Positions 1-61,591 of a stretch of 61,591 nucleotides of DNA are shown here, in pieces. The DNA is from an uncultured Geobacteraceae bacterium (GTDB lineage: Bacteria; Desulfobacterota; Desulfuromonadia; Geobacterales; Pseudopelobacteraceae). Location: the NCBI GenBank assembly GCA_903958085.1, contig CAJBRY010000657.1, positions 1 through 61,591 on the forward strand, written 5' to 3'. The notes under the pieces are model-generated. The model was not told where the DNA came from. It made no database searches and saw nothing but the letters and a program-made list of their open reading frames with translations. How positions within the stretch are numbered: position 1 is the first letter of the stretch; each line of letters starts with the position of its first letter. Made by a program: the position numbers and the translations under genes.

Positions 1-1
1 C

Positions 2-226
2 TCCCTGACACTGGTACTGGCATTAGCTACTGTATTCGCAGCTGGCTGCAAGAAGAAAGAAGAAGCTCCTGCTCCTGCTCCTGCTGTTGAGGCACCAAAG
101 CCTGTTCAGGCTCCTATGTCAGCAAAAGCTCCTGCTGTCGCCCCTGCAGATGCTGCTAAGCCTGCAGATGCTGCTAAGCCTGCAGATGCTGCTAAGCCTG
201 CAGAAGCACCAAAAGCTAAACACTAA
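2..226 (+). CDS. Lipoprotein, 3' part (5' end outside the window); Ala/Pro/Lys-rich
   Basis: Frame 2 is open from the window edge to TAA at 224-226. Translation SLTLVLALATVFAAGCKKKEEAPAPAP...PADAAKPADAAKPADAAKPAEAPKAKH has a lipobox (FAAG/C). The track ORF 87-272 is its out-of-frame shadow. Confidence 0.6.
   Translation, partial: SLTLVLALATVFAAGCKKKEEAPAPAPAVEAPKPVQAPMSAKAPAVAPADAAKPADAAKPADAAKPAEAPKAKH
143..204 (+). repeat. 18-bp in-frame tandem repeat cctgcagatgctgctaag x3 plus a partial 4th copy (encodes PADAAK)
   Basis: Three identical copies read directly at 143-160, 161-178 and 179-196. A diverged start of a fourth copy is at 197-204. Confidence 0.9.
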
Positions 227-254
227 TTTGTGCTATCTCCCTCAGGGGAACGCA

Positions 255-290
255 AAAAGCCTGTGGGGTTAACCTCACAGGCTTTTTTTA
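255..290 (+). terminator. Rho-independent terminator of the lipoprotein gene
   Basis: GC-rich stem gcctgtgggg / cctcacaggc (259-282) followed by a T7 run. Confidence 0.75.
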
Positions 291-308
291 TTTTGAATAG
301 GGGGAAGC

Positions 309-644
309 ATGCATGAAATGTCAATTACTCAAGGAATTATAGAGCTCTGTCTTGAGCATGCCTCAGGGAAGAGAGTCCTCTCACTTGAAGTAGAAATCGG
401 CCAACTGAGTAGCGTTGAACCCGATTCCATAGAATTTTGTTTTGAGGCATGTAGTAGAGACACTTCGCTTGAGGGAGCGATTCTTAATATTATTCGAACC
501 CCAGGCTTGGGACATTGCCAAGAATGCGGAGGGGAGACATTGCTTTCGGAGCTGTTTGGTTCATGTAAAAGATGTGGCGGACATCGGATAACAATCGTGG
601 CGGGAGAGGAGTTGAGAGTTCGGGAAATTGAAGTTGATGATTAA
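309..644 (+). CDS. hypA: Hydrogenase nickel-incorporation / maturation factor HypA
   Basis: The N-terminus MHEMSITQGII matches the HypA signature. Size is 111 aa with two CxxC pairs (CQEC...CKRC) for the zinc site. Confidence 0.85.
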   Translation: MHEMSITQGIIELCLEHASGKRVLSLEVEIGQLSSVEPDSIEFCFEACSRDTSLEGAILNIIRTPGLGHCQECGGETLLSELFGSCKRCGGHRITIVAGEELRVREIEVDD

Positions 645-674
645 AAAGGGCACCGTTGATGCGGTGCCCTTTTG
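643..674. terminator. Bidirectional hairpin terminator between convergent hypA and pckG
   Basis: 8-bp stem gggcaccg / cggtgccc (648-655 and 662-669). An A5 run precedes it and a T4 run follows, so a U-tract exists on both strands. Confidence 0.7.
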
Positions 675-686
675 CAATAATAGTTA

Positions 687-2537
687 TTAACTGTTCTGAT
701 CCGTTGCAGGGTGGAACTGTTCCCAATGTTCCGGTGAACGCCACAGACCTGACAATATCAACTGCCGGATATGCAGAAACTCTTTTGGCAAACGATCGTA
801 CATCTTGACGAACAGCTCCTCGTGCGAAACTATTTCTTCTTTCCAGACATCTCGGTCTACAGACATTAGTTCATAAAACTGGTCACGACTGACATCATCA
901 AGGCCTGTCCAGTCGAGATCCTCATATCGAGGCATCCACCCCAAAGGACTTTCAACCGCAGCGGCGTTACCATTAACACGCTCAACAATCCATTTCAGTA
1001 TGCGCATGTTCTCGCCGTATCCGGGCCAGAGGAAATTGCCGTTGGCATCTTTGCGGAACCAGTTTACGCTGAAAATGCGTGGCGGGATAGGAGTGGTGCG
1101 ACCAACTTGTAGCCAGTGAGCAAAATAATCGGCAACGTGGTAGCCGCAGAACGGCAGCATTGCGAATGGGTCACGACGTACAGCACCGGTGGCACCAACA
1201 GCGGCAGCGGTAGTTTCAGAACCCATAGTGGCTGCCATGTAAACACCAAAGCTCCAGTTGAAGGACTGGTAGACCAGCGGGATAACGTTGTTGCGTCTTC
1301 CACCAAAGACAAATGCCGCCATCGGAACGCCTTTCGGGTTCTCCCATTCAGGATCAATCGAGGGGCACTGACCAGCAGGCGAAGTAAAACGCGAATTCGG
1401 GTGTGCAGCATTTCTGCCACAGTCTGGAGTCCACTTGTTGCCTTGCCAGTCGGTAAGATGAGCTGGTTTTACATCTGTCATTCCTTCCCACCAGACATCG
1501 CCATCTGGCGTCAAAGCAACATTTGTAAAGATTGAGTTGGCTGCACATGAAGCCATGGCATTAGGGTTTGTTTTTTCTGAAGTTCCAGGGGCAACGCCGA
1601 AAAAACCGTACTCCGGATTGATAGCGTAGAGGCGCCCGTCCGGCCCAGGCTTAATCCAGGCAATATCATCACCAACAGTTGACACTTTCCAACCTGTTTT
1701 GTTGAATGTCTCTGGTGGTACCAGCATTGCCAGGTTAGTTTTGCCGCAGGCGCTCGGGAAGGCAGCGCCAATATATGTTTTGTCGCCTTCGGGAGATTCA
1801 ATTCCTAGAATCAGCATGTGTTCAGCCAACCACCCCTCGTCCTTTGCAATCTTTGAGGCTATGCGAAGAGCCAGACATTTTTTTCCAAGCAGGGCATTGC
1901 CGCCGTAACCACTTCCGTAAGACCAGATTGAGCGCTCTTCAGGGAAGTGTACAATATATTTTTCCTTGTTGCATGGCCACGGCACATCTTTCTGACCAGG
2001 CTCAAGAGGGGCTCCAACCGAATGCAGACATGGAACGAATTCTCCGTCAGAACCAAGAACATCAAGGACTGCAGTGCCCATACGGGTCATAATACGCATA
2101 TTGACAGCCACATAAGGAGAGTCCGAAATTTCTACTCCAATTTTGGCTATCGGTGAGCCGAGCGGCCCCATGCTAAAAGGAATAACATACATGGTGCGAC
2201 CCTTCATGCACCCTTTGAATAGCTTGTTCAGTGCCTCCTTCATCTCTTTGGGAGCCATCCAGTTGTTGGTTGGGCCTGCATCCTGCTTGGAAATACTGCA
2301 GATATAAGTGCGATCTTCAACTCGTGCTACATCGCCAGGATCGGACCATGCCAGATAGCTGTTTGGTCGTTTTTCCTGGTTCAGTTTTTTAAAGGTGCCA
2401 CTATCAACTAATTGCTTACAGAGTGCATCATACTCTTCCTGCGAACCGCTGCACCAATGTATCTTCTCAGGCCCACATAATGCCGCGACTTCTTCTACCC
2501 ACTTAGTCAGTTGCTCATTTTTACCTTGGTTACTCAT
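687..2537 (-). CDS. pckG: Phosphoenolpyruvate carboxykinase (GTP)
   Basis: About 616 aa with typical GTP-PEPCK blocks ([27 protein letters not shown]). Start set at ATG 2537 (MSNQGK), which has GGGAGG 5 nt upstream. The track start at 2549 is a TTG inside the RBS. Confidence 0.9.
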
Positions 2538-2713
2538 GATGCCTCCCAATTGTGGTAATAAAATTTAGTATCGGTTAAATAGCATACCGATGCTCAAAAA
2601 AAAACACTTATGTGGACTCATATTCAAAATTATTTTACATCTTGAGATGAATGGAAAGAAGGAAGTGGATTGAAGGAGATTTCTTTAGACAAAAAACGAA
2701 AGGGTTTTAGCGA

Positions 2714-2755
2714 CAATGAAACCGGATAGTATTTTCGGAATATCCGGTTTCATTG
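2714..2755 (-). terminator. Perfect 15-bp hairpin downstream of the Fe-S oxidoreductase gene (atypical terminator)
   Basis: caatgaaaccggata (2714-2728) pairs with tatccggtttcattg (2741-2755) across a 12-nt loop. The T-run lies on the plus strand, not on the transcribed minus strand. Confidence 0.35.
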
Positions 2756-2775
2756 TTTTACTGAAGTGGATATAG

Positions 2776-4749
2776 TTAGCGGAGGGCAACTTCTGCAATT
2801 ATTTCAGCTACATCTCTAACCTTAACAGCATCGGCATTAACGTCCTTTAGCCCATCTTCAAACATGGTCATGCAGTAGGGACAGGCTACGCATATTGTAT
2901 CAGGTTTCTGTTCCAGTGCTTCATTGACTCGCGCAAGGTTTATACGTTCACCAGTATGTTCTTCCATCCACATCCTGCCACCTCCGCCGCCACAGCAGAA
3001 GGCGTTACTGCGGTTGCGCTCAAATTCGGAGGGAGCTTTACCGATAGCTGCCTCAACAATTTCCCTAGGGGCATCGTAAACATCGTTATGTCGTCCCAGA
3101 TAGCAGGAATCATGAAAAATAGTAGCGCCCATTTCCTCTGTCCGCTTACTAAGAGGAAGCCTGCCATCTTGAACCAGGTTTCGCAGAAGTTCACTGTGAT
3201 GAATTACTTCCAACTCCAGGCCATATTGCCTATAATCATTTTTCAGAGTCGTAAAACAGTGAGGGCATTGAGTGATCACCTTCTTTATTCCCCGCTCAAT
3301 AAACATAGCTACATTCTCTTTGGCCATCTTGTCAAAAACATACTCATTGCCAAGTCTGCGTACGCTGTCACCGCAGCATTTTTCATCTTTCCCTAATATC
3401 CCCCAGGAGACTCCTGCTTTATCAAGCAATTGAGCCATTGCCACGCTGACATGCTTGTTGCGTGAGTCAAACGAACCAGCGCAGCCTACGTAGAACAGAT
3501 ATTCCGTTGTATGCTTGTTGAAAGGCTTTATATCCAACTGGCTACACCATTTAATACGTTCTGTAGGTGCAATCCCCCACGGGTTGCTACGCCCCTCCAT
3601 GTTTTCAAACAGGTTAAGGAGCTCCTCAGGGAATTTAGCTTCGTTTTCTACAAGATGCCGCCGAAGCTGGATTATCTTTGGCATCTGCTCTATGAAAACA
3701 GGGCAGGCTTCCATACAGGCACCGCAGGTGGTGCATGACCAGATGGATTCCTCGGAAACACTCCCCTCACCGTTTTCTCCGATCAGCGGGACTTTAGGTG
3801 TTCCACCATTTTTCAGAGAGTCACCGTTTTTCAGCAGATTAACTTTGATGTCATGGATTACGCCGCGTGGGTTGAGCGGTTTTCCGGTAATGCTGGCTGG
3901 ACAAACATTTTGACAACGACCGCATTCCGTGCAGGAGAAAGAGTCCAGCAGGTCTTTCCAGCTGTAATTGTCTACCCGGTCGACACCGAAGGTGTTGCCG
4001 GCGATAAATTCTTCTCTAGGCTGGGTATTCGGTTTTTCAAGACGGTGAAAAAAACAATTTGGGATTGCGGTCAAGATATGCATGTGCTTGCTGTTAGGCA
4101 GATAACACATGAAAGCAAAAAGGGCAAAAGCGTGTGCCCACCAACTGAAAGCATAGATGGAAGCGGCAATAGATGGGGGAATAATCCCGGAGATCACGCT
4201 GGAAACTGGCATCCAGGTATGAGCCAGGGCATGCGCACCATCCTGCATCCTAGTAATTTTTGCAGCGTTTATACCAAAATATGCCAGCATCAAAATCCCG
4301 ATAAGGGAGAGGATAAAAAATGCCTCCAGAGTTCTTGCTTCAGGATAAGGGGGTGAAACAAGCCTGCGAATGGCGGCTATTATGACGGCCGACAGGGCAA
4401 GCAGGGAGACTAAATCCAGCATCAGCAGCAAAGGGAGAAGAATTCCGTCCGGGAGTTTCATAAGGCTGATCGCCGGGAATATGCCATGGAGCAGAAATTC
4501 GGTATTGGCGATAAGAAGGATAATAAATGACCAAAAAATGACAAAATGATTGATTCCAAATGGCTTGGAAACAACTCTCTTCTGGCCAAAGGCGTAGAGC
4601 AGCATTTCGCCGAAACGTGTTCCAATATTATCGAAACGATTTTCATAACGGCCGCGCGAGATCAGGCTGAAACGCTTCCAGCAACCCCAGATGAAAACTG
4701 CGAGAGAAATCAGCAGAAGCGGTGTAAATATGGCTGAGTTGGGTGTCAT
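2776..4749 (-). CDS. Membrane-anchored Fe-S oxidoreductase (N-terminal multi-TM domain, two 4Fe-4S ferredoxin motifs, HdrD/GlcF-like CCG domains); partner of EtfAB
   Basis: 657 aa. The N-terminal third is hydrophobic. Motifs seen: CTECGRCQNVCP, CTTCGACMEACP, and Cys-rich CCG-type motifs (CCGDS, FCCGGGGG). It lies directly downstream of etfA. Confidence 0.75.
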   Translation of the reverse strand: MTPNSAIFTPLLLISLAVFIWGCWKRFSLISRGRYENRFDNIGTRFGEMLLYAFGQKRVVSKPFGINHFVIFWSFIILLIANTEFLLHGIFPAISLMKLPDGILLPLLLMLDLVSLLALSAVIIAAIRRLVSPPYPEARTLEAFFILSLIGILMLAYFGINAAKITRMQDGAHALAHTWMPVSSVISGIIPPSIAASIYAFSWWAHAFALFAFMCYLPNSKHMHILTAIPNCFFHRLEKPNTQPREEFIAGNTFGVDRVDNYSWKDLLDSFSCTECGRCQNVCPASITGKPLNPRGVIHDIKVNLLKNGDSLKNGGTPKVPLIGENGEGSVSEESIWSCTTCGACMEACPVFIEQMPKIIQLRRHLVENEAKFPEELLNLFENMEGRSNPWGIAPTERIKWCSQLDIKPFNKHTTEYLFYVGCAGSFDSRNKHVSVAMAQLLDKAGVSWGILGKDEKCCGDSVRRLGNEYVFDKMAKENVAMFIERGIKKVITQCPHCFTTLKNDYRQYGLELEVIHHSELLRNLVQDGRLPLSKRTEEMGATIFHDSCYLGRHNDVYDAPREIVEAAIGKAPSEFERNRSNAFCCGGGGGRMWMEEHTGERINLARVNEALEQKPDTICVACPYCMTMFEDGLKDVNADAVKVRDVAEIIAEVALR

Positions 4750-4756
4750 GCTTACC

Positions 4757-6076
4757 TCAATTTTTTTGTTTCATTTCACGAATTTTCCTAGTAATGGCCG
4801 GAACGACCTGAAACAGATCGCCGACAATTCCGTATGTCGCAACCTCAAATATTGGCGCGCTGCTGTCACGATTGATGGCAATAACCATGTCGGAGTCCTG
4901 CATACCGACGAGATGTTGTATGGCACCTGAAATACCGCAGGCAATATAAATTTTCGGGCGCACCGTTTTACCTGTCTGACCGACCTGGCGATCACCCGGC
5001 ATCCAACCGGCGTCAACTGCGCTTCGTGAGGCTCCAACAACACCACCCAGTTCGTCAGCCAGTTCCTGCAAAATTGCAAAGTTCTCCGGACCCATCATGC
5101 CGCGCCCACCGGAGATTATGAATTCTGCACCTGTGATGTCTACTGCGCCTTTGCTGTGTGAATCACGGATGATTTCGATCACTTTGGTGAGTACACTCTC
5201 CTCAGAAACCGTAAAAGGATCACGGATGATTATCCCTTCCGCTCCATTTTTTCGCTCCGGCATCGGCATGACATTGGGCCGGACAGTTGACATCTGCGGG
5301 CGATATTTATCACACATGATTGTCGCCATAATGTTGCCGCCGAATGCAGGTCTTGTCTGCATCAGATTGCGCTTGTCGTCTATGGCCAGTCCGGTACAGT
5401 CAGCGGTTAGTCCGGTTGCAACACGGGTCGCTATGGCGCCTGCCAGATCACGCCCCATACCGGTTGCTCCCATTAGTATAACTTCCGGCTTGTACTTCTC
5501 AATCAAATGACAGCACCCTTCAACGTATGGTTCGGTACGGTAGTGTTTGTAGACAGGCGCATCAAGCAGATAAGCTTTGGTCGCGCCGTGAGCAAAAGCT
5601 TCATGGCAAAGATGTTCGACGTTTTCACCGACAATCAGAGCACAGAGCTCTACACCAAGCTTTTCAGCAAGATTGGCGCCCACCCCTAGCAGTTCCCAGG
5701 ATACCTTGGCAGGTTCCCCCTCGGTCTGCTCAACAAACACCCATACGCCTCTGTATGCTGACAGTTTTATGGCAAGAGCAGCGGCTTCAGGGTCAATCTC
5801 TTCTTCGGCTGGCTGTGATGAAACGGCCAATTCAGCTAGAATCTGCATCTCTTCGGCAGTGAAAAACATCTCCACGGCTACTGCCGGACATATTTTTACG
5901 CATTTCTGGCAGCCGATACATTTTGCCTCTTCTATGATCGGCTCACCGGAATCCGTCATCTCAATACAGTTTACCGGACAAGAACTCTGGCATCGGGCAC
6001 CGCAGGCGATGCACTTGCCGCCAATAAGTCGGGCAACTCCACGCGGTTTTTTTATTTTCGGTTTTAGTTCGCTCAT
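4757..6076 (-). CDS. etfA: Electron transfer flavoprotein alpha subunit with N-terminal 2x[4Fe-4S] ferredoxin domain
   Basis: N-terminal CIACGARCQSSCP and CIGCQKCVKICP, then an EtfA/FixB-type body (ISGAIQHLVGM). ATGA overlap with etfB. Confidence 0.85.
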   Translation of the reverse strand: MSELKPKIKKPRGVARLIGGKCIACGARCQSSCPVNCIEMTDSGEPIIEEAKCIGCQKCVKICPAVAVEMFFTAEEMQILAELAVSSQPAEEEIDPEAAALAIKLSAYRGVWVFVEQTEGEPAKVSWELLGVGANLAEKLGVELCALIVGENVEHLCHEAFAHGATKAYLLDAPVYKHYRTEPYVEGCCHLIEKYKPEVILMGATGMGRDLAGAIATRVATGLTADCTGLAIDDKRNLMQTRPAFGGNIMATIMCDKYRPQMSTVRPNVMPMPERKNGAEGIIIRDPFTVSEESVLTKVIEIIRDSHSKGAVDITGAEFIISGGRGMMGPENFAILQELADELGGVVGASRSAVDAGWMPGDRQVGQTGKTVRPKIYIACGISGAIQHLVGMQDSDMVIAINRDSSAPIFEVATYGIVGDLFQVVPAITRKIREMKQKN

Positions 6077-6888
6077 AACGGCAACATATCCTTCGCGATC
6101 AGTTTGTCTATCAGCAGTTTAGCCGTTCCGGCCGGATCAGCATAGCCGTCACCCAGAATTTCCCCTTTGTCGCGTTCCGGAGAGAAAATTTTTGAAACCC
6201 AGGTGGGGGAGCCTTTCAGACCTATTTTCTGCTCGTCCAACTTCAACGTTTTGTTGTCCCATACTTCAACAACAGCTTCTGCGGCAATGAGTCGCATATT
6301 TACTTTAGGATAACGCGGGCGGTTAAGTTCCCTGACCACGGTCAGCATGGCCGGCAGTGGTGCTTCAACAATCTCATGGCGTCCTTCGAGTTTCCGGCTG
6401 ACGCGAATTTTGTTAGCAGGGAAATCCAGATTGACAATCTTATCTACCAATGTCAGTTGACGGTAGTCGAGGCGGCTTGCGATGCCTGGACCGACCTGCG
6501 CAGTGTCACCATCTATCGTCTGTTTTCCACATAATACCAAACAAACTTTATCTACTTCTGAATTTAGTTTTCTGATTGCTGCAGCAAGTACATTGCTGGT
6601 TGCAAGAGTATCGGCCCCGCCGAAAACCCGGTCTGAAAGGAGTATCGCGTAATCCACCCCGAGTGCCAGAGCTTTTTTCAGCGTACCCTCTGTGTTAGGC
6701 GGCCCCATAGAAATAGCAGCTACTTTACAGCCAAAGCGGTCTTTGAGACGCAGTGCTTCTTCAAGGGCATGAGTGTCATAAGGATTTACAATAAAAGGTA
6801 TGCCATCCCGAATCAGCGTGTTTGTGACTGGATCAATCTGAACCTGGGTTGTGTCCGGAACCTGTTTTATGCAGACAACTATCAACAT
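6073..6888 (-). CDS. etfB: Electron transfer flavoprotein beta subunit
   Basis: MLIVVCIKQVPDTT start is typical of EtfB/FixA. 271 aa. Confidence 0.85.
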   Translation of the reverse strand: MLIVVCIKQVPDTTQVQIDPVTNTLIRDGIPFIVNPYDTHALEEALRLKDRFGCKVAAISMGPPNTEGTLKKALALGVDYAILLSDRVFGGADTLATSNVLAAAIRKLNSEVDKVCLVLCGKQTIDGDTAQVGPGIASRLDYRQLTLVDKIVNLDFPANKIRVSRKLEGRHEIVEAPLPAMLTVVRELNRPRYPKVNMRLIAAEAVVEVWDNKTLKLDEQKIGLKGSPTWVSKIFSPERDKGEILGDGYADPAGTAKLLIDKLIAKDMLPL

Positions 6889-7131
6889 GAATCCCTCTCC
6901 TGAGAGGTTATTTGTGCAGAGACATATCTAATCTTATCTCTACATTTCACTTTGTCAAAACAGATATGGCGATTTTTATATAATCAATTTGAAATTGCGA
7001 GCCGTCTCTTAACCCAAATTGATGACAAGATGCAAGCTATTATACTTTCACAAAAAATATTTAGCGTGATAAAAATTAAGGCACGGTTGCTATTTATTTG
7101 AGCAAACACCGCAACTATTTGTACTCAGAAC

Positions 7132-7161
7132 TAAAAAACCCACCCAAAATCTTTGGGTGGG
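7132..7161 (-). terminator. Rho-independent terminator of gltD
   Basis: 10-bp stem cccacccaaa / tttgggtggg with a 3-nt loop, followed on the minus strand by T6. Confidence 0.8.
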
Positions 7162-7227
7162 CCTCACTGCCTCATAATATTGTCTGTTATAAAATATATT
7201 ATGCCTACTATTTAACCAGCCAAACAA

Positions 7228-8709
7228 CTATGGCAGCTCTGTAGCACCCATCAGATAACGATCACACTCACGAGCTGCTCCACGCCCTTCGTTAAATGCC
7301 CATACAACAAGGCTTTGACCGCGACGGCAGTCTCCCGCAGCAAAAATACCAGGAATATTGGTGCTGTATTTTTCGAAATCAGCCTTGATATTGCTGCGTT
7401 GATCCAACTCAAGTCCAAAAGATTCGACCAGAAGCTTCTCAGGCCCAAGAAAGCCCATTGCAAGCAGAACAAGCTGTGCCGGACGCACCTGCTCCGAGCC
7501 AGGCACCGGTTGTGGAACATATTGCCCCTTATCATTCTTTTCCCAAGTGACCTCAACAGTATGTACAGCCTTCACAGCACCGTTCTCATCACTTTCAAAC
7601 CTGGTCGCCGTTGTCAGATAAACCCTTGGATCCGCACCGAATTTTGCAGCAGCCTCTTCCTGGCCATAGTCAACTTTGTGGATTTTAGGCCATTCCGGCC
7701 ATGGATTATCTGACGCCCGCTCTTCAGGAGATTTTGGCATAATTTCCAGCTGCGTTACACTATTGCAGCCATGACGAATTGAAGTCCCGACACAGTCGGT
7801 ACCGGTGTCTCCCCCGCCGATTATAATTACATCCTTCCCCTTTGCAGAGATAAAATCCTCACCGCCGTTCAGAACCGCCCTGGTATTAGTGGTAAGGAAT
7901 TCCATGGCAAAATGAATCCCCTTCACATTGCGACCATCAATCGGCAGATCACGGGGCTGTGTTGCTCCAGTAGTCACAACAACAGCGTCAAACTCACTTC
8001 TCAGTTTTTTTACAGGATATTCCTTGCCGCCTATTTCAGTGTTGCAAACAAAAGCAATACCCTCTTCCTCCATAATTTTGATTCTACGCAGAACGACCTG
8101 GCGCTTGTCCAGCTTCATATTGGGAATGCCGTACATGAGCAGGCCGCCCGGGAGATCTGCACGTTCAAAAACTGTAACAGAATGCCCTGCTTTGTTAAGC
8201 TGTGCAGCAGCGGAAAGTCCTGCAGGTCCGGAACCGACAACTGCTACTTTTTTTCCGGTACGGACTTCAGGGAGAGCAGGAACTATCCAACCTTCATCAA
8301 AACCACGCTCTACAATGCTTACTTCGATATTCTTGATCGTTACAGCCGGATCGATACTTGATAAAGTACAGGAACCTTCGCAGGGGGCAGGGCAGACACG
8401 GCCGGTGAACTCCGGAAAGTTATTGGTTTTCTGCAGCCGGTCCAACGCCTGATGCCAATGGTTACGGTAAATCAGATCGTTCCATTCTGGAATAAGGTTG
8501 TTGATCGGACAGCCACTCGCCATGCCGCTGATCAGAACACCGCTGTGGCAAAACGGCACACCGCAATCCATGCAGCGGGCTCCCTGTGTACGAAGATCTT
8601 CATCCGGCATATGCAGGTGAAATTCGTTCCAGTCGTTGATTCTTTCCAAAGGTGCCCTGTCTGATGGCACTTCGCGTTTATATTCCATGAAGCCGGTTGT
8701 TTTTCCCAT
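7228..8709 (-). CDS. gltD: Glutamate synthase (NADPH) small subunit
   Basis: [13 protein letters not shown] start, Cys clusters for Fe-S, GSGPAGL dinucleotide motif. 493 aa, adjacent to gltB. Confidence 0.9.
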
Positions 8710-8787
8710 GATTATATTCCTGTCTGATATTTATAAAAAAATGTGGAGACGAATAGCATACGCCTAATCTCATCTGCCAAACATCCA

Positions 8788-11700
8788 TCAATGCCCGGCG
8801 ATGTGCGAGTTTTCCTCAAACGCGGCGGCTAACGCGTCATCACCGCTCAAGCCTGCAGCTTTAGCCCGTTCAAGAGCCTGCAGTACCCGCTTGTAATCCA
8901 TCGGCATCACCTTGATAAACTGCTTGCGTACATTCTGCCAGTTGATAAGCAGCATTGTCGCACGTGAGCTGCCGGTATACTCGGCGTGATTTTCAAGCAT
9001 TGACTTAAGCGTTTCAGCGTCAGAATCATCTAGCTGTTCGAGTTCGGCCATCTCAGTGTTGCAGCGGGAAGAGAAAGTGCCGTCCTCATCCAGGACATAT
9101 GCGATACCACCACTCATCCCTGCAGCAAAATTACGTCCGGTTTTGCCAAGAATAGCAACAGTGCCACCGGTCATATATTCGCAACCGTGGTCACCGACCC
9201 CTTCAACAACCGCTGTAACGCCTGAGTTGCGGACACAGAAGCGTTCCCCGGCCATGCCACGAATGTAGGCCGTGCCGCTGGTAGCACCATATAATGCAAC
9301 ATTCCCGGCAATGATGTTTTCTTCAGCCTTGAATTTGGATCCGGCAGGCGGATAAAGAATAATCATGCCGCCGCTTAACCCTTTGCCAAGATAGTCATTT
9401 GCATCTCCAGACAGTTTCATTGTTATGCCGCGCGGAATAAACGCACCGAAACTCTGTCCGGCAGAACCGTTAAAAGTCAGACATACAGTGTTGTCAGGCA
9501 AGCCCTTTGCGCCATAATGACGGGTAATTTCATTGCCTAGAATGGTTCCGGTAACCCGGTCAACATTCGTAATCGGCAGTTCAGCAGTAACCGCCTCACC
9601 TCTTTCAATAGCCGGCTCGCAGATATCAAGCAGCCTAGTCATGTCGATGGTTTTTTCTAGTCCGTGATCCTGTTTCTCAGTACAGTATTTACCGACATTC
9701 AGGCCGACTTTGGGCTGGTAGAGTATTTTTGAAAAATCAAGGCCCTGCGCCTTCCAGTGATCAACAGCTTTAGATGGCTCAAGCACATCACAACGTCCTA
9801 CCATCTCATTTAAGGTACGGAAGCCGAGCTGAGCCATGATTTCACGCAGTTCTTCGGCGACAAAGCGCATGAAGTTTACTACATACTCCGGTTTGCCGCT
9901 GAAATTCTTACGAAGTTCAGGATCCTGAGTCGCTACGCCTGTTGGGCAGGTATTGCTGTGGCAAACACGCATCATGACACACCCCAGCGTTACCAGAGGT
10001 GCCGTGGCAAAACCAAATTCCTCGGCGCCCAGAAGAGCGGCAATAGCAACATCACGGCCGGTCTTAAGCTGACCGTCAGCTTCGATAATGATGCGGCTTC
10101 GTAGATTATTCAAAAGCAGCGTCTGGTGAGTCTCGGCAAGACCGAGTTCCCAAGGAAGGCCTGCATGCTTGATACTGGAAATTGGTGAAGCGCCGGTACC
10201 ACCGTCATAACCACTTATAAGAACAACGTCTGCATGAGCTTTGGCAACCCCGGCTGCAATGGTACCCACGCCGACCTCCGAAACCAGCTTGACGCTGACA
10301 CGGGCACGGCGATTGGCGTTTTTCAGGTCGTGAATCAGTTCCGCCAAATCCTCTATGGAGTAAATGTCATGGTGTGGCGGTGGTGATACAAGGCCAACAC
10401 CTGGTGTTGTGTGACGGGTCTTGGCAATCCATGGGTAAACCTTGTGTCCGGGCAGTTCACCACCTTCGCCCGGTTTAGCCCCTTGTGCCATTTTGATCTG
10501 CAACTCTCCGGCATTGGTCAGATAATCACTGGTGACACCGAAACGTCCTGAGGCAACCTGCTTGATGTTGCTGTTCTTTGAATCGCCAAGCTCGTTTGTC
10601 CATGTAAAGCGTTCTGGGTCCTCGCCCCCTTCGCCGGTATTGGATCTACCTCCGATGCGGTTCATGGCGATTGCCAAAGCTTCATGTGCCTCCTTGCTGA
10701 TAGAGCCATAAGACATCGCACCGGTTTTAAAGCGTTTCATCAACGCTTCCACCGGCTCAACCTCATCGAGCGGCACTGAAGGTATATTGCTCTTGAATTC
10801 AAGCATGCCACGCAGGGTATAGTGACGCTCACTCTGGTCGTCTATAAGCGAGGAGAAAACCTTGAATTCCTTATAATCACCAGTGCGGGTTGCCTTCTGG
10901 AGAGAAGTAATAGTCAACGGATTGTACTGATGCTCCTCGCCATCCTTACGCCACTGATAAACGCCGCCGGGAGTTAGTGTCACATCTGGCGCAATACGGC
11001 TTGGATAGGCTTTTGCGTGACGCTCCATCAATTCTCTTGCGATGCCGTCAATATCCGTTCCACCAATTCGTGAAGGTGTCCATGTAAAATAGCGATCAAC
11101 TACGGAACTATGTAGGCCTACAGCCTCGAAAACCTGTGCTCCTCGATAACTTTGAACCGTTGAAATACCCATCTTGGCCATTGTTTTAACAACGCCCTTG
11201 ATGGCCGCCTTAGTAAAATTTTTCACCGCTTTTTTATGATCAAGGCCTGGGAGCATCCCTTGAAGGATCATGTCGTCCAAAGTTTCATAGGCAAGGTAAG
11301 GGTTGATCGCATTTACACCGTAGCCAAGCAGCACAGCAAAATGGTGGACTTCACGCGGTTCGCCAGATTCAAGTACCAGGGATACAAGTGTACGGGTTCC
11401 GCTGTTAACCAAATGGTGATGCAAGCCGGAGAGCGCCAGTAAAGCTGGGACAGCGGCGTTGTTTTTATCTACCCCGCGGTCGGAAAGAATCAGAATGTTG
11501 CAACCCGCCTCCACCGCAACATCAGCCGCGGCAAAAAGCGCCTCCAGCCCTCTCTCCATGCCGGCAGCGCCACGACTGACCGGAAAGAGGAGTGACAGTG
11601 TTGCCGATTTGAAACCTTCACGGTCGATCTGGCGAAGTTTTTCCAATTCCTGATTGCAAAGCAACGGACTCTGAAGTTGAATTCTACGTGCGTTCCTTGA

Positions 11701-13368
11701 TGTAGGTTCAAGAAGATTTCCTTCTGAACCGAGCAAAGTAATGGTTGATGTGACAATCTCTTCACGAATAGGATCAATCGGAGGGTTGGTAACCTGAGCA
11801 AACAGCTGCTTGAAATAATTATACAACAACTGATTCTGGGTGGAGAGTACAGCAAGCGGAGTATCAGTTCCCATTGAGCCAAGCGGCTGCATTCCATCAA
11901 GCGCCATCGGTCCAAGAACCACACGCTGATCCTCGTAAGTATAGCCGAACGCCTGCTGGCGCTGAGTAAGACTGCTGCGGTCAGGTAGATGCATATCTGA
12001 TGTGTATGGCAAATCCTCCAGAAGGACGTAGTTTTCTTTAAGCCAGGTGCCGTAAGGGTTTAGTGCAGCCAATTCATTCTTGATCTCTTCATCCGGTACA
12101 ATTCGCCCCTGCTCCGTGTCAACAAGAAACATCTGACCGGGCTGAAGCCTCCCCTTGCGGATGATCCGCTCAGGTTCGATTTTGAGTACCCCGGCTTCAG
12201 ACGCCATTATGACGAGATCGTCACTGGTTATGTAGTAACGCGAAGGTCGCAGCCCGTTACGGTCAAGAACCGCTCCGATACTACGTCCATCGGTAAATGC
12301 AATAGCAGCCGGGCCATCCCATGGAGCTATCAGACAAGAGTGATATTCATAAAAAGCTCGCTTCTCTTCGCTCATTTCAGTGTGGTTTTCCCAAGGTTCA
12401 GGCACCATCATCATTATGGCATGCGGCAGGGAACGACCACTCATAACCAGCAGTTCCAGGCAGTTATCAAACATGCCGGAATCAGAACCACTGGTATTTA
12501 TGATAGGTAAAATTTTCTTGATATCATCACCGAACAGTTCGCTGGTTATATGGTTCTGGCGGGCGTTCATCCAGTTTACATTGCCGCGCAGTGTGTTGAT
12601 TTCGCCGTTGTGTGCCAGATATCGGTAAGGATGGGCGCGATCCCAGCTAGGGAAGGTATTGGTTGAGAAGCGTGAGTGCACAAGAGCAATGGCACTTTCC
12701 ATCAACGGATCACAAAGTTCCGGGTAATACTGGTCAACCTGTACCGGCATCAGCATACCTTTGTATATTATGGTTCTGGTTGAGAGACTGCAGACATACC
12801 AATGCTCGTCAACTCCGGCACGGCGTATTTCGTTGGTTGCCCGCTGATTGATAATATACAGCTTGCGGTTAAATGCCTGCTCATCAGCGCATTCCTGCGG
12901 ACGTTTGAGGAACAACTGCCTAACCATTGGCTCACCTTCCCAGGCAGTATTGCCGAGAGAAGAGTTGTCTGTCGGAACGTTGCGCCAGCCAAGAAGCTCA
13001 ACGCCTTCGTCAACCAGAATTTTTTCCAGAATATGCCTTGCAGCGTTGCGCTCCACCGCTTTTGGTGAAGTGAAAACCATGCCGACACCATAGTTAAATG
13101 GGTCTGGCAATTCAATACCAAGTGGAGCGCAGACAGATCGCAAAAAACAGTCCGGCATCTGCATAAGGATACCGGCACCGTCTCCGGTATTAGGTTCGCT
13201 TCCGGTAGCGCCGCGATGATCAAGGTTTACCAGTATTTCAAGCGCCTGACTGACAATATCGTGGGATTTTTTACCCTTCATATTGACAATGAAGCCGACG
13301 CCACAAGCGTCATGCTCAAATTGAGGATCGTATAGGCCCTGTTTTGCCGGTGGTTGGTTCTTTTTCAT
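8788..13368 (-). CDS. gltB: Glutamate synthase large subunit
   Basis: About 1526 aa. The amidotransferase N-terminus ...[10 protein letters not shown] carries the catalytic Cys. Start set at ATG 13368 (MKKNQPP). The 27-aa track extension has no family support. Confidence 0.92.
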
Positions 13369-13432
13369 TGGGTAACCTTTTGTTACTTTTAGTTGATTTA
13401 GGTGTTCGCAATTCGTGCGGAGTGAGATCTTT

Positions 13433-13448
13433 AGCAGGTAGTGTGCCA
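13433..13448 (-). promoter_or_regulatory. Candidate sigma-54 (RpoN) promoter of gltBD
   Basis: The minus strand reads TGGCACactacCTGCT, i.e. GG-N10-GC with correct -24/-12 spacing. It lies about 65-80 nt upstream of the gltB ATG. Confidence 0.5.
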
Positions 13449-13560
13449 CTTGGAAATTCTATCACTTAAACAATAAATGGCAACCTGCTTTCTCAGATAC
13501 TTATGTCGTTATTTTACCACCCGGTCTAATCGTGGGAAATTATAGTTGCTTCTTGTCGAG

Positions 13561-13592
13561 TGCAAATAGTACTCTTATGAGTACATAGTGCC
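13561..13592. promoter_or_regulatory. Imperfect 14+14 palindrome, possible enhancer-binding-protein site upstream of the sigma-54 promoter
   Basis: tGCAaataGTACTC-ttat-GAGTACatagTGCc, with 9 of 14 arm positions complementary. It lies about 115-145 bp upstream of the -24/-12 element. Confidence 0.3.
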
Positions 13593-13802
13593 AGCAAAAT
13601 AGGAAGGGTGATTGTTTCTCCATGATTTTTCACCAAAAGTGGAGATGGAGCGATCACATAATTAACTTTGGCTAGCTGCAGTCCTGAATCAAGTGCAGTA
13701 TGATCTGACAGTGATTTTTCAATAAGTTGAAACATACCGGATTTTCTGGTACAAGAATGTACAGCATTGCAATTCTTCAAATGGACAAAAAAGCCACCCA
13801 AA

Positions 13803-15059
13803 ATGAATCGTTATTATTACATACTGAGCTTATTCATTATTTCTATTATGTCTCTGCCATTGCCGGTTCTCGCCGCTAAGAAGAAAGAACCTTCTTTCAG
13901 TTCGCATACATCCGTAACGATTCGCCCTCCCGCAATTCTAAATGATATGAGACACTGGTCTAACCCTGATTACACAAGGGTTTCGCTGGAACTGGACAGG
14001 GACGTTACATGGGAGACCCATGAGCTTGGTAAAGGAGCTCCTGGAAAACCCGGGCGCGTCTATATTGATCTGAAGCGGACCCGCATTGGAAAGAGCGTTA
14101 AGGATATCACAATTGGAGACGGATTACTGAAAGGCGTCCGGGTTGGACAGTATAGAGCCGAAGTTGTGAGAGTGGTACTTGATACTGAAAATATAAAGGA
14201 CTATAAAATTTTCCCGTTGTCAGATCCTGCGAGACTGGTCATTGATGTCAGGGGCGAACGTCAGACTGAAATCTCCAGATTAGATCCGCTACTGAGTACC
14301 ATGCCTGAAAAAATTTCGGGAACGGTATCTGAAGAGCCGATTGTTGTTGAGAAAAAGAACAGACCGATAAAGAAACCGGCAATTTCAAAAATAAGGCGTA
14401 TCGTGGTTGATCCTGGGCATGGTGGGCATGATCCTGGCGCGGTCGGCCCAAGTGGCGTGCAGGAAAAGGATGTTGTGCTGTCAATCGGGCTGAAGTTGAA
14501 AGAGTTATTCAAAGAGGAACTCGGCTTGGACGTTGTAATGACCCGTTCAACAGATGTTTTCATTCCGCTCGAAGAGCGCACCGCTATTGCAAACAAAGTG
14601 GGAGCCGATCTCTTTCTGTCGGTACACGCCAATGCTGCGCCGAATCGATCGGCCGCTGGAATTGAGACCTATTATCTCAATCTGGCCAAGACAGACAAGG
14701 TTGCACAATTAGCAGCCAAAGAGAATGGCACTTCGCTGGAGAAGGTCAGTGTGCTGCAGGCAATTTTATTCGATCTGATGGCGAATTATAAGTTGAATGA
14801 TTCAGCTCATCTGGCTGATGAGGTGCAGAAATCACTGCATAAAAAAATCCGTGCAAGGCACAGTGATGTAAAAAATCTTGGAGTAAAGCAGGGCCCGTTT
14901 TATGTCCTGGTAGGTGCATCTATGCCGAGCATCCTGGTCGAAACGGCTTTTCTTTCAAATTCAGCAGAAGAATCCCGCCTCAAGGACCCAGTCTATCAGG
15001 ATAACGCTGCCGAGGGAATCCTGGATGGCGTCCGCAGTTACATAAGCAGCCTGAAGTAA
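13803..15059 (+). CDS. amiC: N-acetylmuramoyl-L-alanine amidase (AMIN domain plus amidase_3 domain)
   Basis: Signal peptide MNRYYYILSLFIISIMSLPLPVLA, and an amidase_3 block (VVDPGHGGHDPGA...SVHANA). Start moved to ATG 13803. Confidence 0.85.
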   Translation: MNRYYYILSLFIISIMSLPLPVLAAKKKEPSFSSHTSVTIRPPAILNDMRHWSNPDYTRVSLELDRDVTWETHELGKGAPGKPGRVYIDLKRTRIGKSVKDITIGDGLLKGVRVGQYRAEVVRVVLDTENIKDYKIFPLSDPARLVIDVRGERQTEISRLDPLLSTMPEKISGTVSEEPIVVEKKNRPIKKPAISKIRRIVVDPGHGGHDPGAVGPSGVQEKDVVLSIGLKLKELFKEELGLDVVMTRSTDVFIPLEERTAIANKVGADLFLSVHANAAPNRSAAGIETYYLNLAKTDKVAQLAAKENGTSLEKVSVLQAILFDLMANYKLNDSAHLADEVQKSLHKKIRARHSDVKNLGVKQGPFYVLVGASMPSILVETAFLSNSAEESRLKDPVYQDNAAEGILDGVRSYISSLK

Positions 15060-15068
15060 TCGACACCT

Positions 15069-15596
15069 TTAGCGTAGATTGCTTGACAGTGCTGCCGCTA
15101 TTGAAATGCGCTCGTCAGTTTCGTTCGATTCGGTCTGTGACAGATAAATCGAGTTTATTGCTGCAAGCAATGTATTGAGTTTGTCAATATCAACAACATG
15201 AGAACCGGAGAGGGATTCTGTTTCTGTCAAGTTAAGGGGGCAGCAGTCGCTTTTGTGTAGTCCGTCCAAAGTGTAGACAATAGGCAAACCATGGGTTCTA
15301 CATATAATTGGACGGGCATCATATAACATGCAATGGTCTTGATTAAGGAGTGGACAGCGTTCTCCATCAGCATGTTCCGAAACATGGCAACGAATTTCAT
15401 CCGCTTTTTGTGTGGGAAGTTTTACTAGAGCTTCCCGCATTGCTGATGCTTCAACAGGAAAAACCGTAATTGAAGTGCAACATGAACTGCAGCCTGCAGA
15501 GCAGGTTATCTGTTCTCCGAGTGCAGATACAATATCCGCGCAGAGGGTATCAACCCTGTCAGTCAGTTGTTTGTAGTTATTGAGAAATTGTGACAT
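15069..15596 (-). CDS. YkgJ-family (UPF0153) cysteine-cluster protein
   Basis: CSAGCSSCC motif plus further conserved Cys. Start set at ATG 15596 (MSQFLNNY) to avoid a 74-nt overlap with prfA. Confidence 0.6.
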   Translation of the reverse strand: MSQFLNNYKQLTDRVDTLCADIVSALGEQITCSAGCSSCCTSITVFPVEASAMREALVKLPTQKADEIRCHVSEHADGERCPLLNQDHCMLYDARPIICRTHGLPIVYTLDGLHKSDCCPLNLTETESLSGSHVVDIDKLNTLLAAINSIYLSQTESNETDERISIAAALSSNLR

Positions 15597-15630
15597 GATT
15601 TTTTTAGTCGCTGTCCAAAGAAACGGTAAA

Positions 15631-16701
15631 TCAGTTCCCTTCACTCTGGGCTTTAAGGGCTTCCATCTGATAAAACGTTCGCAGAGCGTCTGTAATTTCA
15701 GCAATATCTCCGGTCATAATTGAATCAAGTCGATATAAAGTAAGACCGATACGATGGTCGGTCATGCGCCCCTGAGGAAAATTGTAAGTGCGGATACGCT
15801 CGCTTCGGTCGCCAGAACCAACCTGCTGTTTGCGGTCGGCGGCCAGCTTTGAATCCTGTGCCTGCTGTATGGTGTCAAGAATACGTGTTTTAAGTACCTT
15901 CATTGCTTTGGCGCGGTTCTTTATCTGACTCCGCTCTTCCTGGCACGCAACAACGGTGCCGGTGGGGAGATGGGTAATACGTACGGCCGAGTCAGTGGTG
16001 TTGACATGCTGACCGCCAGCACCGGAAGAACGATAAACATCTATTTTCAGATCGTCAGGGCGGATGTCAATATCTACATCTTCCGCTTCCGGCATTATTG
16101 CCACAGTACAGGCACTTGTATGAATCCGCCCCTGAGCTTCAGTTTCAGGTACCCGCTGAACGCGATGCGTTCCTGATTCATACTTGAGTTTGGCAAAGAC
16201 CCCTTCACCTTCAACAGATGCGATGATCTCCTTGTAGCCTCCCCGCTCAGATTCAGAAGCCGAAATAATCTCAACTTTCCAGCGGTTTGTATCTGCGTAT
16301 CGGCTATACATGCGGAATAGATCTCCAGCGAAAAGAGCCGACTCGTCGCCTCCCGTTCCAGCACGGATTTCAAGAATAACACTTTTGTTGTCGTTCGGAT
16401 CTTTAGGTAGCAGCAGCAACTGAATGCCTGCATCAAGCTGCTCTTTCTCTGTTTCCAGGCTTTTTAACTCATCTTCTGCCATTTCTTTCATGTCAGGATC
16501 AGACAACAGTTCGCGATTATCCGATATTTCTCCCAAAATTTTTCTGTAACGCCGGTAAACGGACACAAGTTCGCTTAGATCGGAATGCTCACGGGAGAGT
16601 TTACGAAACTCAGGCTGGTTGGAAATCACTGTCGGATCAGAAAGCAGTGCTTCCAATTCCTGATATCGTCGTTCCAGTTCTTCTATCTTGTCCATCATCA
16701 T
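15631..16701 (-). CDS. prfA: Peptide chain release factor 1
   Basis: GGQHVNTT (GGQ motif), RF-1 type PET tripeptide context, about 356 aa. Start at the first of three ATGs (16701), preceded by GAGGGTGGA. Confidence 0.92.
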
Positions 16702-16751
16702 TGTTTGTAATCCACCCTCGAAGAGTAATCCATTACTGCCATCAGTCCAAA

Positions 16752-16784
16752 CAAAAAAACGGGGGCATATCCATACACCCCCGG
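16752..16784 (-). terminator. Rho-independent terminator after the HU gene
   Basis: Minus-strand stem CGGGGG...CCCCCG with a 12-nt loop, followed by T7. Confidence 0.65.
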
Positions 16785-16815
16785 CCAAAAAATGTTTTCA
16801 ATTCGTATAATGTTG

Positions 16816-17082
16816 CTACAGATTTTTTAGACCCTTGCCTGCCGAGAACTTGCCACTCTTTGAGGCTGCAATGTTGATCTCTGCTCCGGTCTGCGGGTTG
16901 CGCCCTTTACGTGCAGCCCGCTGTGCTACTTCAAAAGTACCAAAACCGGGAAATGTAACTTTGTCGCCTGCTTTTAGCAAATCCGTTGTTACCTTTAAAA
17001 AGGCTTCTACTGTTTCAGCAGCAACTGTTTTAGGCACTTCAAGTTCTGCTGCTACTGCTGCCACAAATTCTGCTTTTGTCAT
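16816..17082 (-). CDS. hup: HU-family nucleoid-associated DNA-binding protein
   Basis: 88 aa. [11 protein letters not shown]...[23 protein letters not shown] is a classic HU/IHF beta-arm sequence. Confidence 0.9.
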
Positions 17083-17116
17083 AATCTCTCCTTGATATCT
17101 TGTTTTTGGTGGAAGT

Positions 17117-17145
17117 TTAATAGCACAAAAATCATAAAATGTCAG
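17117..17145 (-). promoter_or_regulatory. Candidate sigma-70 promoter of the HU gene
   Basis: Minus strand reads CTGACA-17 nt-TATTAA (the -10 is preceded by TGc). It lies about 35 nt upstream of the AGGAGA RBS. Confidence 0.4.
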
Positions 17146-17169
17146 GCAGGAATATTCTGGGGCTATAAA

Positions 17170-17391
17170 TCAGACCCCGACAACTTCCTTTACGCCTGGG
17201 ATTTGTTCTTTCATGGCACGCTCGATACCCATCTTGAGTGTCATGGTGGACATGGGGCAACAGCCGCAAGCCCCTTTCAACTTAACTTTAACAATGCCGT
17301 CTTCAGTAACTTCTACTAACTCGACATCGCCTCCGTCGGCTTGAAGATTAGGACGTATCTGCTCAAGCACTCTAAGCACTTCTTCTTTCAT
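17170..17391 (-). CDS. NifU-like (Nfu C-terminal type) Fe-S cluster carrier domain protein
   Basis: 73 aa from [21 protein letters not shown] (CxxC) motif with the typical [11 protein letters not shown] block. Confidence 0.75.
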
Positions 17392-17434
17392 TTGTTCATC
17401 CTCCTTAGTATATATATTGTTGCCAGGCAAATAC

Positions 17435-18832
17435 TTATTCTTTTGGCAAGCCTGGAGATGTGAGGTGTTCCGGACGCATGATCTCGTCCAACTCCTCTTC
17501 GGCCATTAACTTCTGTTCCAGTACAATTTCCCTAATACTCCTGCCACTGGCAACAGATTCTTTGGCAATTGCAGCTGAAGCATTATAGCCGATATACGGT
17601 GCGAGTACCGTTACCAGACCAAGTGAATCTTCCAGATAACGACGACAACGGGATTCATTAACTACTATTCCGCTTATACAGGATTCGGTGAATTTCTGCA
17701 CGCAATTCTTGAGGATTTCCATGGAAAACGTCAAATTCCAGGAGATCAGCGGCATCATAACATTAAGTTCCAACTGCCCCGCCTGGCTCGCCAGCATGAT
17801 TGCCTGATCGCAACCCATCACTTGAAAGCATACCATGTTAGTCATCTCTGCCATCGATGGATTTATTTTACCAGGCATGATCGAAGAACCTGGCTGGATA
17901 GGCGGAAGGCGTATTTCATCGAAACCGGTTCTTGGGCCTGAAGCCAGCAGACGCAGATCGTTGGAGATCCGCCCAAGGTTGACCGCAGTGCGTCTAAGTG
18001 CCGCTGAAAGAGCAAGGAAAGGATCCATATTCTGCATCGCCTCGAAAAGGTCAGTGCTTGAAACAAGCGGAAATCCGGTGGCAACTGATAGTTCCTCGAC
18101 CATTGACTTGATATAGGCGGGTTCAGCGTTCAGGCCGGTTCCTACTGCAGTGCCACCTATGCCAAGCTCTAACAAGGAGGGGATGCATGCTTCCAGTCCT
18201 TCGCGATTTTTCCGGATTGCAGCCGAATAGGCGCCAAACTCCTGCCCCATGCGAATCGGGACAGCATCCTGAAGATGTGTACGTCCTGACTTTAGTATAT
18301 GGTTAAATTCCTTCGCTTTGTCTGTCAGTGAAAATTCAAGCCGTTCCAGTTCCTCCAACAGCGGATCAAGCATTTCAAGCGAAGCTAGGCGGATTGCTGT
18401 AGGAACTACATCATTTGTGGATTGAGCCATGTTTACATGGTCATTGGGGTGAAGTGTGGAAAAGTCACCACATTTAAAACCCAACAGCTCCAGAGCACGA
18501 TTAGCCAAAACTTCGTTTACATTCATATTGTGCGAAGTGCCGGCACCAGCCTGGAATGGATCTACAACAAAATGCTCGGCAAATCCACCTGCCAACACCT
18601 CATCAGCAGCAGTAACTATTGCGCTGCCAATCTCCGCTGCCAATCTTCCGGTGTTCATATTGGCTTTAGCTGCGCACTTTTTGATGATAACCGTTGCCCA
18701 GACAAATGTCGGGTGTGGCCTTAAACCGGATATGGGGAAATTTTGAACAGCCCTGGCGGTTTGTGCGCCGTAGTATACATTTGCGGGAACGGACATTTCT
18801 CCCATAGAATCTTTTTCAATTCGTGTCGCCAT
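17435..18832 (-). CDS. aspA: Aspartate ammonia-lyase (class II fumarase/aspartase family)
   Basis: [11 protein letters not shown] signature. The THLQDAVP and [10 protein letters not shown] blocks fit AspA better than FumC (which has MDATP and GNFELNVF). Confidence 0.75.
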
Positions 18833-18859
18833 GGTTCACCTCAAATAAAATGTTTGTGA

Positions 18860-19879
18860 TCAGGATGGGTTTTGTTCTCTGGAGTCGAGCATAGTTCTAA
18901 CAGTTTCAAAGACCTCATCAACAGTTATTAGTTCCATACATTCCAAGTAATTTGGATTGTCGCACTTATTCGCTTTGCAATGGACGCAGGCAACCTCTGG
19001 ATGACTGATAATAATATGTCCGTTTCCGACTGGTCCAGTACGACGAGGATCAATTGCCCCGAACAGTGCCACTACCGGTGTGCCTACTGCAGTTGCCATA
19101 TGCATTGGCCCGGTATCGCCGCTAACCAGCAGGGAGCACATCGAGAGGACAGCCCCCAACTGCAGCATGGACGTTTTCTCAACCAGGTTAATCGGCTTAT
19201 GATTCATGCCGGCAGAAATCTCTTTTGCCAGATTCCTCTCAAGCCATCCTCCAACGATAACAACCTCTGCGCCAATTTCATCCACCAAACGATTTCCAAG
19301 AGCTGCAAACTGCGCGGTACTCCAACATTTTATCAGATTACTTGCTCCGGGATTAAAAGCAACAATTCTACGTTTATTAACTCCAGAAGCCTCAAACAAC
19401 GCCACTGCAAAACGGCGATGTTCTTCGGTAATGTATAGGTCAAGCCCATCTGCTTCAGAAATAATTCCGAGCGGTTCAACTGTTTTCAGGTGATCAAAAA
19501 CTGCGTGGATGACCGGCTTACGGGTCTTGTTATATACTAAAATTTTGCAGGGGAGTGCAGCAGAAGCAAGGAACCAGGTCTTCAAATTACTGCGCTGGAA
19601 GTTGATGACCAGATTGTATGAATTGCTTCTTATTTGCTGCCAAAGAGCAAGCAGTGCTTTTAATGAGCGGTGTTCATCAAGTCGGTTATAAACAAGTACA
19701 TTTGTTATGTCGGGATGATGACGAAACAGGTCTATCGAGGCTGCATTACCGACCATAATATCGATGCGGGCATTTGGGAAACGCTTCCTAAGTCCCCTGA
19801 TTGTCGGCGTCAAGTGAAGCAGATCGCCCATCGCACCGGGTTTTATGAGGAGTATACTAGAAATTCCAGATTGAACCAT
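18860..19879 (-). CDS. Glycosyltransferase family 9 (heptosyltransferase-like)
   Basis: N-terminal ILLIKPGAMGDLLHLTP and C-terminal GDTGPMHMA motifs are typical of GT9. Confidence 0.75.
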   Translation of the reverse strand: MVQSGISSILLIKPGAMGDLLHLTPTIRGLRKRFPNARIDIMVGNAASIDLFRHHPDITNVLVYNRLDEHRSLKALLALWQQIRSNSYNLVINFQRSNLKTWFLASAALPCKILVYNKTRKPVIHAVFDHLKTVEPLGIISEADGLDLYITEEHRRFAVALFEASGVNKRRIVAFNPGASNLIKCWSTAQFAALGNRLVDEIGAEVVIVGGWLERNLAKEISAGMNHKPINLVEKTSMLQLGAVLSMCSLLVSGDTGPMHMATAVGTPVVALFGAIDPRRTGPVGNGHIIISHPEVACVHCKANKCDNPNYLECMELITVDEVFETVRTMLDSREQNPS

Positions 19880-19882
19880 AAA

Positions 19883-21004
19883 TCAAGCTGCACCAAAAAA
19901 GGCACGGGCAGAATTTATAACGATCGTCTGCTCATCATCACTAAGTATCGGGCTGAAGGGCAAAGAAAGGATTCGCCCCACCAGTGAATCAGTTACTGAC
20001 AGGTCTTGTATTATTGCATGAGCAAACGCAGGCTGCCGATGGTTTGGAATCGGATAATGGATAAGCGTTTGAATCTCTTCCCGTTGGAAATGTGCAATTA
20101 GTTGGTCACGACGTTCGGGCGCATCCAAAGCTACTACGCAAAGGTGCCAGGCGGGTTCGCATCCAGAGGTAACTTGTTGGAATTTTAGAGGCAATCCGCT
20201 CAATTCCGTTCGGTAACGTTCCATTAGGCACGCTTTTCTTTTATTCCAGTTCTTCAAAAACGGCAGTTTTGCTGATAGAATTGCAGCCTGGATTTCATCT
20301 AACCTGCTGTTGGTTCCTCTGGAAATTTCAGTATGGTAACGATCTTTTTGCCCATAGTTGCGGAGCATTCGTACTTGCTCTACATCCGCTTCATTGTTAC
20401 AGCAGACGGCACCGCCATCGCCCAAAGCTCCAATGTTTTTACTCGGATAGAAACTGAAAGCGCCAAAACGGCCGATTGTCCCTGCTGACTGGCTATTGAG
20501 TTCAGCCCCCTGAGCCTGAGCTACGTCCTCAATTATTGCAATATCAGAACGACCGGCTGAGCATACGACATTCCGCACAGAGTTAACATCAACCATATTT
20601 CCATATAGATGTACAACAATAATTGCTTTGGTTTTCTGGGTAAGTACTTCGGCGATTTTTGTAACATCAAGCGCCCAGGTATCATAGTCAATATCAATCA
20701 GCACAGGTATTGCTCCGACTGCGCAAATTGCAGCCACTGTGGGGATTGCAGTATGAGCAACTGTGATAACCTCATCTTCTATGCCAATGTCGGCTGCAAG
20801 CAGAGACAAAATCAATGCATCTGTTCCTGAATTACATCCCAACACCCGGCCACTGCCAAGCTGTAAAGACATTTGACTTTCGAAAGCCTCCCCTTCCTTG
20901 CCAAGAATATACCAGCTACTAGTCAGTGCGCGTTGAGCGGCACTGGCTATATCATCTGCAATAGAAGCGTTTAGTCGGCCAATGTCAAAGAAAGGGACCC
21001 CCAT
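19883..21004 (-). CDS. DegT/DnrJ/EryC1/StrS-family sugar aminotransferase
   Basis: FSFYPSKNIGALGDGG carries the PLP lysine. 373 aa. TAATG overlap with the upstream SDR gene. Confidence 0.85.
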   Translation of the reverse strand: MGVPFFDIGRLNASIADDIASAAQRALTSSWYILGKEGEAFESQMSLQLGSGRVLGCNSGTDALILSLLAADIGIEDEVITVAHTAIPTVAAICAVGAIPVLIDIDYDTWALDVTKIAEVLTQKTKAIIVVHLYGNMVDVNSVRNVVCSAGRSDIAIIEDVAQAQGAELNSQSAGTIGRFGAFSFYPSKNIGALGDGGAVCCNNEADVEQVRMLRNYGQKDRYHTEISRGTNSRLDEIQAAILSAKLPFLKNWNKRKACLMERYRTELSGLPLKFQQVTSGCEPAWHLCVVALDAPERRDQLIAHFQREEIQTLIHYPIPNHRQPAFAHAIIQDLSVTDSLVGRILSLPFSPILSDDEQTIVINSARAFFGAA

Positions 21005-21990
21005 TACTGCTCCTCTAAGTATTTGGAACTATGTAATTGATAATAATCCAGCGTACTCTGTAATCCTTCAAGCAATAGAACTTTTGGTTTCCAACCGCAC
21101 ACAGACTGGAATTTTTCTGAATTACCATAAAAATTGCCTATGTCGATTTTTTTACGTTCCTCAGGAAACGGGATCACTTCCACCGCTCCTTCACCACTAT
21201 ACGCTACAAGGTTTTCGGCAACAGACTTCAAAGATGTTTTCTCGCCGCTGAGATTAAAAAATTGCCCATAGCATTCCGGAGTCACTGCTGCATACAAAAA
21301 TGCCTCAACAACATCATCAACGTGGTTGAAATCACGAATCTGGTCTCCACCGCCAAACAATTGAATTGAATTGCCGGTAATTACACGATTCATGAACCAG
21401 CCAATAAACCCCTGGCGAGCATTTTTGATTAACTGACGTGGGCCGTATGTATTTGTCAGACGCAGTGAAACAGTTTTTAACCCAAAAATCTTGCAGTATA
21501 AAGTGTGGTACTGTTCACCTGCCAATTTGTTGATTCCGTTAACATCAGGCGGGTTAATCGGATGACGTTCATCTACAGGCAGATATTCCGGATGACCATA
21601 AAACTGTCTGGTGCTTGCATATACGACAACCACTTCAGGATTGAAATGACGACATGCCTCAAGTAATACCAACTGCGCTTTGACATTGATCTCCATATCC
21701 ATCATGGGATCGTTCATACTGTCTTGGTGACTGACCTGACCGGCAAGATTAAAAATATAATCCTTGTCCCTGACCAGATACGCAAGGCTATGCGGATCAC
21801 GCATATCCGAAAAATTTATGGCCACACTGTTTTTTATATCTTCCAGGTTAAACAGGTTGCCACCATAACCTGGAAGCATGGAATCCATCACTGTGACCCT
21901 TGCGCCAAGCTCTACAAGTCTGATCGCCAGATTACTACCTATAAACCCGGCACCACCAGTAATCAGGACATTTTTATCAACGAATGGCAT
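21004..21990 (-). CDS. Extended SDR nucleotide-sugar epimerase/dehydratase-family protein with an atypical active site
   Basis: ITGGAGFIGSNL Rossmann motif and RLTNTYGPRQ block. The position of the catalytic Tyr in YxxxK reads NGINK (codons 21526-21540). Confidence 0.75.
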   Translation of the reverse strand: MPFVDKNVLITGGAGFIGSNLAIRLVELGARVTVMDSMLPGYGGNLFNLEDIKNSVAINFSDMRDPHSLAYLVRDKDYIFNLAGQVSHQDSMNDPMMDMEINVKAQLVLLEACRHFNPEVVVVYASTRQFYGHPEYLPVDERHPINPPDVNGINKLAGEQYHTLYCKIFGLKTVSLRLTNTYGPRQLIKNARQGFIGWFMNRVITGNSIQLFGGGDQIRDFNHVDDVVEAFLYAAVTPECYGQFFNLSGEKTSLKSVAENLVAYSGEGAVEVIPFPEERKKIDIGNFYGNSEKFQSVCGWKPKVLLLEGLQSTLDYYQLHSSKYLEEQ

Positions 21991-22918
21991 GGTATTTCCT
22001 TTTCAGTTTATGCTCTATTTTTTTCCAAAAAGGCTTTTTCTTGGCGGGTAGTGATTCCAATCCCATCTTGAATCCCGGCGAAATGCCACGCACACTAGCT
22101 AAGGCCTGTCTCAAAGCAGATATATATGGGCGGTACAGATAGTCGATAACAGGTTGTTCCATTACATAAGGACCAGTTATAAACGAGTCATCCTCATACC
22201 AGCTCAAATTGTGATAGTGAAAAAATATCACCGGTTGCCCTGAGACCTTGGGGCCTCCAGTAACTTGAAGCTGTTGCACATTCCATGGAGCTACACCTCC
22301 GCCGGGATGCTCAAGAATATGGATCCCGGAAAACCGTTCCGTCCAGTCATCAAGATATTTCTGGTCACCGAACTTGCCATCTTCAAATCGGTTATAACAC
22401 CACTCTATGCAGCGCTCCCGCCACCAGTCAAGGACTGTCAGCCCTCGCTGATCTGCAACAAAGGTAATGAATTGAACGCAATACCTTCCACAGTCAATGC
22501 TACGATCATAGCGAGGAGTATAACGGTGCTCCGTAATCAGTACTGCGCCTCCAGCTTCTGCCAATTCATCTAGCAAAACCTTTGGGTCGGCAAAAAAATA
22601 CATATCAGCATCAACGTATGTAATGCGGGGAAGTGAAAACCGCTCAATGGCATCGAAAATAATATGCGAAGTGCAGGTCCAGCAATATTCGCCTTTTGTT
22701 CTAGTCGGCTTCACGGCCAAAAGCTCAGGAGTTTCGAATTCGGCTTGCGATACTAGAATTACTTTTGGTAGTTCTAGTTGAGAAAGGAGCTCATGCGTAA
22801 GGTCATCGAAGCAATACAGATAGAGAGTAAATTCCTCTACAGCTTCCATCATGGAGTGATGTAGTGCCAATCCACGTGTCAGGTAGCTTGAATCGAAGAG
22901 GGTGCAGAAATTATTCAT
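21977..22918 (-). CDS. Putative GT-A fold glycosyltransferase (GT8-like, DxD = DAD)
   Basis: YVDADMYFF DxD-type motif. N-terminal FCTLFDSSYL resembles nucleotide-diphospho-sugar transferases. Family assignment is uncertain. Confidence 0.5.
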   Translation of the reverse strand: MNNFCTLFDSSYLTRGLALHHSMMEAVEEFTLYLYCFDDLTHELLSQLELPKVILVSQAEFETPELLAVKPTRTKGEYCWTCTSHIIFDAIERFSLPRITYVDADMYFFADPKVLLDELAEAGGAVLITEHRYTPRYDRSIDCGRYCVQFITFVADQRGLTVLDWWRERCIEWCYNRFEDGKFGDQKYLDDWTERFSGIHILEHPGGGVAPWNVQQLQVTGGPKVSGQPVIFFHYHNLSWYEDDSFITGPYVMEQPVIDYLYRPYISALRQALASVRGISPGFKMGLESLPAKKKPFWKKIEHKLKRKYHAIR

Positions 22919-23645
22919 GAGAAGTCTTTCTGGCCAGAATCACATTGTCAAGGTAGATATCTTGATTGTCAGGCAGCAATATGGAGGCTACCTCACCAGC
23001 AATGTTTACAAAGGGAAACAGAAGCATCCCAATGTGTTTCAGGCGGAAAAATGCAATCTTTGCACGTGTAATTTTGTAAAGATATGCATTGATAAGCTGG
23101 AAAATAGCCTTGATACCAGTAGTACTCTTTCTTTGCTCAATAATTTCGAAATTATTTTGTTCAAGTATATGGCTGATGCCATTTGAAGTATAGCGGGCAT
23201 AATCCCAAGGCTGTTCATGCTCGTCCCAAACAAAAGGTACTGTCAGCAAGAGAATGCCTCCTGGCTTGAGAACCCGGCAAATCTCTGCCATGAATTCTTG
23301 CGGGTTGAACACATGTTCAAATACCTGGTTGCAAATTACTCCTTCAAAAGTGTTACTAACAAATGGAAAAGTATGACCATCATAAAACTGATCTGCCCTC
23401 TTGTTTTGTCTATTCTCTTCAGTATCTATTTCCATCCCTATGTACTCGGTATTAGCAAACAACTCTGCATACGGCTTCTGGCCACAGCCCACATCGAGAA
23501 CTTTTCCACTAAGGTGTGCTGCTAACACCTTGATAGCAGTGAAAAGACCTCTTCGAGCTGCGAAAAATGGATTATTTATTAAACCTAGAACGCCTGGCGA
23601 AAATTGTTGTTGTTTTTTATAAATCCTCCATGATTTTAGACCCAT
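22911..23645 (-). CDS. Class I SAM-dependent methyltransferase
   Basis: VLDVGCGQKPY motif I and LKPGGILLLTVP post-II motif. Confidence 0.75.
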   Translation of the reverse strand: MGLKSWRIYKKQQQFSPGVLGLINNPFFAARRGLFTAIKVLAAHLSGKVLDVGCGQKPYAELFANTEYIGMEIDTEENRQNKRADQFYDGHTFPFVSNTFEGVICNQVFEHVFNPQEFMAEICRVLKPGGILLLTVPFVWDEHEQPWDYARYTSNGISHILEQNNFEIIEQRKSTTGIKAIFQLINAYLYKITRAKIAFFRLKHIGMLLFPFVNIAGEVASILLPDNQDIYLDNVILARKTSHE

Positions 23646-23698
23646 ATAATCCTCTCATGCTATAAATGCATCTAAAATATCCTGTGGCAGAAGGTTTA

Positions 23699-24619
23699 TT
23701 AGCCGTTGAAAAGAGAAAATATCCGACCAAAACGCTTCTTCAAACTACCAGCCATCTTTTCACTGAAAGAGAGCTTCAACGAGCGAAAATATTTCTTGAG
23801 GGCAGAGAGGGCAATCGTATCCTCTTCGACAGCGATTTTAGTTACAATAATTGGCTTATCACTTAGTTCGATATTAAAATGATCAATCGCAGCACAATTT
23901 ACTCCGCTTGCATCATATCCTATATTTTGTACCAATGACTTCCCTGGATACAATGTAAGGCTATTCGTCAAAAATGCTGAAGCATGCCAACGAACCGCCC
24001 ATGAATTGTTTTCGCCACGGGTTTGACGCTTCAGCATTTTGGTATATGAATAAGCACCATCAAGATCAAAAGAGCGCTCAAGATGTTTTTCTTTCAAACT
24101 TTGTAATAGCTGGCTACCATCCGGTTCAAAAAGTTTCCATCCACGCTTCCACGTTGCCCAGCCCCAGCAATCGGCGCCACGAAGAAAAAAAGTTTCCGGT
24201 AATTCTTCTTTAACAGGGTAAACATACCCATGAATGGAAATCACCCGCTCTTCATCGGCATAATAGTTGAGAGCATTATTCATATAGCTGAGAAAATGGG
24301 GAGAGGTTACTAAATCATCTTCAAGAACAATTACACGGCCAAACTCTGCAACAAGATCAGAGACCCCAGAGATGATTGAGCGTGAGAGGCCATAATTTTC
24401 TGACCGCTCAATAATTGTAACTGTGCAAAATCCATCCAAATTTTTAATAAAATCCCGCACATCACAAACACCCTTGTTAGCCTTATCATCTCGAGGAGCA
24501 TCAGAAAAAATAAAAAGGGCACTTTCAGCAGCCAGTTCATTGTTTGCAAGAGCATGAATAGTTTTGCGAGTGTGTTCAGGGCGATTGTAAGTAAATAAAG
24601 CTATGGGAGCTAGTGGCAT
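23699..24619 (-). CDS. GT-A fold glycosyltransferase (GT2-like)
   Basis: IALFTYNRPEHT start and VLEDDL acidic motif. 306 aa. Confidence 0.55.
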   Translation of the reverse strand: MPLAPIALFTYNRPEHTRKTIHALANNELAAESALFIFSDAPRDDKANKGVCDVRDFIKNLDGFCTVTIIERSENYGLSRSIISGVSDLVAEFGRVIVLEDDLVTSPHFLSYMNNALNYYADEERVISIHGYVYPVKEELPETFFLRGADCWGWATWKRGWKLFEPDGSQLLQSLKEKHLERSFDLDGAYSYTKMLKRQTRGENNSWAVRWHASAFLTNSLTLYPGKSLVQNIGYDASGVNCAAIDHFNIELSDKPIIVTKIAVEEDTIALSALKKYFRSLKLSFSEKMAGSLKKRFGRIFSLFNG

Positions 24620-24629
24620 AGGTTTTAGT

Positions 24630-25322
24630 TCATAACGTCAACATAGTTTTAAAAAACATGGTTCTTTGTGTCCTGCATAATAGTTCGTAATTCTGCTGTT
24701 TCATAAAGTTTGCAGTTTCAGAATTCAAAGAGCCCGCAAGATTTGTGCTCTTAATATCTTCTACCAGTACGTAAGTAGGCCGGTACTTAGACCAGTTATT
24801 CGAAATAAGCACTTTATAATCCATGCCCTCAACATCAATGGACATAAAATCAATGTTATTTCCAGGCAAGTACATATCAAGAATCTCGCTTAGTGGCATT
24901 GTTGTCATTTTTATTTCAGAAACAATATTGAAGCTGGTATTAGTATCCCTGTCTTTGCTCAGATCGCTGCTAAACCCGTTCAATGCAGGTTCATCAAACA
25001 TAAAGTATGTTAATTCCTGCTTAGTGTCTGATACCGCAATTTCAAGATTGATGTCATTGGGCCGGTAAAGATTGAAGAGATCCATCGCATGAGGCCTTGC
25101 CTCAATATTAATGCCTTTCCATCCTTTTAGATAAAAATGGTATGTGTTTGAAAACTTCATAGGATGATAAGCTCCTACGTCCACGTATGTCCCGTTTTTC
25201 TTGCCATGCAAAAGTTCTGCAAGCACCATGTCCTCTCCTTCCTGAGAAAAGGAGAGTCTGGAATATTTATTTGTATACTTCGTTTTTTTGAGTTTAAGGA
25301 GAATTTTCTCTGGAAAATTCAT
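24630..25322 (-). CDS. FkbM-family methyltransferase
   Basis: GTYVDVGAYHP and FMSIDVEGMDYKVL blocks are typical of FkbM-type sugar O-methyltransferases. Confidence 0.7.
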   Translation of the reverse strand: MNFPEKILLKLKKTKYTNKYSRLSFSQEGEDMVLAELLHGKKNGTYVDVGAYHPMKFSNTYHFYLKGWKGINIEARPHAMDLFNLYRPNDINLEIAVSDTKQELTYFMFDEPALNGFSSDLSKDRDTNTSFNIVSEIKMTTMPLSEILDMYLPGNNIDFMSIDVEGMDYKVLISNNWSKYRPTYVLVEDIKSTNLAGSLNSETANFMKQQNYELLCRTQRTMFFKTMLTL

Positions 25323-25352
25323 AATTGTGGGTACTCCATAACGACTGATTTA

Positions 25353-27113
25353 TTATTTTGAGTTAGCAAAATTTAGCAATTTACATGCAAGAGCATTCGA
25401 TTTAGCCTCTGCTTCAGGATCAGAATACAATCCACAGAGTAGTCTATGTACCTCGTGTTTTAGTCCAATTGTCTCTTCCTCTTCCGATACGAAAGGGTAT
25501 TGTATTTCAATATCCAGAATGGAATGCAATTGATCATGAATAATTTTATTAACATTAGTGGCTGCCATAAGTCTTTGAGATCTGTTCTTGCAGTCACTCA
25601 TTTGTTGTCGGCATGGTTTTAAAAAAGTTAATAGTTTGTTGAATTTTCTTGAGAAAAAAGGCAGCCTTTGTTGCAAATCATTCTTTGCAAAACTTTCTCC
25701 GATATCCAACAGAGAATAGTCATATTCCATTGCACACCATCTGTAGGTCATTCGAATTCTTTCAGAATCCCATCCCGCTTGCAACGCTTCCTCTAATTTA
25801 AGGAAATATTCTTTTTCAGTAGTTCCAACATAGTTCAGTTCGGACGGGTAGAAAACCAGTTCGCTTGAATATAGCACAACCGGTATTCCCAATAACGCCA
25901 TTTCTTTGCCAGATGATGACCATGCATTCAGAAAAACATCAGTGATGCTCGCCAGATCATAAAGCGAAATATTGTCAGTTGGCCAGTTCACCCGCACATT
26001 CTGGGGTGTTTTGGAGAATACTTCCTGTAAAACCTTGGCATGTTCAGACAGCATGTTTTCCCGTTTGTTGGGAAATTCGCGAGGATGAACCCGGATCAGC
26101 AATGCAAGGTCGTTTCTGTCTGCTACATATTCGATAAGAGCCTTGACCCAGTCCACCTGTTTTGTGAACATCAGGTTTTCAACTCTGGTGAGCACCCCTA
26201 CAGTTTCTGCCGCAAAGCGTTCATCATAACTACTAAGAGTAGCACAAATTACTTTCTGGACGGAATCAATACCAAAAAATGATTTCAAATCAGAGCTGCT
26301 GCCTTTTGCCGCCACAGAATATGCCCAAGCGCTCCTGCCTTTGAAAACCTCAAGGAAATGGTCTGTTACCGCTTTTAAGGCCACGTGAGGGCATGGATGT
26401 TCTTTGAACTCCTTCCATTTTTCCAACATATGCCTGTAAAATTCAACGGTATTATGCTTGGCCAGGATCAAGGTTTGAATCCTCTTCGACAGATTGCCCC
26501 CAGCATGCAGGAAATATTGAGGGACTCCATGCAATCCTGCTAGTCTGCAAAACACTCGGTTTACAGCATATAATGCGTTATAAACAACCAGGCGGTCAGG
26601 GTGTATTTGATTGAACATTCGCTGGGCAATGTGAAAAACTAGAAGAGCGTTTTTTAGGCTAGATTTGTAACGTTCCCATTCAGATGGTGAGAAATCCAGG
26701 TTGCTTTTTTTGGAATCAAGCAATATTTCATAAAGGGCAATTTTACCAACCTCAACTGAGTTAAGCGTCAGTTCCAAACAATTTTCAGGCGTAACCGATG
26801 TAATTATTTCTTCTATAGAGTTCAAATCAGCCGCCTGATATTTATCGGACAAATCAAAACCGGCAAAGCCAAATTGTTCGCAGATAATCTCTTTGTTCTT
26901 TTTACATAAACGGCAAATGCGTTGTTTTTTTTCTCTGTCTGCAGCAAAAGGTATGTCATGCGCACTCATGGAAATACAGTAATCATCCAACAAGCCGCCA
27001 CACCCGATATAGACGATTTCATGTCCCTGCTGCATCAATGCTTCAGCTATTAACGCTTCAGGAAAAGCGTGACCCCAAATGGCTGAGTTTGGTGCAAAAA
27101 ATAATATTTTCAT
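25353..27113 (-). CDS. Uncharacterised 586-aa GT-B-like protein with a KpsS/KpsC-type HP motif; candidate ulosonic/nonulosonic-acid transferase
   Basis: MKILFFAPNS... GT-B-like N-terminus. LIRVHPRE (HP motif) is followed by NAWSSSGKEMALLGIPVV, resembling the capsule_synth C-terminal domain. Directly downstream of pseI. Confidence 0.4.
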   Translation of the reverse strand: MKILFFAPNSAIWGHAFPEALIAEALMQQGHEIVYIGCGGLLDDYCISMSAHDIPFAADREKKQRICRLCKKNKEIICEQFGFAGFDLSDKYQAADLNSIEEIITSVTPENCLELTLNSVEVGKIALYEILLDSKKSNLDFSPSEWERYKSSLKNALLVFHIAQRMFNQIHPDRLVVYNALYAVNRVFCRLAGLHGVPQYFLHAGGNLSKRIQTLILAKHNTVEFYRHMLEKWKEFKEHPCPHVALKAVTDHFLEVFKGRSAWAYSVAAKGSSSDLKSFFGIDSVQKVICATLSSYDERFAAETVGVLTRVENLMFTKQVDWVKALIEYVADRNDLALLIRVHPREFPNKRENMLSEHAKVLQEVFSKTPQNVRVNWPTDNISLYDLASITDVFLNAWSSSGKEMALLGIPVVLYSSELVFYPSELNYVGTTEKEYFLKLEEALQAGWDSERIRMTYRWCAMEYDYSLLDIGESFAKNDLQQRLPFFSRKFNKLLTFLKPCRQQMSDCKNRSQRLMAATNVNKIIHDQLHSILDIEIQYPFVSEEEETIGLKHEVHRLLCGLYSDPEAEAKSNALACKLLNFANSK

Positions 27114-27156
27114 AAAGGCAGTTATCCCTGAAACGACGTTTAATTATATGTCAACA

Positions 27157-28206
27157 TCATGAAATAAGATTCCAACTAAGCGGCGTACCCTTAGACACGT
27201 CTTTTGAAACTTTCTTGCCGACTACAATGTCAAAATATTTTGGCGGCAAACCCAACCCAGGGCGTATTGCACGAAGGTTAGCCGTAGAAAAGAATTCACC
27301 AGCCCGCATATGTTCCGCCACATATAGCGAACGACGATATTGAAGGGACTTTTTTTCTGTTTCTGTCGGCCCATAACTGACACATCCCAACGCCTGCCAT
27401 GCCCGCTTTGTTTCAACTACCAGGCTCTGCATCTCGTCGGGTTCGAGGGAGAATACTGAATCAACACCACCGTCAGCCCTGTTAAGGGTAAAATGCTTTT
27501 CAATGACCGTTGCGCCCAGAGCCACTGCCGTGACAGCCGCCCCCACGCCCATGGTGTGGTCTGACAGTCCGACTCCAACATTAAAGAGCTCATGCAGGTG
27601 CGGTATGGTACGCAAATTGGAAGATTCTGGGGTGGCGGGGTAGCTGCTGGTGCATTTGAGCAGAACTATCTCGCGGCACCCTGCCTCCCGGGCTGCCCTT
27701 ACCGCCTCGTCCAGTTCGGCAACTGTGGCCATGCCGGTGGAGATGATCATCGGCTTGCCCGTTCTAGCTACTTTGCGCAGCAGCGGCAGATCGATATTCT
27801 CGAATGAGGCGATCTTGTAGCAGGGGACCTGCAATGATTCGAGAAAATCCACTGAGGTCGCGTCAAAGGGGGTACTGAAAAAGATAATTCCCAGCTCCTG
27901 GCACCGCTCCATAATAGGTTTGTGCCATTCCCACGGCGTATGCGCCTCCTGATAAAGCTCGTAAAGGCTTCTGCCGGTCCATAGATTTCCGGGATCACTG
28001 ACGAAAAACTCCCGTTCCCGCAGATCAAGCGTCATGGTGTCAGCAGTATAGGTCTGGATCTTCATGGCATCGACGCCGCACCTGGCCGCTGCTTCCACAA
28101 TCTCCAGTGCCCTTTCCAGAGACTGATTGTGATTGCCGGACATCTCCGCAATGATAAATGGCGGCTCAGCAGGGCCGATCAGCCTGCCGGCGATGTTAAT
28201 GGTCAT
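27157..28206 (-). CDS. pseI: Pseudaminic acid synthase (NeuB family)
   Basis: FIIAEMSGNHNQSLERALEIVEAAARCGVDAMKIQTY and a C-terminal SAF domain. Start set at ATG 28206 (MTINIAG). Confidence 0.85.
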   Translation of the reverse strand: MTINIAGRLIGPAEPPFIIAEMSGNHNQSLERALEIVEAAARCGVDAMKIQTYTADTMTLDLREREFFVSDPGNLWTGRSLYELYQEAHTPWEWHKPIMERCQELGIIFFSTPFDATSVDFLESLQVPCYKIASFENIDLPLLRKVARTGKPMIISTGMATVAELDEAVRAAREAGCREIVLLKCTSSYPATPESSNLRTIPHLHELFNVGVGLSDHTMGVGAAVTAVALGATVIEKHFTLNRADGGVDSVFSLEPDEMQSLVVETKRAWQALGCVSYGPTETEKKSLQYRRSLYVAEHMRAGEFFSTANLRAIRPGLGLPPKYFDIVVGKKVSKDVSKGTPLSWNLIS

Positions 28207-28229
28207 ATGGCCTCCTTGCCGGAAATGGT

Positions 28230-28979
28230 TCACGTCGTTGCAGCATGCTGGACCATCTCGTCCCACGATAACCAGTGCTCTGTGCCGCTGGCGATAAGTT
28301 CCAGCGTTTTCTCCGGACCTATATTCACTAGCGCGTCAATTATCGAAAGATAGGGAATAAATTCCTGGGGAGAGCCGATCTGCGCATATGTTTTCGGAAC
28401 ATAATTCTGAAAGCGGACCTCAATATCCTGAACAGGAAAGACAGCGTCCTCAAGCATATAGGGAAAAGAGCCGCGGGCGCAGACATAGGTTTTTGCCCCG
28501 CTCCAGCGCAACAGGTCGAGAACCCGCTGTGAGCGCTCTGTCTGCAAGGGGCATTGCGAACTATAGCAGAATTCCCGTTTGATCCCCAACAAACGGCAGG
28601 CCAAAAGAATAAAGTCTGTATTCTGGCTAGCCAGCGATGCGGCTTGCGCGAAAAACCACTGGTTGAGGTCAGGAGCTAATTCCGCGAAAAACGGAGCCTT
28701 GCTGTAATTCTGCTCCAGCCTTTTCCATAGTTTGGTGCGCCACGGGGTCGATTCATTGATTTCAGTTTGATTAAGAGCTGCCTTGAATGAATTTGACTTG
28801 CGAACCGGCACGCTGTACCAGTCGACCTGGCCGCGGTTGACAAAAAGGCGATTTCGCTGGTGGTAGCTTTGCACTGAAAACTGAAAGTCATCGAGAACAA
28901 TAAAACGATCCGACCGGTAGATCAGTTCAAAAAAACCCTGCCAGGGCAAAAAGGCCGGCTGCATCATGGCGACGACCAT
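28230..28979 (-). CDS. WbqC-family protein (function unknown)
   Basis: The MQPAFLPWQGFFELI start is the hallmark of the WbqC-like family found in O-antigen loci. Confidence 0.7.
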   Translation of the reverse strand: MVVAMMQPAFLPWQGFFELIYRSDRFIVLDDFQFSVQSYHQRNRLFVNRGQVDWYSVPVRKSNSFKAALNQTEINESTPWRTKLWKRLEQNYSKAPFFAELAPDLNQWFFAQAASLASQNTDFILLACRLLGIKREFCYSSQCPLQTERSQRVLDLLRWSGAKTYVCARGSFPYMLEDAVFPVQDIEVRFQNYVPKTYAQIGSPQEFIPYLSIIDALVNIGPEKTLELIASGTEHWLSWDEMVQHAATT

Positions 28980-28982
28980 ATT

Positions 28983-29480
28983 CTATGACCTCGTCAATTC
29001 CATGCCGATAATGTTGCAGCCACGGCCGGCCCAGACGCCGGCATCGCCGACAAGCGGCACTTCGACAAAGCCGATGTTTTGGTACATGGCATAAGCAGCC
29101 TTGTTAAAATCGGCAACATGCAGGTACATTTTATGGAAATGCATGTTTTCCATCCCCTCCTGCACCAGCAGTTTCGTCGCGCGAGTCCCGACCCCTTTGC
29201 CGCGAGTCGCCGGAGATCCCATATAAATCCACAATTCGCCTTCACTGCCGGCAATGATATTTTTGATGCCACAGTTGCCGACATGCTCGTTCTCGCAATA
29301 AATAGCGTAAACCTTTTGCGAAGAATCCGACAATAGCCTGGTGCAGTAGGTGACATGTCCTTCCCAGTCAGGTTCTCCCCGCATGAGAAACATGCGCCGC
29401 AGTTCAGGGTCGCAGATCCAGGCAAAGGTTTGCTGAAAATGGTCCTGCGAGAAGGCTACTAGTTGGATGTCATAATCCAT
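28983..29480 (-). CDS. GNAT N-acetyltransferase (PseH candidate)
   Basis: 165 aa. The RGKGVG acetyl-CoA loop and the FAWICDPELRRMF N-terminus are PseH-like. Confidence 0.6.
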   Translation of the reverse strand: MDYDIQLVAFSQDHFQQTFAWICDPELRRMFLMRGEPDWEGHVTYCTRLLSDSSQKVYAIYCENEHVGNCGIKNIIAGSEGELWIYMGSPATRGKGVGTRATKLLVQEGMENMHFHKMYLHVADFNKAAYAMYQNIGFVEVPLVGDAGVWAGRGCNIIGMELTRS

Positions 29481-29488
29481 GATACCGC

Positions 29489-30556
29489 CTAGATGTCATA
29501 GTCTGTGCATGTCGTACAGAATTCAACCTCGGCCATGCGCCCTTCGCTGTTGAGCCGGAGGATCTCATGTCTGGCGCTGCCGTTCCAGATCTCATGCAGC
29601 GTCTGTTTCTGGACGTCACCCAGGAACAGTTCGCCGTTATAGGAGGCATCGCACAAGGTGACATGCCCATTCGAACAAATAAAGCAATCATTGCGCGAAA
29701 CCCGCAGACATGTGGTCAGCGGCTTTCTTTCCCGCTGGCCAAGCCCGAAGCTGTTGTTGGGCAGGTTTACATACTCAAGCATATTGATGCTGACAATATC
29801 CGCATACCGGTAATGTTCGGCAATAAATGCATCAACCTCGTGTTGGGTGGTTTCCTGCTCGATCATCTGGCAATGGAGAAAGGGTTTCCTTGGGAGATTT
29901 TCCTGGCCTTTCAGTTTGTAAAAGGTGTCCAGGTTATCTCGGACGGCTTTGAAATCGCCTTCAGGGATAACCGTGTTGTAGGTGGCAGCGGTAACCGCAT
30001 GCATGGAAAAATTTATGTAATCGATATTTGAATCAAGCACGCAGTGAATATTGTCTTCCGTGAAATACTGGCCGTTGGTGCTCATCCAGATGACGCCGAG
30101 ATTTTTCTTCTGGCTGATGTGCCGGATGTTTTCTCTGAACTCTGGATGCAGCAGGGATTCGCCAAGATGGTAGAGCCATATGCCCTCAATGCCGTAGGAA
30201 TCGATCTCGTCAATAACTTTCCGGTAAAGTGAACCTTCCATATCCATGCGTGGCCGCTTCAGGTTGTTTTGCGGACACATCCGGCATAGATAATTGCACT
30301 TGCTGGTCATTTCGAACAAGATCCTTCTGGGGAAGGAGATGCGTTCAAGGTACCGTGAAGATGGGGGCATTCTCCTGATCGGTACGACAACCACATTGCG
30401 TGAGGCGAGTTCCTGTGCATAAGCAAGATTGTCAGGATCTTCAACCAGCTTCAACTCCTGGGTCATCTGCACCGGCTTCATTTTCCTCAGTTCGCTGAAC
30501 TTGGGGATCGCCGGTGCTTCTATCTGGTAATATCGTGATAAATCGAAAAATTCCAT
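29489..30556 (-). CDS. Radical SAM enzyme with C-terminal SPASM/twitch-like Cys-rich domain
   Basis: CNYLCRMC (Cx3Cx2C). C-terminal CLRVSRNDCFICSNGHVTLC...FCTTCTDYD. Confidence 0.8.
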   Translation of the reverse strand: MEFFDLSRYYQIEAPAIPKFSELRKMKPVQMTQELKLVEDPDNLAYAQELASRNVVVVPIRRMPPSSRYLERISFPRRILFEMTSKCNYLCRMCPQNNLKRPRMDMEGSLYRKVIDEIDSYGIEGIWLYHLGESLLHPEFRENIRHISQKKNLGVIWMSTNGQYFTEDNIHCVLDSNIDYINFSMHAVTAATYNTVIPEGDFKAVRDNLDTFYKLKGQENLPRKPFLHCQMIEQETTQHEVDAFIAEHYRYADIVSINMLEYVNLPNNSFGLGQRERKPLTTCLRVSRNDCFICSNGHVTLCDASYNGELFLGDVQKQTLHEIWNGSARHEILRLNSEGRMAEVEFCTTCTDYDI

Positions 30557-30585
30557 TTAGTAACTCCTTCTAAATCTCTTGGAGA

Positions 30586-31473
30586 TCAGGCCGAACGGGT
30601 TGTTGCATAGACAATCACCTGCCGGCCAAGATCCAGTTCCGCCAACGCCTGGTAAAACTTGACCAGTTTCTCTTTTTTGCCATGCTTGCGCATCAGGTAT
30701 TCAAATTTCACCCGTTTGTTATGGCACGCTTTGCCCAACTCCCCATTGCCGACATACACATCAGCCATGAGCAAGAACATCTCCAGCGGGAAGGAGGCTT
30801 CACTATGAAATACAGAATAGCCGCAATCAGCAAGCAGTTTTTTGACAGAAGTCGCGCTGAAATAATTGATATGGTTTGGCGGGCAGACCCACCACTGGTT
30901 AAGGCCATACTCCTTGTCTGCAATGGCCTGAAAATCATTGAATTCATTGGGTACGTCTATGATCAGCAACCCGTCCGGTTTCAGTAGTTTGGCCTTGATA
31001 TTCTGCAATGTCGCGGCTGGATCCCGCAGATGCTCCAGCACATTGATCAAGGTAACCACATCAAAGCGTTTGTCTCCAACGCAATCAAAATCCTCGATAC
31101 CGGCATTGTGCACATCCAGACCCTTGGAGCGGGCGTACTCAACCGCTTCCGGTGCAGGCTCAAGGCCGCTCACATCGAAGCCGCGCTCACGGAAATAGAG
31201 CAAGGCCTGGGCAAAGCCGAAACCGATATCGAAAAGCGACAGTGACGAATGCCCGAAATGTTCAACGCATTTGCGGTAGATGCTTTCCCATCTGTCCGTA
31301 AAGTAATCTTCTTCCTCTTCCTGCACCTTCAGGGAAGAATCATTGAAATTCTTGTAGTCGGATGAATAGAACTCCTGCTTGTAGAATTCCTCGACCTCCT
31401 GTTGGGTAGGTACCGGGTCGGCCCTGAGGAATCCATGTTCCGGATCACTGATTATCTTGAATTTATCTGCCAT
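30586..31473 (-). CDS. Class I SAM-dependent methyltransferase
   Basis: LFDIGFGFAQ motif I, VVTLINVLEHL and LKPDGLLIIDVPN. Confidence 0.75.
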   Translation of the reverse strand: MADKFKIISDPEHGFLRADPVPTQQEVEEFYKQEFYSSDYKNFNDSSLKVQEEEEDYFTDRWESIYRKCVEHFGHSSLSLFDIGFGFAQALLYFRERGFDVSGLEPAPEAVEYARSKGLDVHNAGIEDFDCVGDKRFDVVTLINVLEHLRDPAATLQNIKAKLLKPDGLLIIDVPNEFNDFQAIADKEYGLNQWWVCPPNHINYFSATSVKKLLADCGYSVFHSEASFPLEMFLLMADVYVGNGELGKACHNKRVKFEYLMRKHGKKEKLVKFYQALAELDLGRQVIVYATTRSA

Positions 31474-31475
31474 CG

Positions 31476-32549
31476 TTATCCCCTTGGTGATTTATGGATA
31501 TTATCAGCGCAGCGTGCGACGCCGTTGCCGTCAACCAGCATCATTGCCTTGACGGATTGCTGTTTTAGCTGCTCCGGCCCCACCATGCATTCTTCCAGGG
31601 CCCGGGCAATCTGCTCAGACGTTATGGCATCTGCTTCACCCAGATAGGTCAGCGCGCCAATGCGGTGCAGGTCTCTGGTCGCTGCTATCTGGCTCGGCGA
31701 AGTTGTCATGACCAGGGAGGGGAGGCCAAGGCAGGAGCGCTCCCAGGTGGTTGTGCCTGGCGCCCCCACATACAGGTCACTGGCCGCTATCAGTTCCGCC
31801 ATGTTGTTGACCTGAATATGTAGGTCAACTTTCTCCATGTTCGAGGCCTCTGTTTTCAGCTTCTCCTGATGGGGATTATGCAAGCCCACGACAACGTCGA
31901 AAAAGAGTTCTGGATGTTTCAAATGGCCTATGGCCTGCAACACTTTGACGGTGGCATTACCGAGGTCGCTGCCGCCGAAGAAGACCAGGACGCGTCTGAC
32001 ACAGCCGTCCCGATGCCGCAGTTTTTTTCGCGCTGCGGCAAATTCATCACGCAAAAGCGCATAGGCAGGGCCTAACAGCATCTGGCATGTCGAAGGCACC
32101 AAACCAGGATAACGGTTGTCGCTGTCAGTGTAATAATTCTGGTCCAGCAGCACATCACAGTCATGGCGGCGATCGGCAAGATCGTCAATAACGAATATGT
32201 TTCGGGCAACAGGCCGCAGCGCTGATTCCCATGCATAATCCAGACGGTAATGGTCAAGCACAAGCCAGTCGATACCACCGGATTCATGCAGGTTCGTCAG
32301 ACACTGTCCGGCATCATTCTGCCAGTCTGCTTCTGGCTCCCCTACAAGACGGATGCGCACCACCGGATAACCCTTGTTTTCAACAAGGTTAATCAGGTTG
32401 CCGGGAACATCCCTGCAGAGAAAGCTTACCTGCGCCCCCCGACTTTTTAGCTCCTCGGCCAGTGTCAGGCAGCGCATGACATGCCCGCTGCCTATGCTCA
32501 GTGAGGCGTCAGCGCGGAAGCCAACGCGTATGCCTTTCAGGCGGTTCAC
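31476..32549 (-). CDS. pseG: UDP-2,4-diacetamido-2,4,6-trideoxy-beta-L-altropyranose hydrolase
   Basis: FRADASLSIGSGHVMRCLTLAEEL is the typical PseG N-terminus. GT-B-like, 357 aa. Confidence 0.8.
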   Translation of the reverse strand: MNRLKGIRVGFRADASLSIGSGHVMRCLTLAEELKSRGAQVSFLCRDVPGNLINLVENKGYPVVRIRLVGEPEADWQNDAGQCLTNLHESGGIDWLVLDHYRLDYAWESALRPVARNIFVIDDLADRRHDCDVLLDQNYYTDSDNRYPGLVPSTCQMLLGPAYALLRDEFAAARKKLRHRDGCVRRVLVFFGGSDLGNATVKVLQAIGHLKHPELFFDVVVGLHNPHQEKLKTEASNMEKVDLHIQVNNMAELIAASDLYVGAPGTTTWERSCLGLPSLVMTTSPSQIAATRDLHRIGALTYLGEADAITSEQIARALEECMVGPEQLKQQSVKAMMLVDGNGVARCADNIHKSPRG

Positions 32550-33835
32550 CGTACCTTGAAGAGAGGTTCTAGCGGCTTGCAGCGCAGATAATCCGCCATC
32601 TTCCTGTTGTCAACAGCGTCTTTCAGAATGGGCAGAACCTCATTGTACGCGTTGAGCAGCTTGGTGACGTCGTCGTCGGAATGGGCATAGTTCATGTTGT
32701 GCGAGCCCAGTGTCATAATGCCTCGGGCAAGCATCTCCTGCATGAACAAGGTCTTCAGCTCCCATACCGAATAAGGGTCGCAATCTTTCAGGATCATAAA
32801 CGACCAGACTGGGAGGCCTGCCAGATAGGCAAAATGACCGGCGTAATGCTGCTCGAGCAGTCCCGCCAAACCATCCAGCACTTTTTTCCCCTGTTTGCCG
32901 ATGGAGGCGATGACAGGTTCCCGCTGCAACTTGGTCATGGTTGCCAGCGATGCGGCCAGTGAGAGGGTTTCACCGCCAAAGGTGAAGGAGAAGAACACCT
33001 CTTCCATCAAGCGCATGATCTCCGCCTTGCCGGCCACTGCAGACAACGGATAGCCATTGGCAAGCCCCTTGCCGAAGGTGGCAAGATCGGGGGTGACTCC
33101 AAAATATTCCTGAGCGCCGCCGTTGGCGAAGCGGAAGCCTGTCACTGTTTCGTCAAAGATAAGTACGGCGCCGTTGCGGTGCGCTACATCCTGCACCTTG
33201 GAGAGGAAACCGTCGGCCGGTTCGGTAATGTTCATCGGCTCTAGGATAACCGCGGCGATCTGATCCCGATATTCCTTGAAAAGAGCGATGAGCGAATCAA
33301 TGTCATTATAGGTAAAGGTATGAGTTAGATCGCTGGTAGCCTTAGGGACGCCAAGATTGCGCGCGGTGGTGCCGATAAACCAGTCCTGCCAGCCATGATA
33401 GCCGCAGGCGGCCACCCGGTCACGGCCGGTGTAGGCCCGCGCAATCCTGACCGCACCGGCGGTGGCATCGGAACCATTCTTGCCGAAACGGACCTTCTCG
33501 GCACAGGGCACCATTTCCACTATCTTCTCAGCCACTTGTACCTCCAGGGTGTGCGGCAGCGAGAAGATTACCCCCTCCTCAAGCTGGGCCTTTACGGCGG
33601 CATTGACGTCAGGATCGCAATAGCCAAGGGTGATGGCAGCCAGCGAGTTGATAAAATCAATATATTCATTGCCGTCAATATCCCATACATGGCTTCCTTT
33701 GCCGCGGGCTATGAAATATGGCGATACCCCATACGGAAACTGCACCTTGCTTTTGCTGAAGGTTTGAGAACCGAGCGGGATCGTCTGCAGAGCCCGTTCC
33801 AGCATTTCTTCAGAGTTGTGATAGCGTTGCGACAT
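32546..33835 (-). CDS. Class III aminotransferase (glutamate-1-semialdehyde aminomutase-like)
   Basis: GKNGSDATAGAVRIAR and IFDETVTGFR..., with PLP Lys context ATFGKGLANG. 429 aa. Confidence 0.8.
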   Translation of the reverse strand: MSQRYHNSEEMLERALQTIPLGSQTFSKSKVQFPYGVSPYFIARGKGSHVWDIDGNEYIDFINSLAAITLGYCDPDVNAAVKAQLEEGVIFSLPHTLEVQVAEKIVEMVPCAEKVRFGKNGSDATAGAVRIARAYTGRDRVAACGYHGWQDWFIGTTARNLGVPKATSDLTHTFTYNDIDSLIALFKEYRDQIAAVILEPMNITEPADGFLSKVQDVAHRNGAVLIFDETVTGFRFANGGAQEYFGVTPDLATFGKGLANGYPLSAVAGKAEIMRLMEEVFFSFTFGGETLSLAASLATMTKLQREPVIASIGKQGKKVLDGLAGLLEQHYAGHFAYLAGLPVWSFMILKDCDPYSVWELKTLFMQEMLARGIMTLGSHNMNYAHSDDDVTKLLNAYNEVLPILKDAVDNRKMADYLRCKPLEPLFKVR

Positions 33836-33839
33836 GGCT

Positions 33840-34616
33840 TTATCCTTTGTGTGTAAGATTTGGCGGGATGCAATCCATCAATAATGATTTTTGCAGACCC
33901 TCATTACGGCTGAAATGGGTATTGAATGTTATGAAGTCCGGATGCTCCTTTAACCAGCAGAGGATATCGGCGGTTGTGAAGCATGGGTTGGCCGGATACA
34001 ACTCCTCGTAGATCCTGGTGATGAGCTCGAAATCAGCAGGCTCGTCAACCGTCCAGCGCAGTTCAGACAGATCATGTTCGCCTTTAAAGCTTCCCAGTTT
34101 GAAGAGGTCTGGCTGCTGGTGGATGAAAAGGGTCACGTGCTCCCGCTGGGAAGTGAGCTTTGCCTCAAGCCAGGCTTGTCCCAGACACTTGAAGCGAAAG
34201 ATCTCCACATCGAGGCCATCGGGGAAAGTCGGCTCAAGGGCGCTGCTGGTATAATCAAAGTTGCCGGCCAGATGATGTGCCACTACCTGGTCAATCAAGT
34301 CCGGGTCGGCCAGCGGACAGTCTCCGGTCAGGCGTACCACATGCTCGGGCTGATAGGACTTTGCTGCTTGGTAGAATCGCTCAAGCACATCATTGAGGCT
34401 ACCCCGAAAACAGGGAATACCCTTATCAAGACAAACCGACTCAATGGGGGTGTCACTTGCGTCACTGCTGGTAGCAACCAGCAGCTTGTCCAGGGATGTC
34501 GCGCGTTTCACTCTTTCGAGCTGCCGGAACAGCATCGGTTCACCAAGAATATTTTTCAATACCTTGCCCGGTAATCGCGATGAAGAAACCCGGGCCTGCA
34601 GGATGGCCAGGATCAT
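33840..34616 (-). CDS. SpsF-type cytidylyltransferase-family protein (possible CMP-sugar synthetase)
   Basis: MILAILQARVSSSRLPGKVLK start at ATG 34616, in ATGA overlap with the upstream GNAT stop. The 38-aa track extension is discarded. Confidence 0.7.
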   Translation of the reverse strand: MILAILQARVSSSRLPGKVLKNILGEPMLFRQLERVKRATSLDKLLVATSSDASDTPIESVCLDKGIPCFRGSLNDVLERFYQAAKSYQPEHVVRLTGDCPLADPDLIDQVVAHHLAGNFDYTSSALEPTFPDGLDVEIFRFKCLGQAWLEAKLTSQREHVTLFIHQQPDLFKLGSFKGEHDLSELRWTVDEPADFELITRIYEELYPANPCFTTADILCWLKEHPDFITFNTHFSRNEGLQKSLLMDCIPPNLTHKG

Positions 34617-35170
34617 TTTTTCACTCCTTGCCAATAGTCCTGGGCAGTGATGCCAAGAAGGACGGCATCGTACAGCACACCATTGCTCATGCCATGGGAG
34701 CGCAGGAGCCCCTCCTGCAGATATCCACATTTTTCAAAAGCTTTCATGCTTCCCAAATTAGTAGCATGGCAACCGGCTTTGATTTTGTTGAGATTCAACA
34801 TGTGAAAAGCATAGTCGGTGACCACCTGAATCGCTTCAGTGGCCAGGCCTTTTCCCCAGTAATTCTTGTCGCCGATAAAGAGGCTGATGTCAGCGTTGCG
34901 GTGGTGCCAGTTAATGGGGCCAAGCTTGATATTGCCGATATGCAGATCGTTTTCTTTTAAACAGATTGCCATAAAAGGTTCATTTTCCTTGGCATCCATC
35001 CGCTTCACAAAGTCAGCGATATTGTCGAGCGAACGGGGCACAAAACGCGTTTCCAGGAACTGGTAGATCTCCGGGTCATTGAGCCAGGAATAATAACGCT
35101 CGTTGACATCGCTCAGACGTACTTCGCGCAGGTAGATTCGTTCGCTGGAAAGATAATAGACATTGTTCAT
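34613..35170 (-). CDS. GNAT N-acetyltransferase (RimJ/RimL-like)
   Basis: YWGKGLATEA acetyl-CoA loop. 185 aa. Confidence 0.7.
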   Translation of the reverse strand: MNNVYYLSSERIYLREVRLSDVNERYYSWLNDPEIYQFLETRFVPRSLDNIADFVKRMDAKENEPFMAICLKENDLHIGNIKLGPINWHHRNADISLFIGDKNYWGKGLATEAIQVVTDYAFHMLNLNKIKAGCHATNLGSMKAFEKCGYLQEGLLRSHGMSNGVLYDAVLLGITAQDYWQGVKK

Positions 35171-35201
35171 ATCAATCTCCTGATATTTGTTAGTTTAACT
35201 G

Positions 35202-36089
35202 TTATTGCAACTTCCAGAGGGCCGGATTCACAAGCCCTTCATCAGCGCAGGCAAAGCGCTCATAACTGATGGTGTTGGCCGGAAGCGCAGTTGCTGCAGC
35301 AACAATTTGCTGCAGTTCACTGCCGGAACAGACGCCGACAATAACGTGGTCGATCTCCACGATGTCCATGACAAATTTCAATGTGGCCTGAAGCTGGGAA
35401 AACCCTTTGTTCCGGGCTTCACGGGAGAATGACTCCAGAATGCCAACGTAAGGAGCGAAGTATGGATTAAGGGCTGCTGCATCCATCAAAAGCAGGCCCT
35501 GTAAAAAGGCCGAACGGCTGTGGATTTCAACTCCCGCCTGCTTGAGCCGCTTCAGTTGGCCGCCGTTTAGTAACCGCTGGTCAAGAACATTGACCGGCAC
35601 CTGCACCAGATCCGGGGTGAAACGATGAAGTATTGCATCAAGCTGCTGCCCGGTGTAGGCGGAGAATCCCCATTTGCTGATCAGCCCCTGTTGTTTGAGT
35701 GCACAGACTCTCTCAACCAGCACCGATGACTCATCCGTCAGCAAATCATCGGCATGATGGAACATCAGGCCATGAATCGCCTCTTTTTGCAGGGACTTGA
35801 GGGAATGGAGAAATGTCTGCTCCAACCGGTCTGCCTCGGCTTTCAAATCGCCGGTAACATCAAAGCGCGGAGTTTTCGTCACAATGGCAAAATCATGCCC
35901 CAGGGAGGCAAGAGCCTGTCCGAGCACGGTTTCACTGGTGCCATACATGGAGGCGGTGTCGATGACGCTGATTCCGATGCGGGCAGCCAGATCCAGGATG
36001 TGCAGCACTTCATCAGCCGGTGTTCTGCCGGCTGTATTTGATATGCCGTAGTCCAGGCCGAACTGGACGGTGCCGAGGCCGAGTTTCAC
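35202..36089 (-). CDS. Aldo/keto reductase
   Basis: LGLGTVQFGLDYG...IDTASMYGTSE is a typical AKR N-terminus. 4-nt overlap with the pseC stop. Confidence 0.8.
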   Translation of the reverse strand: MKLGLGTVQFGLDYGISNTAGRTPADEVLHILDLAARIGISVIDTASMYGTSETVLGQALASLGHDFAIVTKTPRFDVTGDLKAEADRLEQTFLHSLKSLQKEAIHGLMFHHADDLLTDESSVLVERVCALKQQGLISKWGFSAYTGQQLDAILHRFTPDLVQVPVNVLDQRLLNGGQLKRLKQAGVEIHSRSAFLQGLLLMDAAALNPYFAPYVGILESFSREARNKGFSQLQATLKFVMDIVEIDHVIVGVCSGSELQQIVAAATALPANTISYERFACADEGLVNPALWKLQ

Positions 36090-37249
36090 TGCAGCACCCT
36101 TAACAGGGTATCAATCACATAATCTTGTTGCTCTTCAGTCAGGCCAAAATAGAGCGGCAGGCTGATGGCCTCCTGGTAATATTGCTCAGCCTGTGGGTAA
36201 TCCCCAGCCCTGAAGCCAAGCTGCTGGTAGTACGGATGGGTATGCACCGGGATATAGTGCAGGTTGACGCCTATATTTGCCTGGCGCAATTCTTCAAAAA
36301 CCTGGCGTCTGGACTTGATAATCAGTTCAAGATTGAGCCGGATGACGTAGAGGTGGTAGGCGGAATAACAGTCCGGATGCTGGTAGGGCAGGGTGAGCGG
36401 CAAAGGCGCCAAGAACCGGTCATATCGTTTTGCCAGCAGATGGCGACGCGTGACGAATTCATCCAGACGTGACATCTGGCTCACTCCGAGGATGGCCTGC
36501 ATATCGGTCATGCGGTAGTTGAAGCCCAGCGCAATCTGCTGATAATACCAGGGGCCGTCGCTTTCTCCGGCCATCAGCGCCGGGTCGCGGGTAATGCCGT
36601 GTGAACGAAGACGAACCAGCGTATCATATAGTTCTTTTTTGTTGGTCAGCACCATTCCGCCTTCACCAGTAGTGATAATCTTCACGGGATGAAAACTGAA
36701 AATAGTCATGTCAGAGAAGGCGCAGGCGCCGATTTTATGGTTGCCATAACGGCCGCCAATGGCGTGTGAGGCATCTTCAATTACCGTTACATTGTATTTG
36801 GCGGCGCATGCGGCGATTTCCGGCATCCTGCAGGACTGGCCAGCAAAATGAACCGGCACTACCACATCCGGGAGTTTGCCGGATGCTGCGGCTATTTGCA
36901 GTTTTCGGGAAAATTCAATGGTGCTCAGGTTGTATGTTTTTGGATCGATGTCAACAAAGTCAACCTCGGCACCGCAGTAAAGTCCGCAATTGGCCGAGGC
37001 AACAAAGGTGTTCGGCGATGTCCAGAGACGCTTGCCTGGGGCAAGTCCGGCTGCCAAGCAGGCGATGTGCAGGGCCGAAGTCGCGCTGTTTACCGCCACT
37101 GCATACTTGGCGCCGCAGTAATCAGCAACAGTGCTCTCGAACAATTCTATAGCGGGGCCTTGAGTCAGCCAATCGGAAGCCAAAACATCAACCACTGCCT
37201 GAATGTCTTTCTCAGAAATATTCTGCCGACCATAGGGGATAGCTTTCAT
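36086..37249 (-). CDS. pseC: UDP-4-amino-4,6-dideoxy-N-acetyl-beta-L-altrosamine transaminase
   Basis: MKAIPYGRQNISEKDI start is typical of PseC. DegT-family body with FSFHPVKIITTGEGG (PLP Lys). Confidence 0.85.
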   Translation of the reverse strand: MKAIPYGRQNISEKDIQAVVDVLASDWLTQGPAIELFESTVADYCGAKYAVAVNSATSALHIACLAAGLAPGKRLWTSPNTFVASANCGLYCGAEVDFVDIDPKTYNLSTIEFSRKLQIAAASGKLPDVVVPVHFAGQSCRMPEIAACAAKYNVTVIEDASHAIGGRYGNHKIGACAFSDMTIFSFHPVKIITTGEGGMVLTNKKELYDTLVRLRSHGITRDPALMAGESDGPWYYQQIALGFNYRMTDMQAILGVSQMSRLDEFVTRRHLLAKRYDRFLAPLPLTLPYQHPDCYSAYHLYVIRLNLELIIKSRRQVFEELRQANIGVNLHYIPVHTHPYYQQLGFRAGDYPQAEQYYQEAISLPLYFGLTEEQQDYVIDTLLRVLQ

Positions 37250-37254
37250 CTTGC

Positions 37255-38271
37255 TTAAGCCTCTACGTAAAAGTCTGGGTCAACATGCTCAGAAATCAAT
37301 GTCCTAATTTGCTCCACACTTAACCATTCGGAATTGCTGCCGCTGTTGTAGTTAAATCCCTGAGTGCAGCGTTTGCCTTTAAAAGCCTCGATAAAATCGT
37401 CAATATTCCAGAGCGGAATTGAGGGAAGAATGACGAAGTACTTCTCAAATTCAAGCGTATTAATGGAGTCTGTTGTGGTAATCATCTCTTCATGGAGTTT
37501 TTCACCAGGGCGAATACCAACGATGTTCTTTTGACATTTTGGTCCAATTGCATCAGCAATGTCGGTAATTCGATAGCTTGGAATTTTAGGGACAAAAATT
37601 TCGCCGCCCCACATGTTTTCAAGTGCGTATAGTACGAGCTCAACACCATCTTGAAGAGTTATATTAAATCTGGTCATCTGCTCGTCGGTAATTGGCAATA
37701 GACCTTCCTGTCGTTTTTCAAGGAAGAAAGGAATTACACTACCCCTACTTCCCATGACATTTCCATATCTCACGACTGAAAATTTGATGTCGCGCTTCCC
37801 TTTATAATTATTTGCAGCAACAAAAAGCTTGTCCGAACAGAGTTTTGTAGCCCCATACAGGTTTATTGGTGCTGCTGCCTTATCCGTGCTCAAGGCAACC
37901 ACCTTTTTTATCCCTTTGTCAATTGCGGACTCAATGACATTTTGAGCACCAATAATGTTGGTTTTTATGGCCTCAAACGGATTATATTCACATGCTGGAA
38001 CTTGCTTCAACGCAGCAGCATGAATAACGATGTCAATCCCCTCCAATGCCCGCATAAGACGCTCTTTGTCACGGACATCCCCAATGAAAAACCGGACTTT
38101 ACGTTCAGAACCTTCTGGCATGCATTGCGCCATTTCATATTGCTTCAACTCATCACGCGAATATACAACTAATCTCTCAATTTCAGGATACGTCTCCAGT
38201 ATAGTCGTAACAAACTTTTTCCCGAATGATCCGGTCCCGCCAGTAATAAGAATAGATTTATAATTTAACAT
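37255..38271 (-). CDS. pseB: UDP-N-acetylglucosamine 4,6-dehydratase (inverting)
   Basis: ILITGGTGSFGKKF, YGATK (YxxxK), 338 aa, immediately upstream of pseC. Confidence 0.88.
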   Translation of the reverse strand: MLNYKSILITGGTGSFGKKFVTTILETYPEIERLVVYSRDELKQYEMAQCMPEGSERKVRFFIGDVRDKERLMRALEGIDIVIHAAALKQVPACEYNPFEAIKTNIIGAQNVIESAIDKGIKKVVALSTDKAAAPINLYGATKLCSDKLFVAANNYKGKRDIKFSVVRYGNVMGSRGSVIPFFLEKRQEGLLPITDEQMTRFNITLQDGVELVLYALENMWGGEIFVPKIPSYRITDIADAIGPKCQKNIVGIRPGEKLHEEMITTTDSINTLEFEKYFVILPSIPLWNIDDFIEAFKGKRCTQGFNYNSGSNSEWLSVEQIRTLISEHVDPDFYVEA

Positions 38272-38292
38272 AATGAATATGTCTCCCTGTTA

Positions 38293-38318
38293 CATCATTT
38301 GATCTGATTTGTGAGCCA
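38293..38318 (-). repeat. Conserved leader element, copy 1 (upstream of pseB)
   Basis: Minus strand reads TGGCTCACAAATCAGATCAAATGATG. It matches 39631-39658 at about 22 of 26 positions with one 2-nt gap. Confidence 0.6.
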
Positions 38319-38363
38319 CAACTCGCGATGTCGAGATGAAATTTATTCTCACTGCCGTTTCTA

Positions 38364-38468
38364 TTATCTGTACATTGCCAGCAGAGCATCAATCAATACC
38401 TTGGCATGCCCACCGGCGCCCAGAATCAGAACTGGCGTGTTGATGAATCTAGCGCCTTTATCCCTCAT
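38364..38468 (-). pseudogene. Remnant of a NeuD/PglD-type sugar N-acetyltransferase (N-terminal 34 codons only)
   Basis: Small ORF MRDKGARFINTPVLILGAGGHAKVLIDALLAMYR*. ILGAGGHAKV is the N-terminal Rossmann-like motif of the NeuD/PglD family, normally about 200 aa. Its ATG overlaps the 3' end of hepT. Confidence 0.45.
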
Positions 38469-38907
38469 CCACTTCTCCCGCTACCCTGGCCGGCTTGATT
38501 TTAGAGCGCATAACACTGGTAATCTGTTCTGCCAGGCGTACATATTCAGGTAATCGCCGCCATATCGACTCTGCCATCTCTTGACGATAGATATGACTGA
38601 GTTGATTTCTGTCATTGATCGCTCGGATAAGCAGTTCATATAACTCATAATCGCAGTAACCTGCCTCTACAAATTCTTTTGCAACTGATTTCGGGGTGAT
38701 GACATCGACACCATCGACCTCAAATAGGAATATCTGGACTGTTTTCCAAAGCAGCTCGACTGTGAACTCAAATTTCTGAATCTGCCCGGACTTGATATTA
38801 TCCGCCACAAGCTCTGGAAACAATGAGGGTTCGAGCGTCAACGCATCGTGAAAGTTTGATAATGCTGCGTCCAGGTCGTTTAGTTTGCGCGTGAACTTTG
38901 TTTCCAT
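38458..38907 (-). CDS. hepT: HEPN-domain toxin, HI0074/HepT family (nucleotidyltransferase substrate-binding protein)
   Basis: 149 aa. Rx4H motif RNQLSH followed by IY. 28-nt overlap with the upstream MNT gene. Confidence 0.75.
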   Translation of the reverse strand: METKFTRKLNDLDAALSNFHDALTLEPSLFPELVADNIKSGQIQKFEFTVELLWKTVQIFLFEVDGVDVITPKSVAKEFVEAGYCDYELYELLIRAINDRNQLSHIYRQEMAESIWRRLPEYVRLAEQITSVMRSKIKPARVAGEVDEG

Positions 38908-39218
38908 ATTATAACCTCTTTCATGACAACTTCTCTAAAGCTGCTCGGAACCATGTCAATATTCACCAAATCAACATGGTGCGGAATCACGCTCTCTTCC
39001 AGCTCTGAAAGCAGGCGATCTCTGGCTTTAGTGAATTCCTGCTCACTTAATCCGCTGAAACCTATATCGAAGTCAGAGCTTCTACGATGTACGCCTCGTG
39101 CACGTGATCCAAATAAAAAAATAGTACAATCCAGATTGGATGTTATTCGAAGCACCAAGCCCCGCATTTGGTTGAGGTATTTCAATTCGATCATATCGTT
39201 ATGGAGAGTTTCTTCCAT
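38880..39218 (-). CDS. mntA: Minimal nucleotidyltransferase (MNT) antitoxin, MntA family
   Basis: 112 aa. LFGSRARG...SDFDIGF (GS-X-DxD pol-beta NTase motif). GGAG RBS 8 nt upstream. Confidence 0.75.
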   Translation of the reverse strand: MEETLHNDMIELKYLNQMRGLVLRITSNLDCTIFLFGSRARGVHRRSSDFDIGFSGLSEQEFTKARDRLLSELEESVIPHHVDLVNIDMVPSSFREVVMKEVIIWKQSSRAN

Positions 39219-39240
39219 TATTTGACTCCGGACCGCATTT

Positions 39241-39543
39241 TCATAACACTATCAAGTCATCCTCTTCAAAAACGCGTTCCGCTATCTTGCCAATACGCTC
39301 CCAATACTGCATCGGTGACAAGCCATTACCTGAACATTTAACAGTAATGTTTTCTTCGCTAAACGGTTCGCTCAATAGGATTTTCCGGACAGTAACGATA
39401 CTCTTCCGCGCAACCGCTGCATTGGCGACCTCGGATGGTGACGGATGTTTTCTGTTTGAGCCAAGCGCCCGTTCAACCTGGCGAATTCCCACAACCATCT
39501 GAATAAGTTCATCTGGTGTAAGCGATGCCTTGTGATCCTGATC
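39241..39543 (-). pseudogene. 3' remnant of a NeuB/LegI-type nonulosonic acid synthase (SAF domain region only)
   Basis: The frame reads DQDHKASLTPDELIQMVVGIRQVERALGS...ARKSIVT...KCSGNGLSP...DDLIVL*, about the last 100 of roughly 340 residues. No upstream TIM-barrel part is present. Confidence 0.6.
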
Positions 39544-39614
39544 AGCTCCTCTGTAAGATGCGAACCGATAAAACCGTCAGCGCCGGTTACAAGAATTAAT
39601 TTGTTATTTAACAT
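39537..39614 (-). pseudogene. 5' remnant of an NAD-dependent sugar epimerase/dehydratase (LegB-like), fused out of frame to the neuB remnant
   Basis: MLNNKLILVTGADGFIGSHLTEELI, after which the family signal stops. The rest of track ORF 39372-39614 is the neuB remnant read in the wrong frame. Confidence 0.6.
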
Positions 39615-39630
39615 TTGGAGTACGCCTCTG

Positions 39631-39658
39631 CATCATTCGATCTGTTATGTAAGTGCCA
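39631..39658 (-). repeat. Conserved leader element, copy 2 (upstream of the truncated epimerase)
   Basis: Minus strand reads TGGCACTTACATAACAGATCGAATGATG. See 38293-38318. Confidence 0.6.
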
Positions 39659-39671
39659 TTACCGCAAATAA

Positions 39672-40409
39672 TCAGTTAATAATTGCCAGTAGACGTTTGA
39701 TTTGATGTCCCAGCATCTTGTAGCACGCGTAATCAATCCTGCCTATGGAAACAAGAAATTTGAACTCCTCTTGTTTCCATAGAGAACGATTTTGTCTGCT
39801 GAACCCACCTTCATAGTAATTTGCAATCGGAATATCTACAAATTTTGTTTTATTGAGCCCTTCCCGTTTAAGCAAACTATATGTCAGCACTCTGTCGGCA
39901 ATTATCTTATAGCAAGTGTCATAAATACCTATGGAATCCCTTTTATAGAAAATTGCCTGGTGACAGAGTGGGGTGCCTCTAATCAGTTTGTTGATACTTT
40001 TAAGCGGTTTCCCCTTTTGATATGAAAGTGTGCCGTCCTCATGCAGCATGTTGGCCTTTCCATACACCATAGAGAAGCCTTCCGCAAAAACGGGGGCAAG
40101 AGATTCAAGATTAACCACCAGTTCATCACCGGAATTGAGAAATAGGAGATACTCGCCTGAACTGTGGACAATGCCCTTATTCATTGCATCGTATATACCA
40201 CTATCATGCTCACTGATACAGTAGTCAATAACGGGTTTGTACTGTTTTATCACTTCCAGGGTTCCATCAGTGGAGCCGCCGTCAATGACAATATATTCCA
40301 GTCCAGGATATGCACGACTGCTGACACTCTTGATAGTCCTGAGAAGGCCCTGTTCATCGTTTTTTACCACGGTAATAATTGAAACCAGTGGTTTTGTGCC
40401 ACCTCCCAT
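39672..40409 (-). CDS. Glycosyltransferase family 2
   Basis: VSIITVVKNDEQ...YIVIDGGSTDGT...DSGIYDAMNKG. Start set at ATG 40409 (MGGGTKP). Confidence 0.8.
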   Translation of the reverse strand: MGGGTKPLVSIITVVKNDEQGLLRTIKSVSSRAYPGLEYIVIDGGSTDGTLEVIKQYKPVIDYCISEHDSGIYDAMNKGIVHSSGEYLLFLNSGDELVVNLESLAPVFAEGFSMVYGKANMLHEDGTLSYQKGKPLKSINKLIRGTPLCHQAIFYKRDSIGIYDTCYKIIADRVLTYSLLKREGLNKTKFVDIPIANYYEGGFSRQNRSLWKQEEFKFLVSIGRIDYACYKMLGHQIKRLLAIIN

Positions 40410-40410
40410 T

Positions 40411-41367
40411 TTACGCCTTCCTGCGCAGGAAAAATGCAGCCTGATCTCCAAGGTGCTGAATGTTGAGCGCTTTTGCCCTCTCCCTGAATTTTTTGATATC
40501 AGAATGGGTAAATATCGACTCTTTCCGGTTTATCGCAAAAGATCTTTCGGACATATAAGGGATTCCTTGCACCAATTGTTCACTACCATAGAACTGCATT
40601 ATTGAAGAATCGTAGACAATATCAGCCAGTTCAAAGCCTCCTTTTTGAGCCAATAGTTCAATGCTTTTTACAGAATGTAGAAAAAGATGCCTCGGAGCGT
40701 CAATCTGCACCCAGTTTACACCGTAATGATTCCAGGCAAAAGAAGATACTGTGGGTATTCTTATTAAGCATGTGCCATCCTCTTTAAGAATCCGGGCAAC
40801 AGATTTAAGTGCACCAGCAGGGTTTGGAATATGTTCAAAGGAATGGTTGAACATAACCAGATCCCATTTTCCGGATAGTTCATCTATCCCACTTTTGAGG
40901 ATCTTTACATCGTTTCCGTGATCAAGATCTTTCTGAATATAAGGATCGGCACCGGTCAAGTTTGAAAACCCAATATCCCTGAGCGAAAGAAGCAGCGAAC
41001 CCGCTCCGCAACCGACATCCAGGATACTGGAATCTCTGTTGACTCCAGTCCTGGCTATTATGTGCAAAGGTTGCCGATCAAAAAAAACTGCAAAAGGTTT
41101 CATGAACGGGGATACAGCACTATAAAATGCCATCCGGTTCCTTAAAATTCTGTTCAGCCGCTTTAAAAGAGGTGCTGCTACAGGAACATTATAGCTGTAA
41201 TATCCGCTGGAATAGAAGCGTTCCATGTCTTTAGGTTGTTCAGAAATTTGCAGGCAGTTGCATTCGGCGCATTGAAAATAGTCAAACTGGTCCGGAAGCC
41301 CAAACATCATCTCCTTGATTAGATAACTTTTGTTGTCATCATTGTTTCCACAAATCCTGCATTTCAC
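40411..41367 (-). CDS. Class I SAM-dependent methyltransferase with N-terminal zinc-ribbon
   Basis: CRICG...CAECNC, then ILDVGCGAGS and MFNHSFEHIPNP. Confidence 0.75.
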   Translation of the reverse strand: MKCRICGNNDDNKSYLIKEMMFGLPDQFDYFQCAECNCLQISEQPKDMERFYSSGYYSYNVPVAAPLLKRLNRILRNRMAFYSAVSPFMKPFAVFFDRQPLHIIARTGVNRDSSILDVGCGAGSLLLSLRDIGFSNLTGADPYIQKDLDHGNDVKILKSGIDELSGKWDLVMFNHSFEHIPNPAGALKSVARILKEDGTCLIRIPTVSSFAWNHYGVNWVQIDAPRHLFLHSVKSIELLAQKGGFELADIVYDSSIMQFYGSEQLVQGIPYMSERSFAINRKESIFTHSDIKKFRERAKALNIQHLGDQAAFFLRRKA

Positions 41368-42479
41368 TTATCTGTTGCTCCATTTATTCCAGAAATAATG
41401 TTAAAAAACTCAATGTACCTTGTTGACATCGCATCCGCACTGAACCTGGTTGTGACAAGCTTGACTCCAGTTTTCCCCATTTCAAACCGTCTCTGATGAT
41501 CTTTAAGCAGAGCGATGACCTCTGAAGCAAACTCAGTAATGCCACCCTCTACAAGTGCCCCAGCACAGTTCCCTTCAAAAATATCCTTCTGCCCCCCCTC
41601 ATTATAACAAACTACCGGTGTCCCGGCAGACAGGCTCTCCAGATGGATAAGCCCGAAACCTTCTTTACGAAAAGTGCTAACCGAAAGATCAAGATCAAAG
41701 TAGATATCTGCCATTTTTTCGTGAGGAATTTTGCCAGTGAAGATCAAACTTTCCACTACCCCAAGCTGCTCAGCCTTTTTCATAAGCGGCACGACCAGTC
41801 CAGAATCCGTATTATCTCCCACCAGCGCTACCTTTATCGATGGAAATTCACGCTTCAAAATCGGAATAATCTCAATCAGTTCTCCCTGGCTTTTGAAAAA
41901 CGCCCCAACCATACCGACCAGGGGAAAGGCTGTTCCATCGAAAAAACGCCGCTTGCGCTCAACGGTGAACTTTTCAGTCGATGGTTCTCTTAATACCGTG
42001 ATGCCGTTCGGCAGAATTTTTATCTGAGAACAGATACGAGCGTTTGTCGCAATGAGCGTGTCACGAATGAAAGATGAAACACAAATCACTGCATCTACAA
42101 AGCGAAGAAAAGGCTGCCTTCGGGTAGTAGCAGTATGATAACACATTACTAGCTTACGTTTATTTCCAAAGGGAAAAGCCAGTTTCCAGGCAAGTACGGT
42201 TCGAATGAGATCGTGTTCCCTTGTTATCATAACAATGTCAAAACAGTTACGCCGAAAGATCGAGGCGATATCACCTATTGAGTGAAAAATACTACTGCCT
42301 GCAGCGCATGAAGTTGAAACAGGAAATTCTAAAGCTGCAAAATTTTTCTCTGACAGAGAGTCTGGCCGGCAGAGAAAATGGGGTGAAAATCCTTTTTTTG
42401 CCAGTTCAAGCGACAACGTCTTCAACTGTTCCTGTCCGCCACCCCACCCTTTGTCAAAGTTAGTCAATAATATTTTCAT
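41364..42479 (-). CDS. Glycosyltransferase family 4 (GT-B)
   Basis: MKILLTNFDKGWGGGQ and C-terminal EGFGLIHLESLSAGTPVV (E-X7-E region). Start at ATG 42479. Confidence 0.8.
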   Translation of the reverse strand: MKILLTNFDKGWGGGQEQLKTLSLELAKKGFSPHFLCRPDSLSEKNFAALEFPVSTSCAAGSSIFHSIGDIASIFRRNCFDIVMITREHDLIRTVLAWKLAFPFGNKRKLVMCYHTATTRRQPFLRFVDAVICVSSFIRDTLIATNARICSQIKILPNGITVLREPSTEKFTVERKRRFFDGTAFPLVGMVGAFFKSQGELIEIIPILKREFPSIKVALVGDNTDSGLVVPLMKKAEQLGVVESLIFTGKIPHEKMADIYFDLDLSVSTFRKEGFGLIHLESLSAGTPVVCYNEGGQKDIFEGNCAGALVEGGITEFASEVIALLKDHQRRFEMGKTGVKLVTTRFSADAMSTRYIEFFNIISGINGATDK

Positions 42480-42508
42480 AGTATTAAAGCCGCAAAGCAT
42501 AGCATATG

Positions 42509-43336
42509 CTAAGGTTTGCTTATTCCGTTAACGCAACACGGTTCGCGCAATGTGATCCTGTTCTTCAAAATCTGCATATTGTGCTGGTAAATTTCATTAG
42601 CTGTGTTCCAGGATGCTTTGTGCCAAAGATGAAAAACAATGGCCAGAGACCTTACCGATTTAAGTTTTCCCCCTGAATTCAAAACCCTGATGCCAAGATC
42701 GTTGTCTTCCACTGAACCATCACGAAAATCTTCATCGCAGCCATTAATTGCGTAAAACAAATCCTTATGAACACTGAAATTACAGCCCCATATTCCATCA
42801 TCACTGATTAAGTCCTTATGCAAAAGTTTACGGAGCAGAGGACTTTTTATCCGTATCGCCTCTTCTACCTTTCTGCTTTTGTGGCATAATGAATCCAGCA
42901 GCAACTCTATTGAAAGTCTGTTTACAAGCTTTTGTTCTTTAAGCACACAATCGGAAAGAATCTGGCCTAATTCCACTCTCTTTCCCCCGAGCATTACCTC
43001 TGGTTCTGCAGAAAGGAGATGTGACCGTATAAAATCCGGATGCGCCATACAATCGCCATCGATAAAAACCAGATAATCACAAGTCGAATTTCTCACCGTT
43101 TCATTGATAATTTTTGGTTTTTGAAATCCTTCATCTTTCTGCCAAATATGTTTCAGCTCAAATTTACAATTTATTGACCGACCAAAATTTTCGATTGTGC
43201 GGCGTGTCTCTTCGCCACTTCCATCATCGGCAACCAGAACCTCATCAGGCAGCAAACTTTGTCGCGACAGGCTAACAAGGCATAAGCGGAGAGCCTCTGG
43301 TCTGTTATAAGTCGGAACTACAACGGATGTCTTCAT
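42509..43336 (-). CDS. Glycosyltransferase family 2
   Basis: SVVVPTYNRPEAL...VLVADDGSGEET...VFIDGDC. Confidence 0.8.
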   Translation of the reverse strand: MKTSVVVPTYNRPEALRLCLVSLSRQSLLPDEVLVADDGSGEETRRTIENFGRSINCKFELKHIWQKDEGFQKPKIINETVRNSTCDYLVFIDGDCMAHPDFIRSHLLSAEPEVMLGGKRVELGQILSDCVLKEQKLVNRLSIELLLDSLCHKSRKVEEAIRIKSPLLRKLLHKDLISDDGIWGCNFSVHKDLFYAINGCDEDFRDGSVEDNDLGIRVLNSGGKLKSVRSLAIVFHLWHKASWNTANEIYQHNMQILKNRITLREPCCVNGISKP

Positions 43337-43349
43337 AGAAGAACTCCAA

Positions 43350-44123
43350 TCATAACTCTTCCTTGAAACGCATCAGTTTGTGCTGGATCTCGTATAATTT
43401 CAGATATTTCATAAAAACGCAGTGTGCTTCCATAACTGCGATTACAAACCCTGCAAGGCCGTCGAGAAAACCAAGACGAACAAAGTAGCGGGAGATGAAA
43501 GCATGAAGTGGGCGGAGCGTTACATTCAGAAGATTCGCTCTCCTGCCGTTTCTATTATGGTCAATTGCAGTCAAAGTCGAATATGAATTTTTTGTTGCGG
43601 CAAAGTGGGACAAGTCTCGATAAATGTAATGCAACAGATCACCCTTCAGTCTGCCAAGTTTCCCAGGCACCTGAACTTTATCGTGGGGGGCATAACCGTC
43701 CCAGTAACAGTGATCTTTTCTAAAAAGGCGGATATTACGGTCTGGATACCAACCGGAGTGATGTATCCAGCGATGCATAAAATAATGCAGACGAGGCATT
43801 TCGAAAGCATCGAAGAGAGTGGAATCCAGATCAATGGCAAGAATCTCGTCCCGTAGTTCCCGCGTAATACGCTCATCGGCATCGATACTAAACACCCATA
43901 AATTGCTCGCCTGATCTGTTACAAACTGGCTTGTGACGATATGCCCTGCCCAAGGTCGCAATATTACCTTATCCGTAAATTCGCGGGCAATACTTGCCGT
44001 AGAATCAGTACTGCATGAATCAACAACTATTATTTCATCCGCCCAGCGAACGCTCTCAAGACATTCCCGTAAATTTTGCTCTTCGTTAAAGGTTCTGACC
44101 GTTATGCTTATCTTTGCTGCCAT
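43350..44123 (-). CDS. Glycosyltransferase family 2 (LPS core type)
   Basis: ISITVRTFNEEQNL...IIVVDSCSTDST. Start set at ATG 44123, which has GAGG 9 nt upstream. The track start at 44138 is TTG. Confidence 0.75.
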   Translation of the reverse strand: MAAKISITVRTFNEEQNLRECLESVRWADEIIVVDSCSTDSTASIAREFTDKVILRPWAGHIVTSQFVTDQASNLWVFSIDADERITRELRDEILAIDLDSTLFDAFEMPRLHYFMHRWIHHSGWYPDRNIRLFRKDHCYWDGYAPHDKVQVPGKLGRLKGDLLHYIYRDLSHFAATKNSYSTLTAIDHNRNGRRANLLNVTLRPLHAFISRYFVRLGFLDGLAGFVIAVMEAHCVFMKYLKLYEIQHKLMRFKEEL

Positions 44124-44124
44124 A

Positions 44125-45213
44125 TCAGACATCCTCAAGCTTAGAAAGTATTTCAGTTAATAATTGATTGCAAGCTGCAACAACTGCATCAACTTCGATT
44201 GACTCAATGCACTCCGGCTTACCTTGTGCTGACGGCAGACATTCTGTAAAAAACTTCTGACGGCATGGCGAACATTTTAAATGACGATACATAACCGTTG
44301 CACGGTTACTCCAAGGTCCGAACTTGAGCGGAGACTGTGGGCCAAAAATGGCGACCAGCGGAATGCCGGCGGCGGCTGCCAGGTGCATTATCCCGCTGTC
44401 ATTACCGACAAACAGTTTACAGCGTTTCAGCAGAGCCATCGTAACCCGTAAACTGTTTTTGCCCACCAGGTCAACGGAAGTTGACGCAAAACGATCGGCA
44501 ACCGATTCAAAAAGATCGCGATCGTTCGGTGCTCCAAGAATCAGTGGACGATAGCCTGACTCAGCCAGATGAGTTGCCAGAGCAGCAAAATTGTTCAGGT
44601 GCCAGCCACGTTCCGGTATCGACGAAAATGGATGCAAAGCCACCAGCTTTTCGGCCCGTGCAACAGCATTATTGACCAGCAGCTCATCGGCCAAGGCTTG
44701 TTCAGTGGGACTAGTCCAGTACTCCAGATAGTTGTCAACAACCGGAATTCCGTCAGCCTCCAAAATATCAAGAAAACTGAGCACTTCATGCTGCACTGGA
44801 CGATATGAGACCGGTTTGGTCAGCAGAAAACTACGCCCTTCGGTGGCAAAGCCGATGCGTTCGCCTGCACCGCTGAATATTGCCATCAAAGCGCTCGAAA
44901 AGGAGCGCTTCAGAACATATACCTTATCAAAACGCTTGGCGCGTAATTCCATTATAAATGCAAGCTTTTGCCGCCAGGTGCGGTGGTTGCCTCTGGAGTC
45001 TGCATGTATGGTGACCGGATCCCAGAAGATCAGCTCATTAATGTATGGAATTCCGTTCACAACCTCTGATGATCCTGGCGCTACAACCCAGGCAATGTAG
45101 GCATCAGGCTCTGCACTTCGCAAGTTGCGAAGGAATGGAACGGTAAGAATAGTGTCGCCGATGAAACGGTAACGCAAGACAATAATACGTTTTTGTGGCT
45201 TCTGGATCGTCAC
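44125..45213 (-). CDS. Glycosyltransferase family 9 (heptosyltransferase, WaaF/WaaC-like)
   Basis: RIIVLRYRFIGDTILTVP and GNDSGIMHLAAA motifs. GTG start. Confidence 0.75.
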   Translation of the reverse strand: MTIQKPQKRIIVLRYRFIGDTILTVPFLRNLRSAEPDAYIAWVVAPGSSEVVNGIPYINELIFWDPVTIHADSRGNHRTWRQKLAFIMELRAKRFDKVYVLKRSFSSALMAIFSGAGERIGFATEGRSFLLTKPVSYRPVQHEVLSFLDILEADGIPVVDNYLEYWTSPTEQALADELLVNNAVARAEKLVALHPFSSIPERGWHLNNFAALATHLAESGYRPLILGAPNDRDLFESVADRFASTSVDLVGKNSLRVTMALLKRCKLFVGNDSGIMHLAAAAGIPLVAIFGPQSPLKFGPWSNRATVMYRHLKCSPCRQKFFTECLPSAQGKPECIESIEVDAVVAACNQLLTEILSKLEDV

Positions 45214-45282
45214 TTGTTTGTCTTGCTCCGCTTCATTATTTCTGCCATCCAGTCATATTTTTGAACAGTGCCATACTTGCAA

Positions 45283-46368
45283 TCACTTTTGAAGCAAATT
45301 AATTACCCGCTTATTCAGAACATCGGCATCATCTATAACCAACTCTAAATTGGCAACATAGATCCTTCTAGCCAGTTCATCCGGGATTCCCTCAAGCTTG
45401 ACAGCATCTTTTGCTGTGGTAATCAGATAATCGATGGATTCTGAACGGACAGCGGCCAAAATTTCATGCTGTTTCTCCACTGTGTAGGGCGAATGGTCGG
45501 AAAAGGCAATTTTATGAACCAGCTGAAGTCCATGATTTTGCAAGCCTTCGAAAAATGACAGTGGTTCTGCAATTGCTGCAAAAGCAAGAATCCGTTTCCC
45601 AGTCAACTCATGCAGCAAAATACTGCTTCCTCCTAAAAACGGCTCCAGGTTTTGCAAAAAATGATGGGCTATAATATTCGGCTTTCCTAGAAGTTGATAT
45701 TGCAGTTTTACACCTTCAGGACAACGGGTATGAATTATAATATCCGCCCGAAGAGCTGCAGCTTCCGGCTCCCGAAGTAAACCGGCAGGCAGGGTCAAGC
45801 CGTTGCCAAAAGGGAGAACATAATCCAGTAGTAGAATATTAAGATCCCGATGCAAGCGAAGATGCTGGAAACCATCATCCATGATAAAGATATCTGGAGA
45901 GAGTTGTTTCATTGCCAGCATTCCGGTAGCATAACGATCAGTGCCGATAACTACCATCAAACCCGGGATTGTTGATGCAAGCAAATATGGTTCGTCCCCA
46001 CATTCAGCGGCACTCAGCATGACACTGTGTCCATCACTTACGACAAATGTCTCTCCCTCCAGTGAACCTCCGTAACCGCGTGAAAGGATCGCTACCCGAA
46101 AATTTTGTTCCAGCAGAAACCTCGCAATATACGCAGTGACCGGAGTTTTTCCGGTTCCGCCAACAGTAATGTTTCCAACTGAGATAACCGGGCGCGGCAG
46201 TTTATTTGTTCTGAAGATTCCGATTTTATACAGCAAGGCGCGCAACTTTTGGCAGTAGGCATATATACCGGATAGCGGAAGCATTAGAGTCAGCAGTAGC
46301 CGAGCCATTAAATCCGTGCTTCTTCCTGACGCAATTTCGCGCCAGTATGTCGAGAGAGTTGCATTCAT
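45283..46368 (-). CDS. lpxK: Tetraacyldisaccharide 4'-kinase
   Basis: VISVGNITVGGTGKTP P-loop. 361 aa. ATGA overlap with waaA. Confidence 0.88.
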   Translation of the reverse strand: MNATLSTYWREIASGRSTDLMARLLLTLMLPLSGIYAYCQKLRALLYKIGIFRTNKLPRPVISVGNITVGGTGKTPVTAYIARFLLEQNFRVAILSRGYGGSLEGETFVVSDGHSVMLSAAECGDEPYLLASTIPGLMVVIGTDRYATGMLAMKQLSPDIFIMDDGFQHLRLHRDLNILLLDYVLPFGNGLTLPAGLLREPEAAALRADIIIHTRCPEGVKLQYQLLGKPNIIAHHFLQNLEPFLGGSSILLHELTGKRILAFAAIAEPLSFFEGLQNHGLQLVHKIAFSDHSPYTVEKQHEILAAVRSESIDYLITTAKDAVKLEGIPDELARRIYVANLELVIDDADVLNKRVINLLQK

Positions 46369-47654
46369 AAATAGCGCGCTATTTCCTGAAGATGTCGCTC
46401 TGATGCACCACCGTTGTCGCGTATTATTTTAAGACCATTTTGCCCCAAAACCTGCCTTAATGTTTCGTTACCGATTAGAGTGCAAAATATCTCAGGAAGT
46501 TTATCCGCAGACTCAACCCTTATGCCGGCACCGTAATGTTGCACAAGCTCGGCTATCTCTTTAAAATTATTCATATACGGACCATAAATGGTTGGAATGC
46601 CAAGCGATGCCGGTTCCAGCAGATTATGTCCGCCGGTAGGAACTAGGCTGCCGCCTACAAAAGCGAAATTTGACAAGGCATAAAAATCCATCATCTCTCC
46701 GATTGTATTACCCAGGAGCACTTCGCCTCCTTTAAGCTGAACATTTTCAGACATTTTCAAAGTAGAACGCTTTCTATATGACAGGTTCATTCGTTCGAGA
46801 AGCGCAGCCACCTCATTAGTACGTTCGGGATGCCTCGGCACAAGCACTAAAAACAGGTCTTTGGTTTCCCTTATTAATTCGATGTATGCCGCAAGAATGT
46901 ATTCCTCTTCACCCGGATGAGTGCTTGCAGCGGTCATTACAACCAACTCTTTGGGAATAGCGTAGCGCTCTCTAAGTACTGCTCTCTCTTTGTTAGATAC
47001 CGGATGAAAAGGGATGTCATACTTGAGATTCCCAGCCGTCATAGTTCGCTTTTGAGGAGCGCCAATAGCGATGATCCTTTCACAATCGTTTTCGGTTTGC
47101 ATGCAAAGAGCGGAAAAAAGTTTAAGCGAGTGACGGAAGAACCAGGCAAACTTCAAATAACCGCTGTAGGAATGATCCGAAATTCGACCATTCGCAAGTA
47201 TTAGCGGAATCCTGCGACGATTTGCTTCTCTGGTAAAATTCGGCCAGATTTCTGTTTCCATGATAATGATCATTTTCGGCTTGATTGTGTTCAAGGCCAG
47301 TCGAACTGCTGGAAGAAAATCAAAAGGGAAATATATGCAGAGATCTTTTTCGGAATACCCAGATGCTATGCTGCGTCCTGTTTCTGTCGTGTTGGAGATT
47401 AAAATCGCATAGCCTGGATATTTTTTGCGAAGAGCCTTCAGCAGAGGTCTGGCTGCAATGGTTTCTCCGACAGAAACGGCGTGGAGCCAGATCACTGGGC
47501 GATTTTTTATTGGAGCAAGTTCTGTGCTTGGAATATAGCCAAAACGTTCCAGAAAAGCAGGTGGTCTGCCACGACTGACGGAACGATAGAGATGGTAAAG
47601 AATTACCGGAACTAACAAAAAAATGGATAAGATGTTGTAGGCTAAAAAAAACAT
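46365..47654 (-). CDS. waaA: 3-deoxy-D-manno-octulosonic acid (Kdo) transferase
   Basis: IWLHAVSVGE and GGSLVPTGGHNLLEPA blocks. 429 aa. Confidence 0.88.
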   Translation of the reverse strand: MFFLAYNILSIFLLVPVILYHLYRSVSRGRPPAFLERFGYIPSTELAPIKNRPVIWLHAVSVGETIAARPLLKALRKKYPGYAILISNTTETGRSIASGYSEKDLCIYFPFDFLPAVRLALNTIKPKMIIIMETEIWPNFTREANRRRIPLILANGRISDHSYSGYLKFAWFFRHSLKLFSALCMQTENDCERIIAIGAPQKRTMTAGNLKYDIPFHPVSNKERAVLRERYAIPKELVVMTAASTHPGEEEYILAAYIELIRETKDLFLVLVPRHPERTNEVAALLERMNLSYRKRSTLKMSENVQLKGGEVLLGNTIGEMMDFYALSNFAFVGGSLVPTGGHNLLEPASLGIPTIYGPYMNNFKEIAELVQHYGAGIRVESADKLPEIFCTLIGNETLRQVLGQNGLKIIRDNGGASERHLQEIARYL

Positions 47655-47660
47655 GGGGAA

Positions 47661-48344
47661 TTACTTGGTAACTAAGGGGGAATCAACCTGATCAAGCCTC
47701 ATCAGGTAATAGAGAGATACAGCAGTTAGATGAACTACTCCCCACGCCCACAAAGTATCGCTCAGAAAGTGCCCCCCTTGAGTAATACGGGCAACACTCA
47801 TGAGAGTTCCAAAGACTAGACCACCTGCCATCCACCATGCGGCTACTCTTGGTTCGCGGCGTCTATAAACAAAAAATGGGGCGGAGATGTAAAATGCGGC
47901 TGAAGAGTGCCCTGATGGAAATGATCTGCCATTGTGGGCAACACCTTTCTGCCAGGGGTGCAGAAATTCTTTTTTTCCGGCAAACTGGACAATTTCCCTC
48001 GGCCTAGGTCGCCCCCAGTATTCTTTGAAAATTGAATTTATGATCAATCCAGGGCCAAGTAGCAGGAGAATTATAAGAAAAAGTCCCGGTTTTATCCAGT
48101 GGCGACGACTTTGATACATATAACCTGATAATACCGCTAGCAAGCCAATAAAGCCGATAAAAAATGAAGGGATACGATCAAGTTTATATAGAGCTTGCCA
48201 TGGCTGCAAATATCCGACAGGCCATTTTCCGCCAACACAGAAAAGTGCTGATAGCTTAAGATCTGCATTAGTCACTGTAATAAGAATCGTGGCTAGAACG
48301 AGAATGCTTATAGGCAGTATGAAGTCACGTGCTTTTGCAGTCAC
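47661..48344 (-). CDS. PAP2-family membrane phosphatase (LpxE/LpxF-like lipid A phosphatase candidate)
   Basis: PAP2 motifs KEYWGRPRP...PSGHS...SRxxxGxHFxSD (ARITQGGHFLSD). Start proposed at GTG 48344 in GTGA overlap with the lpxL stop. The track start at 48383 is TTG. Confidence 0.7.
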   Translation of the reverse strand: MTAKARDFILPISILVLATILITVTNADLKLSALFCVGGKWPVGYLQPWQALYKLDRIPSFFIGFIGLLAVLSGYMYQSRRHWIKPGLFLIILLLLGPGLIINSIFKEYWGRPRPREIVQFAGKKEFLHPWQKGVAHNGRSFPSGHSSAAFYISAPFFVYRRREPRVAAWWMAGGLVFGTLMSVARITQGGHFLSDTLWAWGVVHLTAVSLYYLMRLDQVDSPLVTK

Positions 48345-49255
48345 AGCAGCTCTCCAGCCCGTTTCCAGCGGCGATGTATCCAATACCAGTCTGCTGGATG
48401 CGCGCAGATAAAGTTTTCAAGATAACGGGACATAGCCTGTATGTCTCGCATTATCCCATCTTCAGTTCGATCTCCGGACATTAAATATTCTGGATAAAAA
48501 GTAAGCACATGACAGTCTGCTCTGCGGTGCAGAAATGTCGGGACTATAGATACACCTGTTTTGCTTGCTATGATGGCTGGAGCCTTGTTGGCCCAGGCTT
48601 TTCTCCCCAGGAATTCAATCAGAATCCCATTATGTTCAAATACCGCCTGATCAATCAACATCCCGACTAAACCATGTTTTCTTATTACGCCGAGAGTCTG
48701 CTTCAAGGCGTTTTCTTTATAAATTACCTTGTTTCCGTACCTTATCCGCATTTTTTCAATAATTGTATTCAGATACGGATTATTCTGTTGACGGGCGATA
48801 GCCCAGACATTCTCGTTGATATGTTTTTTAAAGGATAAAGACATGAGTTCCCAGTTTCCGCAATGCCCTCCAATAAGAACCACTCCATTGCCCCTTTTAC
48901 GGGGAATATGGAAATTTTCAGCATCTTTCACTTCAATCGAGTCGATTATATTGTCGCCTTTCCCATGGTACAGGCGGCACACCTCAACTAGGGATGTTCC
49001 CAGGTTAATAAATGTAGCAAGGGCAATTTCTTCTGCCGTTTCAAATTCACCTGTCCATGAGGGGTGTTTTTTCATAAAAGGAAGAGATTGCTGGATATTA
49101 TCAACAGCAATTTTTCTTCGGGAGTGCAGAATGTTGAATAAAAATATTCCCGTTTTTTTACCGATACTGGCAGTTTTGGAGTTGGGAAGTGCGGCGACCA
49201 CGAGAGTAAATAGATAGAAAAATAATGCCTGAATGAACCAGTTTAATTGCTTCAT
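48341..49255 (-). CDS. lpxL: Lipid A biosynthesis late (lauroyl/myristoyl) acyltransferase
   Basis: LPLAT/HtrB-family size and HCGNWE catalytic motif. ATGA overlap with msbA. Confidence 0.8.
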   Translation of the reverse strand: MKQLNWFIQALFFYLFTLVVAALPNSKTASIGKKTGIFLFNILHSRRKIAVDNIQQSLPFMKKHPSWTGEFETAEEIALATFINLGTSLVEVCRLYHGKGDNIIDSIEVKDAENFHIPRKRGNGVVLIGGHCGNWELMSLSFKKHINENVWAIARQQNNPYLNTIIEKMRIRYGNKVIYKENALKQTLGVIRKHGLVGMLIDQAVFEHNGILIEFLGRKAWANKAPAIIASKTGVSIVPTFLHRRADCHVLTFYPEYLMSGDRTEDGIMRDIQAMSRYLENFICAHPADWYWIHRRWKRAGELL

Positions 49256-51000
49256 GGTTGGTTGTTGTTCCCGTCAGCAGCACGTTCGGAGAACTGTAGA
49301 GAGTGTAAGCGGCTGTAAAGACCACTGTTTTTTATAAGATCGTTATGTGATCCACGCTCAACAATGCACCCGTTCTCAAGTACAATTATCTGGTCAGCAT
49401 GAAGCACAGTTGAGAGTCTATGTGCGATAACAAATGTGGTTCTGTTGACCATCAAGTTGTCCAGAGCCATCTGCACCATTTTTTCACTTTCGGTATCCAG
49501 TGCACTGGTTGCTTCATCAAGAATCAGTATCGGTGCATTTTTCAGCAGTGCTCTGGCAATGCAGATCCTCTGACGTTGGCCACCGGATAACCTGATACCA
49601 CGATCACCGATACGGGTGTTATATCCATCCGGCATTTGGGAAATAAACTCGTGAGCAAAAGCATCTTTTGCAGCAGTGATAACTTCTTCATCCGTTGCAT
49701 CAAATTTGCCGTATCGGATGTTGTTTGCAAGTGTATCGTTAAAAAGGGTAGTTTCCTGATCTACAAGTGCAATTTGTTGAACCAGAGATTGCTTTGTTAC
49801 TGACCTTATATCAGAGCCATCAATAATTATGGCACCTTCCGTGACATCATAGAAACGCGGGATAAGCGATACTAAAGTGGTCTTTCCTCCGCCTGATGGC
49901 CCTACCAGTGCAATGATCTGTTTTCGTTCAGCCCGAAGGGAAACATTTTGCAATACATATTCGTCATTGTAGCGAAAAGATACATTCTGAAACTCAATAA
50001 CCCCTTGAGAAATTTTAAGTGAGCCTGCTTCAGGGGCATCAGCAATTTCCGGCTGCTTGTCGATAATTTCAAAAACCCTTATTGCCGCACCAAGCGATGA
50101 TTGAACATTATTATATCCACCATTAAGGCTTTTTAGTGGTTTATACATCAATATCATAGCCGTAATGAAGGAGAAAAACTCTGTAGACGTCATGATCCCC
50201 CTTAGAACCATGCTTCCTCCAGCCCAGATCACTGCTGCAATTCCAAGCGAGGTAATCATTTCAGTGGTCGGTGCGGAAATGCTGTTGTATTTTATGCTCT
50301 TGCGTATGAGTTCATAAAACTCTTCAGCCACTTTCTGGAAATGTGTTAACGACCGCTCTTCCAGTCCAAAAGCTTTTATAACTTTTATCCCGGAAAACGT
50401 TTCCTGTAGATGGGAGGATAAATCCGCCATTTTAAGCTGACCTTCATTGGCGAGACGCTTGATGCGCTTGCCAATTATTTTTGCCGAATAAGCAGAAATC
50501 GGAATTACAATGAATGCAATAAGGGCCAGCATCCAGTTGCGATAAAACAGTACTCCCAATAATGAAACAGCGGAGATACCGTCGCGGAAAATATTGGTAA
50601 TTACATTGGAAATTCCGTTTTGCATTCCTCCAACATCACTTATTACGCGAGACATCATGCCGCCGGTAGTATTGGTGTTGTAATATTTGAGATCAAGCAC
50701 GATGCTGCTCTTATAGATATCGTTGCGGACATCACGCACCGCCAGTTCTCCCGCTGTGCGCAAGTAATAATCGTTGAGAAAACGGCCACCAGCTCTGAGT
50801 ATGAAAAGCAGGATTACACCGAATGGGAGAAGGGTGAAAATTGTCAGATCTTTTGTCGCAAATATTTTTTTGAGCAGCGGCTCCACCAGATAAGCAAATG
50901 CGCCATCCATCGCGCCAAGAGTTGCAGATGCTATAATTGCAACCAGTATACGAAGCCAATATGGTTTACTGTACTTAATAATTCTGCCCAATGTACTCAT
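49252..51000 (-). CDS. msbA: Lipid A export ABC transporter (permease/ATPase fusion)
   Basis: Six-TM N-terminal domain, Walker A GPSGGGKTT, LSGGQRQR signature, 582 aa, inside the lpx cluster. Confidence 0.85.
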   Translation of the reverse strand: MSTLGRIIKYSKPYWLRILVAIIASATLGAMDGAFAYLVEPLLKKIFATKDLTIFTLLPFGVILLFILRAGGRFLNDYYLRTAGELAVRDVRNDIYKSSIVLDLKYYNTNTTGGMMSRVISDVGGMQNGISNVITNIFRDGISAVSLLGVLFYRNWMLALIAFIVIPISAYSAKIIGKRIKRLANEGQLKMADLSSHLQETFSGIKVIKAFGLEERSLTHFQKVAEEFYELIRKSIKYNSISAPTTEMITSLGIAAVIWAGGSMVLRGIMTSTEFFSFITAMILMYKPLKSLNGGYNNVQSSLGAAIRVFEIIDKQPEIADAPEAGSLKISQGVIEFQNVSFRYNDEYVLQNVSLRAERKQIIALVGPSGGGKTTLVSLIPRFYDVTEGAIIIDGSDIRSVTKQSLVQQIALVDQETTLFNDTLANNIRYGKFDATDEEVITAAKDAFAHEFISQMPDGYNTRIGDRGIRLSGGQRQRICIARALLKNAPILILDEATSALDTESEKMVQMALDNLMVNRTTFVIAHRLSTVLHADQIIVLENGCIVERGSHNDLIKNSGLYSRLHSLQFSERAADGNNNQP

Positions 51001-51001
51001 G

Positions 51002-52195
51002 CTAAATATCCTGTTTTCTGTATATTAGATCGAACGCTAAAGATGCCGTTTTGGTAGCAGCACCACTATTGCCTAGCTTTTCGCGAATATTTGCCAGATT
51101 TGCTATCATTTCTGTGCGATAGGCGTCATCCGTGATGATCTTGTCTATCTCGGCTGAAATCGCCACCGGACTAGCCTGATTCTGAATCAGTTCCTTAACC
51201 AGACCTTTGCCGGCAACAATATTACAAAGACCAATATGTTCAACTTTTACTACACGTTTGGCAACCTCATAAGTAAGAGGTGCCATACGGTAAATAATTA
51301 CCATTGGTGTGCCGATTAAAGCGACCTCCAGTGTTACCGTGCCGGAAACTGATACTATCGCGTCACATGCTCTGGCAAGATCGTGAATTCTTTCACTGGT
51401 AATTTTGGGAGTAATACCCGAATGCTTCAAATATGGCAGTATATCGCTTTTGCTCAGAGTTGATGCCAATGGCAGAACGAACTGCACATCTGGAAAACGT
51501 TTTTTTATTAATTCTGCAGCTTCAAGTATTGAGGGCAAAATCCTCTCTATTTCACTTTTGCGACTGCCGGGGAAAAGACCGATAATTTTTCTTGATGGAT
51601 CCAAACTAAAACTTTCAGCCGCTTCGCTTCGATCCATCCTGACATTAACTAAATCAAGAAGGGGGTTTCCTACAAAAGTAACCGGGACACCAGCTTTTTC
51701 ATATAAAGGGACTTCAAATGGAAATATCACCGCGATCTGACTGACTGTGGCGGCAATGGCCTTTATGCGTCCAGCTTTCCAGGCCCATACTTTGGGGCTG
51801 ATATAGTACAGGACTTTAACCCCCGCTTTTTTTGCTGCCTTTGCCAAACGAAGATTAAATCCGGGGTAATCAATCAGGATTAAAAGATCAGGGGGATCAT
51901 TCTGCAGAATTTTTTTTAGTTTGGAGAATGCAGCAGATATGACAGAGTAATGTTTAAATACCTCAACAAGGCCCATAACCGCAATATCGTTTGAATCTAC
52001 GAGGGTCTCAACGCCGCAAGCCCGCATATTGACGCCACCAATACCGAAAAAATGAAGCAGAGGGTCCAGCAACAGCGCCTTCTTTACCAGATCTGCTCCA
52101 TAAATATCCCCGGAGGCTTCACCGGCGACAATCATGACACGACGGCGGAGAGATGTGTCCGGTGGTGTATCAGAAGCACCACGCATGGGCATCAT
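51002..52195 (-). CDS. lpxB: Lipid-A-disaccharide synthase
   Basis: MIVAGEASGDIYGADL and SGTVTLEVAL blocks. Start proposed at ATG 52195 in ATGA overlap with the lpxA stop. Confidence 0.88.
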   Translation of the reverse strand: MMPMRGASDTPPDTSLRRRVMIVAGEASGDIYGADLVKKALLLDPLLHFFGIGGVNMRACGVETLVDSNDIAVMGLVEVFKHYSVISAAFSKLKKILQNDPPDLLILIDYPGFNLRLAKAAKKAGVKVLYYISPKVWAWKAGRIKAIAATVSQIAVIFPFEVPLYEKAGVPVTFVGNPLLDLVNVRMDRSEAAESFSLDPSRKIIGLFPGSRKSEIERILPSILEAAELIKKRFPDVQFVLPLASTLSKSDILPYLKHSGITPKITSERIHDLARACDAIVSVSGTVTLEVALIGTPMVIIYRMAPLTYEVAKRVVKVEHIGLCNIVAGKGLVKELIQNQASPVAISAEIDKIITDDAYRTEMIANLANIREKLGNSGAATKTASLAFDLIYRKQDI

Positions 52196-52971
52196 CCGCG
52201 GCAAATCCCTCGTTCTGATTTTTCAATAAAAGAGAGCAGATAATCAACTTGCTCGCAGCCTGTTATTTCTGTTTTAATCTGGGCCATCGCCTCGGGCAGT
52301 TTCAAGCCAGCCATGAAGAGCGTCTTATACGCTTTTTTCAATTTGGATATGGTCTCATCTGAAAAACCACGACGCTTGAGACCTATTAGATTCAGACCAC
52401 GAAGTTTGGCATCACGCTTGCCTAAAGTGGCAATTGTGTAGGGAGGAATATCAAGTACAACAAGTGTCCCGCCACCAAGCATTGCATACGCGCCAATTCT
52501 GGCAAATTGGTGTATGGCTACCAGACCGCCAAGGATAACATTGTCCTCAATAGTAACATGGCCGGCCAGTGTGGCAGCATTAGCCATAACCACGCCATTG
52601 CCAATCTTGCAATCGTGCGCAACATGTGAATAAGCCATGAAAAGGTTGCCATTTCCAACAACGGTTTCACCAACACCGGTTACAGTTCCACGGTGAATGG
52701 TTGAAAATTCACGGATAATGTTATTGTCGCCAATGCGAGTCCAGCATTCTTCACCACGGTACTTCAAATCCTGAGGTGCAGGACCGACTGAGGCAAGGTG
52801 ATAAACCTGGTTATTTTCACCAAGTTCAGTCCAGTCTCCTATGAAAGCGTTAGCACCGACAGTCGTACCTTTACCTATTTTTACATGTTTGCCAATGATT
52901 GCATAAGGACCTACCTCAACGTCTGTTGCCAGATTGGCAGTTGAATCAATTATTGCGGTCGGGTGGATCAT
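52192..52971 (-). CDS. lpxA: Acyl-ACP--UDP-N-acetylglucosamine O-acyltransferase
   Basis: MIHPTAIIDSTA start, hexapeptide repeats, 259 aa. Confidence 0.9.
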   Translation of the reverse strand: MIHPTAIIDSTANLATDVEVGPYAIIGKHVKIGKGTTVGANAFIGDWTELGENNQVYHLASVGPAPQDLKYRGEECWTRIGDNNIIREFSTIHRGTVTGVGETVVGNGNLFMAYSHVAHDCKIGNGVVMANAATLAGHVTIEDNVILGGLVAIHQFARIGAYAMLGGGTLVVLDIPPYTIATLGKRDAKLRGLNLIGLKRRGFSDETISKLKKAYKTLFMAGLKLPEAMAQIKTEITGCEQVDYLLSFIEKSERGICRG

Positions 52972-53016
52972 ATTATTTCTCCTAAAATCCCCACATGGAG
53001 AGGGGGAAAGGACTAT

Positions 53017-53466
53017 TTATTTTGTATTTGCTGACTCTGCAAAAGTAGCTTTAAGATCAGCCTCGGTAACCAGAGTTTCTCCGACATAAGCCCTGCCGGC
53101 AACACCCCAGATCCCTCTTTTATTCATCGTTGTCGTTACCTCAATACGCAACTGGTCACCTGGCATAACCGGTTTGCGAAAGCGGGCGTTATCTATCGCA
53201 AGAAAATAGGTTACTTTGCCGCGTGTTGCCTCATCTGAAGCCAGATAAGCCATGATGCATGCCACTTGTGCCATCGCTTCGATGATCAGTACCCCGGGCA
53301 TAACAGGATGCCCCGGAAAATGTCCCGGGAAGAACGGTTCATTTATTGTTACGTTTTTTAAGCCAACGCAACGTTTACCGAGCTCCATCTCAACAATCCG
53401 ATCCACCATAAGAAACGGGTAACGATGCGGAAGGATTTTCATTATTTCATTTACATCTAGTTGCAT
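53017..53466 (-). CDS. fabZ: 3-hydroxyacyl-ACP dehydratase
   Basis: LPHRYPFLMVDRI and FPGHPVMPGVLIIEAMAQ motifs. Confidence 0.92.
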   Translation of the reverse strand: MQLDVNEIMKILPHRYPFLMVDRIVEMELGKRCVGLKNVTINEPFFPGHFPGHPVMPGVLIIEAMAQVACIMAYLASDEATRGKVTYFLAIDNARFRKPVMPGDQLRIEVTTTMNKRGIWGVAGRAYVGETLVTEADLKATFAESANTK

Positions 53467-53467
53467 G

Positions 53468-54520
53468 TTAACGCTCCTGAGTTATCTGGTTCAATTTTTG
53501 TTCTAGCTCTGCAACCCGTTTTTCAAGAGCAGAAACACTCCTCTTCATTTCCGGCAGGCGTGGTACAACCATGGCGGATTTAAGCCATTCCTTGTGTGGC
53601 ATTGTCGGTGTCCCGCTATATGCGGCATTCGCCGCCAAAGAGCTTGGAACACCGGACTGAGCACCAACCAGGACATTGTCACCTATTGTCAGATGACCGG
53701 CAACTCCAACCTGCCCAGCCAGAGTAACGTGATTACCGATCCTGGTGCTTCCTGATATTCCAACCTGTGACACAATCATGCAATCTTCACCGACATGGCA
53801 GTTGTGGGCAATCTGTACCAGATTGTCTAATTTTGTGCCGCGGCAGATACGTGTCTCTTCGATGGCGGCGCGGTCTATACAACTGTTAGCTCCAATTTCC
53901 ACATCATCTTCCAATACAACAATACCGATCTGTGGAATCGGATAATAACCGCTACCATCTGGCGCATAGCCAAAACCATCCGAGCCGATTATTGCTCCTG
54001 GTTGAAGAACACAGCGATTGCCGAGCCTGCATCGTTCTCTGACAACTGCGTTAGCGTGAATCACGCAATCATCACCTATGACGACGTCGTTGTAAAACAC
54101 GGCTCCCGAATAGATAACAGTACGGCTCCCTACCACAACATTATTGCCGATACAAGCTCCAGGAAAAACAGTGCTCCCTTCACCGATTGTTGCCGTATCG
54201 CTTACTATTGCAGATGGCAGAACTCCAAAAGCTGCGGGAGGCTTTGCGTAGAAAAGAGTAAGCAGTTTGGCAAAGCAAAGATAAGGATTGGCGACTTCAA
54301 TAACAGTGCGTCCGTAGCGTTCAGCACCCGGTGACATGAGAACGGCACCAGCGGATGTATCTGCAACCTTGGAAGCATATTTGGGGTTTGCAAGAAATGT
54401 AAGTGCATCAGAACCGGCGGTTTCGATGGTGCCCAGAGCGGTAATTATTGCATCCCCATCTCCCAGCACCACTCCCCCAAGATATTCTGCGATCTCTTTA
54501 ACTGTCTTTGCAAGTATCAT
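53468..54520 (-). CDS. lpxD: UDP-3-O-(3-hydroxyacyl)glucosamine N-acyltransferase
   Basis: 350 aa of hexapeptide repeats, with a C-terminal coiled helix. Position is between skp and fabZ. Confidence 0.88.
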
Positions 54521-54524
54521 GAAA

Positions 54525-55040
54525 TTATTTCTTTCTGTTCGAGTTAAACAGCTTAAGTACTTCCTCTGTTAAATCAGATTTTTCATCCACAAACAGCATG
54601 GTTTCATTTTTCACAAAGATGAAGGCGTATCCCTTTTGGCGGCCATATTCCTGAATCACTTTTTCCATCTCTTCAAGAATTCTGCGGGTTAGCTCTTCGT
54701 CCTTGCCCTGAAGTTCATCCTGAGCATCCTTTGTGAAACGCTGAAAATCCTTCAATTTGTTTTGATAATCCTTTTCTTTGGATGCCCTGGCTGAGTCAGA
54801 GAGAAGCATGCCCTGTTTTTCAAGTTCTTCTTTCAGCTTTTTCAGATCTTCCTGTTTTGTGTTTATCTCGTCCTGATACTTTTTGACTTTTGTTGCCAGC
54901 TGCTCCTTGGCCTCTTTTCCTGCTTCAGAACTGTTTATAGCCCGTTGCATATCGATATAGCCGAGTTTGAGATCAGCTGCAAAGATCGATGTCGATGTTA
55001 AACATAATGCCACTATACCTGCCAGAATTGCCCGTTTCAT
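54525..55040 (-). CDS. skp: OmpH/Skp periplasmic chaperone
   Basis: Signal peptide [23 protein letters not shown]-rich coiled body. Start at ATG 55040 with an AAGGAGA RBS. Confidence 0.8.
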
Positions 55041-55094
55041 TGATACTTCTCCTTTATATGTTGTGGAAGTCAAAACCTGAAAACGAAGATTGTT

Positions 55095-57368
55095 TTAAAA
55101 CATACTGCCGATAGAAAATTCAAATCGACCGCTTTTACTGTCGATGTCCTTGCGTGGATTGATCGGAATGCCGTATTCCAGTCGTAAAGGACCCATCGGA
55201 GAGGCCCACCGAATTCCCCCGCCATAGCTCGTAAGCATAGTATCTGCAATTTTAGAGATCGAATTAAAAGAGGTGCCGTAGTCAAAAAAGACGACTCCTT
55301 TAACACCAGCTTCGGAGAGAAGCGGGAAGGTTGTCTCAATATTTCCGGTTATTTCTTTATCACCACCTATGAATACATACGGATTGGTCGGATCAGAAGG
55401 TGAGACGCTTCTTGATTTATATCCGCGTAGTGAAAAAATGCCACCCAGGTAGAATTTTTCATCGATAGGAACCGGTTGGCCAACGTCCATGATGTAGCCG
55501 AGCGTTAACTTGGTAGATCCAATCAGTCTTTTGTAAATGGGGTGGAAGTATGAATGATCCGTTATGAAGCGGGCATACTTGTTGTCTCCACCAAGACCGG
55601 CATATTCAGCTGAAAGCGAGTTTATGAAGCCGATTGAAGGGTCAAGCCGGTAGTTTGTATTGTTGTGAGTTATACTGCTGAAAATTGAACTCGTAGTTGT
55701 TGTACCAAGCGGGTAATTGCCTGGATCTGTATTGTTCAGAGTTTGGTAAGCAGTGCTGGGCTTAAAAATATCTTTAATCTCGTACTTGTACATCATAAAT
55801 GTGCCGATAAAATCGCTGATTGGATAACCCGCCTTGATATCGCCGCCGGTGAGTCGTCTTGTATAGTCAGCATAGTCTCTTTCTGAACGGTAGATGTCAG
55901 CACCAAGAGTCCATTTTGTGTCCATGAAATATGGGTCGGTCAGTCCAAAAGCGTACTGTTGAGACGTTCCGCCAAGTGAAGCTGAAAGATTGGCCTTTAA
56001 CCCCATTCCCAGAAAGTTCGCCTGTTGGACAGAACCCTGGGCGATTAAGCCGTCAAGAGAGCTATAGCCCCCGCCAATGCTGAATGTTCCGGTAGGTTTC
56101 TCCTTGACGTCTACATTAAGAGTCAGCTTGTCACTGGCACTTCCTTTAGCGGTTGCAATGTTAGCCTCTTCAAAAAAACCAAGGTTCATCAGATTCTGCT
56201 TGCTTCTCTTCATGCCGGTGGCACTGTATAACCCGTTTTCGGTGACGCGCATTTCACGACGTATAACCTTGTCACGTGTTTTTGGATTGCCGGCAACATT
56301 GATCCGCTCAATGTAAACCAGCTCTCCTTTTTCAATATCAAAGGTCATATCAACAGTCTTATTCTTGGTGTCGAGACGTGTATGTGGATTGATTGTTGCG
56401 AAGGCATACCCCTTGTCGCCGTAGACATCAGTCAAAAGACCTATGTCATTACGCAATGTGGAGCGGTTGAAAATTTGACCCGGTTCGCACCTCAATTTTT
56501 TACGCAGATCTGCCGCAGGTTCCAACAATTCACCCTTGAAGCCAATTTCACCAATCCTGTACTGGTCTCCTTCGTTGATTACAATGTAGACATCCAGTGA
56601 GTTCTTTGCTTCATTCAGCTTTACTACCGGTTCTGAAACTCTGACATTTACAAAACCGTTGTTAAGGTAATGGTCGGTAATGATCAATGCATCATTTTTA
56701 AGTACATCTTCCTTGTAAGTACCAGCTCCGGTCAGCCAGGACATGAACCATTTTTCCTTCGTTTCAAGCATGGATTGCAGTTTGCTGGTGGTGAACGCTT
56801 TGTTGCCGTCAAGCCTGATGTCTTTAATCAGGATTTTGTTGCCTTCAACAACCTTAAGCGTAATAGTTACATCGCCTGACGAGCTATTCTTAAGCTTGGT
56901 TTCCACATCTGCCAGATAAAAGCCTTCATCTCCATAGGCTTTTTTTACCTTGGCAACGCTTTTGGCAAGATCTTTTGAAGAAAAAATGGAATTCTGCCTA
57001 ATTTCAAGCACTTCCTTTAGCTTGTCTGTTGTAATCTCCTTATTCCCCTCAAACAGAATCTCGCGAACTATCGTTTTTTCCTGAACGGCATAAACCAGCA
57101 CAACACCCTTCTCCGACTCCTCCTTAAGAACCTGCACATCATTAAAGTGTCCAAGTTTGTATATTGCACGAATATCCGCATCCGTTTTATCATTGTAAAT
57201 TATATCACCGGCACGCAACTTTATCACATTAAAAATTGCCGCTGTTTCCACTCGCCGATTACCGTCAATCCTTACTTCCGCCAGTTTCTCACCCTCGGCG
57301 TATACGAGCGTAGAACAACTCGCAAGCGCTAACAGCATGGCAGATATTGTTTCTTTCAGTCTGGGCAC
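55095..57368 (-). CDS. bamA: Outer membrane protein assembly factor BamA
   Basis: 757 aa. POTRA repeats, then a beta-barrel ending ...FEFSIGSMF (C-terminal aromatic residue). GTG start. Confidence 0.9.
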   Translation of the reverse strand: MPRLKETISAMLLALASCSTLVYAEGEKLAEVRIDGNRRVETAAIFNVIKLRAGDIIYNDKTDADIRAIYKLGHFNDVQVLKEESEKGVVLVYAVQEKTIVREILFEGNKEITTDKLKEVLEIRQNSIFSSKDLAKSVAKVKKAYGDEGFYLADVETKLKNSSSGDVTITLKVVEGNKILIKDIRLDGNKAFTTSKLQSMLETKEKWFMSWLTGAGTYKEDVLKNDALIITDHYLNNGFVNVRVSEPVVKLNEAKNSLDVYIVINEGDQYRIGEIGFKGELLEPAADLRKKLRCEPGQIFNRSTLRNDIGLLTDVYGDKGYAFATINPHTRLDTKNKTVDMTFDIEKGELVYIERINVAGNPKTRDKVIRREMRVTENGLYSATGMKRSKQNLMNLGFFEEANIATAKGSASDKLTLNVDVKEKPTGTFSIGGGYSSLDGLIAQGSVQQANFLGMGLKANLSASLGGTSQQYAFGLTDPYFMDTKWTLGADIYRSERDYADYTRRLTGGDIKAGYPISDFIGTFMMYKYEIKDIFKPSTAYQTLNNTDPGNYPLGTTTTSSIFSSITHNNTNYRLDPSIGFINSLSAEYAGLGGDNKYARFITDHSYFHPIYKRLIGSTKLTLGYIMDVGQPVPIDEKFYLGGIFSLRGYKSRSVSPSDPTNPYVFIGGDKEITGNIETTFPLLSEAGVKGVVFFDYGTSFNSISKIADTMLTSYGGGIRWASPMGPLRLEYGIPINPRKDIDSKSGRFEFSIGSMF

Positions 57369-57383
57369 GCTTCCCCCGAATAT

Positions 57384-58064
57384 CTATGTAGTTTTTTGCA
57401 CTCTGCCATCAAGCAGGTGAATAGTAGTTCCCATGGCTGCCGCCAGACGTTCGTTGTGGGTAACTACTACTAGGGTCAATCCATTTTTATTCTGCTGTTC
57501 CAGCAACATAGCATGAATTCCGTCACTGGTCTTCATGTCAAGATTGCCAGTAGGTTCATCAGCAAGCAAAAGTTCAGGACCAAGTACAAGTGCCCTTGCG
57601 ATCGCCACACGTTGCTGTTCCCCCCCGGACAATTCCCCCGGACGGTGTGTCACACGCTGCGCCAGTCCAACGTCCAATAGCAGAGACTCAGCAGTTTCGC
57701 GCGCCTTTGAGCGAGAGACCCCGGCAATCAATGCCGGCATCATCACGTTCTCAAGAGCAGTAAACTCGGGAAGCAGGTGATGAAACTGAAACACAAAACC
57801 TATACTTTTATTTCTGAACGCAGCCAGTTCCCTCTCGTTTTTTTTAAAAACATCCTCACCGCGAAAGCAGACAGTTCCTGACGTCGGACGATCAAGCGTT
57901 CCCAATAGATGCATCAGAGTGCTTTTGCCGGCTCCGGACGCTCCAACGAGAGCTGTAGTAGTGCCAGTCTGTAAATCCAGATCAATTCCGCTAAGGACTT
58001 CAAGGGTATTGACACCGGTATTATAGGACTTACCAAGACCACGCACCTCAAGCAGATTACTCAT
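57384..58064 (-). CDS. lolD: Lipoprotein-releasing system ATP-binding protein
   Basis: Walker [25 protein letters not shown]. Start at ATG 58064 (MSNLLEV), overlapping the lolE stop by 8 nt. Confidence 0.85.
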
Positions 58065-59319
58065 AGCGTAGAGCCTCCGCCGGCAACATCCTTGAAGCCT
58101 GCCAGGCCGGGTAAAGGGTGGCAAGGAAGGAAATCAGCACAGCGGTAACTGAAATAAGCACTACATCGGACTGAACTACCTGCGAAGGAAAGTGGTCAAG
58201 GTAGTAAATATCCTTGCTGAAGAAGTTCTGACCGGTTATTTTCTGGATTACATTTATGATCGGCTCAAGATTAAGTGCGACCAGCAGACCTGAAGCAACC
58301 CCCAACGCCGTGCCAATAATACCGATAATCAGCCCCTCAAGTACAAAAATTTTCATAATACTAGAAGCGGTTGCCCCCATAGATTTAAGTATCGCAATGT
58401 CCTTGGTTTTTTCCATTACGACCATAAACAGGGTTGAAGCTATGCCAAAAGCGGCTACTAGTACGATAAGTGTCAGGATGATGAACATAACTATCTTTTC
58501 TGTCTTAAGAGCAAAAAGGATATTTTTGTTCATCTGCATCCAGTCACGGGCGTATAAATCGCCACCCATTTCACGGTTAATGTTTCGTGCCAATTCACCA
58601 GTCCCGTAGACATCTTCGACCTTCAGTTGAATGCCTGTAACAGTATCACCAAGATCGAAAAAGCGTTGGGCCTGACCGAGACTCACATAAGCCAGGGTTG
58701 AGTCATATTCAAACATTCCGGTATTGAAAATTCCGGTAACTTTGAACGGCTTCATGCGAGGCATCATGCCTAAAGGAGTAATATTCCCCATCGGCGAAAT
58801 AACATTAACCTTGTCTCCCAGGAACAAGTTAAGGTGTTTTGCCAGCTCTTTTCCGATCATCAATCCCGGTGTGCTGTTTGTTCCCTGACCCATTCTAGGA
58901 TCGAGAGCATCAATATTCCCCTCAACAACGGATTTGCTAAGTCGCGTAACCTGACGGTCAGTGGCTACGTCTATTCCTCGCAGAACAACTCCTGAGACGT
59001 TCTTGCCGGAAGAGAGCATCACCTGATTGTAAATAAACGGGGTAGCAGCCTTGACCTCTTTAAAACCCTTCAGCTTTTCAATAACCGACTTGTAATTCTC
59101 CATCGGTGCGCCACTCTTGATCACAACGATATGGGCGTTAGTTCCCAGAATTTTTTCCTTCAGATCATTTTCAAAGCCGGTCATAACGGCCAATACGACA
59201 ATAAGAGCCATTACACCTAATGTAACACCGGCAGTAGAGATAAAAGTGATTATCGAAATAAATGTCGATTTACGCTTAGCTTTCAAATAGCGCAAACCGA
59301 TTAAAAGTTCAAAAGGCAT
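58057..59319 (-). CDS. lolE: Lipoprotein-releasing system permease (LolC/LolE family)
   Basis: [17 protein letters not shown] start, MacB-like periplasmic domain, FtsX-type C-terminus. Confidence 0.85.
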
Positions 59320-59322
59320 CAG

Positions 59323-60801
59323 CTATTTTACTTCCTTGCGAAGCTGCGGAAACAAAATTACATCCCGAATCGAAGGAGAGTCTGTCAGCAGCATTACAAG
59401 ACGATCAATGCCGATTCCTTCTCCAGCCGTAGGAGGCAGGCCATATTCTAGGGCGCGAACGTAATCCTCATCCATATAGTGCGCTTCTTCGTCACCCTTG
59501 TCCTTTTCAGCTACCTGCGCCAGGAAACGCTCCTTTTGATCAACGGGATCATTTAATTCGGAGAACGCATTGGCAATTTCACGTCCGCCAATTATAAGCT
59601 CAAAGCGATCGACAATTTCTGGGTTGTGATCGTTCTTGCGTGACAGCGGTGAAACTTCAGTAGGATAGGCGGTTATGAAAGTCGGCTGAATAAGCTTGTG
59701 TTCAGCCACCTCTTCAAAAATTTCCATCAGGAGTTTGCCATAACTGATTCCTTCCGGGAGCGACAAACCAATACTGAGTGCGTATGAAAATGCAAGGTCA
59801 CGATCATCCAGCTGGTTTGCGTCTATATCGCCATATTCCAGAATGGCATCCCGAACAGTCAGGCGCTTCCATGGTCGCCGAAAGCTTATATCAAGTCCCT
59901 GATTCGTAAAATCAAGGGTCCCAAGCACTTCTTGAGCCACATGACAGAAGAGTTCTTCGGTTAGCTCCATTAGGTCTTCGTATGTTGCGTAAGCCTGATA
60001 GAACTCCATCATGGTAAACTCAGGATTATGACGAACAGATATACCTTCGTTTCTGAAATTCCGATTGATCTCAAAAACCCGATCCATGCCACCTACAACA
60101 AGTCGTTTCAGGTAGAGTTCAGGCGCAACCCTTAGATACAGCTCCATGTCGAGGGTGTTATGATGAGTAATGAAAGGACGGGCGGTCGCTCCTCCCGGTA
60201 TTTGATGCATCATCGGCGTTTCAACCTCAAGAAAATCACGGTTTGTCATAAAACTTCGGATTAGATTGACTATACGCGAGCGTTTTATAAAGATTTCACG
60301 GGATTCCGGATTAACGATCAGGTCTACATAGCGTTGACGATAACGCGTCTCAACATCAGTAAGTCCGTGGAATTTTTCAGGAAGGGGTAACAGCGATTTT
60401 ACCAGCAGGCGTATGGAGCGGACATGCATAGAAAGCTCACCGGTTTTGGTGCGGAACGGGTAACCCTCTGCGCCGATGATGTCGCCGATATCAAAAGAAT
60501 CAAAAATGGCAAAAGCTTCTTCACCTATTTCTTCTTTTTTTACATAAAGCTGAAAACGCCCCTTTCTATCTTGAAGCTGAATAAATGCTGCTTTACCAAA
60601 AGATCTCCGGGCCAGAATACGTCCAGCCAGACTTAGGCTGACATCGGAGGCATCAAGCTGCTCTGTGGCGCCGTATTTAGCGATGATGTCCGCGGATGTA
60701 TGTTCAGGTTTGAAGTCATTCGGGTATGGATTTATACCTGCCTCCCAGAGCGCATCAACCTTGCGGCGTCTCTGAAGAAGGAGTTCACTAAGTTCTTCCA
60801 T
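59323..60801 (-). CDS. lysS: Lysine--tRNA ligase (class II)
   Basis: Class II motifs (FRNEG, GGGIGIDRL-like [11 protein letters not shown]). Start chosen at ATG 60801 ([14 protein letters not shown]). ATG 60822 is an alternative. Confidence 0.9.
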
Positions 60802-60932
60802 GTTGTTTTTTGAGCCTTTCATGTAAAAAATCAATTTGAAACTTATTATTGTAGCCAAGCGAGCAAAAATATATTCAACTACAGTTCAGGTCAAGAAAAA
60901 AGGAGTAATTCCAAAAAGTGCTGTAGGCAATT

Positions 60933-61589
60933 TTATTGCTGCCTTTCTTCTGCTTTTTTAGTTCGTTTTACCGGTGTATTGCGCCTGTTTTTTTTAGCTT
61001 TCTCTATGACGTCAACCGGAGCAGGTGCCAGTTCCAATATCGCCGTTTTTTCGCTGCTCCTTTTTACTGAATTTCGACGTGGTTTTTTTTCAGCCATGGA
61101 CTCCTCAGAAATATGGGCAGTTTCTTGAACAGCTTCAATATTGCTTGCAATTCCCATTTTGTTTTTACGCGGGGCACGTACACGCCCAGGCTTTGCAGAA
61201 AGCTCGACTATTTCTGGAGACACTACAGACACAGGATTGATAGGTGCTGCAGGTTCAATAACGGAAATATCGACCGACTCACCAGCAGAGTCCTCTGATG
61301 CTTTGTGGGTTTTACTTTTGCTACGACGACGCTTACGTTTTTTAGTTTTTAAGGGTTGTTCTGGCGCGCCATCTGCAGCTGACTGAGCGCTATCATCAGT
61401 CACTACTTCAGTGCTTACAGGAATCAACGCATTCTCTGGCGTTAAATCAATTTCTGGCTGAACCGGCCCTGTAGAATTCTGAACAGTTTCACTGGATGTT
61501 TTTTTCTTCTTTTTTCGTCGTTTTCGTTTTTTGCCGCCCTCGACAGGTGTGATGGCTTCAACCGTAATAACCTCTAATGAGGTCGTTTC
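60933..61589 (-). CDS. K/R-rich low-complexity C-terminal region of an unidentified protein (5' end outside the window)
   Basis: The frame is open from the window edge through the track ORF, whose apparent start at 61427 is an internal TTG. It contains basic runs GGKKRKRRKKKKK, KTKKRKRRRSKSK and KKNRRNTPVKRTKK separated by acidic or neutral spacers. Confidence 0.5.
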   Translation of the reverse strand, partial: ETTSLEVITVEAITPVEGGKKRKRRKKKKKTSSETVQNSTGPVQPEIDLTPENALIPVSTEVVTDDSAQSAADGAPEQPLKTKKRKRRRSKSKTHKASEDSAGESVDISVIEPAAPINPVSVVSPEIVELSAKPGRVRAPRKNKMGIASNIEAVQETAHISEESMAEKKPRRNSVKRSSEKTAILELAPAPVDVIEKAKKNRRNTPVKRTKKAEERQQ

Positions 61590-61591
61590 AG

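Follow-up and report, generated by a model that had tools for sequence, protein, structure and literature searches.

A widespread family of predicted GT-B glycosyltransferases encoded beside nonulosonic acid biosynthesis genes

Results

Gene organization around X586

The window analyzed in the present study is a 61,591-nt stretch of DNA from a Desulfuromonadales genome. An ATG-started open reading frame of 586 aa was found on its minus strand at the position given in the first-pass annotation; its product is referred to herein as X586. As also annotated, the gene lies downstream of pseI, and 43 nt separates the two. The surrounding genes are as follows.

18860..19879, minus strand: GT9 heptosyltransferase, closing the cluster
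19883..25322, minus strand: six co-conserved downstream genes, FkbM to DegT, namely:
19883-21004, minus strand: DegT aminotransferase
21004-21990, minus strand: SDR
21977-22918, minus strand: U313, DxD protein
22911-23645, minus strand: methyltransferase
23699-24619, minus strand: GT306, GT-A-like
24630-25322, minus strand: FkbM methyltransferase
25353..27113, minus strand: X586 (67 kDa, pI 6.3; homologue alignments begin at residue 1)
27157..28206, minus strand: pseI, pseudaminic acid synthase (349 aa from the ATG of the gene callers; longest ORF to 28266; TIGR03586, E 3e-152)
28230..38271, minus strand: rest of the pse block, WbqC to PseB
44125-45213: second GT9

The pse block encodes WbqC, a PseH-like GNAT, a radical SAM/SPASM protein, a methyltransferase, PseG, and a GSA-type aminotransferase, together with a cytidylyltransferase (PseF role), a GNAT, an aldo-keto reductase, PseC, and PseB. 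It supplies CMP-pseudaminic acid (CMP-Pse), probably in a modified form. Since PseB, PseC, PseH, PseG, PseI, and the cytidylyltransferase already make up a complete Pse pathway in the window, a biosynthetic role for X586 is unnecessary. The pair of GT9 genes, with WaaA, LpxK, and the lpx genes, defines a lipid A/core context. Wzx, Wzy, WaaL, and an initiating transferase are absent from the window. Because X586 is encoded within a single-strand lipid A/core supercluster lacking these four, a LOS/core acceptor is plausible here. The remaining glycosyltransferases of the window are GT2/GT-A, GT4, and GT9 enzymes and the canonical Kdo transferase WaaA, none of them of an HP-motif or CMP-NulO (nonulosonic acid) type, in agreement with the earlier observation that no other glycosyltransferase nearby is suited to a CMP-nonulosonate donor.

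The GC content of X586 is 40.8%, while that of pseI is 53.5% and that of the pseC-pseI block is 49-56%. The previously described contrast with the pse block is real, but smaller than the figures originally given for it. The GC3 of X586 (0.39) lies at the low edge of the native range (0.39-0.50 in the housekeeping genes of the window) and resembles that of the surrounding lipid A/core genes (lpx, waaA, and GT), whereas the pseC-pseI block (0.58-0.67) is the compositional outlier. We rejected a foreign AT-rich insertion as the origin of X586, given that in GC3 the gene goes with lpx, waaA, and the GT genes and the pseC-pseI block deviates. The AT-richness of X586 is no sign of a foreign origin.

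Predicted fold and domains

The AlphaFold (AF2) model of X586 (pLDDT 92.5, pTM 0.91) contains two Rossmann domains. A Foldseek search with the full-length model returned 246 PDB matches at E<=1e-3, the top ones all being GT-B proteins, in line with the initial description of the N-terminus as GT-B-like. The hallmarks of the superfamily are present in the model: two Rossmann-like domains separated by a cleft, with a helix at the C-terminus that packs back onto the N-terminal domain. A scan of the sequence revealed neither a TM segment nor a DxD motif, and the lack of DxD, as expected of a GT-B protein, suggests metal independence. X586 is predicted to be a soluble or peripheral GT-B glycosyltransferase. 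Its domains and motifs, all on the minus strand, are as follows.

26319..27113, minus strand: N-terminal Rossmann domain, residues 1 to about 265 (AF2 secondary structure, conservation)
26904..27002, minus strand: Cys4 insertion in the N-terminal domain, C38-x7-C46-x20-C67-x2-C70
26220..26234, minus strand: S294-S295-Y-D297-E298 loop that follows the first strand of the C-domain; invariant at S295, D297, and E298
26079..26093, minus strand: HP motif R341-V-H343-P344-R345 after the second C-domain strand; invariant in 80/80 homologues
25902..25922, minus strand: W398-S399-S-S-G402-K-E404 loop at a helix N-terminus; S399 and G402 in 80/80 homologues, E404 in 78/80
25716..26267, minus strand: C-terminal Rossmann domain, residues 283-466 (AF2, Foldseek, BFO_1060 match at residues 315-446)
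25356..25679, minus strand: helical C-terminal extension, residues 479-586 (AF2, conservation)

The N-terminus reads MKILFFAPNSAIWGHAFPEAL, and its start is GT1/GT28-like (MKILFFAP..W-x-H-A-F-P-E). This domain, presumably the acceptor side, matches GT1/MGT, Glyco_trans_4_4, and GT28-N weakly and contains the invariant residues K135, Y182, and H252. The Cys4 insertion was invariant in the 47 family members compared, and each Cys was retained in 76 of 80 homologues; the pattern also recurs in remote homologues from Azospirillum and Legionella. The insertion may form a structural zinc site. The C-terminal Rossmann domain is presumed to be the nucleotide-sugar donor side. No domain was recognized in the C-terminal extension (residues 479-586), which is conserved within the family (E547 in 79/80, D507, and R511).

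Conserved motifs

Both motifs quoted in the first-pass annotation occur in X586, LALLIRVHPREFPNKRE at residues 336-352 and NAWSSSGKEMALLGIPVV at residues 396-413. Conservation was assessed in 80 homologues with 33-55% identity to X586. R341, H343, P344, R345, D297, E298, S399, and G402 were retained in all of them. The HP motif and, further downstream, the S-S-x-G-x-E stretch are invariant features of the family. X586 contains three HP dipeptides (at 171, 239, and 343). Since only H343-P344 is invariant, alongside R341, R345, S399, and G402, the motifs exceed chance. The HP motif was also retained in remote homologues at 25-28% identity. The RPHPFE of TIGR04396-family proteins and the RTHP of the remote homologues fall in register with R341-V-H343-P344-R345, while the W398-E404 loop aligns with SSTAIEA (TIGR04396 family) and GTAGLEA (a Capsule_synth protein). 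This loop is predicted to be of the phosphate/ribose-binding type. D297 and E298 are a candidate catalytic or donor-binding acidic pair, and a catalytic role may similarly be assigned to H343.

Family size and sequence searches

The protein had been described as an orphan. However, one homologue search yielded at least 922 homologues, and a profile search of 1.84 billion proteins identified 3,560 cluster representatives (50% identity; E<=1e-3), 1,016 of which had E<=1e-30. Most are of about 580 aa, and Pfam covers none of them. The best 150 matches of the profile search were all full-length members of the family; therefore, this search provided no bridge to known families. Pfam revealed no consistent family in X586 or in 47 members, and searches of PDB sequences, whether queried with X586 or with the profile of the family, produced no significant match (best E 0.54 to 1.5). 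Our literature searches found no paper characterizing the family. It is large, distributed across many phyla, and uncharacterized.

Comparison with known enzymes

In the Foldseek search with residues 280-475, TagF ranked first (E 6e-6) with TarL bound to CDP-ribitol, followed by UDP-GlcNAc 2-epimerases and then KpsC. UDP-GlcNAc 2-epimerases (E 3.5e-9) and GT1 enzymes led the full-length search, with TM values of only 0.2-0.37 (0.24-0.37 for the 2-epimerase structures). GT1 macrolide-type enzymes and 2-epimerases share the overall GT-B fold with X586, and the N-terminal beta1-loop-helix of X586 (..FFAP..W-x-H-x-F-P..) resembles the GT1 G-H-x-x-P start. However, sequence matches to these enzymes are marginal, and the C-domain motifs of X586 are of the HP type. 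TagF and TarL, the closest structural matches to the C-domain, are GT-B-like and use cytidine-nucleotide donors, but they move a polyol phosphate rather than a sugar and show no significant sequence match to X586.

These rankings raise the question of whether X586 is a glycosyltransferase at all. A hydrolysing 2-epimerase or a PseG/NeuC-like hydrolase of the GT-B/epimerase superfamily, or a TagF-like CDP-polyol phosphotransferase, might be proposed from the leading full-length and C-domain matches, and Epimerase_2 was weakly matched by 3 of 47 members. However, X586 itself did not match PF02350 or TIGR00236 (Epimerase_2). Not only the window but also many other loci encode PseG and a complete Pse pathway, and the Azospirillum Leg cluster contains its own NeuC as well as an X586-like gene. 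X586 as a replacement for PseG or NeuC was rejected because one or the other accompanies it. Regarding a phosphotransferase, TagD/TarIJ-type genes for CDP-glycerol or CDP-ribitol supply are absent from the window, and Pfam PF04464 (Glyphos_transf) was matched by one of 47 members (E 0.044). We consider a non-glycosyltransferase function to be very unlikely.

X586 shares the GT-B fold, the HP motif, and predicted metal independence with the HP-motif sialyltransferases GT38, GT52, and GT80. These enzymes use a CMP-ulosonic acid donor, and gene linkage suggests the same donor for X586. The motifs of bacterial HP-motif sialyltransferases were reportedly described by Freiberger in 2007. No sequence similarity of X586 to this group was detected and, unlike its members, X586 nowhere contains the D/E-D/E-G motif ([DE][DE]G); the invariant D297-E298-R is present instead. 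Among the folds named for comparison in the first-pass annotation, KpsC (GT99/107 type) was recovered with the C-domain, whereas GT52 and GT80, as well as GT38, were absent from the top 50 matches of both the full-length and C-domain models.

The first-pass annotation had noted a motif likeness to KpsS/KpsC. X586 shares the HP motif and a similar nucleotide-binding stretch with KpsS, KpsC, WbbB, and KpsS1 (GT107, GT99, and GT118; Capsule_synth), with a pairwise E of 0.015 to a Capsule_synth protein. KpsC structures ranked 19, 30, 45, and 49 in the C-domain search (E 1.6e-4 to 1.5e-3), and were outside the full-length top 50. A few homologues carry the NCBI name "capsule biosynthesis protein". 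KpsS1, a known Pse transferase of this lineage, uses CMP-Pse (PMC12887879). X586 might accordingly be pictured as a retaining transferase of this type (GT99/GT107/GT118), with an Asp nucleophile and a covalent sugar-enzyme adduct. However, PF05159 (Capsule_synth) was matched by none of 47 members, and the NCBIfam KpsS model by one (E 0.2). The QxxxD nucleophile motif of the KpsC type is defined as lying downstream of the HP motif (PMC10148158); a conserved QxxxD was not found in the 80-homologue alignment or by a sequence scan, and the acidic pair D297/E298 precedes HP, the reverse of the order in KpsC, where the nucleophile Asp follows it. The N-terminal domain of X586 is a canonical, GT1-like, full Rossmann domain of about 260 residues, whereas the highly modified GT-B fold described for GT99/GT107 has a reduced, displaced one. 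The likeness does not extend to membership, and we regard a KpsS/KpsC-type mechanism as highly improbable. The nearest relatives of X586 are TagF/TarL-type enzymes in the C-domain and the BFO_1060/TIGR04396 families, not Capsule_synth.

Remote similarity to the BFO_1060 and TIGR04396 families

NF046086 (BFO_1060) was the only consistent match among 18,950 NCBIfam models. X586 matched it with E 4.3e-6 and 26.1 bits over residues 315-446 (profile positions 200-320 of 365), a weak match far below the family cutoff of 200 bits over the whole model and confined to the C-domain; 37 of 47 members also matched (E<=1), with a best E of 1.4e-9. NF046086, the "BFO_1060 family glycosyltransferase", is TagB-like, and TIGR04396 is a related "surface carbohydrate biosynthesis protein" family. 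TIGR04396 proteins match BFO_1060 at E 8.6e-18, and the HP and SSxxxE motifs of X586 align in register with them. A TIGR04396 profile built from an alignment of the sequences of a homologue search was compared with the X586 profile using hhalign; the motifs were again in register, with E 0.0066 and a probability of only 5.8%. This alignment is suggestive of remote kinship but does not prove it.

In T. forsythia, BFO_1060 corresponds as the orthologue to Tanf_01245/TFUB4_00887, and knockouts point to a part of the latter in Pse/Leg transfer (PMC5420450). Similar to these proteins and TIGR04396, X586 has a GT-B C-domain in which the HP motif is followed approximately 55 residues on by an S-S-x-x-x-E nucleotide-binding loop, and it is encoded beside nonulosonic acid (NulO) biosynthesis genes. 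In contrast, X586 exceeds them in length by about 140 aa, combines a GT1-like, Cys4-containing N-domain with a helical C-terminal extension, and lacks DxD and D/E-D/E-G motifs.

Linkage to NulO genes across loci

A NeuB-family synthase was located within 10 kb of the X586 homologue at 43 of 58 full-flank loci (53/80 over all loci), and NeuB or a cytidylyltransferase-like gene at 50 of 58. A PseI-type gene was immediately upstream on the same strand at 19 loci. Other partners within 10 kb at the 80 loci were DegT (51), GT306 (49), FkbM (40), and SDR (39). An Azospirillum plasmid and a Legionella adelaidensis plasmid carry remote homologues (25-28% identity) within Leg/NulO clusters, in the Legionella case adjoining a CMP-NulO synthetase gene. 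The association of X586 with NulO biosynthesis genes, as noted earlier for this locus, is strong and extends across phyla. However, NeuB was absent within 10 kb at 15 of 58 full-flank loci, including Herbaspirillum isolates. A further HP-type candidate is present in some clusters (Capsule_synth at loci L055, L073, and L078; TIGR04396 in Azospirillum).

When X586 sequences were grouped by whether the adjacent NeuB-family synthase is PseI-like or of another type, nearest neighbours agreed in type in 41 of 52 cases versus 27.4 +/- 4.3 in shuffles that ignored kinship. Mean X586 identity was 0.40-0.41 within synthase types versus 0.39 between them, and the family has no deep split by NulO synthase type. 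The X586 module was also found in MAGs labelled as CPR bacteria. CPR bacteria lack LPS; therefore, the acceptor is not universally LPS.

The same linkage data bear on another possibility, in which X586 acts as a GT-B glycosyltransferase within the same glycan pathway but uses an ordinary NDP-sugar, for example an amino-deoxy sugar from the co-conserved SDR/DegT pair, and a different, unrecognized enzyme adds the NulO. X586 resembles GT1 macrolide-type enzymes and other NDP-sugar GT-B proteins at the N-terminus and in its full-length fold, DegT (51/80) and SDR (39/80) are linked as often as NeuB (53/80), and the loci without a nearby NeuB are consistent with this possibility. SpsB provides a cautionary precedent, being an HP-motif protein distinct from the Leg transferase. 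On the other hand, the C-domain lacks GT1-type motifs, its invariant HP-R loop is as in CMP/CDP-using enzymes, and it is structurally nearest to TagF/TarL. The single consistent family match to BFO_1060, the 19 loci with PseI-type genes immediately upstream, and the lack of another plausible CMP-NulO transferase in the window also argue against it. We consider an NDP-sugar donor to be unlikely. If X586 does use one, the present finding shrinks to a conserved hypothetical glycosyltransferase in an LPS cluster.

Discussion

A conserved glycosyltransferase is encoded beside NulO genes in many phyla; therefore, X586 is probably the missing enzyme for NulO attachment to the cell surface. In this genome, we favor a CMP-Pse-dependent transferase acting on the LOS core as the likely function. 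The activity, the donor CMP-Pse, the acceptor, and the stereochemistry of X586 are what we infer from the similarities and gene contexts described above.

We propose that X586 functions as a cytoplasmic, metal-independent GT-B glycosyltransferase. Its C-terminal Rossmann domain would most likely bind a CMP-activated nonulosonic acid, here CMP-pseudaminic acid, probably modified, from the adjacent pseB-pseI genes. The invariant R-x-H-P-R and S-S-x-G-x-E loops are the proposed binding elements. The acceptor would be held out by the N-terminal domain, which the Cys4 (probably zinc) insertion would stiffen, and is most likely a lipid A-core (LOS) oligosaccharide in this Desulfuromonadales genome. 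This oligosaccharide may be assembled at the inner membrane face by the neighbouring GT9, GT2, GT4, GT306, and U313 proteins, and MsbA would then flip it.

We tentatively suggest, as a possibility that falls somewhat short of an even chance, that X586 founds a new CAZy-level family of CMP-NulO transferases, the signature of a multi-phylum module grafted here into the lipid A-core pathway. The hallmarks of such a family would be a GT1-like acceptor domain with the Cys4 zinc insertion, an R-x-H-P-R/S-S-x-G-x-E donor domain, and the helical C-terminal extension. The module would comprise NulO synthesis, X586, a PhyH-like dioxygenase, an MsbA/PglK-like ABC exporter, the FkbM methyltransferase, and a GT-A partner, and its product may be a NulO-capped, methylated glycolipid or glycan. 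In the present genome, the dioxygenase and dedicated exporter may have been lost on grafting.

Pseudaminic and legionaminic acids decorate the LPS, capsules, flagella, and S-layers of many bacteria. To our knowledge, Maf, KpsS1/GT118, and the enzymes of T. forsythia are among the very few Pse/Leg transferases described. Knowledge of the transferases that attach these sugars is scarce (PMC5420450). The X586 family has thousands of members, which nearly always carry the annotation "hypothetical", and is not represented by a model in Pfam. If these proteins are NulO transferases, the attachment step would be gained for a large share of orphan NulO clusters, in environmental lineages including Nitrospira, Kofleriaceae, cyanobacteria, Burkholderiales, Desulfuromonadales, and candidate phyla. 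The family would also offer a new scaffold for the chemoenzymatic synthesis of Pse/Leg glycosides, and the targets of NulO attachment outside pathogens would become testable.

Gene and predicted structure

We propose that X586, the 586-aa protein encoded downstream of the pseudaminic acid (Pse) synthase gene pseI, is a transferase that moves Pse, probably in a modified form, from its CMP-activated form onto a glycan acceptor, most likely lipid A-core oligosaccharide in this genome. We consider this proposal probable, with considerable room for doubt. The gene is as follows.

25353..27113, minus strand, X586 ORF, ATG start, 586 codons

pseI (TIGR03586, E 3e-152) ends 43 nt upstream of this ORF, and a gene for an FkbM-type methyltransferase starts 30 nt downstream. 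The longest ORF of pseI (27157-28266, GTG start, 369 aa) overlaps the WbqC gene; in public gene calls, pseI starts at an internal ATG (349 aa, about 27157-28206). The N-terminus of X586 is MKILFFAPNSAIWGHAFPEAL, and residues 336-352 and 396-413 are LALLIRVHPREFPNKRE and NAWSSSGKEMALLGIPVV, respectively; the two motif stretches quoted in the first-pass annotation match the translated ORF exactly. No membrane segment was predicted in X586 (Kyte-Doolittle 19-residue mean, maximum 1.45), and neither a DxD nor a [DE][DE]G motif was found in a scan of its sequence.

A full-length AlphaFold2 model built from a 47-sequence alignment (pLDDT 92.5, pTM 0.91) had the following parts.

Residues 1 to about 265, N-terminal Rossmann domain
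Inside the N-terminal Rossmann domain, four-Cys insertion
Residues 283-466, C-terminal Rossmann domain
Residues 479-586, helical extension

A Foldseek search of the PDB with this model returned 246 matches at E<=1e-3 and confirmed a GT-B fold, in support of the earlier GT-B-like reading. TM-scores were low (0.2-0.37), and the best matches were UDP-GlcNAc 2-epimerases and GT1 macrolide-type transferases. The ranking differed when the C-terminal domain was modeled separately (residues 280-475, pLDDT 88.9): TagF (E 6e-6) and TarL (with CDP-ribitol) led, followed by the 2-epimerases. Since TagF and TarL top this ranking, the donor-side domain is nearest, as modeled, to cytidine-nucleotide-binding enzymes.

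The first-pass annotation had labeled X586 KpsS/KpsC-like. The nucleotide-binding stretch resembles that of a Capsule_synth protein, and KpsC structures were among the C-domain matches, but only at ranks 19, 30, 45, and 49. However, the defining features fail: X586 has no PF05159 match and no QxxxD motif, its motifs come in a different order, and its N-domain is canonical. The label is, therefore, unsupported, and a retaining enzyme of the KpsS/KpsC type is highly improbable.

Among 80 sequences with 33-55% identity, the invariant residues were K135, Y182, H252, S266, S295, D297, E298, W322, R341, H343, P344, R345, N372, N376, S399, G402, G409, P411, and W459. C38, C46, C67, and C70 were each kept in 76/80, a conservation compatible with one putative structural metal site. 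H15, part of the GT1-like motif at the N-terminus, was kept in only 71/80 and is thus a questionable candidate for the catalytic base.

Family and sequence links

X586 had been described as an orphan, which was not borne out. One word-indexed search yielded 922 homologues; the best 120 of these were nearly all full-length (about 580 aa, 45-63% identity) and almost all named 'hypothetical protein', with a few named 'capsule biosynthesis protein'. Among 1.84 billion cluster representatives searched exhaustively with a profile, 3,560 matched at E<=1e-3, 1,016 of them at E<=1e-30. Scanning the species genomes of GTDB gave 80 loci (L001-L080), in Beta-, Gamma-, and Alphaproteobacteria, Nitrospira, cyanobacteria, Kofleriaceae, Bdellovibrionota, Omnitrophota, Bacteroidota, Helicobacteraceae, and MAGs labeled Pacebacteria, Nomurabacteria, and Saccharibacteria. 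Cultured strains were few (Herbaspirillum, Afipia birgiae, and Methylomonas rivi). Family members showed no deep split by nonulosonic acid (NulO) type.

Pfam gave no consistent family match for X586 or for 47 family members. The only consistent match among 18,950 NCBIfam models was NF046086, 'BFO_1060 family glycosyltransferase', which X586 matched over residues 315-446 (E 4.3e-6, 26 bits against a cutoff of 200) and which 37/47 family members matched (best E 1.4e-9). BFO_1060 (strain 92A2) is the orthologue of Tanf_01245/TFUB4_00887, which are reported to be TagB-like and to contain HP motifs, and which knockouts implicate in the transfer of Pse or Leg derivatives to the T. forsythia O-glycan (PMC5420450). 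Three of the 47 members also touched TIGR04396, 'surface carbohydrate biosynthesis protein'. When the profile of the X586 family was aligned with one of eight TIGR04396 proteins, the match was weak (E 0.0066, probability 5.8%); it pairs RVHPRE with RPHPFE and WSSaGKEMsLLGlP with SSSTAIEAxLAGVP. The TIGR04396 protein beside neuB on an Azospirillum plasmid matches BFO_1060 (E 8.6e-18).

Two remote plasmid-encoded relatives, one from Azospirillum thermophilum and one from Legionella adelaidensis (25% and 28% identity; hhalign probabilities 99.8% and 97.9%, respectively), are clearly homologous to X586 across the GT-B core, and both retain the Cys pattern, HP motif, and S-x-G-x-E loop. Both genes lie within NulO clusters, and that of L. 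adelaidensis adjoins an acylneuraminate cytidylyltransferase gene. The A. thermophilum region (L084/L086, NZ_CP029359.1, 121.8-145 kb) is a complete legionaminic-acid cluster with LegB, LegC, NeuC, NeuB, CMP synthetase, HisH/HisF-like proteins, and an amidotransferase; it holds the TIGR04396 protein and the remote X586 homologue, annotated as hypothetical.

Gene context in the window

A single strand carries every gene from lpxD (53468-54520) through a GT9 heptosyltransferase (18860-19879), in the order lpxD, lpxA, lpxB, msbA, lpxL, a PAP2 gene, waaA, lpxK, GT9, three GT2, GT4, methyltransferases, the pse block, X586, FkbM, GT306 (a GT-A-like protein), a methyltransferase, a DxD protein (U313), SDR, DegT, and the second GT9. 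PseB, PseC, a PseH-like GNAT, PseG, PseI, and a cytidylyltransferase make up a full Pse pathway that does not need X586. The window has no Wzx, Wzy, WaaL, or initiating phosphoglycosyl transferase, and no PhyH-like or Capsule_synth gene. At 28230-36089, the pse block also contains additional tailoring genes for WbqC-like, radical SAM/SPASM, class I methyltransferase, GSA-type class III aminotransferase, aldo-keto reductase (KidO-like), and second GNAT proteins. The block thus probably makes a Pse derivative of an unusual kind.

X586 (40.8% GC, GC3 0.39) and pseI (53.5% GC, GC3 0.58) differ in composition, as noted earlier, but by less than single-line counts had indicated. GC3 was 0.39-0.50 in the housekeeping and lipid A genes of the window, 0.40-0.48 in pseB, the GT2/GT4/GT9 genes, lpxK, and waaA, and 0.58-0.67 in the pseC-pseI block (27157-37249). 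The AT-richness ascribed to X586 is thus to be read in reverse: the pse block is the outlier in composition, and X586 seems native. The pseC-pseI block looks like a cassette acquired horizontally or replaced between native pseB and X586. The following features lie nearby.

38458-39218, minus strand, nucleotidyltransferase (NTP_transf_2/Polbeta, 112 aa) and NTase_sub_bind (HEPN-like, 149 aa)
39241-39614, minus strand, two gene remnants (80-aa ORF and 85-aa ORF) between pseB and the next GT2

The former pair resembles an MntA/HepT-type toxin-antitoxin module inserted between pseB and the GT2 gene. Of an SDR epimerase/dehydratase, the 80-aa ORF retains just the N-terminal 27 or so residues. The 85-aa ORF can be aligned with residues 282-351 of PseI, at its C-terminal end (27% identity, pairwise E 4e-4). 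Both ORFs may be left over from an earlier sugar cassette. Together, the toxin-antitoxin-like pair, SDR start, and PseI-end ORF suggest past cassette replacement between pseB and GT2. The organism belongs to the Desulfuromonadales; its LysS is 93% identical to that of a Desulfuromonadaceae MAG and 85-86% identical to those of Trichlorobacter ammonificans and Pelobacter propionicus.

Gene context of homologues

Genes within 10 kb of X586 homologues
NeuB-family synthase: 53/80 loci (all loci); 43/58 loci with full flanks
NeuB-family or cytidylyltransferase-like gene: 50/58 full-flank loci
PseI-type gene ending directly upstream, same strand: 19 loci
GT-A-like GT306: 49/80 loci
DegT aminotransferase: 51/80 loci
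FkbM methyltransferase: 40/80 loci
SDR: 39/80 loci
MsbA/PglK-like ABC exporter: 46/80 loci
PhyH-like dioxygenase: 47/80 loci
PhyH-like dioxygenase directly downstream: 32 loci
Core-LPS genes (GT9, WaaA, LpxK): 2/80 loci

These counts also bear on the view that X586 is an ordinary NDP-sugar glycosyltransferase of the same pathway. DegT/SDR linkage is as frequent as NeuB linkage, 15 full-flank loci lack NeuB, and the GT1-like N-terminus is compatible with this view. SpsB of B. subtilis is a cautionary precedent, having a TagB domain and HP motifs yet being dispensable for Leg transfer (PMC7439481). We regard this view as rather unlikely. An epimerase/hydrolase or a TagF-like phosphotransferase is very unlikely, given that PseG or NeuC co-occur with X586 and that the window has no CDP-polyol genes.

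In some clusters, a second HP-type candidate is present, which is a caveat to the CMP-Pse transferase reading. A Capsule_synth gene (PF05159, 32.6 bits) lies directly upstream of the X586 homologue at L078:8508-10001, L055:8481-10001, and L073:8514-10001, giving two candidate ulosonic-acid transferases per cluster; the Azospirillum TIGR04396 protein is a further example.

The PhyH-like proteins are Fe(II)/2-oxoglutarate dioxygenases (e.g., L020:11739-12797 and L001:11809-12837); they might, for example, hydroxylate the sugar or glycan. The MsbA/PglK-like exporter (fused TMD and NBD; e.g., L082:14975-16732 and L083:10021-11802) lies inside the conserved module in most other genomes and is missing from it in the window, where only the MsbA of the lipid A cluster (49252-51000) is present. 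A Formyl_trans_N and Polysacc_deac_1 pair follows the X586 homologue of Herbaspirillum sp. CF444 (L045:11757-13519), with no NeuB within 10 kb, and follows NeuB in a Nitrospira locus (L082:2306-3915); it is a recurrent tailoring pair. The Saccharibacteria (L075), Pacebacteria (L070), and Nomurabacteria (L078) MAGs, labeled as LPS-lacking CPR lineages, encode a homologue of X586 together with pse genes, and the gene order of L075 is nearly that of the window (PseI-X586-GT306-methyltransferase-U313-SDR-DegT). Either the acceptor there is other than LPS, or these contigs were transferred or misbinned. No description of the conserved module was found in the literature searched.

Proposed function

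The first-pass suggestion of a NulO transferase was reasonable and is now better founded. On the most parsimonious reading, X586 would take Pse, probably modified, from the CMP-activated donor and add it to a glycan acceptor. In this genome the likeliest acceptor is lipid A-core oligosaccharide, which would be built in the cytoplasm before being flipped by MsbA. If X586 works as HP-motif sialyl, Kdo, and TagF-type enzymes do, the CMP phosphate may be contacted by H343 and R345, and phosphate and ribose may be bound by the S399-G402-E404 loop. Candidate residues for catalysis or carboxylate binding are D297/E298, or H252, K135, and Y182. A GT-B HP-motif transferase of a CMP-activated ulosonic acid is a known kind of enzyme. 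The X586 family is uncharacterized and without a Pfam model, and is distinguished by its Cys4 insertion, helical tail, and GT1-like acceptor domain.

Follow-up and report, generated by a model that had tools for sequence, protein, structure and literature searches.

The locus raises the question of whether an operon that combines the hallmark genes of pseudaminic acid (Pse) synthesis with eight further genes makes the established sugar or a derivative of it. In the window, that is, the whole stretch of 61,591 nucleotides analysed here, positions 27157-38271 are filled by twelve co-directional open reading frames, all on the minus strand and all present as the initial annotation had proposed, with intergenic gaps of -4 to 31 nt. 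All twelve family calls of that annotation were reproduced by HMM searches, in which an equivalog was assigned where the score lay above the curated NCBIfam/TIGR cut-off and Pfam was used alongside. The main reading, to which we give a probability of roughly 0.55, is that the operon encodes every step needed to turn UDP-GlcNAc into a CMP-activated Pse-type nonulosonate, together with two conserved tailoring modules. The earlier interpretation was thus borne out in part: its family calls and its gene arithmetic stand, while its view of the operon as a one-off, its treatment of the extra genes as a loose set and a SPASM label for one of them do not. More than 12 unrelated genomes have these genes in nearly the same order, an arrangement far from chance. 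The operon represents a single instance of a cassette that is near-collinear across many phyla, an archaeon included, and that lies in LPS, O-antigen or flagellin-glycosylation loci; cultured carriers include Desulfonema magnum 4be13, Desulfovibrio isolates (with P0243), Rhodospirillaceae LM-1 and an Acetobacterium isolate.

Synteny and gene fusions sort the extra genes into two modules, the first comprising an oxidoreductase, an FlmC-type cytidylyltransferase and a class-III aminotransferase, predicted proteins that are often fused, and the second a putative methyltransferase, a radical-SAM enzyme and a WbqC-family protein, the last often fused to a PseH-like GNAT. It could be argued that the twelve genes do not form one functional unit and that a canonical pse set was interleaved with unrelated genes through repeated insertion, since the GC content of pseB is host-like and that of the remaining operon is not, and since one GNAT (GNAT_A) lacks a counterpart at its position in related loci. 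This already disfavoured view is scarcely credible given that the interleaved order recurs in unrelated phyla, that neighbouring genes are fused, that the gaps are short and that terminator-like sites show no excess over shuffled expectation (13 found, 15 expected).

By family membership, four core steps are assigned. The first gene of the operon, pseB (37255..38271; GC 0.44), encodes a predicted inverting UDP-GlcNAc 4,6-dehydratase (TIGR03589, 536 bits, cut-off 408; PF02719) and is followed by pseC (36086..37249), for the UDP-4-amino-4,6-dideoxy-L-AltNAc aminotransferase (TIGR03588, 552 bits, cut-off 424); pseG (31476..32549) specifies the UDP-2,4-diacetamido-2,4,6-trideoxy-L-altrose hydrolase (TIGR03590, 308 bits, cut-off 154) and the last gene, pseI (27157..28206), the pseudaminic acid synthase (TIGR03586, 507 bits, cut-off 340). 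The start of pseI is probably the ATG at 28206; it and the start of the cytidylyltransferase gene lie slightly off those of the longest ORFs. As these four products are clear equivalogs of enzymes of the canonical CMP-Pse5Ac7Ac pathway of Campylobacter jejuni and Helicobacter pylori (PseB, PseC, PseH, PseG, PseI and PseF), the start from UDP-GlcNAc and the pathway logic are the same. The operon differs from that pathway in having no PseF, no GNAT that reaches the PseH cut-off and six more conserved enzymes, as well as in its LPS context, the canonical context being flagellar.

It had been reasoned that at most two of the eight extras could cover the PseH and PseF roles, with six left over; this count is correct, and the candidates are a GNAT (GNAT_B) and the SpsF-type enzyme, which would respectively carry out PseH-type N-acylation and act in place of PseF. 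GNAT_B (28983..29480; PF13302), a PseH-like N-acyltransferase conserved across cassette loci, has PseH as its best NCBIfam match (52 bits, cut-off 93) and probably fills the PseH role. GNAT_A (34613..35170) is RimL/SSAT-like (PF13302, 98 bits; PseH model 40 bits, cut-off 93); in related loci no counterpart lies between the oxidoreductase and the cytidylyltransferase, and its only matches there are weak, to PseH-like GNATs or those at the GNAT_B position. The cytidylyltransferase (33840..34616; PF02348, 113 bits; PDB 6oew, 125 bits), whose start was set at 34616 where FlmC homology begins, gave no match to the canonical PseF model TIGR03584. It is 44% identical (E 2e-61) to Caulobacter FlmC, which is predicted to act as cytidylyltransferase in a set of six Pse enzymes shown to be enough for flagellin glycosylation in E. 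coli, and for this reason it is most likely the CMP-nonulosonate synthetase that fills the PseF role.

In Caulobacter and B. subtilis, nonulosonates are activated by enzymes of the FlmC/SpsF type, and deletion of spsF in B. subtilis leaves legionaminic acid synthesis intact while its placement on the spore surface is lost (PMC7439481). The Caulobacter crescentus Flm (FlmA/B/H/D, NeuB, FlmC) and B. subtilis Sps (SpsF/SpsG) systems share this non-PseF cytidylyltransferase family with the window, and in both the gene adjoins one for a PseG-type hydrolase. As published, however, neither associates it with an oxidoreductase or class-III aminotransferase, and the methyltransferase, radical-SAM and WbqC genes are not reported there; in the window the cytidylyltransferase is flanked by the oxidoreductase and the aminotransferase, to which it is fused in relatives. 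It counts against the main reading that the Caulobacter FlmC-type enzyme gives usable CMP-Pse without either of these partners. Two related loci have a canonical PseF and both are without module 1: in L013 it (310 bits) occupies the place of the window's module 1, and L018 is the other.

Within module 1, the predicted aldo/keto reductase (AKR; 35202..36089; PF00248, 97 bits; best NCBIfam match KidO-like, 170 bits, below cut-off) overlaps pseC by 4 nt and has D44/Y49/K72/H111 conserved in 10 orthologues, and the class-III, GSA-aminomutase-like PLP aminotransferase (32546..33835; PF00202, 187 bits; PRK06209 'GSA-like', 430 bits, cut-off 486) has K256/D228 conserved; catalytic residues are kept in the extra enzymes. 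The cytidylyltransferase is fused to the aminotransferase in four loci (L009, L017, L020 and L026) and to the AKR in Vibrio, and in L026 the AKR is replaced by a Gfo/Idh/MocA oxidoreductase, a kind of dehydrogenase that typically partners sugar aminotransferases. The N-acyl-transfer genes beside the module vary: the window has GNAT_A, both L018 and L026 have formyltransferases, and L018 also has a FemAB-like gene (an NCBIfam match), whose homologues in L020 and L021 were clustered by BLAST and are otherwise without annotation. Tentatively, and at somewhat less than even odds, the oxidoreductase would convert a free nonulosonate hydroxyl (C8 or C4) to a ketone, which would either be turned into an amine by the aminotransferase or be reduced again to yield an epimer, alongside CMP activation; GNAT_A, lying inside the module, may then acetylate the new amine. 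Most aminotransferase-containing loci have one GNAT only, so that the extra amine would often be free or capped by something unrecognised.

This set of oxidoreductase, cytidylyltransferase and aminotransferase is already known from Pse-type loci: module 1 is common to the window, the cluster of Vibrio sp. B9-25K2 (with its SpsF-AKR fusion) and the O-antigen cluster of L. pneumophila Sg6/Sg12 (PseG, GSA-like aminotransferase, cytidylyltransferase and aryl-alcohol dehydrogenase), for neither of which the methyltransferase, radical-SAM and WbqC module is reported. The Vibrio sp. B9-25K2 nonulosonate is isobaric with PseAc2 yet differs from it in retention time and fragmentation, suggesting that its skeleton is modified.

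Module 2 includes a predicted class I SAM methyltransferase (30586..31473; PF13489, 81 bits), 47-71% identical in 17 loci; in most of these its gene adjoins the radical-SAM gene, whereas L017, L018 and L019 have one or two genes in between. The radical-SAM product (29489..30556) matches PF04055 and PF13186, as expected for the radical SAM/SPASM assignment made initially, but only four C-terminal cysteines (C283/C302/C347/C350) are invariant beside the CX3CX2C motif (C87/C91/C94), and these align to those of the auxiliary cluster of BtrN, the butirosin 2-deoxy-scyllo-inosamine dehydrogenase. The enzyme is thus a BtrN-like Twitch small-molecule enzyme that has a single auxiliary cluster, and not a SPASM peptide maturase, which would have two. 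BtrN is its nearest relative both by family profile (both domains covered, E 1e-15) and by fold (top Foldseek match, E 4e-11). It differs from BtrN in its sequence (about 17% identity), in an additional domain (about 75 aa) at the N-terminus and in its ties to the methyltransferase and WbqC; homologues fall into at least 175 clusters at 57-80% identity. BtrN oxidises the carbinol of an amino-cyclitol, the product of which is then transaminated, and BtrN-like enzymes comprise epimerases as well as dehydrogenases. Such oxidation followed by transamination would fit a radical-SAM enzyme working beside aminotransferases. An identity of 17% to BtrN leaves the reaction of the radical-SAM enzyme unfixed, which also counts against the main reading.

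These observations bear on whether the product is simply Pse5Ac7Ac or a stereoisomer of the same mass, with epimerisation as the only effect of the AKR and aminotransferase or of the radical-SAM enzyme, or with the extras being accessory or redundant. Six enzymes are enough in Caulobacter and E. coli, the Vibrio strain with the cytidylyltransferase-AKR fusion yields its PseAc2-isobaric compound, and both the class-III fold and Twitch radical-SAM enzymes include epimerases. A mainly di-N-acetyl CMP-nonulosonate pool has been found in an Accumulibacter enrichment, which is relevant only if the analysed strain carries the cassette; one carrier, L004, is a Rhodocyclaceae MAG with the same gene order as the window, and should it be an Accumulibacter, a product equal in mass to Pse5Ac7Ac would be conceivable. 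On the other hand, the tie of the methyltransferase to the radical-SAM enzyme across phyla speaks for a mass shift of +14 Da or more, and neutrality is unlikely for six additional enzymes whose active sites are intact and which are retained from bacteria to an archaeon. An unmodified or merely epimerised product is therefore improbable.

The third member of module 2, the WbqC-family protein (28230..28979; PF08889, 203 bits), had no match in the NCBIfam search, and its AF2 model (pLDDT 93) has no fold match in the PDB (best E 0.2); that it is without structural or functional precedent is a further point against the main reading. The methyltransferase, radical-SAM and WbqC genes remain together down to 37% radical-SAM identity, and fusions of WbqC to a GNAT (P0149, L024 and L025) place it at the N-acylation step. 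This placement would also suit extras that act on an N-acyl substituent, building or remodelling it, and leave the nine-carbon skeleton alone, giving Pse with an exotic N7 (or N5) acyl group: WbqC and its fused GNAT would attach an unusual, e.g. aminoacyl, group to the 4-amino sugar, and the methyltransferase, radical-SAM enzyme, AKR and aminotransferase would make or modify the side chain. Consistent with this, the FemAB-like and formyltransferase genes of related loci imply variable N-acylation, known Pse and legionaminic acid diversity lies mostly in N-acyl groups, and WbqC takes its name from an O-antigen cluster, the O-antigen concerned carrying an N-acetyl-glycyl 4-amino-6-deoxyhexose. 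Nevertheless, the fusion partner of the aminotransferase and of the oxidoreductase is the cytidylyltransferase, not an acyltransferase, indicating a nonulosonate or CMP-nonulosonate as substrate; acyl-CoA ligase, acyl-carrier and ATP-grasp genes are not conserved in the cassette, and the WbqC fold matches no ligase. We consider remodelling confined to the acyl group rather unlikely.

Under the main reading, the radical-SAM enzyme may dehydrogenate or epimerise the amino sugar by hydrogen abstraction at one of its carbinol carbons, the methyltransferase would add a methyl group, and WbqC would act with the PseH-like GNAT at N-acylation, a scheme that we regard as less likely than not. No paper or curated family among those searchable describes this part of the cassette, and the literature searched did not link radical-SAM chemistry to nonulosonate tailoring. 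Known tailoring of Pse and legionaminic acid, by the PseA amidotransferase, PtmG/PtmH and formyl- or hydroxybutyryl-transferases, follows the same concept of extra locus enzymes that diversify the sugar before transfer, but none of these families is found in the window.

The pair of radical-SAM enzyme and methyltransferase might instead alter the carbon skeleton, for instance by C8 oxidation followed by C9 methylation to a ten-carbon ulosonic acid, with the B12-dependent radical-SAM methylases of sister loci adding further carbons. One or two B12-binding radical-SAM genes do lie beside the pair in sister loci, and the cassette is present in L020, the genome of a magnetotactic Rhodospirillaceae. 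In the passages searched, CMP-linked ulosonic acids of Magnetospirillum gryphiswaldense with a C10 marker fragment and ammonia loss are described without gene assignment (bioRxiv 10.64898/2026.04.20.719630). However, the homologues of the L020 radical-SAM enzyme include no Magnetospirillum protein, the window has no B12 radical-SAM gene and the methyltransferase is without similarity to known sugar C-methyltransferases, so that skeleton extension, with chemical plausibility as its sole footing, is a long shot.

The genomic setting points to both the origin of the cassette and the destination of the sugar. From pseC to pseI the GC content is 0.51-0.55 in all 1-kb intervals except one (0.47 at 30-31 kb), and in the immediately adjoining flanks it is 0.38-0.45; this contrast, together with the presence of the cassette in many phyla and an archaeon, indicates horizontal acquisition of a widespread and mobile cassette, taken up here by a Geobacteraceae/Desulfuromonadaceae-like host. 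A 34-codon ORF read directly from the sequence (MRDKGARFINTPVLILGAGGHAKVLIDALLAMYR*; 38364..38468, minus strand), seems from its motif to be what is left of the N-terminus of a NeuD/PglD-type acetyltransferase, perhaps as a scar where the island ends. The operon lies within an array of co-directional genes that leads from BamA and Lpx genes to WaaA, LpxK and glycosyltransferases, which makes LPS the probable destination; the finished CMP-sugar would be passed on to the core or outer core of LPS. Directly downstream of pseI, outside the region first annotated, a low-GC, host-specific gene (25353..27113, minus strand) encodes a 586-aa protein with no Pfam or PDB match and no homologue in related loci; its weak 26-bit match to the BFO_1060 glycosyltransferase family (E 4e-6) makes it a candidate nonulosonate glycosyltransferase, the weakness of this match being another point against the main reading, and transferases of the TIGR04396 and LIC12162 families occupy its position in L013 and L008.

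As no characterised glycan or CMP-sugar was found in the literature for any cassette carrier, we infer all of the tailoring chemistry, and likewise the novelty of the product, from the genes. The product is most likely a CMP-activated, further aminated or oxidised, methylated Pse derivative destined for LPS. That it is an undescribed nonulosonic acid derivative is plausible, because catalytic residues are preserved in the extras, because synteny across phyla and gene fusions link them, and because module 2 is undescribed in the papers and curated families searched. In this respect, a Geobacter-like LPS array carries a pse operon with six conserved tailoring enzymes, a radical-SAM enzyme included, whose product would be new to the nonulosonic acids.

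The operon studied here (27157-38271, minus strand) has the twelve minus-strand open reading frames that the initial annotation had claimed for it, with junctions ranging from 4-nt overlaps up to a 31-nt gap, and terminator-like sites within it are not commoner than in shuffled sequence. All gene families named in that annotation were reproduced in HMM scans, and in the checks with TIGR03586-TIGR03590 four products scored above the curated cut-offs: PseB, the inverting UDP-GlcNAc 4,6-dehydratase (TIGR03589, 536 bits versus a cut-off of 408), the aminotransferase PseC (TIGR03588, 552 versus 424), the UDP-sugar hydrolase PseG (TIGR03590, 308 versus 154) and the synthase PseI (TIGR03586, 507 versus 340). 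PseI is of the Pse type, not of the Neu or Leg type, its score with the NeuB model being 310 bits, under the cut-off of 400. Family membership shows a predicted route in which UDP-GlcNAc is converted by PseB and PseC and, after N-acylation, PseG and PseI give a Pse-type nonulosonate; in this core the operon belongs to an already known kind. The eight further genes encode an aldo/keto reductase (AKR, PF00248), two GNATs (PF13302), a PF02348 cytidylyltransferase, a class-III aminotransferase, a Methyltransf_23 methyltransferase, a radical-SAM protein with a SPASM-model match and a WbqC-family protein, whose predicted match to PF08889 was also found. Once the PseF and PseH roles are filled, six of these are left over, the number first counted: the AKR, the GNAT inside the oxidoreductase module (GNAT_A, 34613..35170), the aminotransferase, the methyltransferase, the radical-SAM protein and WbqC.

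No match to the PseF model TIGR03584 was found in the operon by HMM scan at E<1e-5. The cytidylyltransferase (PF02348, 113 bits) is 44% identical over 233 aa (E 2e-61) to FlmC of Caulobacter, the query for which was recovered from a synthetic operon in the supplement of PMC7591256, where FlmC is described as lacking homology to PseF. The CTP:nonulosonate cytidylyltransferase activity of FlmC and of its B. subtilis counterpart SpsF has been inferred from genetics and reconstitution, and after deletion of spsF in B. subtilis legionaminic acid is still made but not delivered to the spore surface (PMC7439481). At L013, a Desulfocapsa locus, exactly the place that the AKR-cytidylyltransferase-aminotransferase set has in the window is taken by a true PseF (310 bits), and in another locus (L018) PseF is present and this set is absent. 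Because of the homology to FlmC, the genetics in Caulobacter and B. subtilis and the replacement of the three-gene set by PseF in these two loci, the FlmC/SpsF-type enzyme is probably a CMP-nonulosonate synthetase taking the PseF role, a substitution already known in Caulobacter and Bacillus. As for PseH, model TIGR03585 (cut-off 93) gives 52 bits for the second GNAT (GNAT_B, 28983..29480) and 40 bits for GNAT_A; GNAT_B, the PseH-like GNAT kept across related loci, is the probable PseH analogue.

A neighbourhood survey, in which one genome per species was scanned and genes were annotated by BLAST, revealed a recurrent, near-collinear order, namely PseB-PseC-AKR-cytidylyltransferase-aminotransferase-PseG-methyltransferase-radical-SAM-GNAT-WbqC-PseI. 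Judged by gene content and order, the window operon represents a widely distributed cassette of which it is a single copy, a finding that comes entirely from comparative genomics. The order is near-collinear in Syntrophaceae, Verrucomicrobia, Desulfonema magnum (strain 4be13, NZ_CP061800, locus L017), Desulfovibrio (isolates encoding P0243) and a magnetotactic Rhodospirillaceae strain (LM-1, L020), and a Rhodocyclaceae MAG, 'ACC004' (L004), has the order of the window minus GNAT_A. The Omnitrophota locus (L008) has the methyltransferase/radical-SAM/WbqC part of the cassette together with an aminotransferase, the AKR and the cytidylyltransferase being undetected, and in Elusimicrobia this module is rearranged to WbqC-methyltransferase, an intervening gene, PseI and the radical-SAM gene. 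In the genome of an uncultured Acetobacterium (L001) the same gene set adjoins flagellin and a Maf protein, so that the cassette serves both LPS/O-antigen and flagellin glycosylation. The cassette is also present in an archaeon, a Candidatus Methanoperedens MAG (L005), with a radical-SAM protein 72% identical to that of the window. A Candidatus Zambryskibacteria genome of the CPR (L021) holds only the radical-SAM gene (44% identical), AKR, cytidylyltransferase, aminotransferase and PseI, the methyltransferase, WbqC and GNAT_B being undetected there. The archaeal copy and this partial set point to inter-domain horizontal transfer of a surface-sugar pathway. A lone copy of the radical-SAM gene (66% identical) was seen in a Candidatus Binatia MAG (L002/L015, 6372-7436); the surrounding 6-10 kb contain no pse, methyltransferase or WbqC genes, and its neighbours are another radical-SAM/SPASM gene, an HTH/ATPase-like gene and toxin-antitoxin genes. 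If the 'ACC004' MAG is Accumulibacter, published CMP-sugar data, in which a di-N-acetyl nonulosonate is dominant, would bear directly on the product of the cassette; the Accumulibacter papers hold no gene-level information.

The oxidoreductase, cytidylyltransferase and aminotransferase genes (module 1) travel together and are linked by fusions. The cytidylyltransferase is fused to the aminotransferase in four related loci (L009, L017, L020 and L026), and in L026 a Gfo/Idh/MocA oxidoreductase stands in place of the AKR. Residues D44, Y49, K72 and H111 of the AKR are conserved in 10 orthologues and were equated with the Asp-Tyr-Lys-His catalytic tetrad by motif inspection; a role as a KidO-like regulator was rejected on account of this conserved tetrad. 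The aminotransferase (PF00202, 187 bits) is of class III, fold type I and GSA-aminomutase-like, with the Schiff-base lysine K256 and the PLP-binding aspartate D228 conserved in 11 orthologues. That it is a true HemL was ruled out, since it scores 266 bits against a cut-off of 527 and lies under every HemL cut-off. A dehydrogenase and an aminotransferase together are the usual route for adding an amino group to sugars, and for this reason we infer that in module 1 a hydroxyl left free, at C8 or C4, is oxidised and that this position is then aminated or re-reduced, around CMP activation. The N-acyl-transfer genes found at module 1 vary between loci: in the window GNAT_A is inserted between the AKR and the cytidylyltransferase, a position at which related loci have no GNAT, formyltransferases occur in L018 and L026, and L018 carries a FemAB-like gene (NCBIfam match), whose BLAST-clustered homologues in L020 and L021 have no family match of their own. 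This variation fits a new amine in need of capping, without proving one. Module 1 has already been noticed, unexplained, in Vibrio and Legionella. In Vibrio sp. B9-25K2 the cytidylyltransferase is fused to the AKR (PMC7371886), and the nonulosonate of that strain has the mass of PseAc2 but differs in retention time and fragmentation, which its authors read as an epimer or positional isomer; in the O-antigen cluster of L. pneumophila Sg6/Sg12 this three-gene set lies beside a PseG homologue.

The methyltransferase, radical-SAM and WbqC genes (module 2) remain together even where radical-SAM identity has fallen to 37% (L026), and the trio is independent of module 1, because it also occurs beside the canonical PseF of the Desulfocapsa locus. 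In three independent cases WbqC is fused to a PseH-like GNAT. The initial annotation had described a radical SAM/SPASM enzyme, of which the first half holds: the protein has the CX3CX2C motif for the SAM cluster, and C87, C91 and C94 are invariant in 18 sequences. The Pfam SPASM model does match (40 bits), yet the seven-cysteine motif of two clusters is lacking, the only invariant C-terminal cysteines in the 18 sequences being C283, C302, C347 and C350 (C291 is present in 16 and C294 in 12). Comparison of the family profile with BtrN, the 2-deoxy-scyllo-inosamine dehydrogenase of butirosin biosynthesis, covered both the core and the C-terminal domain of the auxiliary cluster (E 1e-15), with four cysteines aligned, and Foldseek placed an AF2 model (pLDDT 85) nearest to BtrN (4m7t, E 4e-11, TM 0.66), followed by SkfB, SuiB, anSME, MoaA, DesII and BlsE. 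A two-cluster SPASM peptide maturase was ruled out by the four invariant C-terminal cysteines and the BtrN-like profile and fold. Because of these cysteines and the match to BtrN by profile and by structure, the protein is a Twitch-type enzyme with a single auxiliary cluster, and enzymes of this kind act on small substrates resembling amino sugars. At its N-terminus is an additional domain of ~75 residues that is common to a few dozen 50%-identity clusters (58 library matches below 1e-30), with about 13,000 further, more distant relatives; at least 175 homologue clusters lie at 57-80% identity, none with a functional name. A plasmid collection searched with the protein gave only a distant MoaA-like match, and an apparent 751-aa "fusion" in L010 proved to be an open reading frame extension without a recognisable domain.

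WbqC matches PF08889 with 203 bits (cut-off 21) and its AF2 model is confident (pLDDT 93). A fold search against the PDB matched nothing (best E 0.2, TM <=0.35), and there was no PDB sequence match and no NCBIfam match, the PF08889 family being without known function or solved structure. Several sister loci have one or two B12-binding radical-SAM genes beside the methyltransferase-radical-SAM pair, and the window has none. In L009, L024, L012, L017, L008 and L014, such genes and a conserved ~380-aa protein lie between pseG and this pair (inserts at 6408-7952 and 13459-14859 in L009, and at 6391-7935 and 13449-14855 in L024); the ~380-aa protein has a faint polysialyltransferase/BFO_1060-like match.

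The operon lies within one long co-directional array that begins, in order of transcription, with BamA, Skp, LpxD, FabZ, LpxA, LpxB, MsbA, a lipid-A acyltransferase, PAP2, WaaA and LpxK and continues with a heptosyltransferase, three GT2 genes, one GT4 gene, a methyltransferase and a HEPN/nucleotidyltransferase pair; then come the pse operon, a 586-aa protein (25353..27113), methyltransferases, a second dehydratase/aminotransferase pair and another heptosyltransferase. This makes it a locus for LPS and not for the flagellum. Positions 18860-57368, from BamA/Skp to the core and outer-core glycosylation genes, amount to nearly 40 kb of co-directional sequence in which the lipid-A (Raetz) set is complete, and such consolidation of envelope genes into one supercluster is unusual. 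The HEPN-type (PF08780) and minimal nucleotidyltransferase (PF01909/PF18765) pair (38458-39218, minus strand) is toxin-antitoxin-like and separates the glycosyltransferase genes of the LPS core from the pse operon. A second sugar set with host-like GC (18860-25322, minus strand) comprises an FkbM methyltransferase, a GT2/GNT-I-like protein, a methyltransferase, a 313-aa protein, an SDR 4,6-dehydratase-like protein, a DegT aminotransferase and a GT9 heptosyltransferase, and probably supplies this LPS with a further amino-deoxy sugar. No Rfam families or tRNAs were found in the window. Its glutamate-synthase small subunit shares a 90% cluster with MAG proteins of Geobacteraceae and Desulfuromonadaceae. 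From pseC to pseI every 1-kb window but one (0.47 at 30-31 kb) has a GC content of 0.51-0.55, compared with 0.38-0.45 in the directly neighbouring flanks, so that most of the operon looks horizontally acquired; pseB and the gene of the 586-aa protein have host-like GC. Directly upstream of pseB, a 34-codon open reading frame (MRDKGARFINTPVLILGAGGHAKVLIDALLAMYR*; 38364-38468, minus strand) looks like NeuD/PglD-type sugar acetyltransferases in their N-terminal GAGGH motif before it breaks off, and is probably a gene remnant at the edge of the acquired island. The 586-aa protein has a weak match (26 bits) to a BFO_1060-type glycosyltransferase domain, no Pfam or PDB match and no homologue in the related loci, while TIGR04396 and LIC12162-family transferases occupy its position in the Desulfocapsa and Omnitrophota loci; it may tentatively be regarded as a glycosyltransferase.

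Taken as a pathway, GNAT_B would perform the PseH step, possibly jointly with WbqC, and the Twitch-type enzyme is predicted to take a hydrogen from a carbinol carbon, leading to dehydrogenation or epimerisation. The methyltransferase would add a methyl group, the AKR and aminotransferase would turn a hydroxyl into an amine (or its epimer) that GNAT_A may acetylate, the FlmC-type enzyme would make the CMP-sugar, and the 586-aa protein, encoded downstream of pseI, could move the sugar onto the LPS core. A more far-reaching version, to which we give about one chance in ten, is that the trio with the BtrN-like enzyme and the oxidoreductase-aminotransferase pair rework the Pse carbon skeleton itself, by a radical-SAM oxidation at C8 that allows C-methylation to a ten-carbon ulosonic acid, and/or by introducing a third amino group. 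If true, this would supply the missing genetic basis of unassigned higher-carbon CMP-ulosonic acids found by mass spectrometry, and the first radical-SAM step in nonulosonate biosynthesis. A 2026 preprint (bioRxiv 10.64898/2026.04.20.719630) describes C10 CMP-ulosonic acids from Magnetospirillum gryphiswaldense to which the passages searched assign no genes; a link to these is speculative, because a search with the radical-SAM protein of magnetotactic strain LM-1 found no Magnetospirillum homologue.

Flagella, capsules and LPS carry pseudaminic and legionaminic acids, which influence motility, recognition by phages and evasion of immunity; to our knowledge, differences in N-acyl and O-acyl groups have so far accounted for the diversity of these sugars. 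In full-text searches for pseudaminic or nonulosonic acid together with radical SAM, SPASM, WbqC, a GSA-like aminotransferase or an AKR, no description of module 2 came up. Neither a paper nor a curated NCBIfam model was found for the module or for a radical-SAM step in nonulosonate biosynthesis, and a 2026 Clostridium Pse paper mentions none of these genes. The cassette would bring radical-SAM chemistry, probably together with an extra amination, into nonulosonate tailoring, in a module that moves among many anaerobic lineages, candidate phyla and an archaeon included. It is of solid interest to both glycobiology and radical-SAM enzymology, as a cultivable way into the functions of the WbqC family, which has no fold relative, of a conserved BtrN-like family and of the recurring oxidoreductase and aminotransferase companions of FlmC-type cytidylyltransferases. 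In practice, genome-based 'Pse' calls in environmental bacteria may conceal different sugars.

Follow-up and report, generated by a model that had tools for sequence, protein, structure and literature searches.

The closest described counterpart of the radical SAM enzyme analysed here is BtrN, the 2-deoxy-scyllo-inosamine dehydrogenase of butirosin biosynthesis (PDB codes 4M7T and 4M7S), which acts on a carbohydrate-like small molecule and not on a peptide. DesII, a deaminase/dehydrogenase (PDB code 8HZY), uses TDP-4-amino-4,6-dideoxyglucose, which is made by a DegT-type aminotransferase and is of the class of the PseC product; DesII is not known to have a BtrN-type Twitch cluster. GenK and other class B radical SAM methyltransferases of sugars combine radical SAM chemistry with methyl transfer on an amino sugar. 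We know of no characterised function for a further family, spiro-SPASM (TIGR04321, 510 positions). In Campylobacter, the accessory genes PseA/PtmG and PtmH decorate CMP-Pse and CMP-Leg (acetamidino addition, N-methylation) before transfer (PMC3766260; bioRxiv 10.64898/2026.04.20.719630), and the ptmG-homologous ORF 28 of Legionella encodes a pseA-like PP-loop adenine nucleotide alpha-hydrolase of 451 aa, not a WbqC protein (PMC3766260 and its supplement). CMP-activated ulosonic acids with a one-carbon-longer backbone were detected by mass spectrometry in Magnetospirillum gryphiswaldense, where their pathway is not known (bioRxiv 10.64898/2026.04.20.719630).

Similar to the PseA/PtmG/PtmH systems, the operon described here carries accessory genes inside a nonulosonic acid locus and involves a class I methyltransferase. 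Unlike them, it includes a radical SAM enzyme. No radical SAM step was found described for pseudaminic, legionaminic or nonulosonic acid synthesis in the literature searched, in line with the statement of a first-pass annotation of this locus that none is characterised for pseudaminic acid. Among the families and literature searched, neither a curated family nor a paper was found to cover the enzyme.

Organization of the pseudaminic acid operon

The window, the whole stretch of 61,591 nucleotides that was analysed, contains a pseudaminic acid operon in which PseB, PseC, PseG and PseI all score above their NCBIfam equivalog cut-offs. The genes are listed in operon order, the last line giving the protein encoded beyond PseI.

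37255..38271, minus strand: PseB, UDP-GlcNAc 4,6-dehydratase (inverting), first gene of the operon (TIGR03589, 536 bits, cut-off 408)
36086..37249, minus strand: PseC, aminotransferase making UDP-4-amino-4,6-dideoxy-beta-L-AltNAc (TIGR03588, 552 bits, cut-off 423.5)
35202..36089, minus strand: aldo/keto reductase, KidO-like, accessory, kept in most related loci (PF00248, E 1.3e-27)
34613..35170, minus strand: GNAT-A, RimL/SpeG-like, variable accessory acyltransferase (PF13302, E 1.3e-27)
33840..34616, minus strand: SpsF-like cytidylyltransferase (PF02348, E 3.5e-32)
32546..33835, minus strand: class III aminotransferase, glutamate-1-semialdehyde aminomutase-like, accessory (PF00202, E 5.9e-55)
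31476..32549, minus strand: PseG, UDP-sugar hydrolase (TIGR03590, 308 bits, cut-off 153.6)
30586..31473, minus strand: class I SAM-dependent methyltransferase, 295 aa (PF13489, Methyltransf_23, E 1e-22)
29489..30556, minus strand: radical SAM enzyme, 355 aa (PF04055, E 1.6e-9, and PF13186, E 3.7e-10, both above the gathering cut-off)
28983..29480, minus strand: GNAT-B, 165 aa (Acetyltransf_3, E 4.6e-13)
28230..28979, minus strand: WbqC-family protein, 249 aa (PF08889, E 8e-60)
27157..28206, minus strand: PseI, pseudaminic acid synthase (TIGR03586, 506 bits, cut-off 340)
25353..27113, minus strand: 586-aa protein (weak BFO_1060 glycosyltransferase family match, 26 bits, cut-off 200)

The four-gene cassette first annotated between pseG and pseI, comprising the methyltransferase, radical SAM, GNAT-B and WbqC genes, was confirmed in coordinates and strand and is part of this longer operon. 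No intergenic gap in the operon exceeds 31 bp, and those around the cassette range from -37 to +29 bp, thus leaving no space for a precursor-peptide gene and bearing out the initial remark that no peptide-substrate gene lies nearby. Two starts were adjusted: the cytidylyltransferase likely begins at an internal Met at 34616 (the mechanical ORF extends to 34730) and PseI at a Met at 28206 (the mechanical ORF begins at 28266).

The SpsF-like protein is the sole window candidate for CMP-pseudaminic acid synthetase, no second cytidylyltransferase being found among the ~55 window ORFs scanned, and it probably fills the PseF role. Membership of the PseF family itself was rejected (23 bits, cut-off 205.7). 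The class III aminotransferase matches NF004856 below its cut-off (430 and 486 bits, respectively), and GNAT-A was seen in few related loci only (L012, weakly, L016, L017 and L018). The 586-aa protein is possibly a pseudaminic-acid transferase; a comparable weak BFO_1060-type match adjoins the radical SAM gene in L013.

GNAT-B is probably an ordinary PseH-equivalent N-acetyltransferase and not an additional step, as suggested by its best NCBIfam match (PseH, TIGR03585, 52 bits, below the cut-off of 93.1), by a weak match to C. jejuni PseH (PDB code 4xpk; E 2.8e-5, spanning residues 12-138 of 165) and by its being kept next to the radical SAM gene in the majority of loci (14/19). The WbqC protein matches PF08889 almost throughout (202.8 bits, cut-off 21.3, positions 1-216 of 218), and its confident AF2 model (pLDDT 90) resembled no PDB structure at E<0.001. 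In the contexts examined its neighbour is always an N-acyltransferase or a DegT aminotransferase, and one protein (P0149) is a GNAT-WbqC fusion. Membership of the PseA/PtmG acetamidino synthases, which have a PP-loop fold, was rejected, since PF08889 is the sole Pfam match and no PDB fold match was significant.

Architecture of the radical SAM enzyme

The enzyme belongs to the radical SAM superfamily (PF04055, 38.6 bits, cut-off 29.5) and displays a CX3CX2C motif at C87, C91 and C94, invariant in 20 homologues. Outside this motif, only C283, C302, C347 and C350 are invariant in the 20 aligned homologues, with the spacing C-x18-C-x44-C-x2-C, and the protein terminates five residues past the CX2C pair. 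For the last 81 residues the top PDB match is BtrN; the alignment spans its residues 169-238 and pairs four of four Cys, and the corresponding C169, C188, C232 and C235 are, we take it, the ligands of the BtrN auxiliary cluster. The C-terminal domain is a BtrN-type Twitch with one predicted auxiliary [4Fe-4S] site. Of the SPASM/twitch-like C-terminus originally proposed, the Twitch assignment stands and the full SPASM domain, which would comprise two auxiliary clusters and 7-8 Cys including CX2CX5CX3C, was rejected on account of the four invariant C-terminal Cys. The Pfam SPASM model matches the enzyme because a Twitch is a truncated SPASM.

BtrN was also the best whole-protein match, both in a sequence search of the PDB (E 1.8e-9) and in Foldseek (E 4e-13, TM 0.67-0.75 on BtrN length), at an identity of 15-18% in the Foldseek alignments. 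In both proteins a short Twitch domain follows the radical SAM core and ends just after CX2C, and the spacing of the auxiliary-cluster Cys matches between them. In contrast with BtrN, the present enzyme has an additional conserved, family-specific N-terminal domain of ~75 aa, in which no Pfam match and no recognised RRE family were found, is locked to a methyltransferase and is encoded within pseudaminic acid operons instead of aminoglycoside clusters. Orthology with BtrN as a DOIA dehydrogenase was rejected in view of the 15-18% identity, the pse neighbours and the lack of 2-deoxystreptamine pathway genes. The sugar-acting DesII and BlsE are also among the Foldseek matches, DesII differing in its larger size, lower fold score and pathway logic. 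Unlike class B enzymes of the GenK type, the enzyme has no B12-binding domain. It covers the last 276 positions of the spiro-SPASM model (57.7 bits, cut-off 250), and the SpsF-like cytidylyltransferase of the operon aligns to the N-terminal part of the same model; here, however, the two are separate genes.

Among NCBIfam models, 27 matched the enzyme and none reached its cut-off, which places it outside every curated family of unrelated function (best 95 against 380 bits), in keeping with the first-pass reading. The curated maturase families (W_rSAM_matur, PqqE, MftC, anSME-like, NirJ/AhbD and others) were rejected on these scores, and a RiPP-modifying enzyme was rejected given the gaps of at most 31 bp, the lack of an RRE-type Pfam match and the sugar-enzyme neighbours in the related loci. 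A peptide or cofactor maturase (of RiPP, sulfatase or tungsten-enzyme type) residing in a sugar operon by chance might be read from the top NCBIfam matches, W_rSAM_matur (95 bits) and rSAM_Geo_metal (64 bits), and from a Binatia homologue (L011) that lies outside any sugar locus and adjoins another SPASM-type radical SAM gene. Yet those scores fall far under the cut-offs (380-400 bits), the operon has neither space for a precursor gene nor a recognised RRE family, pse synteny extends across phyla in 20 of 22 loci, and a single auxiliary cluster site resembles the small-molecule enzyme BtrN; we regard a maturase as highly improbable.

Distribution and cohesion of the methyltransferase-radical SAM pair

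Related loci, 22 in number, were found in bacteria and archaea, and in 20 of them, one archaeal, the radical SAM enzyme lies within a pse-type gene set. The co-occurrence with pse genes that the first-pass annotation had proposed to check was observed in nearly every related locus having enough flank, L011 being an exception, and the cassette belongs to a conserved set of 11-12 genes rather than being a local oddity. Settings are of the LPS type and of flagellin glycosylation, the latter exemplified by the flagellin/Maf loci L019 and L024. The methyltransferase-radical SAM module recurs in more than ten phyla, and its hosts are overwhelmingly anaerobes, as fits an oxygen-sensitive enzyme. Gene order is shuffled in L012-L015 with the gene set retained; the position between pseG and pseI, originally read as a clue to the substrate, is not evidence for the order of reactions.

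The methyltransferase and the radical SAM enzyme make up the truly cohesive unit and are obligate partners. The methyltransferase gene immediately precedes the radical SAM gene in 17/22 loci, searches seeded with the methyltransferase found an adjoining radical SAM gene in three of three cases, and the divergence of the two proteins is correlated (r=0.80, identity to the window copies), whereas in the same comparison PseI and PseB divergence showed no such correlation. The L007 radical SAM enzyme carries a fused domain of the TIGR04371 type, a 'putative sugar O-methyltransferase' (101 bits against a cut-off of 44). The methyltransferase carries a family-specific N-terminal extension of ~75 aa and showed no relation to known sugar C-methyltransferases among the NCBIfam profiles and others compared. 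Beyond this pair the four-gene cassette is looser, GNAT-WbqC-NeuB also occurring without the methyltransferase and radical SAM genes in L017 and L018. The aldo/keto reductase and class III aminotransferase are likewise present without the radical SAM enzyme in these two loci, and so cannot be assumed to consume its product.

Some more remote relatives, at 26-33% identity, are fused to an SpsF-like cytidylyltransferase (P0429 and P0489) or to a GT4 glycosyltransferase. In L024, the cytidylyltransferase is fused to a class III aminotransferase. A plasmid mini-cassette, L028, comprises a DegT aminotransferase, a Twitch radical SAM enzyme, a TylF-like O-methyltransferase and WbqC, with no NeuB-type/NulO synthase.

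Proposed tailoring of pseudaminic acid and competing chemistries

With the earlier interpretation partly supported overall, we consider it very probable that the radical SAM enzyme and methyltransferase constitute a sugar-tailoring pair in the synthesis of a pseudaminic acid derivative. A horizontally mobile operon, including the four cassette genes, would make a decorated pseudaminic acid, destined for an LPS-type glycan in the present organism and for flagellin in others. PseB, PseC, GNAT-B (in the PseH role), PseG, PseI and the SpsF-like cytidylyltransferase would supply the standard route, the obligate pair would perform the tailoring, and WbqC may act with the N-acyltransferase upon an amino-sugar. 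SAM would be cleaved reductively and the 5'-deoxyadenosyl radical would remove hydrogen from one of the sugar carbons of a Pse intermediate, most likely at the UDP-linked 4-amino(acylamino)-4,6-dideoxy-L-AltNAc stage and less likely on CMP-Pse. The synthase-free L028 mini-cassette favours an amino-hexose substrate, as first suggested. Tailoring could instead occur at the CMP-sugar stage, to which the cytidylyltransferase fusions of remote relatives and the cytidylyltransferase-aminotransferase fusion of L024 might point.

By analogy with BtrN, the enzyme may convert a secondary alcohol into a ketone in a two-electron oxidation, passing the electron to the auxiliary cluster; such a route would be independent of oxygen and NAD and would suit anaerobes. 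This ketone, or the alcohol after re-reduction or epimerisation, would then pass to partner enzymes, and the methyltransferase would add a methyl group. This specific reaction is put forward tentatively, at somewhat below even likelihood. Against it stand the low identity to BtrN (15-18%) and the fact that a Twitch architecture does not fix the reaction, MoaA, SkfB and BlsE sharing it with other chemistry; a ketone-forming step, moreover, gives no reason for the tight methyltransferase coupling.

Epimerization, in which a hydrogen abstracted from a hexose or nonulosonate stereocentre would be returned to the opposite face and the hydroxyl of the stereoisomer then O-methylated, would accommodate the two non-orthologous partners that resemble sugar O-methyltransferases (TIGR04371 in the L007 fusion and the TylF-like protein of L028). 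Foldseek also matched the radical SAM epimerase EpeE, and the 8-epi, 4-epi and acinetaminic nonulosonic acid stereoisomers have unclear biosynthetic origins. However, EpeE scores far below BtrN (E ~5e-7 versus 4e-13), no non-cluster Cys is conserved as hydrogen donor (C229, C291 and C294 all vary), and a redox-neutral reaction needs no BtrN-like electron-accepting cluster, making an epimerase unlikely.

The broader proposal that the methyltransferase and Twitch enzyme remodel pseudaminic acid in its carbon skeleton or its stereochemistry, for example by C-methylation to a ten-carbon ulosonic acid, appears rather improbable; if true, it would be the first radical SAM-dependent nonulosonic acid step and would define a new sugar class across anaerobic bacteria and archaea. 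One such route would oxidize the C8 hydroxyl to a methyl ketone, methylate the enolate at C9 and re-reduce the product with the aldo/keto reductase, which is conserved within the gene set. The tight methyltransferase-radical SAM pairing and the one-carbon-extended CMP-ulosonic acids of Magnetospirillum gryphiswaldense (bioRxiv 10.64898/2026.04.20.719630) are consistent with it. No link between the radical SAM family and Magnetospirillum was found, however, and the methyltransferase showed no relation to the known sugar C-methyltransferases compared, its non-orthologous counterparts resembling O-methyltransferases. Several loci (L006, L009, L010, L014, L025 and L026) moreover possess a separate class B (B12-dependent) radical SAM gene, the usual methylator of unactivated carbon, and carbon addition has a low probability.

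Equally doubtful is a DesII-like lyase, which would eliminate the PseC-installed 4-amino group to give a 3-keto-4-deoxy sugar for the class III aminotransferase or aldo/keto reductase, followed by methylation, as in desosamine. PseC makes a 4-amino-4,6-dideoxyhexose, a sugar of the DesII substrate class; DesII is a fold match (E ~1e-9); the operon has a second aminotransferase plus a methyltransferase; and in L028 the DegT aminotransferase gene lies immediately 5' of the Twitch radical SAM gene, resembling desI-desII. Nevertheless, a BtrN-type auxiliary cluster is predicted here and presumably absent from DesII, and loss of N4 or amination at C3 would remove the N7 substituent or the ring-forming hydroxyl needed for a PseI-type product. 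The PseH-like GNAT-B, retained beside the radical SAM gene in 14/19 loci, argues that N4 is kept and acylated.

The probable sugar-tailoring pair points to an undescribed, oxygen-independent step in the making of pseudaminic acid.

The pse operon and its setting

Open reading frame, Pfam and NCBIfam evidence bore out the first-pass annotation of four closely packed minus-strand genes (the cassette) inserted between pseG and pseI. The genes and their flanks are organized as follows.

27157-28266, minus strand: PseI, flank of the cassette; passes the NCBIfam equivalog cut-off
28230-28979, minus strand: WbqC-family protein, 249 aa; PF08889, 203 bits (Pfam)
28983-29480, minus strand: GNAT (GNAT-B), 165 aa; Acetyltransf_3, E 4.6e-13 (Pfam)
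29489-30556, minus strand: radical SAM protein, 355 aa; PF04055 and PF13186, both above the gathering score (Pfam)
30586-31473, minus strand: class I SAM methyltransferase, 295 aa; Methyltransf_23, E 1e-22 (Pfam)
31476-32549, minus strand: PseG, flank of the cassette; passes the NCBIfam equivalog cut-off

Upstream of the cassette and PseG lie genes for a class III aminotransferase, an SpsF-like cytidylyltransferase, a second GNAT (GNAT-A), an aldo/keto reductase, PseC and PseB. Intergenic gaps across the operon range from -118 to +31 bp and thus leave no place for a hidden peptide gene, in agreement with the initial remark that the radical SAM gene has no peptide-substrate gene nearby. The block at 27157-38271 displays a G+C content of 51.3%, against 45.6% in the remaining window. 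PseC through PseI range from 48 to 56%, while the values of PseB (41.6%) and of the glycosyltransferase and methyltransferase genes downstream (37-41%) lie at or below the background. By its composition the pse block appears to have been gained by horizontal transfer, with its accessory-rich core as the imported part; a megablast search of the whole block against plasmids gave no match. An MntA/HepT-type nucleotidyltransferase toxin-antitoxin pair (38458-39218, minus strand) borders pseB on its upstream side, at the margin of the G+C-shifted block, a position that would fit a junction prone to mobility or recombination.

The block is surrounded by a lipid A/LPS region comprising LpxA, LpxB, LpxD, LpxK, WaaA, MsbA and heptosyltransferases; judging from these neighbours, the operon product in this organism is probably an LPS-linked sugar. 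Beyond the putative Pse transferase, a second amino-sugar set (19883-25322, minus strand) contains a DegT-type aminotransferase, an SDR dehydratase/epimerase, two methyltransferases (one FkbM-like) and two ORFs without a family match, which suggests that this glycan contains another modified sugar as well.

The top NCBIfam match of GNAT-B is PseH, below the cut-off, and residues 12-138 of its 165 align with C. jejuni PseH. GNAT-B is the GNAT conserved between loci (14 of 19), while GNAT-A is sporadic. These comparisons make PseH equivalence the best reading of GNAT-B.

Twitch architecture and relatives of the radical SAM enzyme

Alignment of 20 homologues (57-80% identity) revealed that the only invariant Cys residues of the radical SAM enzyme are C87, C91 and C94, which form the CX3CX2C motif, and C283, C302, C347 and C350; C291 and C294 are variable, and the protein ends five residues past C350. 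The last 81 residues match BtrN residues 169-238 end to end, with all four Cys paired to BtrN residues that we take to be its auxiliary-cluster ligands; this segment alone also has BtrN as its top PDB match. In a sequence comparison over the entire enzyme, BtrN is likewise the best PDB match (E 1.8e-9), and it is the best fold match of the enzyme's AF2 model (pLDDT 85; Foldseek E 4e-13, TM 0.67-0.75 on BtrN length), followed by SkfB, SuiB, DesII, anSME, BlsE and MoaA. Sequence and model together assign the C-terminal domain to Twitch, the short auxiliary-cluster type present in BtrN, and not to SPASM. A full SPASM domain is ruled out by Cys conservation, as only four C-terminal Cys are invariant. 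Of the "SPASM/twitch-like" C-terminus originally proposed, only the Twitch part was thus retained.

No NCBIfam model came near its cut-off with this enzyme (best 95 bits vs 380), and the protein belongs to no curated family of unrelated function. Only 58 clusters reached E<=1e-30 when 1.84 billion representatives were scanned exhaustively with HMMER; about 20 of them are full-length and include an N-terminal domain of about 70 aa, and approximately 3,600 remote relatives (26-33% identity) lack that domain. Among the remote relatives, P0429 and P0489 are fused to an SpsF-like cytidylyltransferase ("spiro-SPASM" architecture) and P0444 to a GT4 glycosyltransferase. These fusions tie the broader clade to glycan synthesis rather than to peptides, and the reading of the protein as an unrelated maturase is hardly credible. 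Remote homologues (~23% identity) were also found on Brachyspira hyodysenteriae plasmids of ~32-36 kb (H18-H25), with as many as four matches on a single plasmid; these plasmids carry polysaccharide genes.

The methyltransferase partner and the predicted reaction

A homologue scan of one genome per species identified 16 loci in 11 taxonomic groups, and six further contigs bring the total to 22. The groups include Rhodocyclaceae, the archaeon Methanoperedens, Nitrospirae, Dehalococcoidales, Omnitrophota, Syntrophaceae, Desulfobulbaceae/Desulfocapsaceae, Verrucomicrobia, Binatia and Elusimicrobia, with Desulfonema magnum 4be13 (L014) and Desulfovibrio sp. OH1186_COT-070 (L016) as isolates. The radical SAM gene lies within a pse-type set in 20 of the 22 loci (tblastn with the window proteins, plus called genes). 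Gene order is that of the window in roughly half of the loci, and in L012-L015 the genes are kept in shuffled order. In L019 (Acetobacterium) and L024 the set adjoins flagellin and Maf genes, so the same chemistry also serves flagellin glycosylation. The two exceptions, L007 and L011, first seemed to be synteny counter-examples. L011 (Binatia) is a true orphan radical SAM gene; L007 is a short contig (4.7 kb) that encodes the enzyme as a fusion with another kind of methyltransferase domain, which scores 101 bits against a cut-off of 44 for TIGR04371 "putative sugar O-methyltransferase". Co-occurrence with pse genes, a check proposed at the outset, holds for the radical SAM gene. An N-acyltransferase-WbqC-NeuB sub-unit also occurs without the methyltransferase-radical SAM pair in L017 and L018, with a hexapeptide-type acyltransferase and a formyltransferase, respectively.

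In 17 of the 22 loci the methyltransferase gene immediately precedes the radical SAM gene, and all three methyltransferase homologues picked as apparently outside the listed radical SAM contigs adjoin a radical SAM gene. Over 17 loci, identity to the window copies is correlated with that of the radical SAM enzyme for the methyltransferase (r=0.80) and WbqC (r=0.68), and uncorrelated for PseI (-0.02) and PseB (0.05). The module is compact, with two genes retaining 57-80% identity between phyla. Gene neighbourhood and covariation identify the methyltransferase as the predicted obligate partner of the radical SAM enzyme.

Other radical SAM genes accompany some loci. A B12-binding class B radical SAM protein of ~510 aa is present in L006 (6408-9097), L009, L014, L025 and L026, with a variant in L010, so that these pse clusters encode two different radical SAM enzymes. 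In L006, L009, L014 and L025 it adjoins an unannotated ~380-aa protein, whose L025 copy (369 aa) has a weak polysialyltransferase-family match and whose L006 copy has none (Pfam). In the distant locus L021, a second radical SAM/SPASM gene lies just upstream of the cytidylyltransferase (L021:5991-7007 and 11650-12783 cover this gene and an ATP-grasp gene).

The methyltransferase-radical SAM pair very probably tailors a Pse precursor. By analogy, the radical SAM reaction may be BtrN-like, a tentative proposal at somewhat below even odds: SAM would be cleaved reductively, a hydrogen would be taken from a carbinol carbon of the sugar, and an electron would pass to the auxiliary cluster to leave a ketone, after which the partner enzyme would methylate the processed product or a neighbouring group. 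That the enzyme is an epimerase is unlikely. A deamination of the type catalysed by DesII, which ranks after BtrN among the fold matches, is more doubtful still, and equally little weight is given to carbon addition yielding a C10 ulosonic acid, for which a speculative tie exists to unexplained Magnetospirillum C10 sugars (bioRxiv 10.64898/2026.04.20.719630).

Chemistry on an amino-hexose intermediate, as initially proposed, is favoured by a Solidesulfovibrio plasmid locus (L028) that encodes a DegT aminotransferase, a Twitch radical SAM protein, a TylF-like O-methyltransferase and WbqC without NeuB. Its radical SAM protein shares 24% identity with the window copy (pairwise E 2e-18) and the same Cys pattern. 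The presence of this trio on an amino-hexose pathway favours a substrate at the UDP-4-amino(acylamino)-4,6-dideoxy-L-AltNAc stage as the likelier prediction. Counting against the UDP stage are the cytidylyltransferase fusions (L024; P0429, P0489), which leave room for action on the CMP-sugar. In L024 (4783-6825), an SpsF-like cytidylyltransferase is fused to a class III aminotransferase (680 aa), suggesting that this aminotransferase works on or right beside the CMP-activation step.

The WbqC companion and the place of the gene set in nonulosonic acid synthesis

Neither the confident AF2 model of WbqC (pLDDT 90; no PDB fold at E<0.001) nor its sequence matched a PDB entry. P0149 is a WbqC-GNAT fusion, and in L021 the ATP-grasp protein occupies the slot held elsewhere by WbqC, which may hint at a ligase-like role. 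In isolates, WbqC lies beside DegT aminotransferases and acyltransferases in loci without a nonulosonate synthase (a Bacillus mycoides plasmid, with a FemAB-like acyltransferase; Rhizobium leguminosarum; Solidesulfovibrio carbinolicus). On the B. mycoides plasmid p479 (L022:8116-9690), a 293-aa FemAB-like acyltransferase, possibly aminoacyl-tRNA-dependent judging by its family name, is followed by WbqC and a PIG-L deacetylase; this locus lacks a nonulosonate synthase, so the role of WbqC is not confined to nonulosonic acids. The fusion and neighbour contexts indicate that WbqC probably acts with an N-acyltransferase on a nucleotide-linked amino sugar. The name wbqC probably goes back to the O121 O-antigen cluster of E. 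coli and its N-acetylglycyl-bearing sugar. A Bacillus wbqC gene had no blastn match in E. coli genomes, and the accessible part of the literature matching "WbqC" held nothing on an E. coli O-antigen cluster or WbqC function. Identity with the Campylobacter acetamidino synthase PtmG (Cj1324) was dropped, as ORF 28 of Legionella, named in the literature as homologous to ptmG, encodes a 451-aa PP-loop protein of the pseA type (PMC3766260). WbqC thus emerges as a widespread family without a solved structural relative, always partnered with amino-sugar N-acyltransferases or DegT aminotransferases.

The literature searched, spiro-SPASM included, described no radical SAM step in the synthesis of pseudaminic acid, legionaminic acid or any other nonulosonic acid, as the first-pass annotation had supposed for pseudaminic acid; the closest mention, made in passing, concerns an uncharacterised radical SAM gene (ORF 13-c) that some LPS loci of Legionella contain. 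What is new here is a discrete uncharacterised enzyme family, widely spread among anaerobes, that has an obligate methyltransferase partner and is accompanied by WbqC, a protein of orphan fold. Enzymes that tailor amino sugars by radical SAM chemistry (BtrN, DesII, GenK) and nonulosonate tailoring genes (PseA, PtmG, PtmH) were already known. The candidate substrates are known Pse-pathway compounds, which opens the proposed step to direct testing. Flagella, LPS, capsules and S-layers carry pseudaminic and related nonulosonic acids, which affect motility, immune recognition and phage susceptibility, and, to our knowledge, the characterised steps of their pathway all use NAD, PLP, acetyl-CoA, PEP, CTP or ordinary SAM chemistry. 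If confirmed in the pathway, a conserved radical SAM enzyme would add a new reaction type, and such a step would explain the oxygen-free diversification of nonulosonic acids in strict anaerobes and archaea.
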